DNA of 64,000 nt from the NCBI GenBank assembly GCA_963773065.1, contig CAVYZN010000004.1, forward strand, positions 1 through 64,000, given 5' to 3'. The position numbers and the translations under genes were made by a program. Positions 1-64,000 of the stretch are shown here, in pieces (the first letter of the stretch is position 1; each line of letters begins with the position of its first letter). This stretch comes from an uncultured Gammaproteobacteria bacterium (GTDB lineage Bacteria; Pseudomonadota; Gammaproteobacteria; UBA9214). The notes beneath the pieces are model-generated. The model worked only from the letters and a program-made list of their open reading frames with translations, did not search any database and was not told the origin of the DNA.

Positions 1-3
1 ACA

Positions 4-384
4 GTGACGACGCAGGATTCGTTCGCGCGCGTCAGAAAGGTCGGGCTCGCACTACGCGAAGTCGAGGGCGTCACCAGATACGACGGATCGCCGGTGTTGA
101 AGCTGCGCGGCTGCTTCATGGCCGGCATGGCCAGGCACCGTTCGGCCGAACCCGATACACTCGTAGTCAGATCGACCTACGAGGATCGTGAGTGGCTACT
201 CGAGGACGCGCCGGACACCTACTACGTCACCGACTATTATCGGAAGTATCCAGTCGTGCTGGCGCGTCTGGCGCGGCTCGATCGAGGTGCGCTGCGCGAT
301 CTGCTGTCCGTGTCGTGGCGCCTGACGGCCGCGAAGACCAGGCGCGCGCGGCCGCGAACGGCGACCGCGCGCGACGCTGTCTGA
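4..384 (+). CDS. MmcQ/YjbR-family protein
   Basis: 126-aa ORF with 'ALREVE..RYDGSPVLK' and 'YYVTDYYRKYPVVLARL..LRDLL..SWR', a pattern typical of MmcQ/YjbR proteins. Confidence 0.65.
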   Translation: MTTQDSFARVRKVGLALREVEGVTRYDGSPVLKLRGCFMAGMARHRSAEPDTLVVRSTYEDREWLLEDAPDTYYVTDYYRKYPVVLARLARLDRGALRDLLSVSWRLTAAKTRRARPRTATARDAV

Positions 385-397
385 CAACCGTCATTCA

Positions 398-431
398 AAT
401 CCCGCAATCCGCAATCCGCAATCCGCAATCG
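398..431. repeat. Heptamer tandem repeat (AATCCGC)n between convergent genes
   Basis: aatcccgcaatccgcaatccgcaatccgcaatcg read directly. Confidence 0.85.
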
Positions 432-432
432 A

Positions 433-2466
433 CTATCGATTGTCCCTGTCATCGAAGCCGAACATGTCGAACAGATCGCCGATAGCCGGCATGTTCACGG
501 GACGTAGGGATTGCCGCTGCGGCGTGACCGGATTCGGCAGATTGTCGCGGCTGCGGTGGGTCAGGGGCTCCAGGGTCCAGTTGCGCTCGATGAATTTCAG
601 AATCGATGCGTGGTCGTGTAGCAATGCACGACGTGTCCGCCATTTGAGTATGGCGACACGGCGATCATTGGAATGCCCGGGCCATCACCGAAGAAGTCGA
701 TCGGCTGGAAGAAGCCCGAGTCCCAATACCCGCCGCCCTCATCGAAGGTGATGAAGAAGGCCGTGTCGTCGAAGAGATCGGGGTGCGCCTTCAGCCCGTC
801 CAGCACGCGCGTCATCATCGACTCGAGAAGGTCCAGCTTCGAGCTCGCTGGATGGCCGTCGTCGAAGCTGTCGGGCTTCAGGTACGAGACCGCGGGAAGT
901 TGGCCGTGATCCAGGTCGTCGAAGAAGTCGTCACATCCTTGATGTGCTCCTCCGCTGGGCCGGGTCGCCCATGATGGACGCTGCATACTGAAACGGATTG
1001 CAGATGTCGCAGTACCAGTCGCCGCCGGTTCCGATCAGGACGTCACCGGATCCTTCGAGCCATCATCGAAGCGCCTCGCCGCATCGTAACCGCCGCCGTA
1101 GTAAGCCCAGCGAGATCTGCTTCTCGTTGAGCGCATCGCCGATGGTGCGAAGCGACGACGGCGGCAGGCGGTGCCCTCCTTGATCGCGGCGGTATTGATT
1201 TCCGTTCGACAGGAACCCCGGGCGCGTGTTGTTGATCATGTAGTACGGCCAGCCTCGCAATTGGATTTCGCCAGATCGGGCCGCCAGGGGAGCGAGTGCA
1301 GATAGTCCTTGACGGCCCGAAGCCAGGCTCCCTCAGGATCGTCGCACTTGGTCCACCGCTGGTCGATGACGAATCCGGCGTCCGTGGCGCCCTTCGGGGT
1401 CGGATCCGCGATCACGGTGGCCGGCGGCTGCGCCGGGAAAGCTGCCGGACGCCTCCCAGATGATCGAATCGCCCGTCATCATCATCATGTGCTGCACCGC
1501 CGTTCCGCCCATGACGGACTGATGGTAGTTGTCGCTCATGGTGTACTCGTCCGCCAGACGCTTGAAGACCGGGGCGTCGCCCTGCTGAACATTGTAGAAG
1601 CCCATCGAATTTGCCGGAATCGTCGCCTCTCGCGATGCCGACGAATGGGTACAGGTCGTTCCGGCAGCCCGACGGGTTGTCAGCAGTGGCGATGGCGATG
1701 TCGCAGTCCGACTGCTGCCACATATGGTACAGCCGATGGACCATGTCCCCGGTGTAGCTGTCGTACGGCACGTTCGGTCCCGTAATCGGGAACATCGTAT
1801 TCGGCAGCGAGTTGTAATTGACGATGCGCGTGTCGGGACCCTGGCACGAAGATGGCGGTTCCGTCGGATCCGTCGTGCAGTTGGCGAGGCCGGGGCTCCA
1901 GTGGTGAGCAGATTCAGATCCCGCGTCCACGAGCCCCTGTGACAGCGTGTGCGAGCGCGCAGAGAAAACGTGTTCGCGTCGAACGGCGGCGCGGCGGCGC
2001 CGGGTCTTTCTACGAACTGCGCGAGCGTCACGGCTGCGGCGGGGCCACCAGCCTCGGGCGTCGGCAGGAATGCCGCGTACGGCGTCTTGGCCGGGTTGAT
2101 CAGCTTGTCCGTGCTGATGAAATAGCCGACCGGGTTGATCGTGTCAGCTTGAACTGCTCAGCGAGCGCCCGGTTCGGTCCCGGCGAGCCGTCGGCGTTGA
2201 CGATCCCTTTCGAAAGCAGATTCGAGACGTTCTGCGCCGTGCTTCGGCACGTACGTGCCGTAGATGTTGTCGAACGTGCGGTTCTCTCCGATGAGGACGA
2301 TGACGTGTTTGATGGGGGTTTCGGTGCGATACTCCCGGTGATGGCGCGATTCGTCCTGCCGCTTGTCGTTCTCATTCGCCGCGAACGCGCGCGGTGACAT
2401 CAGCTGTCCACCGAGCATCGCCGCGACCGCATACGTCGCGATCTGTTTTCTCCGTCGTGCGTTCAT
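433..2466 (-). CDS. Secreted phospholipase C / phosphoesterase (AcpA-like), split by several frameshifts
   Basis: Signal peptide, then TPIKHVIVLIGENRTFDNIY, MGFYNVQQGDAP, YTMSDNYHQSVMGGT, LPAVSYLKP..DGHPASS, ITFDEGGGYWD and DHASILKFIERNW across consecutive frames. Confidence 0.85.
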
Positions 2467-2615
2467 GCGTCGCCTCCCTCAATCTGGAGGCTAACGAACG
2501 CGCATCGCCGCGAGATGCACGGCGGGTAAAGACGACATCACGACTTCTGTCGGCGCGAGTTCTCATAACGCCTTTCTTATGATCTCCGCGCAATTCTCGC
2601 GGTCGTGCTCCGCAG

Positions 2616-3780
2616 CTAACGGCCAGCCAGTACGATCGCTTCACGAAGTCCCTGGTCGAGGCGCCCGAGTGCCGCACCGATGCGCTCGACTTCCCCGCCG
2701 GCGCGCGCGGCGTCGCGCGCACGAACGGCTTCCGCAAGCCGCGGGAACGGCTGCCCGTCGTACAGCGAATAGATATCCCAGCCGTAAATCACGTGCCGGT
2801 ACCGACTGTCGATCAGATGGCTCGCTCTCGTCGAGCAACCGCTGCTCGAGCCGGGCCAGCACATCGTTCAGATCCGGCGTCGCCGGCGACGGCAAGCGGC
2901 CAGACGCCAGCCCTTCGTCGATCTGACGTTCGAGCGCAGACGCCGCCGCCGCGATGCGGCTGACGGCCGATTCGAGAGGCCTCAGATCCAACGCAACCGT
3001 CCGGCGTCCGTCGTCGTCGAACGTCCACGTCGAAACGCTGTCGACGAACTCAGCCAGGCGCTGCGCGTAATGTGAGAATCGGATCGGCAGCACCTCCGAC
3101 TCGCCGAGGCGGAGCGCGACGCTGCCGAGCACGCGCACCAGCTGCGCGCCGCGACGGAATCCCGGGTCGGCGACGTGCTCGGCGAACCATCGGGTGTCGT
3201 AGTTGGAATGATAGGCCCCGTAGGTGTATCCGCCTGTCGCGTTGAATTCGATCGACAGCGTCGGCAACCCGAGGTGATCCTGAAACGCGACGAAATCGGC
3301 GCCGCTTCCGAGCGATTTCAATTCGACCTCGAAGCCGTTCGGACCGCGCCGCCGCCGCTCCGCGGTCTGTCGCGCCCACTCGTCAGCGCGCCACGCGTCG
3401 TAGACACTCGACGGCGCCGTCGGGAACGTCTCTGGTCACATCGACGAGCAGATCCCGGAGCGATGGAACGCCGCCGGCGTCGAGCCGGCCGTTCGTGTAC
3501 AGATCGGTGTTGATGTAGCACATGGTGCCGGCGCGCAGCTGCTCGCCGCCATTGCTCCGCGTATTCGGTCGATCCAATCAGGCCGAACTCTTCCGCGTCC
3601 CAGAATGCGAGTGAGATCGTTCGCTGCGGCTGCCAGCCGCTCCGGCGGAGGGCGCCGAGACTTCGCGCGCGAGCTCGAGGAGCGCCGCCGTGCCCGGTGC
3701 CGGGATCGACGCCGCCGAACGTCCAGGCATCGTGATGGGTGCCGAGCAGGACACCGCGATCCGCCCGACGCGCGCCCGGC
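2616..3780 (-). CDS. M28 peptidase (glutamate carboxypeptidase II-like) C-terminal half; frameshifted and 5'-truncated at a junction
   Basis: GTHHDAWTFGGVDPGTG, FWDAEEFGLIGSTEY, LGSGADFVAF, YHSNYDT and YRHVIYG motifs. Confidence 0.8.
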
Positions 3781-4017
3781 CACCCGGAACCCATCGCGCA
3801 GTACATGGGAAGCTCCGCCATTCGACGGCTATGGCTGGATTTCCGCGCCATCGATGGCTGGCGGGGCAAGCTCGGCTTTCTGACTGAAAAACTTTTTCCG
3901 CCCGCGAACTACATGCTTCAACAGTACCCTGATGCCGGTTCGGCCTGGTTGCCCTGGCTCTATCTGCGCCGCGCGACGGGTTGGGTGCTCGGGCATCTGA
4001 AGGATAGACGCGAGTGA
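3781..4017 (+). CDS. 3' fragment of a probable nucleotidyltransferase-family protein of the lasso cluster
   Basis: C-terminus 'KLGFLTEKLFPPANYMLQQYP..WLPWLYLRR'; its stop overlaps the ABC start (GTGA); family assignment rests on motif memory and context. Confidence 0.5.
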   Translation, partial: HPEPIAQYMGSSAIRRLWLDFRAIDGWRGKLGFLTEKLFPPANYMLQQYPDAGSAWLPWLYLRRATGWVLGHLKDRRE

Positions 4018-5690
4018 ACCCGACAAACCTGCGGGTCCTGCTCGGCTATGCGCTTCCCTATCGCAATGGGCTCATGCTTTGCTCGCTGCTGATGGTGGCC
4101 GAAAGCGGCGCCGCTCTGGCTGTACCCTGGCTGGGCGGCCATTTGGCGCAAGGTATGCTGTCCCGTCAGGTGATCGACACCGGCAGCGTTCTGCTGGCCC
4201 TGCTGGCTCTCTTTGCCGTCCAGGCCCTGCTCAAGTTCGGCAATAGCTACCTGCTGAACCGCAGCGCCCAGCACATCCTGGCCGACCTGCGCATCCGCCT
4301 CTACGATCATCTGCAGGCGTTGCCCCTGGGCTTCTACCACCAACGCCGCCTGGGCGATGTGCTCGCCTTGCTCACCTATGACGTCGAACGATTGAGCGGC
4401 TTCCTCACCGGCACCCTGCTCAGCGTGATCCCCCTGCTCATCACGGTGGCCGGGGCACTGCTGTTCATGTTCCGCATCGACCCGCTGCTGTCGTTGATCG
4501 CCGCCGTGCTGGTGCCCCTGTTCTACCTGCTGATGAAAGTGATCGGCCGCCGCCTGCGCCCCCTCGCCAGCCAGTTGCAGGAGGCCTATGCCGGAGCGGT
4601 ATCCATCGCCGAGGAAAACCTGGGTATGCTGCCGGCCATCAAGAGCTTTACCCGCGAGTCGCAGGAATCGGCGCGCTACCGCCTCCAGGTCCAGGAAATC
4701 CTCAGCCTGAGCAAACGGCAGGGGGCGATTTACGCCGCCCTGGGACCCAGCGTGCAGTTCCTGGCCGCCGCCGGCATCGTGCTGGTGCTGTGGCTGGCGG
4801 GCGATCGTATCAGCGGCGGCAGCATGGGCCCCGGCGAGTTGGTGACGTTCCTGCTCTACACCGGACTGCTGACCCGGCCGGTCAGCGCCCTGGCCGATGT
4901 CTACGGCCAGACCCAGGGTGCGCGGGGCGCGCTGGAGCGGCTGATGCGAGTGCTCTCCGAACGTCCCGAGCCCTTGTCACAGATCGGTCATGAGCTGCGC
5001 GATGTGCGCGGCGAGATCGAATATCGTGACATTTGTTTCGCCTACCCGGGACGACCGCCGGCCCTGGATGGCGTCAATCTGCACATTCGCGCCGGCGAGA
5101 CCGTGGCGATCACCGGCCCCAACGGCGCCGGCAAGAGCACCCTGGCCCATCTGCTGATGCGCATCCATGAACCCGGCAGCGGCCGGATTTTTATCGACGG
5201 CACGGACATCTCCACGGTCAGCCTGCACAGCCTGCGCCGGCAGATCGGCGTGGTGCCCCAGCATGTGCTGCTGTTCAACGGCACGTTGCGCGACAACATC
5301 GCCTACGGCCGCCTGGATGCCACCCAGGAAGCCATCGAGGCAGCGGCCAGGGCGGCCCGTGCCCATGACTTCATCGTGAATCAGCCGCAGGGTTACGACA
5401 CCCTCATCGGTGACCGTGGGGTGCGCCTGTCCGGCGGGCAGCAGCAGCGCCTGGCCCTGGCCCGCGCCCTGCTCAAGGACCCGCCCATCCTCATCCTCGA
5501 CGAGGCCACCGCCATGTTCGATCCGGAGGGGGAGCGGGAATTCCTGCAGGAATGCCGGGAGGTATTGGAGCAGCGGACGGTGCTGCTGATCACCCATCGG
5601 CCGGCGAGCCTGGCTCTGGCGGATAGGGTAGTGCAACTCGTGGATGGAAAGATAATCAGCTGCACCGCAAGCCATGGCGCTATGAGCTGA
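4014..5690 (+). CDS. ABC exporter (TMD+NBD), probable lasso peptide transporter
   Basis: Several TM segments, Walker A GPNGAGKST, LSGGQQQR, Walker B ILILDEAT. Confidence 0.92.
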   Translation: MNPTNLRVLLGYALPYRNGLMLCSLLMVAESGAALAVPWLGGHLAQGMLSRQVIDTGSVLLALLALFAVQALLKFGNSYLLNRSAQHILADLRIRLYDHLQALPLGFYHQRRLGDVLALLTYDVERLSGFLTGTLLSVIPLLITVAGALLFMFRIDPLLSLIAAVLVPLFYLLMKVIGRRLRPLASQLQEAYAGAVSIAEENLGMLPAIKSFTRESQESARYRLQVQEILSLSKRQGAIYAALGPSVQFLAAAGIVLVLWLAGDRISGGSMGPGELVTFLLYTGLLTRPVSALADVYGQTQGARGALERLMRVLSERPEPLSQIGHELRDVRGEIEYRDICFAYPGRPPALDGVNLHIRAGETVAITGPNGAGKSTLAHLLMRIHEPGSGRIFIDGTDISTVSLHSLRRQIGVVPQHVLLFNGTLRDNIAYGRLDATQEAIEAAARAARAHDFIVNQPQGYDTLIGDRGVRLSGGQQQRLALARALLKDPPILILDEATAMFDPEGEREFLQECREVLEQRTVLLITHRPASLALADRVVQLVDGKIISCTASHGAMS

Positions 5691-5697
5691 GTCGTAC

Positions 5698-6151
5698 ATG
5701 AACGGCAAACTGTCAAAGTTCCTGGCCCTAACGGCAGCCGAAAAATGGCTGTTTCTCTCGGCGGCCATGCTGTTGCCGCTGTTCTGGCTCGGGTTGCGCG
5801 TTTTCGGGTTGGCGCGCTTGCAGGCCTGGCTCGAGCGTTCTCCGCTTGCCGCAAGGAAGTCGCCCTCCGTCGCTGAGTTGTCTGACATCGGCGCCCTGGT
5901 CAACAGCGCCGCCCATTACGCCCCCGGCCCGGTGACCTGCCTCACCCGTTCCCTGCTGCTGCGCTGGCTGTTGCGCCGCCGCGGCATTGCCAGCGACTTG
6001 CGCATCGGCGTGCAGCTCGTGCAGGGCAGGCTCGACGCCCACGCCTGGGTGGAATATGAAGGCATGCCCATCAACGACGCGCCGGATGTGGCCCAGCGCT
6101 TTGCGGCGTTCAACGAGCCCCTTTCATCCCGAGGCCTTTTCCTCGCCATGA
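5698..6151 (+). CDS. Lasso peptide leader peptidase B2 (transglutaminase-like)
   Basis: TCLTRSL (catalytic Cys), LRIGV and AHAWVE (His); in this sequence it reads in frame into the cyclase. Confidence 0.9.
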
Positions 6152-8021
6152 GCGGCATTGCCGGCATCATCCGCTTTGACGGCGCGCCGGTCGAGCCGGG
6201 GCTGGTGGAAAAAATGACCGCCGCCATGCCGTATCGCGGCCCCGATGGCATCAACCATTGGGTCAAGGGCTCGGTGGCATTAGGGCAGTGCATGCTACGC
6301 ACCACGCCGGAGTCACTCGAAGAAACCCAGCCGCTCACCAACGAGGACGAAAGCCTGGTGCTCGTCATGGACGGGCGGGTGGATAACTGGGAAGAACTGC
6401 GGCGCGAATTACTTGGGCGTGGCGCCGTGCTGCGCACCCGCTCGGATGCCGAACTGGTTCTGAGAGCCTATGAAACCTGGGGTCGGGAATGTTTGCCCCA
6501 TATCGATGGCGACTTTGCGCTGGTCATCTGGGATGCGCGGCGACGAGAAGCTTTTTGTGCCCGTGACCGGGTCGGCAACAAACCCTTCAATTACTCTTGG
6601 GACGGAAAGACCTTCGTCTTTGCCTCGGAACTGCACGCGATCCTGGCGTTGCCCGGTGTCAAGGAGGTGTTCAACGAGGGGTTGCTGGCAGAGTATCTGG
6701 CCAACGAGTGGTATAGCCGCGATGAAACATTCTGGAACGGGGTGATGCGACTGGTGGCTGCGCATCGGATGGTAGTCGATGCCGGTGGCGTCCGGATGGA
6801 AAGGTATTGGCAACCGGATCTATGGGCCACGCTGCCCTGCAAAAATGATGAAGAATATATCGAGCATTACCGTGAATTGCTTGCCGACGTCGTGCGGCGC
6901 ATGTCGCGCTCACACCAAGCTGTGGCCTATGAAGTCAGCGGAGGGCTTGACTCCTCCGCGCTCTTTGCCATGGCAGAACATCTGCGCCGCCAGCAAAAAC
7001 TTCCCGCACCGGCGATTGAAGCTTATGCGCTGGATTTCCATGATGACCCGAATGCTAACGAACTGGATTATAGCCGTGCCATGGGTCGGCATCTGGGGGT
7101 TCCCATTCGCGAGATCTCGCCCACGGTAATGTCTGTCTCGTGGTACCGGAATTGGGCTGAACGCTACCGTGAGTTTCCGGGTTACCCCAACGGTATTATG
7201 GCCATCGGCCTCAGGGAGGCTGCCCGTCAAGAAGGTTGTCGGGCCATCGTGTCAGGGGTAGGCGGGGACGAATGGCTTGGGATGCCATGGACCGGGGCTT
7301 ACTATGCCGAAGAGTTGGCCTCCCGGCAGTGGAGAATGTGTATGCCTGCTTGAAAGCCGATAGCCGGGAACTCGGTGTCCGGGAAACCCTCTGGTGGCTA
7401 TGCCGTTATGGTGTGGCGCCGCTATTGCCTGAGCGGATTAAAGCATGCGCTGCGCAAAATTCGCGGGGTGGAAAAGAGAGACTCCTGGCTTTCCGCCAAT
7501 TTGCAGGAGACGATCGAAAAACGGCGCAGTCAGTTGCGTAAGCCTGTGCCCGCGCGGCTTCAGCGACGCAGGGCAAGGAATACAAATTCAGATCCTGGAG
7601 GGGGCGTTTGATGCCTTGGCCCGCGAACTTGAAGAGCGACTCAGTTCCAGTCTGCAGCTTGAACTGCGCAAACCTTTTTTTAATGAAAAAATCATCCAGT
7701 TTGCTTTTTCGACGCCCGAGCGGCTGCGTTCCCGGGGGCATACGACCAAGTGGCTGCACCGGCAGGCCCTGAAAGGACTGCTGCCGGCGCTGGTTCTGAA
7801 TCGTGCAAGCAAGGCGGAATTTTATGGTCACTTTCCGCAGACACCTGGACAGCATGAGAGCTGAAGTGGTGAGCGATATCGTGCCACGGCGGGCAGCGTG
7901 GATTCAGCCTGAGCGTGCAATTATAATATGTCAAAATTATCATGAGGTTGCGTTTACCGGTTGGGCGGAGTGGCGGTTGTGGTCGCTGGTTGGATGCGAT
8001 GCTTTGTTAAATGACCGATAA
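6148..8021 (+). CDS. Lasso cyclase C (asparagine synthetase-like), frameshifted in the 3' third
   Basis: Starts MSGIAG (Ser in place of the glutaminase Cys); DGRVDN, SDAELVL, ARDRVG, SGGLDSS, SGVGGDE; continues in ORFs 7375, 7445 and 7803 (ELRKPFF, KWLHRQALKGLLP). Confidence 0.88.
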
Positions 8022-8085
8022 GATGCTATAAGCTATGGCCGAACGTGTTATTTCATGAACGTTATTACAGAGGGGAGAATTACCG

Positions 8086-8261
8086 ATGCAAACGAAAACT
8101 TCACTCAATGAACATGCCAAGGGAGAGAAAGTCGGACTTCTCAAGAAGCATTACCAGAAGCCCGTCTTGAAGACTTATGGCCCTGTGAAACATTTGACCC
8201 AAGGTCTACCGGCTCAGCGAATGGGGACGGTGGTCAAAACATGATGGCCGCCATGGGATGA
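8086..8261 (+). CDS. Lasso precursor peptide A (missing from the ORF track; probable 1-nt deletion near 8206)
   Basis: RBS AGGGGAG, then MQTKTSLNEHAKGEKVGLLKKH-YQKPVL-KTYGPVKHL-TQ|G (YxxPxL, Thr at -2). As read it stops at 8244; restoring one base gives core G-x-TGSANG-D9-GGQNMMAAMG ending at 8261. Confidence 0.85.
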
Positions 8262-8278
8262 TTACCTGACGGCTGTCT

Positions 8279-9397
8279 GTGATTCATGAACATTTGGGGT
8301 ATGTGTCAGATGGCGTAAGACTCAAACAATTCAAGGCCGCCCTGGCAAAGGTCATCAAGTCCGGTGATCGTGTTGCAGATCTGGGCTGTGGTTCAGGGGT
8401 GCTTGGTCTGCTCTGTTTGCAAGCTGGCGCCTCTCATGTGGTTGAGATTGACGACAGCGCCATGATTGAAATCGCACGGGAATCCCTGGTGCGGGCTGGT
8501 CAGGGTGACAACGCCACCTTCATCCGTGGCAAATCCAGCCAGATTGAATTACCCGAACGGGTGGACGTGGTGATCTGTGACCATGTCGGCTACTTCGGAT
8601 TCGATTACGGGATCATCGAATTTCTTCAAGACGCAAGGAGGCGTTTTCTCAAACCGGGCGGGACGCTCATTCCCTCGAAAATACGGCTGAACATCGCCGC
8701 CGTCGGTTCCCAACAATGCAGTGAGCTCGCCCTTGGCTGGCGAGACGAAAAAATTCCCCCTGAGTTCAACTGGCTGAGCAGTTATTCGATCAATGCCAAG
8801 CATGCCGTCAACCTCGCGCGGGATGATGTGCTATGTCCGCCTGCGGTGCTGGGCGAGATCGATCTCTATGCAGACAACCCGGAGTTTTTTACCTGGGGCG
8901 CGGAATTGCGTATCGAACGGGATACGGTCATGCACGGCCTTGCCGGCTGGTTCGAGTGCGAACTGGCGGAAAATGTCTGGATGACGAACTCACCGCTGGC
9001 GGAAACACCGATCCAGCGGCCTCAGGCCTTCTTTCCTATTGGAGATGCCGTGCAGGTAAAGGGTGGAGATGTTGTCAAAGCCACCCTCATGGCGCGTCCG
9101 GCTGAACATGTAATTGCCTGGACCGTGGAGTTTCCAGCTACGGGACAGCGTTTCAGCCATTCAACCTGGCAGGGGATGTTGCTGTCACCGGAGGATTTGC
9201 TGCGCTCCAACCCGAATCATGTTCCGCAATTGAGCCGTGCAGGACAGGCCCGCATGACGGTGCTGGGTTATTGCAACGGAACAAGAACCGCTCGGGACAT
9301 CGAGCAGGCCGTCCTGAGTGACCACCCGGATTTGTTCCCCTCGCCAACGGAAATCTCGCACTTCGTGTTTCATGTGCTTGGCAGGGATACGGCGTAG
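8279..9397 (+). CDS. SAM-dependent methyltransferase with PRMT (protein arginine methyltransferase)-like fold
   Basis: VADLGCGSGVLG, VDVVICDHVGYFGF, ARRRFLKPGGTLIP, MHGLAGWFECEL, WMTNSP..QAFFPI. Confidence 0.85.
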   Translation: MIHEHLGYVSDGVRLKQFKAALAKVIKSGDRVADLGCGSGVLGLLCLQAGASHVVEIDDSAMIEIARESLVRAGQGDNATFIRGKSSQIELPERVDVVICDHVGYFGFDYGIIEFLQDARRRFLKPGGTLIPSKIRLNIAAVGSQQCSELALGWRDEKIPPEFNWLSSYSINAKHAVNLARDDVLCPPAVLGEIDLYADNPEFFTWGAELRIERDTVMHGLAGWFECELAENVWMTNSPLAETPIQRPQAFFPIGDAVQVKGGDVVKATLMARPAEHVIAWTVEFPATGQRFSHSTWQGMLLSPEDLLRSNPNHVPQLSRAGQARMTVLGYCNGTRTARDIEQAVLSDHPDLFPSPTEISHFVFHVLGRDTA

Positions 9398-9553
9398 TGT
9401 CCGGAGGGTGTGAACCTCGCGGCTGCACGTGCCTTTGAACGACCTGCTGTTCCACGAAGGGACCTTACCGGTCGGTACGTTATCGACGCAGTTTTTCCGC
9501 AAGCTCGTGATGAGTCGCCGCCTGGGTGGTGACCGCCGGCGGCAGCCCGGACC

Positions 9554-10340
9554 ATGACAATGGACCTGTATCTGTCAAAACTGATTCCGCTGTTCATTTA
9601 CCCGCTTGGGTTCGCCCTGGTGGTATCGATGCTTGCCATGGGTATTCTGGGGCTGTCGGCCCGGTTGGCGCGGGTTTTCCTGTTCGTGGCGGTCACTGTG
9701 TTGTGGGTGGCGTCGACGCCGATCTTCGCGGATTACCTGGGCTTGACGCTGGAGCGGCGCTATCCGCCGGTGGCGGTCGAGGACGACGCCAACAGCCGAT
9801 GCGATCGTGGTATTGGGCGGTGCCGTGGAAGGGCCGGCACCGCCACGGATTACACTGGACCTGACAGATGCGGCGGATCGGGTGCTGCATGCCGCGCGCC
9901 TCTATCGCGCCGGCAAGGCGCCGGTTGTTCTGGTTTCCGGCGGGGTTATCCCCTGGCTGGGTTCGGACATTCCGGAGGCCGAGTCTATGCAGTTACTGCT
10001 GGAGGAGTGGGGTGTTCCTAGTGCATCGATTTTAAGGGAATCCGCCAGCCGCAACACCTACGAGAATGCCGTGTTGAGCCGGCAGGTGTTGGCGGAACGC
10101 GGGTTACATCGGGTCTTGCTGGTGACCTCGGCGCTGCACATGCCGCGGGCACTGGCGACGTTCATATCAGCGGGAATCGACGCCGTGCCGGCCACAACTG
10201 ATTTCACCGTGACCTATCGGGAGCACCGCACAGCGATTGATTTTCTGCCCGATGCCAAGGCGTTGTGGCACGCGACGGAAGCGATCAAAGAATATGTCGG
10301 TTATGCGTATTATCGGTGGCAGGGGTGGATAGCGGGGTAG
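9554..10340 (+). CDS. YdcF/ElyC (DUF218) family protein, one frameshift near 9790
   Basis: YLSKLIPLFIYPLG, IVVLGG, VLVSGG, SRNTYENA, LLVTSALHMPRA, KEYVG. Confidence 0.88.
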
Positions 10341-10398
10341 TCGGATGGTGCCTGCTGTCGCGGCGCTGCCTGTGGTGAGGATGCGTTATCCAGACTTT

Positions 10399-10496
10399 TT
10401 TAGACGCGGTGGGCTGGCCAGAGGTGATCTTTGTCGATGGTGAGTTGCTGGGTTTTACCGAGGATATCCAGCAGGATGATCGAGCGTGCTTCGCCA
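10399..10496 (-). pseudogene. Duplicated 3' end of rfaH
   Basis: Near-identical to 13308-13405, including the stop codon and downstream 'gactttttta'. Confidence 0.85.
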
Positions 10497-10545
10497 CCAA
10501 AAAGCTGCGGTTGCACAGACGTGGATTGACGCGCCGTGCCGCGGC

Positions 10546-12999
10546 TTACTTCATCCCCTCCTCTGCCTTTGCCTTCGGCGAGTACAAAAACAGCGGACCC
10601 TGGAACCCCTCGGCCACCTGCACCCGGCTCAGGCTCGTGCTCACCCGAACACCGATCACGTTGTGCCCCGCCTTCACCTGGTCCGTCACGTCAAAGTCCA
10701 TCACCTGCGGGCGGATGTACGCCTCGTTGTACGGCCGGTGTCCCGAGTACTGCCCGTTCGTCCACACCCACGCCTCGGTCACCACGATCGGCGCGTACAC
10801 GTGGATCGGCTTGCCGATCGCCGACTTGGGTACCTCCAGATCAAACGCGTACCAGATGAACCCGATGTACGGCACCCCCCGGCTGTCCAGCATCCCGTCG
10901 CCCTGCAGATAGAACGGCACCGCCGTGTCGATCTTCCGCCACTTTGAACGGTCGAACCCCGGGTCGTACCACCGCCCGATCCGTCCCATGTCCGCGTCGT
11001 CCAGCTTGAACGACACCTCCTCCGGCGCCTGCACGATCAGGTCCCCCGTCTTGCCCGTCGTCATGTCCAGCAGACGCTGGTAGTGCTCCTTCCGCTGCGT
11101 CAGGTTCCAGTAGGGCGACCCCGCGAAGTACACCAGCCGCGGGTCCTTGCTCTCCGGGTAATAGAAGTACGCGCTGATCTTGTTCAGCGCCTCGCGCTCC
11201 TTGAACATCAGGCCCGCGTGGTGGATCGCCTCCGCCCACTGGCCCCGGAACTCCGCCCGGTTCATCGCCAGGTAGCCCTTCAGGTGGTTGAGGATGTGAC
11301 GGTCCACCGTCACGTGCGTCCGGTACGGCTCGGCGGTCGCCAGCTTCTCCGCCTCCTGCTCGGCCTTCTCCATCGCCGCGATCATCTGGTCCGTGTACAC
11401 GTACGGCAGGATCCGGTCCTCGTGACCCAGCAGCGGCGTGCTCTCCAACGCCTCCTCCAGCGCGTCCCAGTACGCCTGCGCCGGCCCGGCCGCCGGCCCG
11501 TACCACTTCTCGAAGTAGTCCGACAGGATCGCTTTCGCGTCCTCGTCCGCGTGCCAGTACAGCTTCGCCCGTAGGTAGAACGACGTGATCCCGTGTGCCA
11601 TCCACGAGAACGTCTGCTCGTCCTCGAATCCCGCCACGCGCCACTTTTTCATCAGCGGCGTGTTCCGCGCAATCTTCCGCGTCAGCGGCATCGGCGTTAA
11701 CGCATTGACCAGCATCGGGAAGTTGTAGTTGTAAACAAACACCCGCGGGCACAGCTCGGCCCAACGCTTGAGCATCTGACCCTGCATCACCTGCTGCCAG
11801 CTCTTGGGGTCGTCGTACGAGTGCAGCAGGTCCGCCCAGATCGCCGCGAACATCACCCCCATATGCGGGTTGATCGGAACCCCCTCCGGCGGGAACGTCC
11901 GGTTCGCATAGCCGTTGGTCGTGATGATGAAACCCGGGTACTTCTTCTGCACCTCCTCCGTCACCCGATCCATGAACCGGAACCACTCCTCGCTGATCGA
12001 ACGCTCCGTGATCACCCCCTCGCGACCCACCAGGTCCGTGAACCCCCGGTTGAACTCCATCGTCTGCTTCGACAGGTCCATCGGGATCCCGTCGTCCGGG
12101 GCAAACCCCAGCGAGTTCAGCTCCGGGTTCTTCTTCCGCTCCGCGTCGATCCGCGCGATCACCTTCTCCGCCACCAGCTTCGGAACCTCCGGGTTCGACA
12201 GGCTCACCATGTGCGGGTTCCGCGTCCCGTCCAGGTTCTGGGCAAAGTACTCCGGGTGCGTCGCCATCAGCTCCTTGTCCGGCATATACTGGCGCAGGGA
12301 CCTGTCCCACGGGGTCGCCAGCACGTCGATCTGCGAGAGCGTCAGCTTGTTGTGCAGCCGGAAAAGAGCGTCGTCCTCACGCAGCTCCGGCGCCAGGTTC
12401 CCGTTCCACGACCGCACGATGAAGTCCGGCTTGTCGCGGTACGTGAAGTCCTTGACCTCCAGCGTGGGCGTGTGGGGCACGACCTCGCCAAAGTCGCTGG
12501 GCATGAACCAGCGCACGCCCTGGCGGTTGAGGAACTCGCAGACCGCAAAGGCGGTGCCCTGATACGGCCCCATGTCGTTGCCGGCGAGCACGAGCGTGTC
12601 GCCCTTGGCCCAGATCATGTACGCCTCTTCCTTCCGCCCCGGCGTCAGGCCGGTGGGGATGTCCAGCTTCAGCGGGTCGGTGCGCTTGCTGGCGCCCACT
12701 AGCACCACGGGCCCAGCGGGCGCCTGGTCGTCGCCGACGATCGCCAACTGCGCGCCGGTGATTTTCTGTACGTAAAGCTGCAACTGCTCGGCGGCGAAGT
12801 GCACCTTCCCGTCCGGCTCGCCCTTGACACGAACCGCCGGCTTGTAGGGCTTGGCATCCAGCGCCGCCTTGGAAATGACGATGGTCGCGACGGGTTTGCC
12901 GTCCTTCACCAGCGTCACCGCCTGCGCCGGCGACGACGTCAGCACGCACAACCCCACCCAGACCAGCATAGCCAGTGACGCGAACGTGAATCGATGCAT
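10546..12999 (-). CDS. Secreted DUF4838-type protein (GH-like N-terminal domain, C-terminal galactose-binding-like domain)
   Basis: Signal peptide; 'AAEQLQLYVQKITGA', 'GTAFAVCEFL..GVRWFMP..FGEVVP', 'HPEYFA', 'YLRAKLYW..DYFEKWYGPAA'; intact ORF with strong G/C third positions. Confidence 0.7.
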   Translation of the reverse strand: MHRFTFASLAMLVWVGLCVLTSSPAQAVTLVKDGKPVATIVISKAALDAKPYKPAVRVKGEPDGKVHFAAEQLQLYVQKITGAQLAIVGDDQAPAGPVVLVGASKRTDPLKLDIPTGLTPGRKEEAYMIWAKGDTLVLAGNDMGPYQGTAFAVCEFLNRQGVRWFMPSDFGEVVPHTPTLEVKDFTYRDKPDFIVRSWNGNLAPELREDDALFRLHNKLTLSQIDVLATPWDRSLRQYMPDKELMATHPEYFAQNLDGTRNPHMVSLSNPEVPKLVAEKVIARIDAERKKNPELNSLGFAPDDGIPMDLSKQTMEFNRGFTDLVGREGVITERSISEEWFRFMDRVTEEVQKKYPGFIITTNGYANRTFPPEGVPINPHMGVMFAAIWADLLHSYDDPKSWQQVMQGQMLKRWAELCPRVFVYNYNFPMLVNALTPMPLTRKIARNTPLMKKWRVAGFEDEQTFSWMAHGITSFYLRAKLYWHADEDAKAILSDYFEKWYGPAAGPAQAYWDALEEALESTPLLGHEDRILPYVYTDQMIAAMEKAEQEAEKLATAEPYRTHVTVDRHILNHLKGYLAMNRAEFRGQWAEAIHHAGLMFKEREALNKISAYFYYPESKDPRLVYFAGSPYWNLTQRKEHYQRLLDMTTGKTGDLIVQAPEEVSFKLDDADMGRIGRWYDPGFDRSKWRKIDTAVPFYLQGDGMLDSRGVPYIGFIWYAFDLEVPKSAIGKPIHVYAPIVVTEAWVWTNGQYSGHRPYNEAYIRPQVMDFDVTDQVKAGHNVIGVRVSTSLSRVQVAEGFQGPLFLYSPKAKAEEGMK

Positions 13000-13064
13000 G
13001 GGGGCCTTCCTCAAAAGGTTCATCGCGCGGGCGGCTCCGGCGTCGGCTCGATGGTAAACGACAA

Positions 13065-13288
13065 CGCCCGGTATTCGCCAGTTGCGGTTGCAGAGACGCC
13101 GACAGCCGACGCGATTGTGGCATTGGGGGGCGCCGTGGAAGGGCCGGCACCGCCCCGGATTGCGCTGGACCTGTCGGATGCGGCGGATCGGGTGCTGCAC
13201 GCCGCACGCCTCTATCGCGCCGGCAAGGCGCCGGTGGTTGTTATTTCCGGCGGAGCTATCCCTTGGCTGGGTTCGGACATTCCGGAGG
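13065..13288 (+). pseudogene. Second, internally deleted ydcF fragment
   Basis: YSPVAVAETPTADAIVALGGAVEGPAPPRI..SDIPE matches 9760-9978, then jumps at GAGG to sequence matching 10377 onward. Confidence 0.85.
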
Positions 13289-13307
13289 ACGCGTTACCCG
13301 GACTTTT

Positions 13308-13817
13308 TTAGACGCGGTGGGCCGGCCAGAGGTGATCTTTGTCGATCGTGAGTTGCTGTGTTTTACCAAGGATATCCAGCAGGATGATCGAGCGTGCTTC
13401 GCCATCGTGTGCCTTGAAGATGGCCTCCAGCCCTTCCAGGGGGCCGTCCACGATGGTGACGGTAGTGCCTGCTTGGAAACGGGTCTCTTCGGGATGGTGT
13501 AGCTCGGTGTCCGGGTCTGCCGATTGGACTAAGGCATCAATGAGCGGGTCGGGAACTGTTGCCGGCAGGCCGCTGAAGCTGACAAGCTTTGAGACGCCGC
13601 GGGTGGAACGAATGGGAGCGATGTTGTCCGTGCCCAGGTCAAGCCGGATGAAAAGATAGCGAGGGAACAGCGGTTCGATCCGGTGTCGCCACCGGCCGCG
13701 ATAGCGGTGGGCCTGTTTGATTTTGGGCAGATAGATCTCATAGTCCTGGCGGCGCAGATTTTCCGCGGCGATCGTCTCCTGCCGCGGTTTGGTATGGATG
13801 GCGTACCAGTGTTTCAT
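13308..13817 (-). CDS. rfaH: Transcription antiterminator RfaH
   Basis: MKHWYAIHTKPRQE, EPLFPRYLF, IRSTRGVSKLVSF and a KOW motif (IVDGPLEGLEAIF). Confidence 0.93.
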   Translation of the reverse strand: MKHWYAIHTKPRQETIAAENLRRQDYEIYLPKIKQAHRYRGRWRHRIEPLFPRYLFIRLDLGTDNIAPIRSTRGVSKLVSFSGLPATVPDPLIDALVQSADPDTELHHPEETRFQAGTTVTIVDGPLEGLEAIFKAHDGEARSIILLDILGKTQQLTIDKDHLWPAHRV

Positions 13818-13880
13818 GTCGGCTTGAATAACGGAGAAGGGGGCCTGGGTTTGATACTGCATTTCTTCGATATCAGATAG

Positions 13881-14650
13881 TGTCCTTCCCGAAAATACGT
13901 ACTGCCTGGTATTCTTGACCTTTTTCAGGAGCGACGTCAACTGAGAGCCTGTGAAAATATCGCCAGCCTGCTGCGGACGCCGCTTTGCGGCTGCGGCGGC
14001 GTTGCGCCACGCGAAAACTTCGGTCATTTGGCTCGCCAAACTCCCTTGTTTTCGCGCAGCGCGCCTTGCCTCGCACGCCAATCGACGCCCTCGCGACGGC
14101 CGTCAATATTTTCACAGGCTCTGAGGAGTCCTCGGTCATTGTTGCTACCGATCAGGATCCAGAATCATGAAGCCGATTGTTTGCGCGCTGTTACTACTTG
14201 TATCTACCGTGATCCGGTCACGGCTCTCACTGCAGCTAGAGATTGTGGCACTGCGACATCAACTTGCTGTGTATCAGAGAACAACCAAACGCCTGCAGAT
14301 TGGCCCCGGAGACCGTATTCTCTGGTCGTGGCTCTCGCGCCGCTGGTCGGGGTGGCGGGGTGCCCTGGTTTTTGTCCAGACGGGGACCGTGATTGCCTGG
14401 CAGCGTAAACGTTTTCGCGATTATTGGGCCAAATTGAGTAAGCATGGCAGGCCCGGTAGACCGCCGGTATCAGAAGAAATCAAGGCATTGATCCGCAAGA
14501 TGTCGCTGGGAATGGATAGTCTTGAGTCGCGATCGGTGCAGTCACCAGCCCTTGGAAAGGTAGTACAATTTCCAGAAGTCGGTGGCCTACATCATCATTA
14601 CGAACGGTTGGCGGCTTGATAGAGTGTGAAATGAGTTTTCGGGAAGGACA
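13881..14650 (+). mobile_element. IS481-like element with an internally deleted transposase (ORF 14167-14619)
   Basis: Perfect 15-bp terminal IR TGTCCTTCCCGAAAA (13881) / TTTTCGGGAAGGACA (14636-14650); ORF has LRHQLAV..GRPP and GGLHHHYERLAA but no DDE core. Confidence 0.8.
13945..14121. mobile_element. 177-bp MITE, copy 1
   Basis: TIR GAGCCTGTGAAAATAT / ATATTTTCACAGGCTC, TGA target duplication, inverted near-identical copy at 41660-41836. Confidence 0.9.
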
Positions 14651-14724
14651 GGTGCATGGCAATGCAATGCACACCGTGGCCGACCCCGGCCGTCAGATCG
14701 GCGATGAACATACGTGCCGGATCG

Positions 14725-15039
14725 TCAAAAGCCCCTGAACAAGAAGTCGATCGCATCCATGATCTGATCCCGTTGCACCGCAAGCGACAGCACCCTTTTA
14801 CCCAGGGCACGTTTCGGAATTCCAGCAATCTGCTCTGTGACCATGACCACCAGCACACCTTCGATCTCGAACTGTGGGTTGAGGTACTTGGCTGGCTGAC
14901 CGCGTTCGGACAGCAACGCGAGAGGAACGACGACGCGTGTGCTGACGGGTTCCAACAGGTCCGATTGGACTTCCAGTAGATAAGGAACAGCGGGCGCGCT
15001 GTCAGGGTTTGGATTCAGACAAACATCGAACTGGGCCAT
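14725..15039 (-). CDS. ccdB: CcdB family toxin (copy 1)
   Basis: MAQFDV..YLLEVQSDLL..TRVVVPL..LNP..AIDFLF.GF. Confidence 0.92.
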   Translation of the reverse strand: MAQFDVCLNPNPDSAPAVPYLLEVQSDLLEPVSTRVVVPLALLSERGQPAKYLNPQFEIEGVLVVMVTEQIAGIPKRALGKRVLSLAVQRDQIMDAIDFLFRGF

Positions 15040-15284
15040 CAGAACTGGCGCAGCCCATCGCTGAAGACACCATGCTTCTCGACAAAGACATTGTAGTCGT
15101 CCAGAGCGGGGCGGTTATCATCCAGCCACTGCGCACGCCGCTTCTGTCTGATCAGATGAGCGAGTTCATCTTCAAGGGTGGCGGACAGATTGATTTTCAG
15201 AACCTTGGCCTGCTGCAACAGGTCACTGTTGATGCTGACATTCGCCGCTTTTTTCGGGGCATTGATGTTGTAGAATTCGCTCAT
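15039..15284 (-). CDS. ccdA: CcdA antitoxin (copy 1)
   Basis: KKAANVSINSDLL..AKVLKINLS..W..N..YN..HGVFSDGLRQF. Confidence 0.92.
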   Translation of the reverse strand: MSEFYNINAPKKAANVSINSDLLQQAKVLKINLSATLEDELAHLIRQKRRAQWLDDNRPALDDYNVFVEKHGVFSDGLRQF

Positions 15285-15318
15285 CGGAATCAGGAATCAA
15301 TATTAGTTTCGTAACGAG

Positions 15319-15356
15319 TATGCGTTCATACTATGCGCATACGCTATGCGCGTCAA
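15319..15356 (-). promoter_or_regulatory. ccdAB sigma70 promoter with overlapping TATGCG/CGCATA operator-like repeats
   Basis: Minus strand TTGACG (15356-15351), 17-nt spacer, TAGTAT (15333-15328); palindrome TATGCGCATA in the spacer. Confidence 0.7.
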
Positions 15357-15449
15357 TATCGAAAGGTCGTAATACCGTGGATACAACTTATTGACATATA
15401 TACGAAGCTATTTAGTGTTTCTGAGGCTGCATGTACCTGCGGGTAAGGT

Positions 15450-15590
15450 CGGAGGTCGCATCCGCCAGATGCTCCGGCGCGAGATGGGCGTACCGCAAGA
15501 CCATCTCATAGGACTTCCTTCCACCGAGCTTCATCAACTCTTGCAGGCTGGTGCCGTGCATGACATGCCAAGTCGCCCAGGTATGTGGTT
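15450..15590 (-). pseudogene. Tyrosine integrase C-terminal relic
   Basis: HTWATWHVMHGTSLQELMKLGGRKSYEMVLRYAHLAPEHL. Confidence 0.85.
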
Positions 15591-15592
15591 TC

Positions 15593-15669
15593 TTCGGACA
15601 TTTCTGAGGGGGTGGCGCCGTCAAGCGCAGTATGTGTTTCAAGCGAAAATTGCGAATTCCCCATAGACA
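15593..15669 (-). mobile_element. Tiny relic of the IS481-like element at 18033-19232
   Basis: cgccgtcaagcgcagtatgtg matches about 18163-18183 and is fused to tttcaagcgaaaattgcg..catagaca, which matches the 19197-19232 end. Confidence 0.7.
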
Positions 15670-15760
15670 GGCTCGCGGCATGAACACAAGTACCATGAAC
15701 GTTGTGATTTAATCGTGTTACGAGTTTTCGGGACACACAGATATGGAAAGCTGACTTTGG

Positions 15761-16168
15761 CTAACCGAGGTGATTCAAGAACTCGGCGACGGTTTGGATA
15801 CAGATGCCAAATGTATTTTCCGGTTGATTCATAAAGGGTCCAAAGTCCTTAAGATCACCGGTAAGCAGGTGGGTTGCCTGACAAGCCAGCGCCGCTTGGA
15901 ATATCGGTTGGTCCTTTTGTGCAAGGCATTCAGGGAAGCCAAGGCCAGCTCGATGTTCAACAAGGCGGACGCCGCGCTGGAGTGTGCCAAGACTTTCCAG
16001 GAAACGCGGAAATTTTCTCTCCAGGTTGCGGCGCGCTTCTTCCAGCGCATAGGGGCTCGAGAACAGTTCCCAGTAACCTTGGACCCCGAGCTCGATAACC
16101 AGTGTGGCTTTTCCTCTCGGATTATGTGCCGCAGTGAATAATATGTTCGCGTCAAGAAACAGCCTCAT
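15761..16168 (-). CDS. PIN-domain (VapC-like) toxin
   Basis: MRLFLDANILF..EEARRNL..KDQPI..LLTGDLKDF. Confidence 0.88.
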   Translation of the reverse strand: MRLFLDANILFTAAHNPRGKATLVIELGVQGYWELFSSPYALEEARRNLERKFPRFLESLGTLQRGVRLVEHRAGLGFPECLAQKDQPIFQAALACQATHLLTGDLKDFGPFMNQPENTFGICIQTVAEFLNHLG

Positions 16169-16419
16169 TTTTTTGATGCAGCCAGCGTGTCTACTATTTG
16201 AGACCGCTCTTGATCTGAAAGTTTATCCTCGGCATCCCACTGAGCGATTTGCTCATCGCTGTAGTGCTGGACTTCGAAGACTATGCCCGGCTTGAGTACG
16301 ACTTCATTACCGCGCTCTTCCAGAATCACGACGTCACCGCTTCTGATCCCCAGGCGTTTGCGTAGTGCGGCGGGCAGGGTGATCTGGCCGCGGCTGGATA
16401 CCACCAGTGTTTCACTCAT
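16165..16419 (-). CDS. AbrB/MazE-fold antitoxin (VapB-like)
   Basis: MSETLVVSSRGQITLPAALRKRLGIRSGD; ATGA overlap with the PIN gene. Confidence 0.88.
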   Translation of the reverse strand: MSETLVVSSRGQITLPAALRKRLGIRSGDVVILEERGNEVVLKPGIVFEVQHYSDEQIAQWDAEDKLSDQERSQIVDTLAASKK

Positions 16420-16761
16420 TTGTTTCACCTTGCAATTCGATTCCGAGATGCAGAGTTTAGCATATATTCGGAAATACGGAAAATATGCTAATAACTCTTG
16501 AGTTACAAAGTTTGTGTAACACAATGGTATCTATCGTAAAGATGTTACGTAAGAAGTCACATGTAGCTGGGGAATAAGATCAATTCCCCTTGGAGATGCC
16601 ACCTTATTCCGCAAATCGATGGCATTCCATCTGGTATTCGTGGCATGCGGGAGTTTTGCGGGATTCAGTTATGCATCGTCCTGCATTGTTGTGCAAATAG
16701 GCCAACGGGCATTCCAGTAATCTATATTTAAAAACATAATGTTAGCGATTGTACTGCTAAA

Positions 16762-16795
16762 TACGAACCAGGTGGTCGGGAGTTCGAATCTCTCC
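16762..16795 (+). mobile_element. att-site relic: truncated 3' half of tRNA-Arg(ACG)
   Basis: tacgaaccaggtggtcgggagttcgaatctctcc; the preceding about 175 bp is similar to 22736-22910. Confidence 0.8.
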
Positions 16796-17305
16796 TAGCG
16801 ATAAATCCCATATTATAACAATTAGTTATAAGATATTTCTCCCGTCCTTTCTTGGTCGAGATTGTTTCGCTATCCTAATTCACATTCCTTAGTAATCAGA
16901 GGCTTAAGGCAGGTTAGAGCATCTGGTTAGAGTACAGTCGATCAGGAGTTCGACTGCAAACGTTGTAATATGTATCAATGGCTTACAGTTCTCTTGATTT
17001 ATCGACTGTCCAATAGTTGCCAGATTATCTAATAAAATCAGCTTTCCCTGCCTTTGAAGATCATGGATGTGGTAAGGGAAACACCGGCTTGAACCGATCC
17101 ATCATCAGCGCCCAAATCAAGGAAACTGCGGTAACGGTAGAACTGGATGTGATGAATGAATTGTGTCGTTATTCAACTGCCAGATTAGCGATCTTTTCGA
17201 ATAGATCGCAGATACTAACGATCCATCCATCAGATTGAACGGAAAACCTCCCAAACTGGGACATTTTTTCTTGCTCCCGTGGTGGGAGCATGTTAGGGTC
17301 TGTCA

Positions 17306-17611
17306 ATGAGGGTGATCGCAAAGTCCAAGCTGAGGCAATTTTGGGAGAGTAGTGCGAAATATAGAGATGCAAAGAATCAAATGACGGAGTGGTACAACTA
17401 TTGTGCAACGGCAAAATGGAGTACGCCGCACAAATTGAAGGCAGACTTACGTAATGCGAGCATCTAAAAAAACAACCGTGTTGTTTTTAATATATGTGGT
17501 AACAAATACAGAATTGTAGTTCTTGTGGATTATGTTCGGCATGGGATGCTAATTCGCTTTGTGGGAACACATAAGGAATATGACGAGATCGGGGATATTG
17601 AGAATATTTGA
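17306..17611 (+). pseudogene. higB: HigB toxin with an in-frame nonsense codon (TAA at 17465)
   Basis: Manual translation: MRVIAKSKLRQFWE..W.TP..LK..NASI*KNNRVVFNICGNKYR..IRFVGTHKEYD. Confidence 0.88.
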
Positions 17612-17619
17612 GGTTCGTG

Positions 17620-17970
17620 ATGAAACTGAAGCCTATTCAAAATGACCGTGAGCTAAACCGTGCGTTAGAGCGCATCGATGAGCTATGGGGTGAAAAACCC
17701 AATACACCAAGAGGCGATGAGTTGGATGTCTTAATGCTGCTCGTTGAGAAGTATGAAGATGAACACTATGCAATTCCCGCCTCGGACCCTATTGAGGCGA
17801 TCAAGTTTTTAATGGAGCAGAACAACTTGTCGCGTAAGGATCTGGAACCGTATATCGGGACGAGTGGACGTGTGTCTGAGGTGCTGAGTAAAAAGCGAAG
17901 TCTGACGCTGGCAATGATCCGGAAATTGCATGAAGGTCTTAAGATTCCCTACGAGTGTCTTATTGCGTAA
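17620..17970 (+). CDS. higA: HigA antitoxin (HTH)
   Basis: LVEKYEDEHYAI..DPIEAIKFLMEQ..RVSEVLSKKRSLTLAMIRKLH. Confidence 0.92.
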   Translation: MKLKPIQNDRELNRALERIDELWGEKPNTPRGDELDVLMLLVEKYEDEHYAIPASDPIEAIKFLMEQNNLSRKDLEPYIGTSGRVSEVLSKKRSLTLAMIRKLHEGLKIPYECLIA

Positions 17971-18032
17971 AGTAATTAGAATCCCTAAGAGAAATTGGCA
18001 AATAATCGTCCAATAGAGGGCGCCAAATAACT

Positions 18033-19232
18033 TGTGCATGGCGAATTGCTACTCAGGCAGCTATGGGCAGTTGGTAAAGACCGCGGCAATGAGATTTCCA
18101 GCGAAACCGGCTGAGGTCGGCGCGGCGGATGAGGGGTTCACCGGAGATTTCTGACGGTGTATCGCCGTCAAGCGCAGTATGTGCACGATGCGTGTTGTAA
18201 TACTGCCGGAATCCTTCAAGTTTTCGTTCCAGATCACTTGCATTCCAAAAGATCACATGGTCAAGGAATTCGCGGCGAATGGTCCCGATCAGTCGCTCGA
18301 TGAAGGGATGCGATAAAGGAGCGTAAGAAACGGATTTGATTTCCTGGATATCCAGGATGCGCAGATTCGCCTGCCAGCGGTGATAACGAAACAGCGGATC
18401 ATTGTCGGAGCTGAGGTAGTGGGGGATTCCTTGGTTCGTGACAATCAGATTGAAAAGACGACACAGGGCGATCCCATTGACATCACCGGCATGGACACCC
18501 AAGCCGATGATGCGGCGCGTGAACTGGTCCATGACCACGAGTACCCAGTGGCTCTTCAAAAGAATGGATTCACAGCGAAACAGGTCAATACTCCAGAGGC
18601 TGTCCTTCGCGTGTCCGAGGAAGGTCAGCCACGACGGACCGCCACCATTGGGATCTGGCCGGTAATGCGCGGCGAGGACGCGTCGCACGACAGCTTTATC
18701 GATGTTGATGCCGAATGCCTTGTTGATCTGCTGCGCGATCCGTGGGCAGCCAAACCGTGGGTTGCGTTGCTTCAGATCAACGATGGCCTGGATAAGTTCT
18801 GGTGACGGACCCTTGGGGCCAGACTTGCCTTTGCGGCTGGAAGAGTACAGCAGTCGATATTTTCGCTGCTTGAGCAGGTTGTGGAATTTTAACAACGTCG
18901 ATGGCCGGATAATCACGGCAGCTCGCTGGATATGGCGTGGGTTGAGAAACAGTGACCAGATGCCGAGCAGGAAACGATCCAGTGCCGAGAGATTGGGAGC
19001 ACGCCGTCGGGCGCGATTCATGATTAGGAGTTGCTGCTTCATGAGCAGGCTTTCGGCGACGACGGCCTTCGCGCCGCTGGGTCCCAGGAGCTTGGCGATG
19101 GTGGTCAGTAAATGGGCGAGGAGCGACAGCAGATCCTTCATGGCAGAGCAGGGTAGGGGAGGTAGTCTTTAGGAGCAAGTCTGTCAATGTCATCAGTTTC
19201 AAGCGAAAATTGCGGATTCGCCGCCATAGACA
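18033..19232 (-). mobile_element. IS481-like insertion sequence with integrase-core (rve) transposase at 18053-19141
   Basis: TGT...ACA ends with imperfect IR (TGTGCATGGCG / CGCCATAGACA); DDE motifs WSIDLF, SSDNDPLF, ERLIGTIRREFLD, YYNTHRAH. Confidence 0.8.
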
Positions 19233-19385
19233 CCCGGGAAAAGCGCACGATGCGTAGTGGTGGGTACTCCAGGCGCGGCCGCCAGGCTTTCTCGCCGATG
19301 GCCAGCCAGACTTCAAACGGTGCTTGGGTAGTGAGGTCATGAAAACGCAGGGCGGACAGCAGACAGACCACGCCTTTGGGTACGT
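19233..19385 (-). pseudogene. Type IV TA AbiEi antitoxin internal fragment
   Basis: VCLLSALRFHDLTTQAPFEVWLAI..PRLEYPPLRIVRFS. Confidence 0.8.
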
Positions 19386-19386
19386 T

Positions 19387-19701
19387 TCAAAAGCCACTGA
19401 ACAGGAAGTCGATCGCATCTATGATCTGATCCCTTTGTACCACAAGCGACAGCACCCTTTTACCCAGGGCACGTTTCGGAATTCCAGCGATCTGCTCTGT
19501 GACCATGACCACCAGAACACCTTCGATCTCGAACTGTGGGTTGAGGTACTTGGCTGGTTGACCGCGTTCGGACAGCAACGCGAGAGGAACGACGACGCGT
19601 GTGCTGACGGGTTCCAACAGGTCCGATTGGACTTCCAATAGATAAGGAACAGCGGGCGCGCTGTCAGGGTTTGGATTCAGACAAACATCGAACTGGGCCA
19701 T
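19387..19701 (-). CDS. ccdB: CcdB family toxin (copy 2)
   Basis: Near-identical to 14725-15039. Confidence 0.92.
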   Translation of the reverse strand: MAQFDVCLNPNPDSAPAVPYLLEVQSDLLEPVSTRVVVPLALLSERGQPAKYLNPQFEIEGVLVVMVTEQIAGIPKRALGKRVLSLVVQRDQIIDAIDFLFSGF

Positions 19702-19946
19702 CAGAACTGGCGCAGCCCATCGCTGAAGACACCATGCTTCTCGACAAAGACATTGTAGTCGTCCAGAGCGGGGCGGTTATCATCCAGCCACTGCGCACGC
19801 CGCTTCTGTCTGATCAGGTGAGCGAGTTCATCTTCAAGGGTGGCGGACAGATTGATTTTCAGAACTTTGGCCTGCTGCAACAGGTCACTGTTGATGCTGA
19901 CATTCGCCGCTTTTTTCGGGGCATTGATGTTGTAGAATTCGCTCAT
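19701..19946 (-). CDS. ccdA: CcdA antitoxin (copy 2)
   Basis: Protein identical to 15039-15284. Confidence 0.92.
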   Translation of the reverse strand: MSEFYNINAPKKAANVSINSDLLQQAKVLKINLSATLEDELAHLIRQKRRAQWLDDNRPALDDYNVFVEKHGVFSDGLRQF

Positions 19947-20051
19947 CGGAATCAGGAACCAATATTAGTTTGGCGTATTCCGGCGAAGTTGAACACCGAT
20001 TCCGGACGAACGTGAACACCTGATTTCACAACGCATCACGGAGTGTGCTTT

Positions 20052-20808
20052 TTAGCGCAGGTGTTCATCTTCGGTCAACTGGCCGAGGATTTTGCGCATG
20101 GATTCGCCCTTGAGCTGGAGACGGTGGGCGTTATGCATCAGCCGGTCCAGGATGGCATCGGCGAGCGTGTTATCGCCGATGCTGGCATACCATTGGTCGG
20201 TCGGCAGTTGACTGATCACCAGGGTGGACGTGTGTCCGTGGCGGTCGTCCATGATTTCCATCAGGTCGTTGCGGTGAGCCGGTTTCAACGGCTCCAGCCC
20301 CCAGTCGTCGACGATCAGTAATTGGACCTTGGCGAGCTGCGTGAGCTGTTTGTGGTAACTGCCGTCGGCCTTGGCCTGGGTCAGTTCCAGTAGCAACCGT
20401 GACAGGCGGTAGTAGCGCACGCTGTAGCCCTGCCGGCAGGCGTTATGGCCCAGGGCGCAGGCCAGGTAGGTTTTGCCGCTGCCACAGGGGCCGGTCATCA
20501 GCAGATTCTGGGCACGGTTGATCCAGTCGCCCTGGGCGAGGCGTGCGATCTGCACCTTCGTTAAGTTGCGCGGGTGCTGATAGTCGATGTCCTGCACGCA
20601 GGCGGCGAGTTTGAAGCGGGCCTGACCTATCAGGCGCTCCTGCTTGCGCTGCTCACGGCTTAACACTTCCTGCTCGACCAGCAGCGCGAGTCGTTCGGTA
20701 AAGGCCAGCCCTTCATAGGTGCCGACCTGTTCCAGCTGGCTTTGCAGGGCATTGGCCATGCCGCCGAGTTTGAGTTGGCGCAGGCGCGCCAGGGTTTGGT
20801 GTGGTCAT
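20052..20808 (-). CDS. istB: IS21 helper ATPase IstB (5' frameshift)
   Basis: GPCGSGKTYLACALG, LLIVDDWG, TLADAILDRLMHNAH, GESMRK. Confidence 0.92.
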
Positions 20809-20825
20809 CGTATTTTCTCCTTGGG

Positions 20826-22369
20826 TTAGTGGAAGGTGTGGGGACCGCGGATGTTCTCGTGGTCCTGGGGCAGTTCGGTGTCGAGATCGAGCTGCTCGGG
20901 CAGTTGATCCCGGTTGCTTTGGAGGATTGACTTGACCTGTTTCAGGCGCATCAGGCCGGCCTGGTTGGCGATCCGGCAGGCGGCTTCGAGTCGCTCACGC
21001 GGATACGCGCGACTGAGGTTGAGCAGGCCGAGACAGACCCGGTAGGCCTGCTCGGGATGGGCTTTGGATGTCAGTTGCATATCCACCCAGGCGAGCACGG
21101 CGGGGCCGATGTCGCGGGCCCAGTGCTTTAACCGCCCCGGTGTCCACTGCTGGTGTTTCTGGTGGCGTTTGGGCATGTGGGCTGATTCGGTGGTCATGCC
21201 CGGACGGTGTTTGCGCGGATGCGATGTGATCTGTTGCTGGCGGAAGTAGAGCATGATCAGCGTATCGCTGGCATGCAGTTCCAGGGTCTCGCCCACGTAC
21301 TGATGCGGGACCGAGTAGTGATGCTGCTGGTACTGCACGTGGTAGTCGATATTGACCTTGACCGGCTTGATATCGACATAGCGGTAGGGGTGACGGGGCA
21401 AGGGCTTGAGGGCGGGCTTATCGAGCTGCTCGAACGCCTGGCGGCGGTTGCCCGGAAACTGCTTGAACGGCTTTTGGTTCAGCTCCTCGAGCAAGGCACG
21501 GATACACTGGTTCAGTTCGGTGAGCGAGAAGAAGCTGTGATGGCGTAGCCGCGCCAGGATCCAGCGCTCGACGATCTGCACGCCCACCTCGGCCTTGGCT
21601 TTATCTTTCGGCTTGTAGGGCCGTGCCGGGACCACCGCGACCTGATAGTGCGCGGCCCACTGCTGATAGCTGGCGTTGAGGTCGGGATCATAACGACACG
21701 CCCGGCTGACACCGCTTTTCAGATTGTCCGGGACGACGATCTCGGGACAGCCCCCAAAGTACTCGAACGCCCGCACATGACTGCCCAGCCAGTCCGGCAA
21801 GGACTGTGTGAGGGTCGCTTCGGCATAGGTGTAGTTGGAGGCCCCCAGCACCGCCACGAACACCTGCGCCGGATGGATCTCGCCGGTGTCGGCACAGACG
21901 ATGGGCGCCGTGGGTCCGCAGTAATCGACAAAGCATTTCTCACCGGCCTTGTGGAGCTGACGCATGGAGCGCTTTTGCAGGCCCTGCCAGTGTGCGTAAC
22001 GGTCGCAGAATTGCGAGTAGCTGTAACAGCGGTTGGGACACTGCTGGGTGTACTCCTCCCACAGCAGTTGCTTGGTCACCCCTTTGCGCTTGAGTTCCTG
22101 ATGGATGACCGACCAATCGGGCACCTGGAAACGGGTGGAGACGCGGGTGTCGGCGTCGGGATAGAACCGCCGGGCCAGCTGGTTATCATCCAGCTCCGGC
22201 GGCAACGGCCAGCCGAGCCCCAAGTGCATCGGCTGTGCGCCAGCAGCTTCTGGATGGCGCCGACACTGACCTTGGTGCTGGCACTGATCTGGCGGATTGA
22301 CAGACCGGCGGAGCGCCGTAAACGAAGTATTTCGCGGATTTTTCGCATTGTGGTCCTCTTGACTGGCAT
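20826..22369 (-). CDS. istA: IS21 transposase IstA (frameshift near 22235)
   Basis: [55 protein letters not shown]. Confidence 0.92.
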
Positions 22370-22910
22370 GGTCTCTCCCAAAAAGCGGGAGAGCCTACCA
22401 AACAGATTGACAAAACAATGCGTTGGAAGAGATTCCGGTTTAACGTGAACGCCGATTCCGGGAGGATGAACAGCAATTCCGGAAAACCCGGAAAAGTGTT
22501 CACATTAAGCCGGAATGAGCGTTCACGTACGACCAGAATAGGTGTTCACGTTGAACCGGAATGACTGTTCAACTTGGGCCGGAATATGCACGTATCGAGT
22601 ATGCGTTCATACTATGCGCATACGCTATGCGCGTCAATATCGAAAGGTAGTAAAACCGTGGATACAACTTATTGACATATATTAAGCTATTTAGTGTTTC
22701 TGAGGCTGCATGTACCTGCGGGGTAAGGTCGACTCCCCCTTGGAACGCCACCGTGTTCTGCAGATCGATGGCATTCGGTCTAGTATTCGTGAAGTTGCGG
22801 GACTTTTGCGGGATTCAGTTATGCATCGTCGTGCATTGTTAGGCAAAATGGGCAACGGGCATTCCAGTAATCTATATTAAAAAACAAAACGTTAGCGATT
22901 GTGCTACTAA

Positions 22911-22955
22911 CTACGAACCAGGTGGTCGGGAGTTCGAATCTCTCCGGGCGCGCCA
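22911..22955 (+). mobile_element. att site: complete 3' half of tRNA-Arg(ACG) ending in CCA (not a whole tRNA)
   Basis: ctacgaaccaggtggtcgggagttcgaatctctccgggcgcgcca (anticodon loop, T-arm, acceptor 3' strand); no D-arm upstream. Confidence 0.88.
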
Positions 22956-22998
22956 TAGTTCTCAAGGGCTTACCTCTCGGTGTGCGCTTTCTACATTA

Positions 22999-23167
22999 CT
23001 AGCGTAGTGAAATCGTAGGTCGATCCCCTACGGTTTCCCACGGCTTCTCGATCCGTGAGGCCGCATCCGCCAGATGCTCCGGCGCGAGATGGGCATACCG
23101 CAAGACCATCTCATAGGACTTCCATCCACCGAGCTCCATCAACTGTTGCAGGCTGGTGCCGTGCATG
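22999..23167 (-). pseudogene. Tyrosine integrase C-terminal relic next to the att site
   Basis: MHGTSLQQLMELGGWKSYEMVLRYAHLAPEHLADAASRIE. Confidence 0.85.
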
Positions 23168-23299
23168 GTCGAGATTTCAGATTCACAACGACCGACGTAT
23201 AGGTCAAACCTTGGTGAGTCTAGTGCACGACTCTCTGACGAGAGAGTGCAGGTAGGAGGTCGTACACAAGATCCTGCCGAGCGAACACGAGATCGAGCC

Positions 23300-23655
23300 A
23301 CACTTCCGCTTCTACAAACCGCACTCGGGAAATGCGTTCATGCCTGTGGAGTTCTCGATGGCGGCATTCCGGTTTCGGCCACTCGATGGCGCGCCCGAGC
23401 TACGCGCCGAACAACGTCGCAACGTCCACCGCCAAGTTTAAATCAAAGGGCGGTAAGACGCCGCCGTTTGCGCGGATTCCGGTGTTCGTGCCGATGTCGA
23501 ACGACCCGCGCGATGCACTCAACGGTTTCGGCGAGCCACTGCACGAGGCATGGGGTATCAACTGGAGCTTCTTCTTCGGCACGATTCCGCCGGCCAAGCA
23601 GGGGGTGAAGCAGATTCCACAGCCCAGCTACCGCATCGCTGCCCAAACGCCGTGA
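23300..23655 (+). pseudogene. Heme peroxidase (peroxidase-cyclooxygenase-like) internal fragment
   Basis: MPVEFSMAAFR/FGHSMARPSY across a frameshift (proximal His motif), then GF.PL...WGINWSFFF and QPSYRI. Confidence 0.6.
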
Positions 23656-23711
23656 GCCATCCTGGAGCCGTGATATGATTTAATTTTTTTATCTGGGGAG
23701 AACGACTGATC

Positions 23712-26170
23712 ATGCCGAACGACTTCATCACGATTCCCGACTGGTTCTCCTTCGAGAACCAGGGCGCCGGGGTGGCGCTGGCGGACCTGAGCGGCGGCGG
23801 TCCGCGCGACCTCGTCGTGCTGATGGTCGACAGCCCGCCCGGGCAAAACCGGGGGTTCTACCGGGTTGGCAAGGGCATCGCGGCGGACGGCACGGCCGCG
23901 GGCGGATGGACCGGCTGGATGGAGATACCCGACTGGTTCTCCTTCGAGAACCAGGGCGCCGGCGTGGCGGTGGCCGACCTCGACGGCGACGGCCGGCCCG
24001 AGCTGATCGTCTTCATGATCGACAACCCTGCGGGGCAGAACCAAGGCTACTACCGCGTCGGCCGCAAGCTCGATGCGGGCGGCGTCGTCACGGGCGGCTG
24101 GGGCGATTGGACGCCGATCCCCGACTGGTTCTCCTTCGAGAACCAGCACGGCGGCGTGGCGGTGGCCGACCTCGACGGCGACGGCCGGCCAGAGCTGATC
24201 GTCTTCATGATCGACAATCCTGCGGGGCAGAACCGCGGGGTACTACCGCATCGGCAGGCAGCTCGATGCGGGCGGCGATGTCACGGGCGGTTGGACACCC
24301 TGGACAGACGTTCCCGACTGGTTCTCCTTCGAGAACCAGGCGGGGAGCATCACGGTCGCCGACCTGGGGACGGGCACCCCCGACATCGTCGTCTACCAGG
24401 TCGACAACCCACCCGGCCTCAACCAGGGCTTCTACAAGATCGGCAAGAAGCTCGACGTGAACGGTAACGTCCAGCACGGGTGGGGCTTGTGGACCGTGGT
24501 GCCCGGATGGTTCTCCTTTGAGAACGCGGGCGGCGGCATCGCCGTCATGCAGGTCGACGGCAAGCACAAGCTGATCACGATGCTCGTCGACGACCCGATC
24601 GGCCAGAACGCGGGTCTGTACCGGGTGCTCGACCTCGACACCGACCCGGCCACCGCCGGCTCCTGGGAGGATCTCCCGTTCGACTCCGAGGTGCTGGCGG
24701 TGCACGCCGCCGTGCTGCCCACCGGGAAGGTGATGTTTTTCGCCGGCTCCGGCAACGTCAAGCGTGCGGCACGACAGCCCGGACTTCGGCAGCATCGCCA
24801 AGAAGATCTACACGAGCGTGGTGTGGGACCCGACCGTCACGCCCACCAGCACGGCGACGAGAACTTCTTCCACCCCGTCGCGATCAAAGGCGACGACGGA
24901 AAGGTCTTCGACTTCTTCTGCGGTGGCGACAGCTTCCTCGCCGACGGGCGGCTACTGTCCGCCGGCGGCACCCTGGCCTACCCCGGCCACATCTCCGGCC
25001 GCGCCGACGCGGTCCTGTTCAACCCCACGACCCAGCAATGGGCGCGGGCCGGGCACATGGCTCACGGCCGCTGGTATCCCACCCTGGTGACGCTGGGGGA
25101 CGGCCGGGTCCTGGCCGCCAGCGGCCTGAACGAGGACGGCAACCTCAACGACACGATCGAGGTCTACTCACCGCAGGCCGACACGTGGCAGGCGCTGCAC
25201 CTCCCACCGCACTTCCCGGGCCTGCCGCTGTACGCCCACCTCTTCCTCATGGCCGACGGCAGGATCCTGTTCACCGGCGGGCAGGTCGAGGGGCCGGACG
25301 TTCACCTTGGGCCGTGCCTGCTCGACATCGCCCACGGCCAGGTCGGCGTGGCCTTCCTGCAGGGGCTGCACGAGGCCGGATCCCGCAAACAGTCCGCCAG
25401 CGTGCTGCTGCCTCCCGCCCAGGACCAGAAGGCCATGATCATCGGCGGTGGCGTCGGCGATGAGGGCATCATCGACGCCACCGCCGCCGTCGACGTCATC
25501 GACCTCACCGCGGCCACCCCGGTGTTCCAGGCCGTCGGCGCCCATGAACCTGCCCCGTACGCACGTCAACGCGGTGCTCCTCCCCGACCGCACCGTGCTC
25601 GCCACCGGCGGGGGCCTGGCGAGGGAGAGCCGGCTTACCCCCACCCTCCAGTCCGAGATCTACGACCCGGCCACCAACACCTGGACCTTGGGCGCGTCCT
25701 CCAAGATTCCCCGCCTTTACCATTCGGTGGCCCTGCTGCTGCCCGACGGACGCGTCGTCGCCGCCGGCGGCAATCCCGCGCAGGGTACCCACGTGGAATG
25801 GAACAAGGACCCGGACAACGAGGAGATGCGGCTCGACATCTACAGCCCGCCCTACCTCTTCAAGGGCCCCCGCCCCGTGATCACGGCTGCCCCCGAGGAA
25901 TGGCACTACGGCCAGGCCGTCGACATCTCCTCGCCGCAGGCCGGCGGCATCCGCTGGGCGCAGCCTCATCCGGAACGGCGTGACCACGCACTCGTTCAAC
26001 ACCGGGCAGCGCCTGGTCGACCTGCCCATCGCCGCCCAGGGCGGCGGCACGGTCGGGTGAAGCTGACCAACGAGCCGAACATCGCCCCACCGGGCTGGTA
26101 CATGCTGTTCCTGACCGACACCAAGGGCATCCCGTCGGTGGCGCACTGGGTGCACGTGACCCAACCCTGA
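23712..26170 (+). CDS. Galactose/glyoxal oxidase-like copper radical oxidase (AA5, Kelch + DUF1929) with N-terminal tandem repeats; frameshifted
   Basis: FFCGG, GRWYPT, LPLYAHL, RLYHSVALLLPDGRV, YSPPYLF, THSFN.GQR, APPGWYMLF; repeats with DLDGDGRPEL. Confidence 0.85.
23736..24640 (+). repeat. Five intragenic repeats of about 192 bp (64 aa)
   Basis: cccgactggttctccttcgagaac recurs at 23736, 23928, 24120, 24313 and, as a variant, 24502. Confidence 0.9.
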
Positions 26171-26422
26171 TGCGCTGAACGGCCCAAGTGTAAACGGCAG
26201 AAAAAACTGATCCAGATGGCGGCGTAGGGGGCCAGTCGCAACCGTCTGTCCAGTGATCTAAAAATGGATCGGGGTCTGCACGAGTGCACACACTGGGCAC
26301 TTCATTTGTTCGAGCCACTTTCGGTTAAGCGGTGAACGGTCTCGCATTAACCATCGTGATTGAGTTAATGTACGACTTTGTCGCTCCAGAGCGGCGCCCG
26401 GACACGCGATCCCTGCGTCGAT

Positions 26423-26635
26423 GTACACGGAAGTACGAGTGTCGCGAGAGGGCAGGATGCCCGTAGCGACCGATGACACGGAAGTACGAGTGTCGCGAGA
26501 GGGCACGACTGCAGGGATGTAGGAGATAGGTAGAGGAGCAGAGGAAGGGCAATGCAGGAGCAATTGCCGAGGATGCCCGTAGGACCGATGAAGGGAAGTA
26601 CAAGTGTCGCGAGAGGGCCGACTGCAGAAGGAGAT
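26423..26635 (+). repeat. GGA-hairpin repeat array 1 (about 51-bp unit)
   Basis: acacggaagtacgagtgtcgcgagagggcaggatgcccgtagcgaccgatg about x3, with an A/G-rich insert. Confidence 0.85.
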
Positions 26636-26659
26636 AGCGTAAAGGGGGGCTGGATTTGC

Positions 26660-27747
26660 CGATGACACCCAAGAAAATATTCGCTGCCTTATGTGATAAC
26701 GTGATCGGGCAAGACCCGGCCCTTAAGAGCATGGCAGTCGCGATCTACAAGCATCTTATCGAGCATTCAGTGGGTAATGTGCTCATGATAGGCAATTCCG
26801 GTACCGGAAAGACCACCATCATGCGGGCCGCGGAGCGGTTTTTCTCGCAGGCTGAGGGGTTTGAGAAATTTTCCACCATCATACGTATCAATGCCAATCT
26901 CGTGGCTGACCTGGCGAGCCGGGGGAAACAAAGCAATATCGTTATGGATCGGCTCGCGCGCCAAGCCGCAAATCTCCTCGGTGAGAAGGCGGATCTCGAG
27001 ACCATGCGAGACTATGTCTCGCATGGCATCGTCTGTGTTGATGAAGTGGACAAGATACGCGCGGTGGTCGGCGGTGAGCCCAATGTGAAGGGAATCGTTG
27101 CCCAGGATAGCCTGCTTACCCTCATGGAGAATGAACACGTACAGGTTGAAATGCCCTACTTCGAAGCAGGCAGGTGGCAGACGGTAACAACACCGATCAA
27201 TACCGAACATATCCTGTTTGTCGCCGGTGGCGCCTTCGAAGGGCTTTATGACCAGGTCTATCTTCGCGTGACTAAAAAGCTGGGGCCAGATAAGTTTTAC
27301 CGGCTGGTGCCTCGCGCTGATGGCACCCTGGAACGAGTCTTCGTATTCGACCTCAGTCGCCACCTCTTGCAAGAAGACATATTCGAATATGGTATGACAC
27401 CGCAATTTCTATCACGCTTCGACAGCGTTATCATGCTGGGCGATTTGAGTGCCTCCAATCTGGTCAGGATATTCAAAGACACCGCCGGCGCCATTTGGCC
27501 AATCGCGGTTGACTATTTCAAGCACGCAGGTATCAAGCTCACCATCACCGATGAGGCGGCTTCCCTCATCGCCGACATAGCCTCTCGGAAGAACCGTCTG
27601 GGAGCCCGGGCCTTGCGCGAAGTCTTCGGAACAATTGTCAAGACGCTCGAATTCGATCCACTGGCCACGGGACTGGTCCGGGAGCAGGAAGGAGAGCGTG
27701 TGATCGAGATTACCAAAGAAGTGGTAGAGGCCTCCCGGCCGGGCTAG
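26660..27747 (+). CDS. Divergent ClpX-like AAA+ ATPase
   Basis: VIGQD.A...AVAIY.H, NVLMIGNSGTGKT, GIVCVDEVDKI, QDSLLTLME, INTEHILFVAGGAFEGL, LGARALR. Confidence 0.82.
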
Positions 27748-27768
27748 CACCAGGAAGAATGCGGATCG

Positions 27769-28833
27769 TTACCCCAGTTCCGGAATCACGGCCCGGCGAT
27801 GCGCCTGCGCCTCATGCCATAACCGCCGCAAGGCATCCCACAGGCTGTTTCTAGTGGTTTGCAGATACAGCGTGGAGTCAGGCAGTTCCGTCGCAAGGCG
27901 GCGATGGGCCAGGCCGAGCGCGTGGTAGGGCAGCGCCGGGAAGAGATGATGGGTGGCGTGGTATCTGAGTCCAACCGGCGCCCAGAGTGTCGTGAGCAGG
28001 GGATGGCCCGGTACGTTCACGGAGTCCAGGTACTGTTCCGCGAAGTCCATGACCCTGTCGCCTGGATTTCTGTAACAGTGCGCCGCCAGGGTTCTCAGCG
28101 AGTTCAACAGAAACATCAGGATGCTGACAAGGTACCAGAGTATCAGCGTTTGGTAGGGGAGTATGCCCGATATCACCAATGCAAGCGCGGTGACGCCGTA
28201 GAGGAAGGTGGCAAATTCCTGCAATTTCCAGGTCTTTTCGTCCCTAGAAGAGGGTTCGGGACGGCGATAGCCAAAATCGATAGTCAATGATGAGGCGCTC
28301 TCCCAGACCAGGCGCCGCAGTTTCCCGTGCAAATACGAGAGCGGGGTCAGGACAACGAACCGGGCCGCGAGCAGCAGGGGCAAAACAAAAACCAGCAGCA
28401 GATACAAAATGATCTTGTGGGGCCGTTCAACGGCGAAGGGTAAATATTCCCCGTCATCCTTGGTCCCGTATACCTTGCGTTTGTGGTGGTCATTGTGAAC
28501 CCCGCCATACATGAAGGTGGGCACCATCAGCGGAAAGCCGCAGGTGACATTCCAGACAAAACGGAATAACCGGAAGGTATTCCTGCGCAAGTGGGCCAGT
28601 TCATGGGTAAAAATCACGGCCCGGTACAATGCCAGCGCCGTTACCAGATAGAAAAACACCTGCCACACGGAAAAAGGCGGGGATCGAAGTGTAAGGATGA
28701 ACGCGACCCACCCGAGCGTGATGCTGAAGAGGAAATCCGTCCAGTAAATCCAGGGATTGGGAACAAACAGGCCCTTGACGATATTCCTGGCTTCGGCTAA
28801 TGGAAACTGGCTGTTCTGCTGCATGGTAACCAC
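27769..28833 (-). CDS. Membrane fatty-acid desaturase/hydroxylase family protein
   Basis: His boxes HELAH, HNDHH and YHATHH with TM segments. Confidence 0.88.
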   Translation of the reverse strand: MVTMQQNSQFPLAEARNIVKGLFVPNPWIYWTDFLFSITLGWVAFILTLRSPPFSVWQVFFYLVTALALYRAVIFTHELAHLRRNTFRLFRFVWNVTCGFPLMVPTFMYGGVHNDHHKRKVYGTKDDGEYLPFAVERPHKIILYLLLVFVLPLLLAARFVVLTPLSYLHGKLRRLVWESASSLTIDFGYRRPEPSSRDEKTWKLQEFATFLYGVTALALVISGILPYQTLILWYLVSILMFLLNSLRTLAAHCYRNPGDRVMDFAEQYLDSVNVPGHPLLTTLWAPVGLRYHATHHLFPALPYHALGLAHRRLATELPDSTLYLQTTRNSLWDALRRLWHEAQAHRRAVIPELG

Positions 28834-28962
28834 ATCAGTGCGTTTGCATCCTTCGGTGTATTGGCTTTTTCATGGCCCTTTCATTGACCGTTACTCGCAC
28901 CAGTATAATGCCTGAAGTCATCACCAATTTCGATCTTGACTACCGTAGTACCGTAGCCCGAT

Positions 28963-29128
28963 GTAGCGACCGAAGCACAAGGATGTGCGAGTGTCGCAAG
29001 AGGGTAGGATGCCCGTAGCGACTGAAGCACAAGGATGTGCGAGTGTCGCAAGAGGGTGGGATTCCCGTAGCGACCGACGCACAGGGATGTGCGAGTGTCG
29101 CGAGAGGGCGGGATGGCAGTAGCGACCG
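28963..29128 (+). repeat. GGA-hairpin repeat array 2 (52-bp unit x3)
   Basis: gtagcgaccgaagcacaaggatgtgcgagtgtcgcaagagggtaggatgccc in tandem; same family as array 1. Confidence 0.9.
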
Positions 29129-29138
29129 TAGGCGGTAG

Positions 29139-30447
<1,309 letters not shown>

Positions 30448-31699
30448 CCTTGGCCTGCAGCGCAGCCTCGGCCATCAGCAGCCGAATCAGTTGTTACGCA
30501 GGAGGTAGACCCACATTTCCTTCTCGCACATCGCTGGGCTCTTGCAACTTAACGCTTCCATGCCGAGGGTGGTCTTGATGTTGCGCAGATCCAGCTCCAC
30601 ATGCCAGCGCTGCAGGAACAACGCTTCCAGCTCGGCCTTGGCGGTTTTGCGTGGCGAGAGCAGGGTGGTCACCAGCACTTTCTTGCCGATGTTCGCTTCG
30701 CGCACCGTGATCTGCTTCGGATAGCTGTGGTATTCCTCCCGGCTCATCCACTCCGGCCGGGCAGGCCGGGACCACTGCACCAAATGATCCCGTGCGCCAA
30801 GTTGCTCTCCCCGGCGAAAATCCGTATGGCGCGCGCCATGCTGCTCGAACAGCACGTCCACCCCGCGCCCCTGCAGGTCGGCGATCAGGAAATAACTGCA
30901 ATAATAGCTGTCGGCCGCATGATATCGCCTTCGACAAACGCCCCCTTGAGACCTCGAAACAGACCATGTTCACCCGTGCCCTTACCCTGGTACGGCCCCA
31001 TGGCGGCATCGAGCGCCGCGCCGTTGGACAGGGAAATCACCCCGACCAGCCGCGCCAGCGGAAAGCCCACGCCAGGGGCTTGTCCCCCCGGTTGGGGAAA
31101 GCGCGCCTGATTCTCCTCGGTGTCCGGCATCGATACCGTCGTGCCATCCACCAGTTTCACGTGCCGCCCGCCCCACAACCACCCCGTGGGCGTGTACACG
31201 CCAAGCAACGCCCCGGTTTGGCGGGCCAGCGTGCTCACCATCTCCTGCGGCAAGCGCTGGCGCGCGATGCAATAGCCGCCGGTGTTGGCGCTGCCCACAG
31301 ACATCCCGCTCAGCAGGCGATTGACCAGCGCTTCATTCACCGTGTTCTGACAGGAGCCGTCGGCACTCATGACTTGCCCTAAAAACATCGATAACGTCAA
31401 CGTCGGTGGATAGTGCCGTTCCCGGTGCTCGGGGAGCTGCGCCTCCACCGCCTCCAGTAACTGCGGGCCGGTAAGCAGGTTGAAGAAATGATTGGCATCG
31501 ATTTTCTGAACCTGTTTGGCAAGACGACGTTGTTGTGACAGCAACGGACGGTTACAGTGACTCATGAAGGTTGGCCTCAGGGCTGGTGGGGTCGAAGTTT
31601 CGCAACAAACATCTTACCAGTCCCAGCCAACCTTCTCTTTCCGTTTCAAACCATTAGACTATGCTACGTCCCTCACTGATCCTTAATTAAGTGCCATTC
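30448..31699 (-). mobile_element. IS4-family element, frameshifted and truncated at its 3' end by the IS3
   Basis: [34 protein letters not shown]; terminal AATGGCACTTA (reverse complement near 31688-31698). Confidence 0.85.
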
Positions 31700-33115
31700 A
31701 ACTGCTGATCTCACTCGCCATAGCGAGCTCTCTCTCGGCTGCTGCCTTTGCGAATCAGCCGGACTTCGGTCAGCAAGTTGAATCGCTGGCAAGGGAACAG
31801 TCGCTCAGCCTGTTCGGCGTGAGCAAACCGCTTGATGCGTCATCGACCATCAGTCTGTCGGCCGTGGCGGCCAATGCCAACCCGGCCAAGCTGGTGACGC
31901 TCGCCAAGGGTCTAAGCGCGAAGGTCGTCAGCGCCGACGCCAATCTCGGCGCCAATATCGACCAGATGGTGTTATGGCCTAACGGCTCCAATCCTACGGC
32001 ACATCATCGCCTGCAATGAGCAAGGCAGTACAAAGGTCGCCCTGCAGCGTATCAACATCGGCACGGGCGCAGTCGAAGAATATCGTCAGCTCGGGCTTGA
32101 CAAGCTGCGATCCAGTACGTCCCACCGCCTGGGGGACAATTATCTTTGGTGAGGAGAACGGCACCAATGGACGTATGTTCGAGCTGCTCAATCCCTTGGC
32201 CACCACCGGCGTGACGGTTTCCGGATCGGGCGCGGGCACCACCACTTCCGATCCCGCCCACGTAAGCTTCCTTCCCCGCACTCGGCCAGTTGTCTTTTGA
32301 AGGCATCGCGCTGTATCCGGACGGCGTGATGTATTCGGCGATGAGAACCGTCCTACCAATGGCAATCCCGGCGGCGCGTACTTCAAGTTCATCCCCAGCA
32401 CCCCGTGGAGCGGGGGCGCACCGATCGCCAATCTCGCTGACTCGCCGCTGACGGCGGGCACATCTACGGCATGCGCGTCGGCAAGCGCAGCGGCAACACC
32501 GATTACGGCCAGGGTAACGAGTTTGGTCGCGGCAACTGGATACAGATCACGGGCGCCCAGCCGATCAATCTGCGCGCCGCGGCCAGCGCCGTGCAACTGA
32601 CCAGTTACTACCGTCCGGAGGATTTGGACATCGATCCCGAGGCGCTGGCCGACGGCAATGTCCGCTTCTGCGGCAACAACACCGGGGACGACACACAGGG
32701 CGGCGATAACCACTGGGGCGAGACAATGTGCATCACTGACGGAACGCTCGCGGAGGCAGCGGACACTGTCACCTTGTCCACCCCGGAATATCAGCCGCTG
32801 GTGTTCGGCAACTTTGATCTGGCGATGATGGACAATATCGCCTACCAACCGGGCGCCGCCAACTGGGTCATCAACGAAGACGGTGAAGGTCCGGCATCCG
32901 CTCCGGTGCGCAACAATGACATCTGGTCATGCGTGGACGATGGTGACGACACGGATATCCTCGCCGATGCCTGCGCCAAGGTCATCAGTCTCAACGACCT
33001 GAATGCGGAATCGACGGGCGGTATTTTTGACGCCACCGGCAAGCGCTACTTCGTAAGCATCCAGCATAATGTGACCGGCCACGGCGTGATCCTCGAGATC
33101 GACGGCTGGAAGTAA
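31700..33115 (+). CDS. PhoX/DUF839-like secreted phosphatase; start codon removed by IS4, frameshifted
   Basis: Signal remnant QLLISLAIASSLSAAAFA; TAWGTIIFGEE, RPED, MMDNIAY, INEDG, AESTGGIFD..FVSIQH. Confidence 0.7.
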
Positions 33116-33162
33116 AGAGCCCACACCCCTCCATCACCATTATCATTGATTGCCCATCCCAC

Positions 33163-33193
33163 AGAGTGCCCCGCCCCAGCGGCGGGGCACTCT
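33163..33193. terminator. GC hairpin between convergent genes
   Basis: agagtgccccgcc-ccagc-ggcggggcactct. Confidence 0.65.
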
Positions 33194-33220
33194 CCCCATC
33201 CCATGTATTTTTGACGTACA

Positions 33221-33375
33221 CCCTCGATCACCGTGCCCCGGTCCACACGCCTTGCACATGTCATAGATGGTCAAGGCGGCTATGGAGGCGGCGGTGAGCG
33301 CTTCCATTTCGACGCCGGCGGCGCCCGTCACCCGGCAGCAGGTAACGATGTGTAGGCCGGGGAGGGGTTTTCCGG
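33221..33375 (-). pseudogene. Duplicated 3'-part fragment of moaC
   Basis: [27 protein letters not shown]; aligns with 36496-36650. Confidence 0.9.
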
Positions 33376-33381
33376 GCCGGC

Positions 33382-34071
33382 CTACTGGTCCACGAGCTTA
33401 TAGCCACTGCCGTAGACGGTAATCAGGAAACGCGGCTCAGCGGGTTCGGGCTCCAGCTTCTTGCGCAAACGCACGATGTAATTGTCCACGCTGCGGGTCT
33501 CGACCTCGCCTTGGTGGCCCCAGACTTCGGCGAGCAGGGTTTCGCGTGACACCACTTCACCACGGTGCTCAACGAGGTAGCGCAGCAGATCCATCTCCTT
33601 GGCGGTGATGTCCAGGGGCAACCCGTCACGCATGAGCATGTGACGCGGGAAGTCGGCAAGGGCCACCCCCACCGGTACCGGGACCTGGGCGCCCGCGGCG
33701 CGAGTGCGGCGCAGGTGGGCATAGATGCGGGCGAGTAATTCCCGCAGACTGAAGGGCTTGACCACGTAGTCGTCGGCTCCGACTTCGAAGCCCAGCACCT
33801 TGTCCATTTCCTCGCCGCGGGCCGTCAGCATGATGACGGGCTGGCGCAGACCCTGAGTCCTGAGATAGCGGCACAGGCTCATGCCATCGCCATCGGGCAG
33901 CATGAGATCGAGCACAATCAGGTCCGGGCGTTCGAGCAGTGCGGCCTCCCGGCCCTCGCGCAGGCTTGCGGCCGTGGTCACCTGGTAGCCTTCCACCTCC
34001 AGGTTGTCCTGCAGACCGACGCGCATGGCCGGGTCGTCTTCGATGATGAGGATACGCGCCGCGCCACTCAT
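33382..34071 (-). CDS. OmpR-family response regulator
   Basis: [43 protein letters not shown]. Confidence 0.95.
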
Positions 34072-35618
34072 GCGGCGGTCCCCCGGGCGGGGAAGGAGAC
34101 CACGGCCCTGAGACCCGTTCCGCCCTCCGGCGTTTCCAGCATGACGCGGGCATGGTGGACCTCGGCGATCTGGTCCACCACGGCCAGCCCCAGACCGCTG
34201 CCACTGCTGGAGTCGACATCGCCCCCGCGCTCGAAGGCCATGCGCAGCCGGGAGCGCTCGCGCGCGGGTATCCCCGGGCCGGAATCGACGACGGCCAGCT
34301 CAACGCAATCCCCGTCGGCGGCCAGCCGGATCTGTACCACACCGCCTCCGATGGCATACTTGGCGGCGTTGTCCAGCAGGTTAAGCAGGATCTGCGTCAC
34401 GCCCCGGCGGTCATGGGCAACCGGCGGCAGGTTCGGATGCAGGTCGGTTTCCAGACGCAGCCCCTGCTCCTCGATCCGCGGCCGGTAATCCTCGATCACC
34501 CCGGAGACCGTGGCGGCGAGGTCGGTCTCGGTGAGGTGGTACACATGCGCTCCCCGACTGAGGAGGGCGAAATCCAACACCGTGTTGATCATCTGACTCA
34601 GGCGCTCGGACTCGCGCAGGATGGTCCGGTGGTACATCTGCTGGCGCTCCTCGTCGGTGACGCGTCGCAGATAGAGCGTCTCGGCATACATGCGGATGAG
34701 AGCCAGCGGGGTCTTGAGCTCATGGGACACGTTGGCGACAAAGCGGTTGCGCAGCTCCACCAGCGCATGCTCGCGGCGCAGCTCGCGCCACACGGCGAAG
34801 GTCGCCAACAGTATGACCAGAACCACCCCGCCGGCCAGGATCAGGAGCAGGGTAGTGCGGGGTTGCAGGCGCTCGTCGGTAATTTCCGGATCGGACACGA
34901 AGACCAGGGACCAGCCGGGCAATACCCGGTTGAGCTGCTGGTCCAGGGAGGGCCGCTCCTCCCCGGTCACGGTGTCGTGGAGCTGTACCGTCCCGCCCTG
35001 CTCATCGCCAAACTGTTCCAGCAGCGGCGTCACATGCCGCTTCTGCAGCTCGTCGAGGTTGTACTGGATCAGCAGCCAACCGCTGGGAGAGGCGTCCTCG
35101 GTGTAGCCGGCCGGGCGGAAACCGAAGAGCACCGGCCGCCCGTCGATCGTTTCCATGAAGGGCTGGAACGCATCGGACCTTAACCCGTGATCGGGTTCCT
35201 CGAGGTCCAGCCGCTGGGCCAGCCACGCATCGAACTGACTCTGATGGCGGGTGGCCGCGGGCGGATAGCTGAAGACCAGATTCATGCTGGCGTTCAGGAA
35301 CAGCATCTCCTCCACCTCGGGGAAAGCCGCCTTTACCGCCTCTATCCGTTTCTGATCGGCGGGAGTCTGCGGCAGGTTGATTAGCGCGAGGAAGGGGGCT
35401 TGCATGGCGCCGAGGAGCGCGTTTTCTACTTGATTGGCGAGCAGCGCCAGGGCGCCTTGTTGGGAGTCGCGGATGGCGCTCTCGAGCATCGAGCGCTGCC
35501 CCCGCACCAACTGGAAGGTCACGCTGGAGATACCGATGATGGTCAGCAGCAATACACCCAGCAGCACCACCGGCGTACGAATTCCACCGCGGTTTGGCAT
35601 GCGGCGGTCCGGTCTCAC
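34068..35618 (-). CDS. Sensor histidine kinase
   Basis: Two TM segments, H-box NVSHELKTPL, NLLDNAAKY, DSGPGI, GSGLGL. Confidence 0.95.
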   Translation of the reverse strand: MRPDRRMPNRGGIRTPVVLLGVLLLTIIGISSVTFQLVRGQRSMLESAIRDSQQGALALLANQVENALLGAMQAPFLALINLPQTPADQKRIEAVKAAFPEVEEMLFLNASMNLVFSYPPAATRHQSQFDAWLAQRLDLEEPDHGLRSDAFQPFMETIDGRPVLFGFRPAGYTEDASPSGWLLIQYNLDELQKRHVTPLLEQFGDEQGGTVQLHDTVTGEERPSLDQQLNRVLPGWSLVFVSDPEITDERLQPRTTLLLILAGGVVLVILLATFAVWRELRREHALVELRNRFVANVSHELKTPLALIRMYAETLYLRRVTDEERQQMYHRTILRESERLSQMINTVLDFALLSRGAHVYHLTETDLAATVSGVIEDYRPRIEEQGLRLETDLHPNLPPVAHDRRGVTQILLNLLDNAAKYAIGGGVVQIRLAADGDCVELAVVDSGPGIPARERSRLRMAFERGGDVDSSSGSGLGLAVVDQIAEVHHARVMLETPEGGTGLRAVVSFPARGTAA

Positions 35619-35710
35619 GCGAGGGTCCGCCCCTGACAGATTACACTCATGCCCGGATTCTACATCCGGGACCGTTGGCGGACATAGATTGGCCTCCGCT
35701 GTCCGACATA

Positions 35711-35740
35711 CGAAGGCCCCGCTCTCAGGCGGGGCCTTCG
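35711..35740 (-). terminator. Hairpin downstream of the small secreted protein
   Basis: cgaaggccccgc-tctcag-gcggggccttcg. Confidence 0.65.
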
Positions 35741-35792
35741 GTGATCATTGCCGCCGGCTCCTGATACGGTCGCAGCGACCTAAATCAGGCCG

Positions 35793-36044
35793 TTACTCCT
35801 TTGGCGGAGTTCCCGCCGGACCCGTGTGGGTCTGCGCCTTGTTCATCTCCTTCGTTACGCAGGTGTTGAGGTATGACTTCATTTGCCCCTGGGAGATATG
35901 ATGTTCTTTGGCCTTCTTCTCACATTTGTCCATGGCGGCCTTGTGTTGCGGGGAAGTCGCGCTCTCCGCGGTGGTGCCGGCGGCAAAAACCGGCAGCGAA
36001 ACGGTGAGGATCATGGCGGTGGCAAGGTGGGTAAGCATTTTCAT
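35793..36044 (-). CDS. Small secreted protein with a PsiF-like two-Cys motif
   Basis: Signal peptide ending VFA; MDKCEKKAKE..MKSYLNTC. Confidence 0.55.
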   Translation of the reverse strand: MKMLTHLATAMILTVSLPVFAAGTTAESATSPQHKAAMDKCEKKAKEHHISQGQMKSYLNTCVTKEMNKAQTHTGPAGTPPKE

Positions 36045-36431
36045 AACGATCGCTCCTTAAGATGCGTGACAAGCGCACCAGTGTATGATTGACAGGGCTC
36101 AGGTATTACGTGCTTGGCATGGCCTAAGCCACTGTTGCCTCTGGCTTACGGGTCCGGCCCTTGGCGTCGACGGCAGCCAATGCAGCCTTTACCCTGCAAT
36201 ACAGGTTACGCCTGCCCCGGCCCGCCGCGAATCACAGAACTGTAGAAGATGGTAAAGAATTGTCACGGCCTCCGCTTGACCTCGCATGTCCGCCACCGCC
36301 CGGGTGCCTGACACCACGCCTGGGCCACGGGCATCGTGACCTGCTGCGTGAACGGTCGCTGCTCACGCCGCCTGTCTACGTTCGTGCGTCGCGTTACGCC
36401 CGGTCAGGCGAGGTGGCGCGGATGAACCCTC

Positions 36432-36917
36432 TCAGTCGTCGGCTGCGGCGTTCCATACACCGCTGCGCCCGCCTGACTTGTGCAGTAAACGGATTCCCTC
36501 GATCACCATGCCCCGGTCCACCGCCTTGCACATGTCATAGAGGGTCAAGGCGGCGATGGCGGCGGCCGTGAGCGCTTCCATTTCAACGCCGGTGGCGCCC
36601 GTCACCCGGCAGCTTGTAACGATGTGCAGTCCGGGGAGGGTCTTTTCCGGTGTGATCTCCACATCGATGCCCGAGAGCAGCAGGGGATGGCACAAGGGAA
36701 TCAGACCGGCGCAGCGCTTGGCCGCCTGAATGCCCGCGATACGGGCCACGGTCAGCACATCGCCTTTTTTATGTCCGCCGGTCTCGATCAGCCGCAGGGT
36801 TTCCGCGGACATCCTCACCCGGGCTTCCGCCCGAGCTTCCCGCCGGGTATCGGGTTTATCGGTGACATCCACCAGGTGCGCCTTGCCCTCGGCATCGGTG
36901 TGGGTCAGCCGGCTCAT
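36432..36917 (-). CDS. moaC: cPMP synthase MoaC
   Basis: [45 protein letters not shown]. Confidence 0.96.
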
Positions 36918-38164
36918 CGCGCCCACTCCGAGAACGGCAGATAGCGCAGCGTGTCGCCGCGGTGAACGCTGGCGTTTTCTGGTATCTCCGCCAGGCCGTC
37001 GGCCCATGCCACGGAACTCAGCACATCCGAGCCCTGCCGGGGATATTTCTCCGCGGTCAGTCCCCGCAGGGGATCGCCGCTGACGCGCACGCGCAGGTAT
37101 TCACGGCGGTTCTTGGTCTGATAATCAAAAGCGGAGATGACGGGCCAGGATTTCGGCGTCGTCTCCCCGCGTCCCTGCAGGCGCTGCAGATAGGGACGTG
37201 CGAATAGCAGGAAGGTCACATAAACCGAGACCGGGTTGCCCGGCAGACCGATGAACGGGACGGCGCCGATGTGTCCGAAGGCGAGCGGCTTGCCCGGTTT
37301 CATCCGCACCCGCCACAGGGTCAGTTCACCGAGCGATTGCAGCGCGGCCTTCACATGATCCTCCTCGCCTACGGAGACGCCACCCGAGGTGATCACCAGG
37401 TCGGCCTGTGTGGCCGCCGCCGAGAGAGTCCGGCGCGTGACCTCGAGGCTGTCGGCGATGCTGCCCAGGTCGATGACATCGCATCCCTGCGCTTCCAGCA
37501 GGGCGTTCAGCAGGTAGCGGTTGCTGTTGTAGATATGCCCGGGCGCGAGCGGCTCTCCCGGTTCGACCAGCTCGTCGCCGGTCGAGAAGACGGCGACTTT
37601 CAACCGGCGCCGGACCTCGATCTCCGCGATGCCGACGGAGGCAGCCAGCCCGAGCTGGGCCGCCTGCAGGAGCGTGCCGGCGGGAAGAAGGGTATTCCCG
37701 GCGGTGATATCGTTGCCGCGCGGACGGATGTTGGCGCCGGCCTCGGCCGTTTTCTCGGCGTACACCCGCTCGCCCTCGCTACGGCAGAATTCCTGCATGA
37801 GTACCGTGTCGGCCCCTTCCGGCATGGGCGCGCCGGTGAAGATGCGGGCGGCGCTGCCGGGTTGCAGTGGCTTGCCTTGCGCCCCGGCCGGAATGCGCTG
37901 TGAAATGACCAGGCCCGCGGTCCGGGCAAGCGCCATGTCGCGGCTGTGCAGGGCATAGCCATCCATGGCGCTGTTGTCGAAGCCGGGGACATCGATGGGC
38001 GATAGCAGATCCCGTGCCAGGATGCGTCCGGCCGCGGCGCCGAGCGGGACTCGCTCGCTATCCCTGAGGGCGCGCGCATGATCCAGCAGGGTCGCCACCG
38101 CCTCATCGACACTCAGCAGGGTGGGTTGGGATTCGCAACAAGGATCTTCGGCGACCTGGGACAT
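36914..38164 (-). CDS. moeA: Molybdopterin molybdenumtransferase MoeA
   Basis: [46 protein letters not shown]. Confidence 0.96.
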
Positions 38165-38165
38165 G

Positions 38166-38693
38166 CTAGGATTCCGTCAGGCGGGGCATCAATTCGACCA
38201 TATTGCAGGGGCGGTTCCGGTAGTCGAGCTGGGGTGCGATAATCTCGTCCCAGCCGGTGCGGCAGGCGCCCGTGGAGCCGGGCAGGCAGAAGATATAGGT
38301 ACCGTTGGCGACCCCGCCAAGCGCCCTGGATGCAATGGTCGAGGTCTTGATGTCCCGGTAGGAGAGCCAGCGGAACAGTTCACCCACGCCCTCGATCTCC
38401 TTGTCGAGCAGCGGGCGGATGGCTTCCGGCGTACTGTCCCGCCCGGTGAGGCCGGTGCCGCCGGTGGTGATGACGACGTTGACGTGCGGATCGGCGATCC
38501 AGCGTGACGCCACTTCCCGGATTTTGTAGATGCTGTCGGGCACGATGCACTTCTCGGCCAGCCGGTGCCCGGCATGGGCCAATCGTTCCACCAGGGCCCT
38601 GCCCGAGGTATCGGTTTCCTCGGTCCGGGAATCCGACACCGTCATGATCGCGATCCGGACTGGAACAAACTCGCGTGTAGGCTGGTCATCCAT
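38166..38693 (-). CDS. moaB: Molybdenum cofactor protein MoaB
   Basis: [38 protein letters not shown]. Confidence 0.95.
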
Positions 38694-38777
38694 GGTAATC
38701 GTTGCGGTGAATGAATGGCTTGTCGTAAAACAGGAATGATCCGTATAGTAACGTGAGGCCGGCAATGAGTATACGGC

Positions 38778-39791
38778 ATGAGTAAGGCATCCCGCTCCGA
38801 CACCAACGATACCCCGGCGTTGATTGACCCGTTCGGTCGCCGGATCGACTATCTGCGTCTGTCGGTCACCGACAAATGCAATCTGCGTTGCTTCTACTGC
38901 ATCCCGCGCGGATTCAAGGGTTTTGAAGCACCGGAGAACTGGCTCACGTTTGACGAGATCGAACGGGTGGCCGCCGCATTCTCCGCGCTCGGTGTCGCCC
39001 GCGTCCGGCTAACCGGCGGTGAGCCACTGGTGCGCCGGGGACTGCCTGTCCTCGCCCGGCGCTTGGCGGATCTTCCGGGTATCGCGGACCTGTCCCTGAG
39101 CACTAATGCCGTGCTGCTGGCGGATTATGCCGTGGCGCTTAAAAACGCCGGCATATCCCGCATCAATGTCAGCCTGGATACGCTGCGCCCGGCGCGTTTT
39201 AGCGAAATCACCGGCGGCAGGCTGGAGCCGGTGATCCAGGGACTGATGGTGGCCCGGGCGGCGGGATTCTCTCCGATTAAAATCAACATGCTCGCTCTGG
39301 GGGGGATCAATGACGATGAATTCGAGGACATGGTCGAATTCTGTCTTGAACAGGGTTTCACGCTGCGATTGATCGAGACCATGCCGATGGGGGATACCGG
39401 CCGGCAAGCCGGCGCGAGCTATCTCGATGTGTCCAAGGTGAAGGATCGCCTGGCGCAACGCTTCGATCTGATCCCGGCTGTTATGCCGGGCGGCGGTCCC
39501 GCGCGTTACGTCGAAGTCAGGGGCACCGGCATGCGTATCGGTTTCATCACCCCGATTTCACAACACTTCTGCGAGACCTGTAACCGGGTGCGCCTGGCGG
39601 TGGACGGTACGCTTTATCTGTGTCTTGGACAGGACCATAAATTCGAACTGCGGCCGCTGCTGCGGGAGGGCATCAGCGATGATGGCCTGAAAGGGGCGAT
39701 CATCGATGCCCTCGCGCTTAAACCCGAGCGCCATGAATTCCGGGAGAAGCCCCAACAGGTGGTGCGCCTGATGAGCATGACGGGAGGATGA
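38778..39791 (+). CDS. moaA: GTP 3',8-cyclase MoaA
   Basis: YLRLSVTDKCNLRCFYC, RLTGGEP, FCETCNRVRL, C-terminal GG. Confidence 0.97.
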   Translation: MSKASRSDTNDTPALIDPFGRRIDYLRLSVTDKCNLRCFYCIPRGFKGFEAPENWLTFDEIERVAAAFSALGVARVRLTGGEPLVRRGLPVLARRLADLPGIADLSLSTNAVLLADYAVALKNAGISRINVSLDTLRPARFSEITGGRLEPVIQGLMVARAAGFSPIKINMLALGGINDDEFEDMVEFCLEQGFTLRLIETMPMGDTGRQAGASYLDVSKVKDRLAQRFDLIPAVMPGGGPARYVEVRGTGMRIGFITPISQHFCETCNRVRLAVDGTLYLCLGQDHKFELRPLLREGISDDGLKGAIIDALALKPERHEFREKPQQVVRLMSMTGG

Positions 39792-39878
39792 GTCATCGCC
39801 GTGTCACTGCCCGATCCTTCGGCCTCGCCAAGGTTGCCGTTGTTTATTTTCTGCGCCGCGGTTTCATCACACCCTGAT

Positions 39879-40466
39879 ATGAATTCCTTGATCATGAAAC
39901 GCTCCGTCACCGGCGTCATCCTTGCCGGGGGCAGGGGGCGCAGACTCGGCGGGCATGACAAGGGACTCGTCACGGTGCGAGGGCAACCGCTGATTGAACA
40001 TGTGATCGCGGCATTTGCGCCCCAGGTGGGCGAGGTCATCATCAATGCCAATCGCAACATTTCGCTCTATGAGCGTTACGGTTACACCGTCGTCGCCGAT
40101 GTTCTGCCGGATTGCCCGGGCCCGCTGGCCGGCATGTTGACCGGATTGCGCCATGCACGCCATGACGACGTAGTGGTCGTTCCGTGCGATGCACTGTCGT
40201 TGCCGCCGGATCTGGTGGAGCGACTGCATCAGTCGCTGGTGCGGGAGCAGGCCGACGCCGGTACCGTGCATGACGGTGAGCGGCTGCACCCGGTTTACGC
40301 CTGGTTGAATCGACGGCTTGCCGCGTCGCTGGAACGGTATCTGGGATCAGGCAGGCGCAAGGTGGAAGACTGGATGCGGGAGCAGCAACTCGCGCTCGCG
40401 GATTTTTCCGACAGTCCGCAAGGCTTCCGCACCCTGAACACCGTGGAAGATCTGGAGTCGGTTTAG
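39879..40466 (+). CDS. mobA: Molybdenum cofactor guanylyltransferase MobA
   Basis: VILAGGRGRRLGG.DKGL, INANRN, GPLAG, VPCD. Confidence 0.93.
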   Translation: MNSLIMKRSVTGVILAGGRGRRLGGHDKGLVTVRGQPLIEHVIAAFAPQVGEVIINANRNISLYERYGYTVVADVLPDCPGPLAGMLTGLRHARHDDVVVVPCDALSLPPDLVERLHQSLVREQADAGTVHDGERLHPVYAWLNRRLAASLERYLGSGRRKVEDWMREQQLALADFSDSPQGFRTLNTVEDLESV

Positions 40467-40473
40467 CCGTATG

Positions 40474-41205
40474 TCATGCCGTGAGATCCGGCGCAAGGCG
40501 GCCATGTTTCCCTGAGCCTTGCGCTGGATACGGTTGCAAACTGCCTGGACTACGGTGCCGGTGCCGGGGGGATAGCGAAGCTGACCAGGGAATGCCTGCC
40601 GAGATGACATCACCCTCGCTGGTGCTGGTCGTGAACTGCACACTCAGGGTGCCAGCATAGGATTCCGCCACCCAGTCCCCCTGAAGCTCAAGGGAATAAA
40701 GACCATTTTGCCCGGCGATGAAACAGGCATTGCCGCAATAGCTGGCCCCGTTGAGGGGGAACGAGTTCGAATAAGCGAAGGCATCCGCGGTCAGTCCGGT
40801 GACGCCGACGCCATTCTTGGTGACCTGTACGAACAGTTGAACCGGCGCGTTGTTGTCCTCATTCCTTTGCTCATCGCTGGCGGATGCCACGCTTACCTGA
40901 ATAGCGAGAGTATTCTTCAGGGCCGACACGTCGTCCTTGATATCGCCAATATCGGCGCCAATGATGTCCAGTTCGTCGAGAATGGTTTCGGTGTCGGCCT
41001 TGACCGCCGCAATAAGATGCTTGACCTCGATGAAATCCTGTTCGATCGCTTGAAACGGGCGGCCATTCGGATATCCGTTGTTGTTGCCGTTATTTCCTGC
41101 CTGCGTGGCATGCTTGTTTTTGGCAAACGCCAAGTCCGGCTGCGCGGCGGCAGCGAGTCCCATTGCGGCACAGATGGCGATGATTACGAATCGATTGTTG
41201 GTCAT
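40474..41205 (-). CDS. Secreted hypothetical protein with a coiled-coil segment (3' end probably frameshifted)
   Basis: Signal peptide, GYPNGRPFQA, heptad-like stretch, then a beta-rich region with a Cys pair. Confidence 0.6.
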   Translation of the reverse strand: MTNNRFVIIAICAAMGLAAAAQPDLAFAKNKHATQAGNNGNNNGYPNGRPFQAIEQDFIEVKHLIAAVKADTETILDELDIIGADIGDIKDDVSALKNTLAIQVSVASASDEQRNEDNNAPVQLFVQVTKNGVGVTGLTADAFAYSNSFPLNGASYCGNACFIAGQNGLYSLELQGDWVAESYAGTLSVQFTTSTSEGDVISAGIPWSASLSPRHRHRSPGSLQPYPAQGSGKHGRLAPDLTA

Positions 41206-41659
41206 GTTTCACCTCGGGTGATTGTTATTGTCAAAATCTGCAATCGAGTTAAATTTCGTAAAAGTACTCGACAAGCAGCAACTGCAATTTCACCTATCTA
41301 AAGTGCAGTTGCAAAATTGACGCATTATACGTGCCTATTTAATGGCATACCAATAAAACAATCGGATACACCGCTTTCATGCGACATTATCGAGATTTAA
41401 ACCGTAAAGTTTTCCAGAACAGATTCTGAAGAACTTTACAAAGTCATGTTTTATGCAATGCACAGGGAGCCTGATATTTAGGTCACGCTTGAACAGGCCT
41501 GTCTCTTTGCATCCCACGTCATGTGAGTGGGGCTCGTCTGATCAATTCCACCACTGCATGAATTGTGCTCTATTGCCGGTTGGCGGCAGGGGGGCGTTGT
41601 GCGTACAGGAGCTGCGGGGTACCAATCCCGTATCCTTGCGGTGAGTGATGCCTGGCTCA

Positions 41660-41836
41660 GAGCCTGTGAAAATATCGACGGCCGTCGCGAGGGCGTCGAT
41701 TGGCGTGCGAGGCAAGGCGCGCTGCGCGAAAACAAGGGAGTTTGGCGAGCCAAATGACCGAAGTTTTCGCGTGGCGCAACGCCGCCACAGCCGCAAAGCG
41801 GCGTCCGCAGCAGGCTGGCGATATTTTCACAGGCTC
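41660..41836. mobile_element. 177-bp MITE, copy 2 (inverted)
   Basis: Same TIRs as copy 1; TCA duplication at 41657-41659 and 41837-41839, the latter being the FKBP stop codon. Confidence 0.9.
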
Positions 41837-42526
41837 TCAGTTCACGGAAATCAGTTCCACCTCGAAGATCAGGGCGCTGTTGGGCGGGATCCTGTCGCCG
41901 GCGCCAGCCTCACCGTAGGCGAGCTTCGGCGGGATGAAAAGCCGCCACCTGTCGCCTTGCGACATCAGTTGCAACCCTTCGGTCCAGCCGGGAATGACGC
42001 GGTTGACGGCGAAGCTCGCGGGCATATTGCGGCTATAGGAACTGTCGAACTCGGTGCCATCGATCAGCGTGCCGCGATAGTGAACCGTCACCGTGTCGGT
42101 GGTCTTCGGCGACGCGCCGGACCCCTTGGCGAGAACCAGGTACTGCAGGCCGCTGGGCAGTGTGACGACGCCATCCTTCCGGGCGTTTTCTTCCATGAAC
42201 GCCTTCGCTTGCGCAAGATTACGCGCCGCGGTTTCCGCCTGTTTCTCCCTCGCCGCCGTCATTACCCGCTGCTTGAGTTCCACCAGGGTCTTCTGCATTT
42301 CCTCAGGTGTCAGAGGCGGTTCGGTTCCTGACAGAGCATCCTCGACACCTCTTGCCACTATCGCCGGATCGATTTCCACGCCCTGGCGACTCAGATCACT
42401 GCCGATTTGGTAGCCGACACTGTAGTTGATCCTGTCATCGAGGTGCTTGAGTTCGACCGGCGGCTCTGCCGAACAGACACCGGCTGCGAGAGCCGCACCG
42501 ATCGCTACTATACGTATGGGTATCAT
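41837..42526 (-). CDS. FKBP-type peptidyl-prolyl isomerase (FkpA/Mip-like)
   Basis: YSVGYQIG, LPSGLQY, VHYRGTLIDGTEFDSSY, VIPGWTEGL, LIFEVEL. Confidence 0.95.
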   Translation of the reverse strand: MIPIRIVAIGAALAAGVCSAEPPVELKHLDDRINYSVGYQIGSDLSRQGVEIDPAIVARGVEDALSGTEPPLTPEEMQKTLVELKQRVMTAAREKQAETAARNLAQAKAFMEENARKDGVVTLPSGLQYLVLAKGSGASPKTTDTVTVHYRGTLIDGTEFDSSYSRNMPASFAVNRVIPGWTEGLQLMSQGDRWRLFIPPKLAYGEAGAGDRIPPNSALIFEVELISVN

Positions 42527-42914
42527 GATGCCACTACCATCTGTTGTTGGGACCTTGTGATCTGCCGACACCGGAATTCCTGCGTGCCGCGGGGAACGGT
42601 GTTGTCGGCCTGGCTCCCGCATTCGGTCGACTGATTCTATTGATCGGTGGTTCGGGCGACAAGGGCAACGGCGGTCAACCTTGACGCTGGTTTGAAAGCT
42701 GCTAGTATTTTTGGACACATTATAAAAATATTAAGGTGACATGAAGAATCACACGAAGCAGGGGGAAGAAATAAGAGCAGTATTCGCTTGCCGGATACCT
42801 GTTACTACGATTTCCCCCGTTTTTAATAAATCAAGACCGGTTTCCGAAACTCTCCTGCCACCCGGTAGGAGTTGATAAATCTCAATCAAACAAAATACTA
42901 GGGGGGAGAACGTC

Positions 42915-45293
42915 ATGAGAATATCCAAATCACCAGCAATTTCCCGGCTGGCGGCGTCTGCTTGCGGGATCCTCATCGCAGGCGCCGCACTGGATCCCGC
43001 CATCTCGCTGGCGGCGCCGCTGCCCGGGGGATCGCTGAACCCGACGATCGTACCCAAGTACGTGCAGCCGCTGGTTATTCCGCCGGTGATGAAGAATACC
43101 GGCGCGGCGAACGACTATGACATCGCGGTGCGCCAGTTCAGGCAGCAGATACTGCCAGGCGGCATCTGGAATACGCTCAACGGCCGCGCCGATGCATTCC
43201 CTGCCACTACCGTATGGAGTTACGGTCCGGCGGCGGATGGATTGCCGGACTCGACGTCTCTCGGCGGCGGCGCGGGTATCGCACCGGCTCCCAATTCGCA
43301 GTTCAACTATCCCGCCTACACGGTGGAAAATACGGTAAACACGCCGACCACCGTCGACTGGATCAACGGTCTGAAGGAAAACTTCGGCGCGGGCCCGAAA
43401 TTCCTGCCACATCTGCTGCCGGTTGACCAGACGCTGCACTGGGCCAACCCCAGTGCCGACTGCATCAGCGGCGCGCTTAAGACCGATTGCCGCGGCAACA
43501 GCCAACAGCCCTATACGGGCCCCGTGCCCATCGTGACCCACGTCCATGGCGCGCATTCCAATCCGGAGAGCGATGGCTACGCCGAGGCCTGGTGGCTGCC
43601 CGACCCCACGGGAAGCAATTTTTCCTGCGTGACCGACCCGGCGCAGGCGACCGGCAGCAAGTACGTCTGCACCGGCTCGGTGGCGAATAAATACGGGGCC
43701 GGCCGTGAAAACACCAACGTCGGCGGCCGGCTCGGCGTCGGTCAGTTCAGCTATCGCAACGATCAGCCCTCGGCCACCAGCTGGTATCACGACCATGCCC
43801 TGGGCATGACGCGCAGCAACGTCTACGCGGGGCCGGCGGGCTTCTGGCTGATACGCATCGCCGGTGGTGGCGAGACGGGTCTGCTCTCGGGCACCCTGCC
43901 TAGTCCCGCGCCGGCGTACGGCGAGAACCTTGCAACGACCAACCTTCCGGCCTCGCTCGGCGGGTCGCGCGAGAAGTACCGCGAGATTCCCATCGCCATT
44001 CAGGACCGCTCGCTAAACACCGATGGTTCGCTCTTCTATCCCAACAACCGGGCCTTCTTCGAGGGCGTGCCCAAGAGCGGGCTGAGCATCAACTTCATCC
44101 CGCAATCGGATATCTCGCCCATCTGGAATCCCGAGTTCTTCGGCAACATGATCGTGGTGAACGGAACGACCTGGCCGCAACAAGAGGTAGCGCAGGCGGA
44201 GTATCGCTTCCGGCTGTTGGACGGCTGCAATTCCCGCTTCCTGAACCTGTCGATGTTCCAGGTCAACCCCGGCGGCACGCTGGGCGCCGAGGTGCCCTTC
44301 TACCAGATCGGGGCCGAGCAGAGTTTGCTGCCGAACGTGGTCAAGATCGAAACCGGTCAGAAGACCACGATCTGCCAGAACAGCGTTGCCCCCTGTACCA
44401 CGCCTGGTACCACGGTTGTCACGACAACCGACCCCCAGGAGGCGCTGCTGATGGGGCTCGCCGAGCGGGCGGATGTGATCGTGGATTTCCGTGGACTTGC
44501 CAACGGCACGGTGGTGCGGATGATCAACACCGCGCCCGATGCGCCGTTTGGCGGATTCCCGGATGTCCCCGCCGATGCGGGCACGACGGGCCAGGTGATG
44601 CAGTTCGTCGTCAATGCCGCGCTGAATGGCAAGAGCCCGACCGATCCGGTACTGGCGGACGGCACGACTCCCAACCCGAATCAAGCGACACCGCCCTCCC
44701 AACTCGTGCTCTCGCTGGTGGATGCTGCCCAGGCCGCGGCGCCCTCGAGCCGCACGCGTGACCTCGCGCTGCTCGAGGAGGAATCGCTCGAGGTCTGCGT
44801 CGTGGTCAAGCCGACCGGCAAGATCCAGCAGCTCCGGAACGTGAAGCCGGGCCCCAACTTCCTGACCGATTGCGCGGCTGCCGGGGGCGTGCCGTTCGCG
44901 CCCCGGGAGGCGGTGCTGGGCAAGGATGGTTCGACCACGCCCGTCGTGACCATGTGGGCTGATCCCGTCGTGACCAATCCGCTTTTCAATGCCACCGAGA
45001 CCTGGGAGCTGTGGAACTATACCGCGGATGCGCATCCCATCCACCTGCATGAGATAAAGTTCAAGGTGGTCAATCGCGAGGTGATTGGGGGCGCATCACG
45101 GCCACCGGAGGCCACCGAGGCGGCCTGGAAGGATTCGGTGATCGCCTATCCGGGCGAGGTCACCCGCGTCAAGGCGCGCTTCGACATCGCCGGTCTGTAC
45201 GTGTGGCACTGCCATATCGTCGAGCACGAGGACAACGAGATGATGGTGCCCTACTGCGTCGGCAGCCGACCGCCAATGGCTGTCAAAACGTAA
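42915..45293 (+). CDS. Secreted multicopper oxidase (CotA/bilirubin oxidase-like)
   Basis: THVHG, WYHDH, HPIHLH, WHCHIVEHEDNEMM. Confidence 0.95.
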   Translation: MRISKSPAISRLAASACGILIAGAALDPAISLAAPLPGGSLNPTIVPKYVQPLVIPPVMKNTGAANDYDIAVRQFRQQILPGGIWNTLNGRADAFPATTVWSYGPAADGLPDSTSLGGGAGIAPAPNSQFNYPAYTVENTVNTPTTVDWINGLKENFGAGPKFLPHLLPVDQTLHWANPSADCISGALKTDCRGNSQQPYTGPVPIVTHVHGAHSNPESDGYAEAWWLPDPTGSNFSCVTDPAQATGSKYVCTGSVANKYGAGRENTNVGGRLGVGQFSYRNDQPSATSWYHDHALGMTRSNVYAGPAGFWLIRIAGGGETGLLSGTLPSPAPAYGENLATTNLPASLGGSREKYREIPIAIQDRSLNTDGSLFYPNNRAFFEGVPKSGLSINFIPQSDISPIWNPEFFGNMIVVNGTTWPQQEVAQAEYRFRLLDGCNSRFLNLSMFQVNPGGTLGAEVPFYQIGAEQSLLPNVVKIETGQKTTICQNSVAPCTTPGTTVVTTTDPQEALLMGLAERADVIVDFRGLANGTVVRMINTAPDAPFGGFPDVPADAGTTGQVMQFVVNAALNGKSPTDPVLADGTTPNPNQATPPSQLVLSLVDAAQAAAPSSRTRDLALLEEESLEVCVVVKPTGKIQQLRNVKPGPNFLTDCAAAGGVPFAPREAVLGKDGSTTPVVTMWADPVVTNPLFNATETWELWNYTADAHPIHLHEIKFKVVNREVIGGASRPPEATEAAWKDSVIAYPGEVTRVKARFDIAGLYVWHCHIVEHEDNEMMVPYCVGSRPPMAVKT

Positions 45294-45331
45294 CGATTGT
45301 CCCTGGTTCCTGAGGGACAGCCAGCGCTTGG

Positions 45332-45364
45332 GACATAGGGCCGCCCCCCGGGCGGCCCTATGTC
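45332..45364. terminator. Hairpin between convergent genes
   Basis: gacatagggccgccc-ccc-gggcggccctatgtc. Confidence 0.7.
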
Positions 45365-45375
45365 GTTACTGGAGA

Positions 45376-45897
45376 CTACGACCCCTGCACGACCGGCGTG
45401 GTGGCGGAGCAGGAGGTCTCTCTCACCCGGTTGTTGCTCAACGGTTCTGAAACGGTGGCCGTTACAGTCGCCGTGGCCTCGGCGTTGGTCGATGTGGTCA
45501 AAATGCTCGCGTCCTGTGCTGCAGGGACCGTGAAGGCTGCCAGGGCATAGGTCACGTTGAAACGGCTGATCGTCTGAGTATTGTTCTGCGTAACGACGTT
45601 GTCGGGATAGACGACATCAATGGCAATCGTCGGCTGGCTCCAACTGCCCGGATAGCTGGGAACCCGGTCCACTTTTACGGTAAAGCTGCTGCCCGTGTAG
45701 ATTTCAGCGGGCAGAAGTACGGCACAGCTCACCGCGGTGCCGCTTGAAGGCTTCTTGGCCGCCGCTATACCGGGCAGGGCCAGGGCGAGACACAAGGCAC
45801 AACTCAGCACCTTGCTGCGCACGGGATATTCATTGCTATCGCGGCGGTTATTACGCGCGATGCCCAAAGTGGTCAATTTGCTGGATCTGGATTTCAT
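45376..45897 (-). CDS. Secreted hypothetical beta-rich protein
   Basis: RBS GAGGA, hydrophobic signal LCLALALPGIAAA, two Cys in the mature part. Confidence 0.6.
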   Translation of the reverse strand: MKSRSSKLTTLGIARNNRRDSNEYPVRSKVLSCALCLALALPGIAAAKKPSSGTAVSCAVLLPAEIYTGSSFTVKVDRVPSYPGSWSQPTIAIDVVYPDNVVTQNNTQTISRFNVTYALAAFTVPAAQDASILTTSTNAEATATVTATVSEPLSNNRVRETSCSATTPVVQGS

Positions 45898-46055
45898 GAT
45901 GTGGTTCCTCTTCAAATTGCAACGCCGTACCGCCGCCTCGAGCCGGGGCGTCTCTGGTTTGGCGTTGCATCTTTTATTCAACCGCCTCCTCCGATGAGGC
46001 GGACCGTGGCGGCTTATCCGTTCGGGACCGCGCCGGGAGGACCGACGAATGAGTC

Positions 46056-46118
46056 GTGATAACCCGCTGCCGATGAAAAATAATCCGGGCTTGCTTGCCC
46101 CTGCGGGTTTACCTGCGT
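46056..46118 (-). ncRNA. Candidate degenerate c-di-GMP-I (GEMM) riboswitch
   Basis: Minus strand GGTAAACCC..GGG..GCAAGCCCGG...GGCAGCGGGTTATC resembles the GEMM-I layout; lies upstream of 45897. Confidence 0.35.
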
Positions 46119-46540
46119 GGAAAACACGCATCAAATATGATCCATCAAGATGCGTGCCATTAAATTGAAACACCAGTTGAAACAGATCAATAGAGTCTGC
46201 ATCGAATCACTGTCTTCGATAATACTCCAGGATTCGGTCCTGATTGTGTCACTTTGTGGCGACGGAAATCAGATTAAAAAATCCATCAACATGAATTCGC
46301 AAGACATTGGGCGTCGCTCATTGGCGACAGCTATCGGGAAGTCAGACAATCCGGCGGACATATGCAGATGCGGCAAAGATCAACATGCCATCATTTCTGG
46401 GTGATGGTGTCGCCGTTTCCGGCAGCCGTTGTCGTGAATTTGCCTATGTTCTCAATTACACTCTGCCGGTCCGGGGTTTGCGGTGTAAAGCCGGTCAAAG
46501 CGCAGACTGACCATGACGCTAACGCAGGCGAGGTATCTCG

Positions 46541-47242
46541 ATGAAACAGCTACTCTCAGTGGCGGTTCTGGGCGCGAGCCTGATAATGAATGTTTGTGCC
46601 GCGGATGAGACCGGGACGCTCACCGGGGAGGGCGACAGGATCAGCTACAGCCTCGGTTACCAGATGGGTGGCGACTTCAAACGCCAGGGGGTGGAGGTCA
46701 ACCGGGAGGCATTGATTCAGGGGATACGGGACGCGCAGTCACGCGCCGAGCCCTTGATGAAGCCCGAAGAGATGCAGTCCACGCTGGTGGAACTGAAGCA
46801 GCGGATCGTCGCCGCCAATCAGACCGAGTTGCAGCAGAAAATGGAAGAACGCAAGCAACAGAGCCTCCGGATCCGCAACGAAGGCAGTGAATTTCTCGAA
46901 GCCAATGCCAAACAGGAAGGGGTCAAGACAACGGGCAGCGGGCTGCAGTACCAGGTGCTCAGGGAGGGTAGCGGCAAGACGCCGAAGGCAACCGATACCG
47001 TGACGGTCAATTATCGCGGCACCCTAATCGACGGCACCGAGTTCGACAGTTCCTACCGCCAGGGCAAGCCTGCAAGTTTCCGGGTAGAGGAGGTCATCGC
47101 CGGCTGGAGGGAAGCCCTGCAGATGATGCAAGAGGGCGACAAGTGGCGTCTTTTCATTCCGTCGAACCTGGCTTATGGTGAGCGCGGTCCGCTGGCCGAT
47201 CGGGCTCTCGTCTTTGAAGTGGAATTGCTCGCCGTGAACTGA
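46541..47242 (+). CDS. Second FKBP-type PPIase
   Basis: SYSLGYQMG, GSGLQY, NYRGTLIDGTEFDSSY, VIAGWREAL. Confidence 0.95.
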   Translation: MKQLLSVAVLGASLIMNVCAADETGTLTGEGDRISYSLGYQMGGDFKRQGVEVNREALIQGIRDAQSRAEPLMKPEEMQSTLVELKQRIVAANQTELQQKMEERKQQSLRIRNEGSEFLEANAKQEGVKTTGSGLQYQVLREGSGKTPKATDTVTVNYRGTLIDGTEFDSSYRQGKPASFRVEEVIAGWREALQMMQEGDKWRLFIPSNLAYGERGPLADRALVFEVELLAVN

Positions 47243-47374
47243 AGATCAGCCCGGTAGGGGTGGCCGTTAATCCTGGTAAGAATTGCGGTGGGTGTGCCTG
47301 CTTGTCGTTCATCTTATTCTCCGGCCTGATCTGTCTCCTGTTCATGAGCCAGATGCCGGCACTGGGAACTCGAT

Positions 47375-47585
47375 TTGACCCACCACTGGCAGGAAATTCA
47401 CTTCGGCCGAGCTGCGTGCTGGCGCGCCAGCCGGATGGCTGGTCGTTTGATCTGCAAGTCTATCTCGGCGACATTGCGGCTGAATTCGTTCAGGTGCAGC
47501 TCTATGCCGATGCAGCCGGCGGGGATGATGCCCGGTGCGAGACCATGGAACGCGGTCAGCCGATCCCGGGCGCGGTCAACGTCTT
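47375..47585 (+). pseudogene. Probable C-terminal relic of an alpha-glucan phosphorylase
   Basis: HWQEIHFG / WSFDLQVYLGDI..VQVQLYAD..MERGQPIPGAVN; recognised from memory only. Confidence 0.45.
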
Positions 47586-47761
47586 TGTCATCACCTGGCT
47601 GTCCGCACGTCGTGCCGCGTCGTCCTTGCCCAGCAGGTTGCTACATCGCGAGGGGCCCATACCGCTGACGAAGACGTGCATGATCAGCGTACTGCCGCGG
47701 TTGCCTGACACTTGCATAGCGGTGAAGCATGACGCATGGAAGGCGGACCGGCCGCTCGCGA

Positions 47762-48640
47762 TCAGCCGATGTCGATACTGCTCGCCTTGCCGCGTTGCGG
47801 CGTCAGCCGGATGCGCAGGCCTTCCGCGGCGCAGACGCTGATCGACGGCGCGCGCCGGCCGCGGAAAAAGTTCTCGTTCTCCCGCTGAATGAAATCGATT
47901 TCGGCATCGCTGCGATCGGGATCGTGGTGGAACATGACCAGGCAGGCGGCCTCGGCATCGACGGCCAACTGCCGGACCTGTGTCACCAGCGAATGCCCCC
48001 AGCCGTGCTTGCGGGGCATGTCGGACTCCAGGTACTGGGCATCATGGATCAGCACATCGACACCCCGGCAGAACGCCACCCATTGATCATAGTTCGTCGC
48101 AACTTTGCTCGGCGGTTCGAGTTCATTGTCGGTGATGTAGACACAGGATGTCCCGTCCTCCTCGATGCGGTAGGCATGACCGCCGCCGGGATGATTGAGG
48201 CGGGCCCGCAGGACATTGATATTGTCCTTGCGGAGCACGGTACCGGGGTCCTCGGTAATGCATTCGCCCAACGAGGGCAGTTGCTCCGCCCTGACCGGGA
48301 AGTAGGCGCCGTCGATCTGGTTGAAGAGGGAGCAGAGCTTTCCGTGTTCGCCCTGCGTGCCGGTGAAAACGCGTATGCGCCGCCCCGGCTGGTAGATCGG
48401 CTCGAAGAACGGGTAACCCTGTATATGGTCCCAGTGGCCGTGGGAGAGCAGGATGTCAATGGCATCGTCGGTGTGCGCCAGGCGCTTGCCCAGTTTCCTG
48501 ATACCCGTGCCGCAGTCCAGTATCAGCTTGCCGCCATTGGCCAGCTCGATGTAGACGCACGAGGTATTGCCGCCGTATCTGGCGGTATCGGGCCCCGGAG
48601 AGGGGATCGAACCGCGCACCCCGTAGAACGTTATTATCAA
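47762..48640 (-). CDS. MBL-fold metallo-hydrolase (start uncertain)
   Basis: FYGVRGSIP, YGGNTSCV, LDCGTG, SHGHWDHIQG, HDAQY, GWGHS, FHHDP. Confidence 0.9.
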   Translation of the reverse strand: MIITFYGVRGSIPSPGPDTARYGGNTSCVYIELANGGKLILDCGTGIRKLGKRLAHTDDAIDILLSHGHWDHIQGYPFFEPIYQPGRRIRVFTGTQGEHGKLCSLFNQIDGAYFPVRAEQLPSLGECITEDPGTVLRKDNINVLRARLNHPGGGHAYRIEEDGTSCVYITDNELEPPSKVATNYDQWVAFCRGVDVLIHDAQYLESDMPRKHGWGHSLVTQVRQLAVDAEAACLVMFHHDPDRSDAEIDFIQRENENFFRGRRAPSISVCAAEGLRIRLTPQRGKASSIDIG

Positions 48641-48941
48641 TCTTTCCTCCAGTAGCAGGAAAATTTTCCAGTATGGTTCGTGCGCGGGTACCGTGCAAGA
48701 CCTTTCCGTGCATGACACGCACTGACTCGGTGCGCGATCCTTGTTTCTTTGAAATCAACGACCGGGGTGGCCACCCTTGTAGGCAATGGCAGGGAAACAA
48801 TGCTCATCCGGACGTACCGGAGGCAGCGCAACAACGCGCCGTTGAATAACGTTAGCCCGACGGGCATGACAATGAAGGGTGAATACGCTAAACTGCGCGC
48901 GCTGCCGGATCGGCGGCTCTAGATTTCAACAAGTGATCTCA

Positions 48942-50216
48942 ATGAAAAGAACCCTCTGTTTCCTGCTGGCCGCACTCTGGCTAGTGACGGGCTGGGTCGC
49001 CGCCGACGAGCCCTACGGTTACCCCTTCGACAACAAGTACGTCGCCACGGTGGTGGGCACACCGCCGAAATATATGGCGGATCTGCCCAAGAAGATTCCG
49101 GTGAAAAAACGCCGCATCACGATCTTCCCGGACCGCCAGGTGCCGGACTACCTGTGGTACGACGCCGAACTGCGCTACTCTGAGGTGCTGCAGAAGGGGC
49201 CCGCACCGCTGGTGTTTCTCATCGCCGGCACCGGCGCCCCCTATGACAGCGCCAAGAACCAGGACATGGCCCGGGCTGCCTTTTATCACGCGGGTTTTCA
49301 TGTCGTTTCCCTGTCTTCGCCCACCTATCCCAATTTCATCGTCGCCGCCTCCACTACGGGGGTACCCGGGCATGCCTTCAAGGACGCGGAAGACCTCTAT
49401 CGGGTGATGGAGCGCATCTGGGATACGCTCAAGGACAAGATCGAGGTGACGGACTTCTATATCACGGGGTACAGCCTGGGCGCCTTCAACACCGCCTTCG
49501 TGACCCTGCTGGACGAGACGAAGCAGGTGTTCCGCTTCAAGAAGGCGCTGCTGATCAACCCGCCGGTGCGGCTCTACAGCTCCATCTCGCTGCTTGATCG
49601 CATGCTGGAGAATATCCCGGGTGGCATTAACAATTTCGCGCAGTTCTACAACAAGCTCGTGGAGCAGGTCGGCAAGGTCTACGAACGCTCGAAATCGGTG
49701 GATTTCGACGACGAGTTTCTGTACCAGGCCTTCGAGTCCGTCAATCCCGACAACGAAGAACTGGCGGCGCTGATCGGCGTGTCCTTCCGCATCGCCTCCG
49801 CCAACCTGATCTTTACCTCGGATCTGATGACCAATTACGGTTTCGTCAAGCCCAGGAATGTCTATCTCACCAAGAACAGTTCTCCCGGTGATTACGGCAA
49901 GGTGAGCATGCGCGTCGGCTTCACGGATTACTTCCATGCCTATTTCTATCCCTACTACCATGCCCAGGACCCCTCCGTGACGCGTGAGCAGCTCATCAAT
50001 GAGATGAGTCTCACCACCATCGAGGACTACCTGCGCAACAGCAAGAAGATCGAGGTCATGACCAACCGCGATGACATCATCCTGGAACCCGGGGAGATCG
50101 ATTTCTTCACGCGCGTATTCGGCGACCGCGCCAAAATTTATCCCAAGGGCGGGCACTGCGGCAACATGGATTACCGGGACAACGTGGCCTACATGGTCAA
50201 CGTCTTCAGGCAATGA
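48942..50216 (+). CDS. Secreted alpha/beta hydrolase
   Basis: Signal peptide, LVFLIAGTG, nucleophile elbow GYSLG, C-terminal GGHCGN. Confidence 0.8.
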   Translation: MKRTLCFLLAALWLVTGWVAADEPYGYPFDNKYVATVVGTPPKYMADLPKKIPVKKRRITIFPDRQVPDYLWYDAELRYSEVLQKGPAPLVFLIAGTGAPYDSAKNQDMARAAFYHAGFHVVSLSSPTYPNFIVAASTTGVPGHAFKDAEDLYRVMERIWDTLKDKIEVTDFYITGYSLGAFNTAFVTLLDETKQVFRFKKALLINPPVRLYSSISLLDRMLENIPGGINNFAQFYNKLVEQVGKVYERSKSVDFDDEFLYQAFESVNPDNEELAALIGVSFRIASANLIFTSDLMTNYGFVKPRNVYLTKNSSPGDYGKVSMRVGFTDYFHAYFYPYYHAQDPSVTREQLINEMSLTTIEDYLRNSKKIEVMTNRDDIILEPGEIDFFTRVFGDRAKIYPKGGHCGNMDYRDNVAYMVNVFRQ

Positions 50217-50229
50217 GGACGGCATCAAC

Positions 50230-51001
50230 ATGAAATCAAGCTACAAGAAACTACCGCAGTCTGTCCTGATTCTGGCAGCCGCCTTCACGCTGGGTGCCTG
50301 CAGCACGGCCCCGGTGCAGAAGGGCGATGTCATCGAGGAACCCTATTTCGCGCCTGAAGATGTGCTGGTGCCGGGTGTCCCCTACCTCTCGGAAGATGTC
50401 CCGGATCCCTGGGAAGGTTTCAACCGGACCATGTACCGCTTCAACTACCGCTTCGACAACTATGTCTTCCTGCCCGTGGTGAATGGGTACCAGGCGGTAG
50501 TACCGGACATCGCGCAGGAGGGCGTGCACAATTTCTTCAACAACGTCCGGGAAATCACCACGCTCATCAACAGCGCCCTGCAACTGAGCGCGCAGAAGAC
50601 CTTCATTACGACCGGGCGCCTGATGGTCAACACGACGGTGGGTCTGCTGGGACTGATCGACGTCGCCACGACCATCGACCTGCCGCGCCAGCAGGAGGAT
50701 TTCGGACAGACCCTGGGCCACTGGGGCGTCGGCACCGGGCCCTATCTGGTCCTGCCGATCTACGGTCCCAGCAATGTGCGCGACACCACCGGTCTCCTCA
50801 CGGATACCGTGGTGATGTCGGCGATCGACCCGCTCGACCTGCAAGACTCCCCGACAGAGGGAGATTGTGTACTTCACCCTGAATGCCATCGATACGCGCG
50901 CCCATGTGAGTTTCAGGTACTACGAGACCGGTTCGCCTTTCGAGTATGAATTCGTGCGCATGCTGTACACCACCAAGCGCCAGATGGACATCGAGAAATA
51001 G
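50230..51001 (+). CDS. mlaA: MlaA/VacJ lipoprotein (frameshift near 50860)
   Basis: Lipobox LGAC, DPWEGFNR, NTTVGLLGLID, EDFGQTLGHWGV..GPYLVLP..GPS. Confidence 0.92.
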
Positions 51002-51004
51002 AAC

Positions 51005-52217
51005 GTGACCACTATGATGAAGAAAATGCTGGGAAGTTTGCTGAGAGCCTGGACCTTGCTTGCCGCATCGCTGGTCTTGCCGGGGGTGCTTTGGCCGCAG
51101 ACATCAGCGGGCGCCGAACCCATCAAGGTGGGCGTGACGGCATCGCTGAGCGGTGAATATGCCGCGCCGGGCGGCGAGCAACTGGAAGGCATACAGATGT
51201 GGGCGCATGATCTCAATGCGCGCGGCGCGCTGCTGGGGCGTCCGGTCGAAATCGTCTATTACGACGACAAGTCCGATGCCAGCACCAGCGCGGCGCTCTA
51301 CGAGCGCCTCATCAGCGAGGACAAGGTCGATCTGCTGCTTGGCCCGTATTCATCCGGACTCACCCTGGCCGCCAGCGGCGTTGCCGAAAAACACCATTTC
51401 CCCATGGTCGCCACCGGGGCTTCGTCGACTGACATCTGGTCACGGGGTTACAAGAATATTTTCCAGGTGGATGCACCAACCGACACCTATACTGGATCTG
51501 GTCATCAATTCCGCCAAGAAGGCGGGCCTTAACACGATTGCGCTGGTCTACGCAGGTGCCGATTTTCCGCGGGGGGTCGCCCAGGGTGTGCGCAATCAGG
51601 CGGCCAAACAGGGCATGGAAATCGTGTTCGATGAGGAGTATGCCCAGGATACGACCGACTTCGCGGCGATCGTCGAGCGGATACGCTCCGCCAGACCCGA
51701 CATGGTCATCGGCGGAACCTATCTCAATGACTCGGTTGCCTTCATGCAGCAGGCGAAGACAAGCGGGTTATCCCCCAAGGCGTTTGTTTTTACGGTGGGT
51801 CCGGCCCTGCCCGAGTTCGGCGATGCGCTGGGCCCGGACGCCGAGGGCGTGATGGGTGTCGTGGCCTGGATGGCCTCCGCGCACATGCCGATGGCCTACG
51901 ACTTTGCCTTCCGCTACCGGGAGCAATACGGCAAGACTGCCAGTGTCTACGCCGCTTACGGCTATGGCGCCGGGCAGGTGCTGGAGGCCGGGGTGCGGCT
52001 CGCGGGTTCGTTGTCGAAGGATGATATCCGCCGGCAACTCGGTGAAATGAGGTTTCGCTCGATACTGGGCCCCTACCACGTCGATGACACCGGCAAGCAG
52101 CTCGACAAGAAGACCTACGTGATGCAGTGGCAACGGGGCGAGCGGCGACTGGTGCTCCCCAAGGAGCTGCGGGACAGCCCGATCGAGTATCCCTTCAAGC
52201 CCTGGTCGCAGCGCTAG
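51005..52217 (+). CDS. Branched-chain amino acid-type ABC substrate-binding protein (frameshift near 51490)
   Basis: EPIKVG..SLSG, GALLGRPVE..YDDKSD, LLGPYSS; no permease genes adjacent. Confidence 0.88.
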
Positions 52218-52262
52218 CCTGCACATCCGGCTTATCGCGACGGTGACCACCTTTGACATAAG

Positions 52263-52336
52263 TCAGCGGCCGATACGTATGCTATCCATCGATCCCAACA
52301 CTCGAAAGCCTGCAGTAACCATAGCACGACAACAAT
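52263..52336 (-). pseudogene. Duplicated 3' end of the small membrane-protein gene at 62185-62376
   Basis: cggccgatacgtatgctatccatcgatcccaa..gtaaccata..acgacaacaat matches 62185-62259. Confidence 0.85.
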
Positions 52337-52595
52337 TCGAGGAAGCGACATGTGTCAGGCGCAAGATTCAAAGCGACATCTAATGAGGACGCTATAGTCG
52401 GCCCATCGGCGCCAGAATGAGCATGAGTCAGCAACAGAAATAAACGTTTCTACGACACTATCCATTTTTACCTTGATGACCTCAATACCTGCCAAAACAG
52501 CGTAAAATAATTGCGATCGACGGGTAACCGGTTGCTGGTCTGAAAGCACAGGGTATGAGTTTTCGGCAAACACGGGGTATAAGGCCAGTGCTGCG

Positions 52596-55500
52596 TTGGC
52601 CACCCCGAGTTCGGGCGAGGAGAATGTCATAGTCATCAAAGCGTTCGTATTTTCGGCACGCACACGCAATGCGCTGCGTAACGACCGGGATACTGAGTTG
52701 CTGCGCTCGGAGCTGTTCAGCATCGAGCAACTGAAGCGTCACGCGGTAACGCTGGCTGGTCAGCATAGAATCGATCCGCGTCGCGGACCGGACAGGTTGC
52801 TGCCGCGGCTGGCGGACAATGCGCGCGTTCTGCTGGCGACGTACGACGTCGTGTCAGCCGCAGCCTCGCCGGGACAACGGATCGCGCCGGCAGAGGCCTG
52901 GTTGCTCGACAATTACTATCTAATCGAGCAGCAGATCAGTCTGGCGCGTCGGCATCTGCCGCGCGGGTACAGCCGGCAGTTGCCGCGACTGGCTGATGGT
53001 CCGCCTGCCGGTTTCCCCCGCATCTATGCCCTGGCGCTGGAGTTGATCTCACACATGGACGGTCGTATCGACAGCGACAATGCCACCCAGTTCGTCGCCG
53101 CCTACCAGACCGTTGAACCGTTAAAGTTGGGCGAATTGTGGGCATTCCCGATAATGCTGCAGTTGGCGCTGCTGGAAAACCTTCGCCGCGTCGGGGTGCG
53201 TATCGCCCGCAGGCGCGAGGAGCGCGACGCGGCCATCACCTGGGCGGACCGCATGCTCGCGACGGCCGAAAGGGAACCCAAACAGCTTATCCAGTTGCTG
53301 GCCGAGTTCGCCTATGCCGATGTGCCGCTGACCGCTCCGTTCGTGGAGGAATTTTACGCAAGACTGCAGGCTCAGGGGCCCGCTATGGCGTTCATTCAAA
53401 CCTGGGTCGAGCAAAAACTACTCGAACAAGGGGTGACCGCAACACAGTTGTCGGAGGCGGCCGGCCGAACGGCCGCGGCCAATCAGATCTCCATCGCAAA
53501 CAGTATCGGTAGTCTGCGTTTCATCGGCGCAATGGACTGGAGGAATTACGTCGAGTCGCTCAGTGTCGTCGAACAGACATTGCGTGAGGATCCGACGGGG
53601 ATGCACGCTAGCCAGGATTTCGCCACCCGCGACCGGTACCGACATGTCATCGAAGACGTGGCCCGAGGTTATATACACAGTTCGTGTAGTGAGTTGGCGG
53701 TAGCACGCGAAGCCATCGCTCTGGCGCAGACTGCGGCAGAGCGAATGAGTACCAAGGACCGCAGCGCGCATGTCGGATATTACCTGATCGATCACGGACG
53801 GCAGATACTGGAACGTGCGGTCGGCTGCCGTTTGTCGTGGAACAGACGGGTCATGCCGGGGGTGCCGGCAATACCGCCTGTTCCTATACCTCGGCCTCAT
53901 CCTGTTGCTCACCGCATTGGCGACATCGGTCGTGCTGTACTCTTTCGGCGGCTTCGTGCCGGGTAACTGGCGCTACTGGGTTTTTGCGATCACCGGCACA
54001 ATCGGCGCCTCGGCGTTGGCCGTCCCGCTGGTGAACCTGCTGGTCACGCTCGTCCTGCCGCCTCGCGCGTTACCACGCCTGGATTTTTCGAAGGGCATTC
54101 CACCGGTTCACCGCACCATGGTGGTTGTCCCCACCTTGCTGAGCACGGCGCAAGATATCGATGATCTTCTCGAAGCCCTGGAGATCCGCTATCTCGGTAA
54201 TCATGATCCCAATCTGTTCTTTGCCTTGCTGACGGATTTTCGTGACGCGCCCGAGCGCACGCTGCCGGAGGATGACGCAATACTTGCCTACGCGCGCGCG
54301 GCCGTTCAGGCGCTCAACGAGACCTACCGCGAGGACCGTCCGTGCATCTTCTATCTGTTTCACCGATCTCGGGTGTGGAATCCATACGAACGGGTGTGGA
54401 TGGGATATGAGCGCAAGCGCGGCAAACTGGAGCAGTTCAATGCCTTGCTGCGGGGAGGGGCGCAAACTGCCTTCTCGGATATTGTCGGTGATCCGTCCGT
54501 CCTCGGTTCGATAAAGTACGTCATCACCCTGGATACCGACACGCAACTGCCTCGCGACGCGGCACGCACACTGATAGGGAACATCGCTCATCCTCTCAAC
54601 CGGCCGGTGTACGATGCCGACAAGGGACGCATTGTCGAAGGCTACGCAATCCTGCAACCACGCGTTTCGATCAGCCTGACCAGTGCAGGTCAGTCATGGT
54701 TTACGAAACTGTTCGCGGGTGAGTCAGGCATCGATCCCTACACGCGCGAGGTATCGGATGTCTACCAGGATATTTTCGGGGAGGGGGCGTTCATCGGCAA
54801 GGGCATCTACGATGTGGACGCTTTTCGTCAGGCCGTCAATGGACGCTTTCCGGAGAATCTCATTCTCAGTCACGACCTGCTGGAAAGCGGGTATGCGCGT
54901 TCGGCACTGGTGACCGATGTGGACCTCATTGAAGAACATCCGGCCAGTTACACCATAGAGGCCAACCGGCGACACCGGTGGATACGCGGCGACTGGCAGC
55001 TTGCCGGCTGGCTGCTCCCGCGCGTACTCGGACCGCCCCGATCAAATGAGTCGAACGGAACAAATGGATCGAAGGCGAAGCGGCAACCGAACCCGCTCAC
55101 AGCCTTGTCGATGTGGAAAATTTTCGACAACCTTCGACGCAGCCTCGTGCCGCCGTCGCTGCTTGCCTTGCTGGCAGGTGGTTGGCTGTTTGGTCAGGGA
55201 TCGGCATGGTTCTGGACCCTGCTGGTCGCGGGTGTGGTGTTCTTACCTACCATGCTGGGAGCCGTGATCGAACTCATCCGCAAGCCCGAAGAACGTGATT
55301 GGCTGGTGCACTTGAGCCTGACAGGCAAATCCGCGGGCCGCCCAATAGTGCTCGCCTTGCTGGTGTTGGTCGTTTTGCCCTACGAAACGCTGATATGCCT
55401 GGATGCGATGCTGCGCTCGGGTGTGCGGATGTTGTTCACTCGACGCGGATTGTTGCTCTGGCAACTGCGATCCTATGCAAGCCGCAACGCGCGCCGTACG

Positions 55501-58500
55501 CTGGCCGATTATTTTAAGGAGATGTGGATCGCGCCTGTTCTGGCGGTGGTGCTGGCCTTCGCATTGGTGGTCAGCCGGTCGGCGGAGTGGCTCTTCTGTG
55601 CGCCCGTCTTGTTGCTCTGGCTGGTGTCGCCCGTCGTCGGCTGGTGGATTAGCAGGCCGCTCTTGTCCCCCGTACTGGACTTGACCGTTGATCAACGGGC
55701 GTTCCTGCGGGGGGCGGCCCGGCGAACATGGCGTTTCTTCGCGGAGTTTGTCGGTACACAGGACAACTGGCTCCCGCCCGATAACTTCCAGGAATATCCG
55801 GCTCCGGCCATCGCTTCGCGTACCTCGCCCACGAACATCGGGATGTCGCTGCTGGCGAACCTGGCGGCGTACGATTTCGGTTACATTTCCGCCGGAGAAT
55901 TCCTGCGTCGTACCGAGAAAACACTGTCTACGATGGAAAAGCTGGAACGCTACTGCGGCCATTTTTACAATTGGTACGACACGCGCACGCTGAAACCACT
56001 TCGCCCGCAATACGTCTCTTCGGTGGACAGCGGCAACCTGGCCGGCAGCCTGCTCACTTTGCAAGCGGGACTGGCCGAGTTGAAAGATCTGCCGGTGCTG
56101 TCCGCGTGCGTGTTTCAGGGGTTGCAGGATACCTTGCAGGTGCTTGCCGAACACCTGCCCTCGTTACCAGCCCCGGATCTTGCGAAGCAGATTAAGTTTC
56201 TGCAGAACACACTACACTCACTCACGCTGAACGGACAGCCACAGATACTGGCTGCCGCCGACAGCTTGCTGGATGAGATTCACCGTACTGGCGGGGGGCT
56301 GGTTGCATGGCTGCCAGAGGATATTGATATCGATGGCGAACTGCATTACTGGGCGCAGGCATTCGACCAGCAATCCCGCGCTCTTCGAGATGACCTTAGA
56401 TTCCTGGTGCCCGAGCCGCGGCGCTTCAGCAACATCCCGACACTGGCGGAATTGGCTAGAGAGGGAGCAGTTGGCACTGAAGCGCTGTCGTCAGCCGGGG
56501 CAGCCGCGGCGGCAGGATCACGTTACAAGGGCGCGGTGGAGCGACTCAGAATCATCGACGATTTAGTGGATCGTTGCCGCGAACTGGCGGTGATGGATTT
56601 TGAATTTCTCTACGATACGTCGCGCGGCTTGCTGACCATAGGTTACGACGTGGGCGAACGGCGCCGCGATCCGTCCTACTACGACCTGCTGGCATCCGAA
56701 GCGCGTCTGGCCAGTTTCCTGCTCATCGCGCAGGGACAGGTACCGCAGAAGCATTGGTTCGCACTCGGCCGCCTGCTGACAAGCCATGGCGGCGCCGTGA
56801 GCTTGATTTCGTGGAGCGGATCGATGTTCGAGTACCTCATGCCGCGGTTGATCATGCCGAGTTACGAGAACACCTTGTTGGGGCAGACCTGCAAGGCCGC
56901 GGTGTCGCGCCAGATCGAATACGGCCGACAACGCGCTGTGCCCTGGGGCATTTCCGAGTCCTGCTATAACGCCACCGATATCCACCAGGTCTATCAATAT
57001 CGGGCGTTTGGCGTGCCCGGGCTGGGCTTCAAGCGCGGGCTGGGAGACGACCTGGTCATCGCTCCTTACGCCAGCGCACTGGCGCTGACGGTGATGCCGC
57101 GGGAAGCGTGTCGCAACTTGCAGACGCTGGCTGACGATGGTTTCCTCGGCGTCTATGGGTTCTACGAGGCGGTCGATTACACGCCATCGCGTGTGCCGCG
57201 GGGTAAGAATCACGCCATCGTACGTACCTTCATGGCGCATCATCAAGGCATGAGCCTGTTGGCCTTTGATCATGTATTGCTCAACCGGCCGATGCAGCGC
57301 CGATTTTTGTCTTCACCCCTCGTACGGGCAACGGAATTGTTGCTGCAGGAGCGTGTGCCGAAGAAGGGAGCTACGTTGCATCCGCACGCGGCTGAAGTGA
57401 GCGCCGCCGCGCGACCTCCCGGCGCGGAAGTAGGCACGATCATGCGCGTGTTTACCGACCCGAACACGCGGATACCTGAAGTTCACCTGCTGTCCAACGG
57501 CAGGTACCACGTCATGGCGACCAATGCCGGCGGAGGGTACAGCCGCTGGGGCGACCTGGCCGTCACCCGTTGGCGCGAGGATGCCACTTGCGATTGCTGG
57601 GGCACATTCATTTACTTGCGCGATCGCGACACGGGGCGTTATTGGGCAACCGCGTATCAACCGACACTGCGCAAGCCCAATCACTACGAGGCGATTTTCT
57701 TGCAGGGGCGCGCCGAATACCGGCGGCGAGATCATGCGATCGAAGCGCACACCGAGATCAGCGTTTCACCTGAAGACGACGTCGAGATCCGCCGTGTCAC
57801 GCTCACCAATCTGTCGTCCCGTACCCGTCATATCGAGGTGACGAGTTACGCGGAGGTCGTGTTGGCGCCGTTGAATGCCGACTTGGCCCATCGCTCTTTC
57901 AGCAACCTGTTCGTGCAAACCGAAATCCTGCCAGACCGGCAGGCGATCCTCTGCACGCGGCGCCGCCGCACACCGGGGGAGCAGGTGCCGTGGATGTTTC
58001 ACCTGTTGGCGGCGCCTGGCGTGGTTGCCGACGAGCCGTCTTACGAGACTGACCGCGCCAAATTCATCGGGCGGGGTCGAACGGCGGCCAACCCGGTGGT
58101 ACTGGATAGCAGTGATAGCCCCCCACAGTTATTAAAGCGGTTGTCTAACACCGAGGGTTCGGTGCTCGATCCCATCGTGGCGATTCGCCGCACCATCAGC
58201 TTGTCACCCGACGAATCGGCGACCGTGCAGATCATCTCCGGTGTCGCGGACACGCGCGAGGCGGCATTGGCTTTGCTTGAGGAGTATTGCGACAGGCACT
58301 TCGTTGAGCGTGCCTTTGAAATGGCATGGTTCCATGGTCAGGAGGTGCTGCGCCACCTCAACGCAACCGAAGCCGATGCACAGGTCTATGGCCGCTTGGC
58401 CTCCTCCGTCATTTACGGCACTGCCTTGCGCCGCGCCGCGCCCAGCGTCATTGCCCGCAACCAGCTTGGTCAGTCCGGGCTTTGGCGCTTTGCCGTCTCG

Positions 58501-61354
58501 GGCGATCTGCCGATCGTCCTGATGCGCATCGGCGACCTGAATCGCATCGACCTGGTAAAACAGATGCTGCAAGCCCATGCCTATTGGCGGATGAAGGGCT
58601 TGACCGCGGACCTGGTGATCGTGAACGAGGATTTCTCAGGCTACCGGGCGGTTCTGCAAGACCAGATCATGGGGCTGATCAACGCGGGTCCCGAAGCACA
58701 TATTCTCGACAAACCGGGTGGGGTCTTCCTGCGGCGCGCCGAAGAACTTTCCGAGGATGAGCGGGTCTTGTTCCAGACGGTCGCCCGCGTCGTGCTGACC
58801 GATACCGCCGAGACATTGATCGAGCAGGTGGAACGCCGCGTGTCGGCCGAGCGTGTGTCGGACCGTCTGGAGCTATTGCCGCAACCGGAAGCTGAACCGG
58901 CCTATCCGCTGTCGGAGCGCGAACGTATTATCTGCAACGGCCTCGGCGGCTTCACGCCCGACGGGCGCGAATACGTCATCACCCTCGATCCCGGTCAGAG
59001 CACGCCGGCGCCGTGGGTCAATGTCATCGCCAGCCCGCACATTGGCACGGTCGTCAGCGAGAGCGGGAGCGCGTATACCTGGGTGGAAAACGCTCACGAG
59101 TTCCGGCTGACCACTTGGCACAATGACCCGCTTAGCGACAGCAGCGGCGAGGCGCTATACATCCGCGACGAGGATACGGGTGCGTTCTGGTCGCCGACGC
59201 CGTTGCCCGCCCGCGGTCGGTCCGGGTATGTGTGCCGGCACGGGTTTGGGTACAGCGTGTTCGAGCATTACGAAGCCGGCATCTCCTCGGAACTGTTCAC
59301 CTACGTCGCCATGGACGCACCGGTGAAGTTCACGGTGGTCAAGCTGCGCAACCATTCGAGGCGCCCGCGTCGATTGTCGCTGACTGGCTATTGGGAGCTG
59401 GTGCTCGGTGAGTGGCGACACGCCAATCTGATGCACATTGTTACCGAAACGGATCCGCACAGCGGGGCGCTGTTTGCCCGCAATGCTTACGGCCGCGAAT
59501 GCGGCAATCGGGTCGTCTTTGCGCGGGTCAGCGAGCCAGAGCGTACGGTCACCGGAAACCGTACAGAGTTCATTGGCCGCAACGGCTCGCTAACCAACCC
59601 GGCGGCTATGCGCCGCAAGCGTTTGTCGGGCAGGACAGGTGCGGGCCATGATCCGTGCGCCGCGATACAGACCCGGATCGAGCTGGCCGACGGTCAAGAG
59701 CGCGAGATCGTGTTCGTATTCGGCGCGGCCCGCAACACCGACGAAGCGCAGCATTTCATCCAGCGATTCGGCGGACCGGCGCGCGCACGGCAGGCATTGG
59801 AAGCGGTGTGGGAACACTGGAACCGCACCCTGGGCGCGGTGCACGTGGAGACGCCGGATCCCGCGTTGGACGTGTTGGCCAACGGCTGGCTGCTCTACCA
59901 GACACTGTCCTGCAGGCTCTGGGGCCGTAGCGGGTATTATCAGTCCGGCGGCGCCTACGGTTTCCGCGATCAATTGCAGGACACCATGGCGCTGATCCAT
60001 GCGACACCGTGGCTCGCCCGCGAGCAGTTGATCCGTTGCGCCGAGCGCCAGTTCCTCCAGGGTGACGTGCAACACTGGTGGCATCCGCCCAACGGACAAG
60101 GCGTGCGCACCCATTTCTCCGATGACTATCTGTGGCTGCCGTATGCAACCTGTCGTTATGTGCTGGCGACCGGCGATACGGGCGTACTCGACGAGTCAGT
60201 ACATTTCCTGGTGGGCCGCGAGTTGAATCCGGAAGAGGAGGCTTACTACGATCAGCCGCAACGTTCGGCGGAAGCGGCGAGCCTCTATGAACATTGCGTG
60301 CGTTCAATCAAACATGGTTTGCGCTTTGGCGAACGTCAATTACCGCTGATGGGCTGCGGCGACTGGAACGATGGCATGAATCTCGTCGGTCGTGACGGCA
60401 AGGGCGAGAGCGTTTGGCTGGCGTGGTTCCTGTACGAGAACCTTCAGTTGTTTGCCGGCCTGGCTCGCGGCCTGAACGACGAGGCCTTTGCCGAAGTTTG
60501 CGCCGGGCAGGCTACGCTGCTGCGCAACAACATCGAGGCCAATGCCTGGGACGGCGGTTGGTATCGGCGAGCCTGGTTCGATGATGGCACACCCTTGGGC
60601 TCGTCCGACAATGACGAATGCCAGATCGATTCGATCAGCCAGAGTTGGGCGGTCATTTCGGGCGGCGGCGATCTTAAGCGAGCCCGCCAGGCGATGGCGG
60701 CGGTGGACAAGCGCCTGGTGCGACGCGATGCGCGGTTAATCCAACTGCTCGCTCCGCCCTTCGATAAATCGGACCTTGAGCCCGGATATATCAAGGGCTA
60801 CGTGCCCGGCGTCCGCGAGAACGGTGGCCAATATACCCATGCCGCGATTTGGACCACGATGGCGTTTGCCATGCTGGGTGACAGGGAACGAGCGTGGGAA
60901 TTGTTCGCCATGCTCAATCCCGATCAATCACGCTAGTGGGCCTGCGGAGATCGAACGCTACAAGGTCGAGCCGTATGTCATGTGCGCGGATATTTACGGT
61001 GCGCCGCCACACACGGGCCGTGGCGGTTGGACCTGGTACACCGGGGCGGCGGGCTGGATGTACCGGCTGGCCGTGGAAACACTATTGGGCCTGCAACTGG
61101 AAGTGGACCATCTGCGCATTGCACCGTGTATCCCGGCCCATTGGGAGTCGTACAAAATCCACTACCGCTATCGCGAGACGGTCTACCACATCACCGTCAA
61201 GCGCGGCGGTGAGAAGTCGAATCAGGTGATCCGCGTGACGGTGGACGGTGCCGTGCTCAATGGAGCCGGTGTAGACGGGGCAGAACGACCGCAAGACAGG
61301 ATCCCCCTGGTGGACGACCGCCGGGAGCATTACGTCGAGGTGGATTTGAGCTGA
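52596..61354 (+). CDS. ndvB: Cyclic beta-1,2-glucan synthase Cgs/NdvB (GT84 + GH94), frameshifts near 53850 and 60920; start uncertain
   Basis: EWLLDNYY-like motif, ERKRGKL, ITLDTDT, LSHDLLE, RWIRGDWQ, LPPDNFQE, YDLLASEARL, WGISES, YQSGGAYGFRDQLQD, DWNDGMN, RENGGQYTH, GWTWYTG. Confidence 0.93.
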
Positions 61355-61366
61355 AGGCATTGGCCA

Positions 61367-61984
61367 TCAGACATAGACCAGAATCGCCACATAGTGGCTG
61401 ATGCTGCCCGCCAGCACGAACAAATGCCATACCCCGTGCATCCACGGGTAACGGTGATCGAGGGCAAAAAACACGATACCGGAGGAATAGAGTATGCCGC
61501 CGGTCAACAGCCAGATGAAGCCCGCGCGTGGCAGCGCCGCGAGCAGTGGATTGATTGCCAGCAATATCAACCAGCCCATCACGAAGTAAATGAAAAACGG
61601 CAGCACCCGCGCGCCGCGCCGAGGCAGTGCATCAAGCACCAGGCCCAGCACCGCCATGCCCCAGATCGCACCGAACATCCACCAACCCACAATACCGTCG
61701 AGCGCGACCAGCGTGAACGGCGTGTAGCTGCCGGCGATCAGCAGATAAATCGCCTGATGATCGAGAACGCGAAACACGTGTTTCGCGCGCCCCGTCGGCA
61801 GGCCGTGATAAAGGGTGGAAATCAGGTAAAGCAGAAACAGCGTGACGCCATAAATGCTGAACGACACGATGCGGCGTGTATCGCCACCCCGCGACGCCAC
61901 CACAACCAGCACCACGGCACCAGCCAGCGCCAGCACGGCGCCGACCAGATGTGAAATGCTGTTGAAGCGTTCACCCTTGATCAT
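61367..61984 (-). CDS. Hemolysin III / PAQR (TrhA-like) membrane protein
   Basis: ERFNSISH, STLYH, DHQAIYLLIAGSYTPF, HGVWHLFVLAGSISH. Confidence 0.93.
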   Translation of the reverse strand: MIKGERFNSISHLVGAVLALAGAVVLVVVASRGGDTRRIVSFSIYGVTLFLLYLISTLYHGLPTGRAKHVFRVLDHQAIYLLIAGSYTPFTLVALDGIVGWWMFGAIWGMAVLGLVLDALPRRGARVLPFFIYFVMGWLILLAINPLLAALPRAGFIWLLTGGILYSSGIVFFALDHRYPWMHGVWHLFVLAGSISHYVAILVYV

Positions 61985-62184
61985 GACGGGAATGTCCTGA
62001 TCAAACAGTAATATGAGATCCGGATTCGTTCACCGAATCGGGTTATTTCAGATTCGGGTATTGTCCTGGATGTTACGGGGACCGAAATTTGCTTCGCAAA
62101 TGCGAAGCATCAGACTCCACATTCAACACACTATCGATCCCCTTTTATGGGAGACTAAAGGCGTCTCATGGCCCTTTCAGGCCA

Positions 62185-62376
62185 TCATCGGCCGATACGT
62201 ATGCTGTCCATCGATCCCAATATTCCAAACACCTGAAGTAACCATATCACGACAACAATGACAACGACGATATTCAGGATGTTCTTGATCTTTCGGTCCA
62301 TGGGTATGTAGGTATTGACGAGCCAAAGCAGTATGCCAACCACGATCAAGACGATGACCAGATTAATCAGAGGCAT
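62185..62376 (-). CDS. Small two-TM membrane protein (Thivi_2564-like)
   Basis: MPLINLVIVLIVVGILLWLVNTYIPMD.KIK.ILN.VVVI.VV.WLL. Confidence 0.8.
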   Translation of the reverse strand: MPLINLVIVLIVVGILLWLVNTYIPMDRKIKNILNIVVVIVVVIWLLQVFGILGSMDSIRIGR

Positions 62377-62530
62377 GCGGATTCTCCTGTCAGATTATTG
62401 AATTTCCAAAGGCAGTCACTGAATGATTTCGGTGCGGCTTGATTCTTCATCATTGCTGCCGTTCGCCCACTGTGTTCGAGGGCGACGGACAAATCAGGAC
62501 GGACGCAAATCGCGTCCGCCCTTTGTTGGT

Positions 62531-63091
62531 TTACCGATTGATTCGGGAAATTTTTGTTCCCTCGATGCTGACGCCCGCCATCAATCCTTGCTGGCTGAAG
62601 ATAAACGCATAGGCATCATCCTTCAGCGAGGATGTCGAAAGATTCTTTGCGACTCCTTCGTCAACCACAACGACGGTTGGACCCACGCCAATTTCCCAAC
62701 CCTTCGTCTCTTTGATATAGCGAATGGCCTTATCGGTCATCAGAAACACCGCATATCCGTAGGACTGGGCGCCTGCCTGCAGGCCCCAGGATCCGGTTAC
62801 GGAGTTGTAATAATCGACGACTTTCGAGCCCTCGATCAATTCGCCTTCGCCATAGCTGCCGCCGAACACGAGGCCAGCCTTCACGATATTCGGGAATACG
62901 AGCACGGCCTTGGCCGTGCGCGAAAGGTTCTCGGCAAGAGGTTCGGTTTTATAAAGCGTCTGCAAGGCCTGCCGGGAATCCTTATCCAAATCCTCAGCGG
63001 TTGCCGCGCTTGCCAGATTCATCGCACTCATCGAGACGATTGCTGCCGTCGCGAACATGAGTGACAGGAGATTACTTCGTATGCTGTACAT
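62531..63091 (-). CDS. YSC84/SYLF lipid-binding domain secreted protein
   Basis: AVLVFPNIVKAG..FGGSYGEG, GLQAGAQ, GWEIGVGP, GLMAGVSIEG.KI. Confidence 0.88.
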   Translation of the reverse strand: MYSIRSNLLSLMFATAAIVSMSAMNLASAATAEDLDKDSRQALQTLYKTEPLAENLSRTAKAVLVFPNIVKAGLVFGGSYGEGELIEGSKVVDYYNSVTGSWGLQAGAQSYGYAVFLMTDKAIRYIKETKGWEIGVGPTVVVVDEGVAKNLSTSSLKDDAYAFIFSQQGLMAGVSIEGTKISRINR

Positions 63092-63313
63092 GTTAATGCT
63101 CCTTATTGGTTGGGGTTCAGAAATCTTGATAACGAAGACCGCACGCTTGTAGAACTCTTTAGGAACGAAATCGTACGTGCGCGGTAGTACGGTTCTCATT
63201 GAGAGACTACGCCACATATCCGGCCGGCTCTGTGCGCTAACAAACATAGCGCAGTTTTTCTGCGCGTTCAACGGATCTCGTGATCGAACGTGAACAGCAC
63301 GCAACCAACCCGA

Positions 63314-64000
63314 TTACGCAACGTCTACCTCCGGGAGCAGGCGATCGAACTCCGTCTTGACCACCTGGTAGCATTCGCAGACGCGCGCCTCCAATCCGGG
63401 CCGATCGACTACGGTGATCTTGCCGCGGCTGTAGTGTATCAACCCGTCGCGCTGCAATCCCCCGGCGGCCTCGGTGACGCCTTCGCGGCGCACCCCGAGC
63501 ATGTTGGCGATCAACTCCTGGGTCATGGTCAGCACGTTCGAGGGCAGGCGGTCGAGGCTCAGCAGCAGCCAGCGACACAGTTGCTGGTCCACCGAATGAT
63601 GCCGGTTGCACACCGCCGTCTGCGCCATCTGGGTCAGCAGCGCCTGGGTGTAGCGCAGCAACAGCCGCTGCATCGGGCCGGCGAGAAAGAACGCCTCCTT
63701 CAGCAACTGTCCCGTCAGCCGGTAGGCGTGGCCGGCGCTTTGCACCACGGCCCGGCTGGTCGTGGTTTCCCCGCCCATGAACAGGGAGACACCGACGATG
63801 CCCTCGTTGCCGACCACGGCGATTTCCGCCGATGCGCCATCCGCCATGACGTAGAGCAGGGATACGATCGAGGTGGTGGGGAAATAGACGTGGCGCATCT
63901 GAATACCGGACTCGCAAAGCGCGTCGCCGAGCGGCATCGGGACCAGTTCCAGATGGGGGAAGAAGCGCGCGCGCTCCTCCGCCGGCAGGGCGGCGAGCAG
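63314..64000 (-). CDS. Crp/Fnr-family regulator (5' end beyond the window)
   Basis: YFPTTSIVSL, VGNEG, AQTAVCNRHH, TQELIANMLGVRREGVT, CECY. Confidence 0.93.
   Translation of the reverse strand: MLAALPAEERARFFPHLELVPMPLGDALCESGIQMRHVYFPTTSIVSLLYVMADGASAEIAVVGNEGIVGVSLFMGGETTTSRAVVQSAGHAYRLTGQLLKEAFFLAGPMQRLLLRYTQALLTQMAQTAVCNRHHSVDQQLCRWLLLSLDRLPSNVLTMTQELIANMLGVRREGVTEAAGGLQRDGLIHYSRGKITVVDRPGLEARVCECYQVVKTEFDRLLPEVDVA

Follow-up and report, generated by a model that had tools for sequence, protein, structure and literature searches.

A methyltransferase gene of PRMT fold directly behind the precursor in an interrupted lasso peptide cluster

What does an enzyme with the architecture of protein arginine methyltransferases (PRMTs) do in a lasso peptide cluster, immediately behind a precursor whose core, once its reading frame is restored, contains no arginine? 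The locus that raises this question lies near the start of contig CAVYZN010000004.1 of an uncultured Gammaproteobacteria bacterium (GCA_963773065.1), of which we analysed positions 1 to 64,000 (the window). A sequence-only reading had described a run of genes from the 3' end of a nucleotidyltransferase to a methyltransferase (MT), and all of these parts were found on the + strand in the order claimed:

3739-9397, + strand: the whole cluster, with nucleotidyltransferase 3' remnant, ABC exporter, lasso B2, cyclase, precursor and 372-aa MT
3739..4017, + strand: nucleotidyltransferase 3' remnant, NTP_transf_5-type, 5' part missing (tblastn)
4014..5690, + strand: ABC exporter, permease and ATPase, intact, 558 aa (Pfam ABC_membrane 165 bits, ABC_tran 124 bits)
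5698..~6132, + strand: lasso B2 leader peptidase (Transglut_core3, PF13471, 93.4 bits; NF033537 90.4 bits, cut-off 33)
6148..8021, + strand: lasso cyclase, Asn-synthetase-like, in four frame segments (GATase_7 and Asn_synthase)
8086..8205, + strand: precursor leader read from the ATG; YxxPxL motif, Thr at -2, last residue Gly (sequence and translation)
8205..8261, + strand: core peptide reading in the neighbouring frame, stop at 8259-8261 (three-frame translation)
8279..9397, + strand: PRMT-fold SAM methyltransferase, 372 aa, intact (Pfam, PDB phmmer, AF2 model, Foldseek, VIA-align)

State of the cluster in the window

At the upstream edge, the remnant ORF at 3739-4017 matched only the C-terminal ends of genes in relatives L011, L014 and L019 (36-40% identity, tblastn), which Pfam identifies as NTP_transf_5; PF14907 was not found in the window's own genome. 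A broken M28 peptidase gene on the opposite strand reaches 3869. The ABC exporter shares 71% identity with the ABC gene that occupies this position in L022. The last codons of B2 are frame-shifted, such that B2 and the cyclase read as one 551-aa ORF, and the expected B2 end with its ATGA stop/start overlap sits in another frame. Within the cyclase, tblastn with the intact cyclases of L008, L009 and L017 located at least four frame changes, near 7330, 7448, 7569 and 7825; as the query ended at 7350, its NF033535 score (315 bits) falls short of the 525-bit cut-off.

The precursor is interrupted as well. Over 40 residues, its leader shares 85% identity with that of the intact L021 precursor, and relatives of this leader match the NF033528 lasso peptide family weakly (20.6-25.8 bits, cut-off 33). 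The ATG frame stops at 8244 and continues without an Asp or Glu able to close a ring; the features of a lasso precursor (Thr at -2, a small residue at core position 1, Asp or Glu at 7-9) are present only with a frame change at ~8205. The core read in this way has 18 residues, with Asp at the eighth place, a Met-rich end and no Arg or Lys, which agrees with the earlier description of an arginine-free core, and it closely resembles the L017, L021 and P0177 cores. The nearest intact relatives, L021 and P0391, belong to the window's lineage and have an intact short precursor whose fifth core residue is Arg instead of the Ala read in the window. Between the frame-corrected precursor stop and the MT start codon, GTG at 8279, we counted the 17 nt that had been claimed.

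The window copy thus has at least six frame breaks between ~6120 and 8210, in the B2 end, the cyclase and the precursor, and it is atypical in being without an S74 domain, kinase and PqqD. Neither the cluster nor the rest of the genome, which is 90.9% complete, yielded an RRE/PqqD gene (PF05402), and neither an HprK-like kinase nor NTP_transf_5 was found in the genome with the queries used. Because no RRE was found and the cyclase lies in four frames, the MT may be without a working pathway in the window; with the precursor also broken, the window's own cluster might not function at all.

In its strongest form, this would mean that the cluster is a dead remnant from which no product is made, with genuine breaks and genuine losses of S74, kinase, PqqD and most of the nucleotidyltransferase. 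The number of breaks and the missing genes fit such a remnant, as do the broken neighbouring genes at 600-3869 and the IS elements at 18-30 kb. However, the breaks are crowded into ~2 kb, whereas the ABC gene (1.7 kb), most of B2 and the cyclase, and the MT gene (1.1 kb) are intact, and the remaining window has long intact ORFs of up to 2373 aa. Related contigs from ~94%-identical strains do not have the single bases exactly at 7448, 7569 and 7825, the damage to unrelated neighbours also hints at poor local sequence quality near the contig start, and missing genes must be read against a genome completeness of only 90.9%. Moreover, comparison of the MT with L020, L021, L028 and L034, which share the window's arrangement of MT followed by DUF218, gave dN/dS values of 0.166-0.197, which indicates that purifying selection continues to act on the gene in this lineage. 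We rate a dead remnant as a serious possibility, though somewhat short of an even chance. The frame breaks may be assembly consensus errors or recent decay; the region itself is probably a shortened, indel-ridden copy of a lasso cluster from a large undescribed Pseudomonadota family, and it is mainly at the level of this family that the window cluster is of interest.

Fold and residues of the methyltransferase

The PRMT architecture proposed for the MT was confirmed by both sequence and structure comparison. A phmmer search of the PDB returned 86 sequences at E <= 0.01, of which all 60 shown were PRMTs, with PRMT8 as the best match (5dst, E 3.4e-23, query 27-290). Foldseek with the AF2 model (pLDDT 97.2, pTM 0.90) returned PRMT6, PRMT1 and Hmt1 as top matches at E ~1e-27, with a TM-score normalised to target of 0.84 and an rmsd of 2.6 for PRMT1 (1or8). 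In VIA-align, the best 15 rows were all PRMTs (Z 24.9-32.3 over model residues 1-297/300; PRMT6 32.3, PRMT3 31.4), and the next structure was PrmA at Z 14.8. Pfam PRMT_C scored 27.2 bits (cut-off 27), and no O-methyltransferase or isoaspartyl-methyltransferase family is among the 9 Pfam and 16 NCBIfam families that the MT matches. The modelled protein consists of a Rossmann domain and a beta-barrel with dimerisation arm (residues 1 to ~297), followed by a four-helix C-terminal domain (~300-372).

Type I PRMTs are characterised by the SAM-binding motif I (GxGxG) and an N-terminal Arg that binds SAM. Counted over 113 members of the MT family, the corresponding positions, which align to PRMT8 and Hmt1, are G38 (113/113), G40 (106/113), D34 (112/113) and R14 (106/113); H5 (110/113) and D11 (102/113) are also conserved. 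Together with the predicted structure, these data indicate a true PRMT fold for the MT, with the residues by which type I protein arginine methyltransferases bind SAM.

The catalytic loops are a different matter. All three motifs quoted in the sequence-only reading are present, and in a HMMER alignment to PRMT8, CDHVGYFGFDY falls on the double-E loop and IQRPQ on the THW loop, in addition to LKPGG.LIP. At position 101 of the double-E loop, 101 of the 113 members have D and 10 have E; at position 109, 87 members have one or the other. The window MT has Asp at both positions, and its Tyr at 110 aligns to the second Glu, such that the acidic character of the loop is largely kept while the Glu residues and their spacing are not. 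An acidic pair of this kind would be well matched to a cationic substrate, Arg or Lys for example, which is a point against the tailoring role that we propose below. The THW loop, which shapes the arginine pocket in PRMTs, aligns to Q-R-gap-P, with R247 in 99 of the 113 members and W in 11. The catalytic motifs had been called rewired: both loops are indeed altered, but since Asp or Asp/Glu mostly persists at the two acidic positions, the word overstates the change.

The family-specific C-terminal domain comprises ~75 residues that form only helices in the AF2 model. We compared it with the PqqD-like RRE, which has a winged-helix fold and binds the leader through a three-stranded sheet. The hhalign probability against PqqD was 0.14, and the VIA matches to PqqD 3g2b (Z 5.7, rmsd 1.8, 49 residues), the lasso B1 6jx3 (Z 4.5) and TbiB1 5v1u (Z 4.3) were all below the tool's stated noise level. 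Foldseek returned no match for this domain at E <= 0.001.

Lasso linkage, cognate cores and the methyl acceptor

Homologs that were mostly unlinked to lasso genes had been named as the result that would speak against a role in lasso biosynthesis; we found the opposite. All 14 loci with full-length MT relatives in genome contigs had matches to pieces of the window's B2 and cyclase within their flanks, and 17 of 22 metagenome contigs with an MT relative carried at least one lasso gene; in the other five (L020, L023, L028, L034, L038), hardly any or no sequence precedes the MT. Among 401 sampled genomes, the three further full-length matches all had a cyclase upstream and a kinase and PqqD downstream. 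Pfam identified the neighbours of MT relatives as Transglut_core3, Asn_synthase, PqqD, NTP_transf_5 and ABC. The usual order is NTP_transf_5, (ABC exporter), B2, cyclase, precursor, MT, HprK-like kinase and PqqD/B1, and the place of the MT gene, after the precursor and before the kinase and PqqD, is fixed in relatives down to 40% identity. The same 401 genomes contained 25 shorter PRMT-like proteins (22-34% identity, tblastn) without the C-terminal domain; 23 of these had no lasso gene within 1.5 kb, so that possession of a PRMT fold does not in itself imply a lasso cluster.

To compare possible substrates, we collected 28 cognate cores. Arg is absent from 19 of them, as from the window core, and is for this reason improbable as the conserved acceptor. 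Only Gly, the ring acid and Ser/Thr are common to all, with Met in 27; since no other residue type is shared by all cores, the acceptor is not readable from sequence. The tail Met found in 27/28 cognate cores occurs in only 65 of 116 S74-fused precursors at large. We propose that the MT would act as a tailoring enzyme, with SAM-dependent methylation of the lasso precursor or finished lasso at an acceptor other than arginine; candidates are the tail Met thioether, an Asn/Gln amide, ring Ser/Thr and the C-terminal carboxylate. The best lead may be the tail Met, whose thioether would become a sulfonium, with the Asn/Gln amide as the alternative.

The same cores could be read differently, with the MT as an ordinary Arg (or Lys) N-methyltransferase that serves those cores having Arg or Lys and is idle or vanishing elsewhere, including in the window. 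This would suit the PRMT fold and acidic loop, the presence of Arg in 9 and of Arg or Lys in 15 of the 28 cores, often in the tail, and the Arg at position 5 in L021 and P0391. We nevertheless consider it unlikely: the MT genes are still full length and intact beside the 13 cores with neither residue (for example in L017, L022, L029, L061 and L062), the positions of Arg and Lys are not conserved, and the THW loop is replaced, with R247 conserved in its stead.

An enzyme that methylates Arg or Lys of a cellular protein, such as the target of the lasso, rather than the peptide would be freed from the need for these residues in the core. Such a self-protection role would account for both the mostly kept acidic pair and the cores without Arg or Lys. 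In the window, moreover, an intact ABC exporter and MT beside an interrupted cyclase and precursor is the pattern expected of retained immunity genes, and purifying selection on the MT persists in a lineage without kinase and PqqD. On the other hand, tailoring genes typically occupy such a fixed position right behind the precursor, an intact precursor is kept in L021 and P0391 of the same lineage, and the absence of the window's extra cyclase bases from related contigs means that the survival of immunity genes only may be an artefact of one assembly. We are aware of no comparable immunity in lasso clusters, and regard self-protection as improbable relative to tailoring of the lasso.

Precursors with a Peptidase_S74 domain and comparison with known systems

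The larger oddity of the family, absent from the earlier reading, is in its precursors. A C-terminal Peptidase_S74 domain is present on 17 of the 28 cognate precursors, and the long precursors that were tested (8/8) exceed the Pfam cut-off for it. The Ser and Lys of the S74 dyad are invariant in 79 sequences, and the profile matches the self-cleaving domains of the phage S16 tail fibre (6f45, E 1.7e-4) and MYRF (7dc3, E 3.7e-4). Short precursors end where long ones have the S74 Ser, as seen in L017 compared with L022 and L021 compared with P0177. No S74 remnant was found in the window lineage, where tblastn with the L006 precursor matched only the L021 leader. No MT lies within 1.5 kb of L043, one of the S74-fused precursors. 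Our literature search found no paper tying the Peptidase_S74 domain to lasso peptides. In most relatives, the fused domain would cut itself off and thereby free the precursor C-terminus; in the window lineage, a stop codon would stand at the same place as this release point.

Together, these comparisons favour a damaged copy of a family in which the MT would tailor the lasso at a non-arginine acceptor and S74 would release the precursor in most members, an explanation that we hold to be reasonably probable. That a PRMT-fold enzyme has been re-purposed in this way across the family, and that the peptide is made on a new kind of precursor with a built-in, self-releasing S74 domain, is a more doubtful proposal, which we put forward only tentatively. 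The cluster points to a peptide modification yet to be characterised.

Like the type I PRMTs (PRMT1, PRMT3, PRMT6, PRMT8 and yeast Hmt1), the MT has a Rossmann SAM domain, a beta-barrel and a dimerisation arm (Z 31-32, rmsd 2.4-3.1 over ~292 residues), and it has in common with them the GxGxG motif, the N-terminal His, Asp and Arg positions and the DAR and LKPGG motifs. Unlike them, it is bacterial, lies inside a RiPP cluster, has mostly presumed substrates without Arg, and is only 20-24% identical. The first loop Glu is Asp, the place of the second is taken by Tyr/Ala with Asp/Glu one place earlier, and Q-R-(gap)-P stands for THW. The protein begins just before the conserved His, without the N-terminal helix, and carries the extra 75-residue helical domain.

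Lasso clusters of the paeninodin/pseudomycoidin type contain an HprK-like kinase, PqqD and a nucleotidyltransferase. Relatives of the window cluster likewise carry an HprK-related kinase, PqqD/B1 and an NTP_transf_5 gene, but also have the PRMT-fold enzyme and the S74 follower, which are not known from the described clusters; kinase and PqqD are gone from the window copy. Of the kinase-bearing, pseudomycoidin-type clusters, PsmN is named in the consulted part of one review (PMC9266682).

The lasso methyltransferases described in excerpts of two reviews (PMC9266682, PMC13352647) are the C-terminal O-methyltransferases LasF/StspM and the PIMT homologues TceM/LihM. As the sequence-only reading held, the MT falls outside both of these types: it shares with each a SAM-dependent methyltransferase encoded in a lasso cluster, but has a PRMT beta-barrel. 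StspM acts on the linear precursor, and its model, based on mitomycin 7-O-methyltransferase, has a His/Glu catalytic pair (PMC9266682, in part), whereas the MT matches no Pfam O-methyltransferase family. TceM and LihM, involved in aspartimide formation, act on the threaded lasso (PMC13352647, in part) and belong to the isoaspartyl O-methyltransferase family; PIMT-type clusters have a conserved Asp6 acceptor (PMC9266682, in part), while no fixed acceptor is seen in the cores of the MT family. Finally, the S74 domain resembles those of endosialidase tailspikes, the phage S16 long tail fibre and MYRF in keeping Ser and Lys and in matching 6f45 and 7dc3, but here the putatively self-cleaving domain is fused to a lasso leader and core of ~55 residues rather than to a trimeric fibre.

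Gene content and frame breaks of the window cluster

The lasso cluster spans positions 3739-9397 of the window on the + strand, where Pfam, NCBIfam and open reading frame (ORF) analysis placed six genes in the order listed below. The source genome measures 3.84 Mb in 33 contigs and is 90.9% complete, with the window forming the first 64 kb of contig 4.

Genes of the lasso cluster in the window
From 3739, + strand: NTP_transf_5-related ORF of 92 codons, whose only matches are to the C-termini of NTP_transf_5 genes from related loci
4014-5690, + strand: ABC exporter, intact
5698 to about 6132, + strand: lasso B2 leader peptidase (NCBIfam lasso B2, 90.4 bits; cut-off 33)
From 6148, + strand: lasso cyclase (C), Asn-synthetase-like
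ATG at 8086, + strand: lasso precursor
8279-9397, + strand: methyltransferase (MT), 372 aa

Translation of the precursor indicated a leader with a YxxPxL motif and a Thr at position -2. The frame set by the ATG reaches a stop at 8244 and contains no acidic residue able to close the ring; the neighboring frame (8205-8261) encodes an 18-residue, Gly/Ser-rich core with Asp at the 8th place and a Met-rich end, and its stop lies 17 nt from the MT start. Because the gene order, the core reading and the 17-nt gap were all found as the sequence-only reading had described them, with every named part present, that description of the cluster is correct. A sequence scan for promoter- and terminator-like sites found 0 and 8, respectively, against 2.3 and 6.0 expected, an uninformative result. 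Profile and relative searches of the window's own genome, at 90.9% completeness, returned neither PF05402 nor PF14907, nor any HprK-like relative; the sole B2 over the cut-off was that of this cluster. For lasso formation without an RRE protein, the options are that the gene lies in the missing 9% of the genome, that the helical domain of MT plays a role, or that the pathway is dead. Further along, mobile elements occupy 18056-22229 and 29181-30400 (an rve_3 integrase ORF, an IS21-type pair of transposase and IstB, and an IS3-type transposase), and the first 30 kb of the window look like a variable region.

Using tblastn with the intact cyclases of related loci L008, L009 and L017, we located four frame changes in the window cyclase, near 7330, 7448, 7569 and 7825. 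The stop of B2 and the start of the cyclase overlap as ATGA in the related locus L022; the window has this ending in another frame, and B2 and C therefore read as one 551-aa ORF. Taken together, the B2 end, the cyclase and the precursor carry six or more breaks within about 2 kb. The ABC gene, MT and the initial 1.2 kb of the cyclase are uninterrupted, and elsewhere in the window long open genes occur, the largest of 2373 aa. The breaks reflect either local consensus error or real, recent decay of the genes, and we consider decay a serious possibility but somewhat less likely than not. In Logan contigs from four metagenome runs, single bases are absent at 7448 and 7569 in runs X1 and X3 and at 8018 and 8078 in X1 and X2, while at 7825 a base is absent in X1 only and X3, which covers the position, agrees with the window; these contigs are relatives that are ~94% identical rather than source reads, and they cannot settle error versus decay. 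The window strain was not present in any sequencing run compared (best share 0.18).

Two unrelated upstream genes near the contig start, a phosphoesterase (600-2031, - strand) and an M28 peptidase (2644-3869, - strand), are also split, each into at least two ORFs, and show the same type of damage as the lasso cyclase. Elsewhere, an intact 2373-aa ORF (53815-60936, + strand) with GH94 supersandwich and catalytic domains and a glucoamylase-like domain is cyclic beta-1,2-glucan synthase-like, and its intactness shows that the assembly is clean there. The family is of interest, but the window carries a poor example of it.

Fold and genomic linkage of the methyltransferase

A phmmer search of PDB sequences gave 86 matches to MT at E <= 0.01, and the best 60 of the 86 were all PRMTs, led by PRMT8 (5dst, E 3.4e-23), which aligned over the catalytic and barrel domains. 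AF2, given 113 family members, produced a model with pLDDT 97.2, which matched PRMT6, PRMT1 and Hmt1 at E ~1e-27 in Foldseek. VIA-align, which is independent of Foldseek and was run on 48,161 representatives, returned PRMTs in its top 15 rows (Z 24.9-32.3, model residues 1-297/300), followed by PrmA (Z 14.8). With structure prediction and fold comparison in agreement, the PRMT-fold assignment made from sequence holds; no NCBIfam model was reached by MT.

HMMER aligned the PRMT segment SEWMGY...YE with CDHVGYFGFDY and placed Q-R-gap-P opposite THW. Of the 113 family members, 101 have Asp and 10 have Glu at the first acidic place of the double-E loop, 87 have Asp or Glu one place ahead of the second Glu, and 99 retain the Arg that stands for the THW His. 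Given these counts, the loop is altered yet still acidic, and the pocket region has gained a basic residue. The term "rewired," applied to these motifs in the sequence-only reading, is too strong, since the double-E loop mostly retains its acidic positions.

Beyond the barrel, MT residues ~300-372 form four helices that no PRMT covers (AF2, VIA-align). Folded alone, this domain reached a pLDDT of 83.2, and neither Foldseek nor VIA-align yielded a significant structural match. The weak VIA-align rows included PqqD 3g2b (Z 5.7, rmsd 1.8, 49 residues) along with a pair of lasso B1 proteins (Z 4.5, 4.3), all below the tool's stated noise level. Alignment to the clusters' own PqqD proteins with hhalign gave a probability of 0.14, Pfam found nothing on the domain in 19 members, and the Atlas matches (best 0.86, unnamed; WHD_PKMT 0.77) are leads only; that this domain serves as an RRE is a possibility. 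A predicted complex of MT with the intact precursor of related locus L021 scored 0.01 against a mark of 0.32, which gives no answer and is evidence neither way.

A word-indexed protein search found 1281 MT homologs at E <= 0.001 among 8000 candidates tested, of which the best 120 were 64-100% identical and nearly all 372-387 aa long; the full scan gave 722 cluster representatives at E <= 1e-30. All 14 reference-genome loci had matches to the window B2/C pieces in their flanks, and in 10/14 the cyclase ended within ~1.2 kb upstream of MT on the same strand. At least one lasso gene was present on 17 of 22 metagenome contigs, and the five without (L020, L023, L028, L034, L038) have little or no sequence upstream of MT. 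Among 401 sampled genomes of the phylum, 29 had a match at E <= 1e-30, only four of them full length, window included; the other three full-length matches all had a cyclase upstream and kinase and PqqD downstream. The remaining 25 (L064-L069 and others) are shorter bacterial PRMT-fold proteins in open frames of 337-710 aa, with 22-34% identity and no C-terminal domain, and 23 of the 25 had no lasso gene within 1.5 kb. Because full-length relatives adjoin lasso genes (14/14, 17/22 and 3/3), the outcome named beforehand as refuting the sequence-only reading, homologs mostly unlinked to lasso genes, did not occur for the full-length family.

Pfam annotation of 73 neighboring ORFs gave a usual order of [APS kinase], NTP_transf_5, B2, cyclase, precursor, MT, a 287-aa HprK-related protein and PqqD, with the ABC exporter on either side. 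One shorter match, in L078 (1079-3542, - strand), is a distant PRMT-like MT of 370 aa with an N-terminal extension and without the helical C-terminal domain. It sits between an HprK-like kinase and a PqqD (NCBIfam lasso-B1, 92.2; cut-off 80). Contact with lasso genes thus extends to a second lineage of PRMT-like enzymes, and such enzymes may have entered lasso clusters on more than one occasion. Toxin-antitoxin-like/nuclease genes (PIN/Doc-like, BrnT, HigB, HicB-like, DUF433, Uma2) are inserted inside related clusters, between cyclase and MT or between MT/kinase and PqqD (L007:2400-3440; L009:4598-5563 and 9100-11030; L016:10224-10916; L018:9551-10147). A second lasso cyclase lies close to the MT-bearing cluster in L011 (11148-13289, -), L016 (12525-14009, -), L018 (13725-15488, -) and L014 (2727-4995), the last with a second, different short precursor too.

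Precursors and candidate methyl acceptors

In most relatives, the gene between cyclase and MT is 125-170 codons long and encodes a lasso leader, a 15-21-residue core and a domain starting Ser-Asp-Arg-x-x-Lys (L006:7545-7970, L008:7551-7964, L009:7584-7970, L022:5574-5954 and others). All eight precursors tested passed the Pfam cut-off for Peptidase_S74 ("chaperone of endosialidase"), with profile position 1 being that Ser, and an alignment of 79 members shows no variation at this Ser or at the Lys five places after it. Among the matches of the profile are the self-cleaving domains of the phage S16 long tail fiber (6f45, E 1.7e-4) and MYRF (7dc3, E 3.7e-4). Short precursors end at the S74 Ser place of the long ones (L017 versus L022; L021 versus protein P0177), and we infer that the S74 domain would cut itself off, creating the mature C-terminus.

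A protein search found 999 S74-fused precursors at E <= 0.001, which NCBI, where it names them, calls "tail fiber domain-containing protein"; the search with the short precursor gave two matches, of which one was the frameshifted ORF of the window itself. Their length probably keeps S74-fused precursors out of small-peptide precursor searches. One S74-fused, lasso-type precursor (L043, G198:C1:1691269-1691658) has no MT or cyclase within 1.5 kb, and ~200 kb away the same genome carries a cluster of cyclase, short precursor, MT, kinase, PqqD and ABC (L063, G198:C1:1493431-1494540).

The window belongs to a lineage in which DUF218 follows MT and both kinase and PqqD are missing, as in L020, L021 and L028 (MT 87-88% identical) and L034 (79%). 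The short precursor is intact in L021 and in protein P0391, and its leader is the same; L022 (MT 77%) has the full gene set in the window's order with an S74-fused precursor. MT dN/dS is 0.166-0.197 within the window lineage and 0.24 for L020 versus L021, values showing that selection has maintained the enzyme since kinase, PqqD and S74 were lost.

Reading of translations gave 28 MT-linked cores in 26 loci, 17 S74-fused and 11 short, leaving out L013 (near-identical to L012), loci without sequence or a recognizable precursor upstream of MT, a precursor of the second cluster in L014 and a false regex match in L022. Nineteen of these cores contain no Arg, and 13 contain neither Arg nor Lys, which argues against arginine as the conserved acceptor. 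Three contain no Asn or Gln. Met follows the ring acid in 27/28, the exception (L019) having a truncated MT, and Met is in the tail of 65/116 parsable S74-fused precursors taken irrespective of MT status; because the sequences are related to each other and the comparison set may include MT-linked members, this pattern counts as a lead and no more. Other possible acceptors are the ring acid, Ser/Thr in the ring and the carboxylate at the C-terminus. A search for S74 precursors lacking MT gave two precursor-like matches in 401 genomes and the same two in 301 genomes of one family, a set too small to test the Met-rich tail against MT presence, and plasmids gave no match.

Comparison with known lasso tailoring

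In the main text of the open literature, we found no paper joining lasso peptides with a PRMT methyltransferase, although cluster tables from lasso genome mining could list the MT family; lasso peptides and arginine methyltransferase co-occur in one paper, on saskemycin. The same literature contained no paper linking lasso or other RiPP precursors to intramolecular chaperone, S74, endosialidase or tail-fiber domains, and the accessible portion of a June 2026 review (PMC13352647) contains no "tail fiber," "autoproteoly," "self-cleav" or "C-terminal extension." For the sequence-only reading, which had proposed a new tailoring chemistry from a PRMT-fold enzyme beside a lasso precursor, the observation is confirmed and the interpretation borne out in part only.

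Together, these data point to a variant of lasso biosynthesis with a putative PRMT-fold tailoring enzyme and, in most members, an apparently self-cleaving follower on the precursor. As natural products, lasso peptides have been mined extensively, and new tailoring enzymes widen what they can yield. In the accessible portions of PMC9266682 (2022) and PMC13352647, the methyl-dependent lasso modifications named are C-terminal methylation (LasF/StspM) and PIMT-type aspartimidylation only. This large family joins two features not described for lasso peptides in searchable papers: a PRMT-fold methyltransferase whose presumed substrates mostly have no arginine, and precursors of 125-170 residues that end in a putatively self-cleaving phage-fiber chaperone domain. 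If the acceptor is new, PRMT-fold chemistry in bacteria would be extended. The S74 follower would be a natural route to make, then unmask, a lasso C-terminus.
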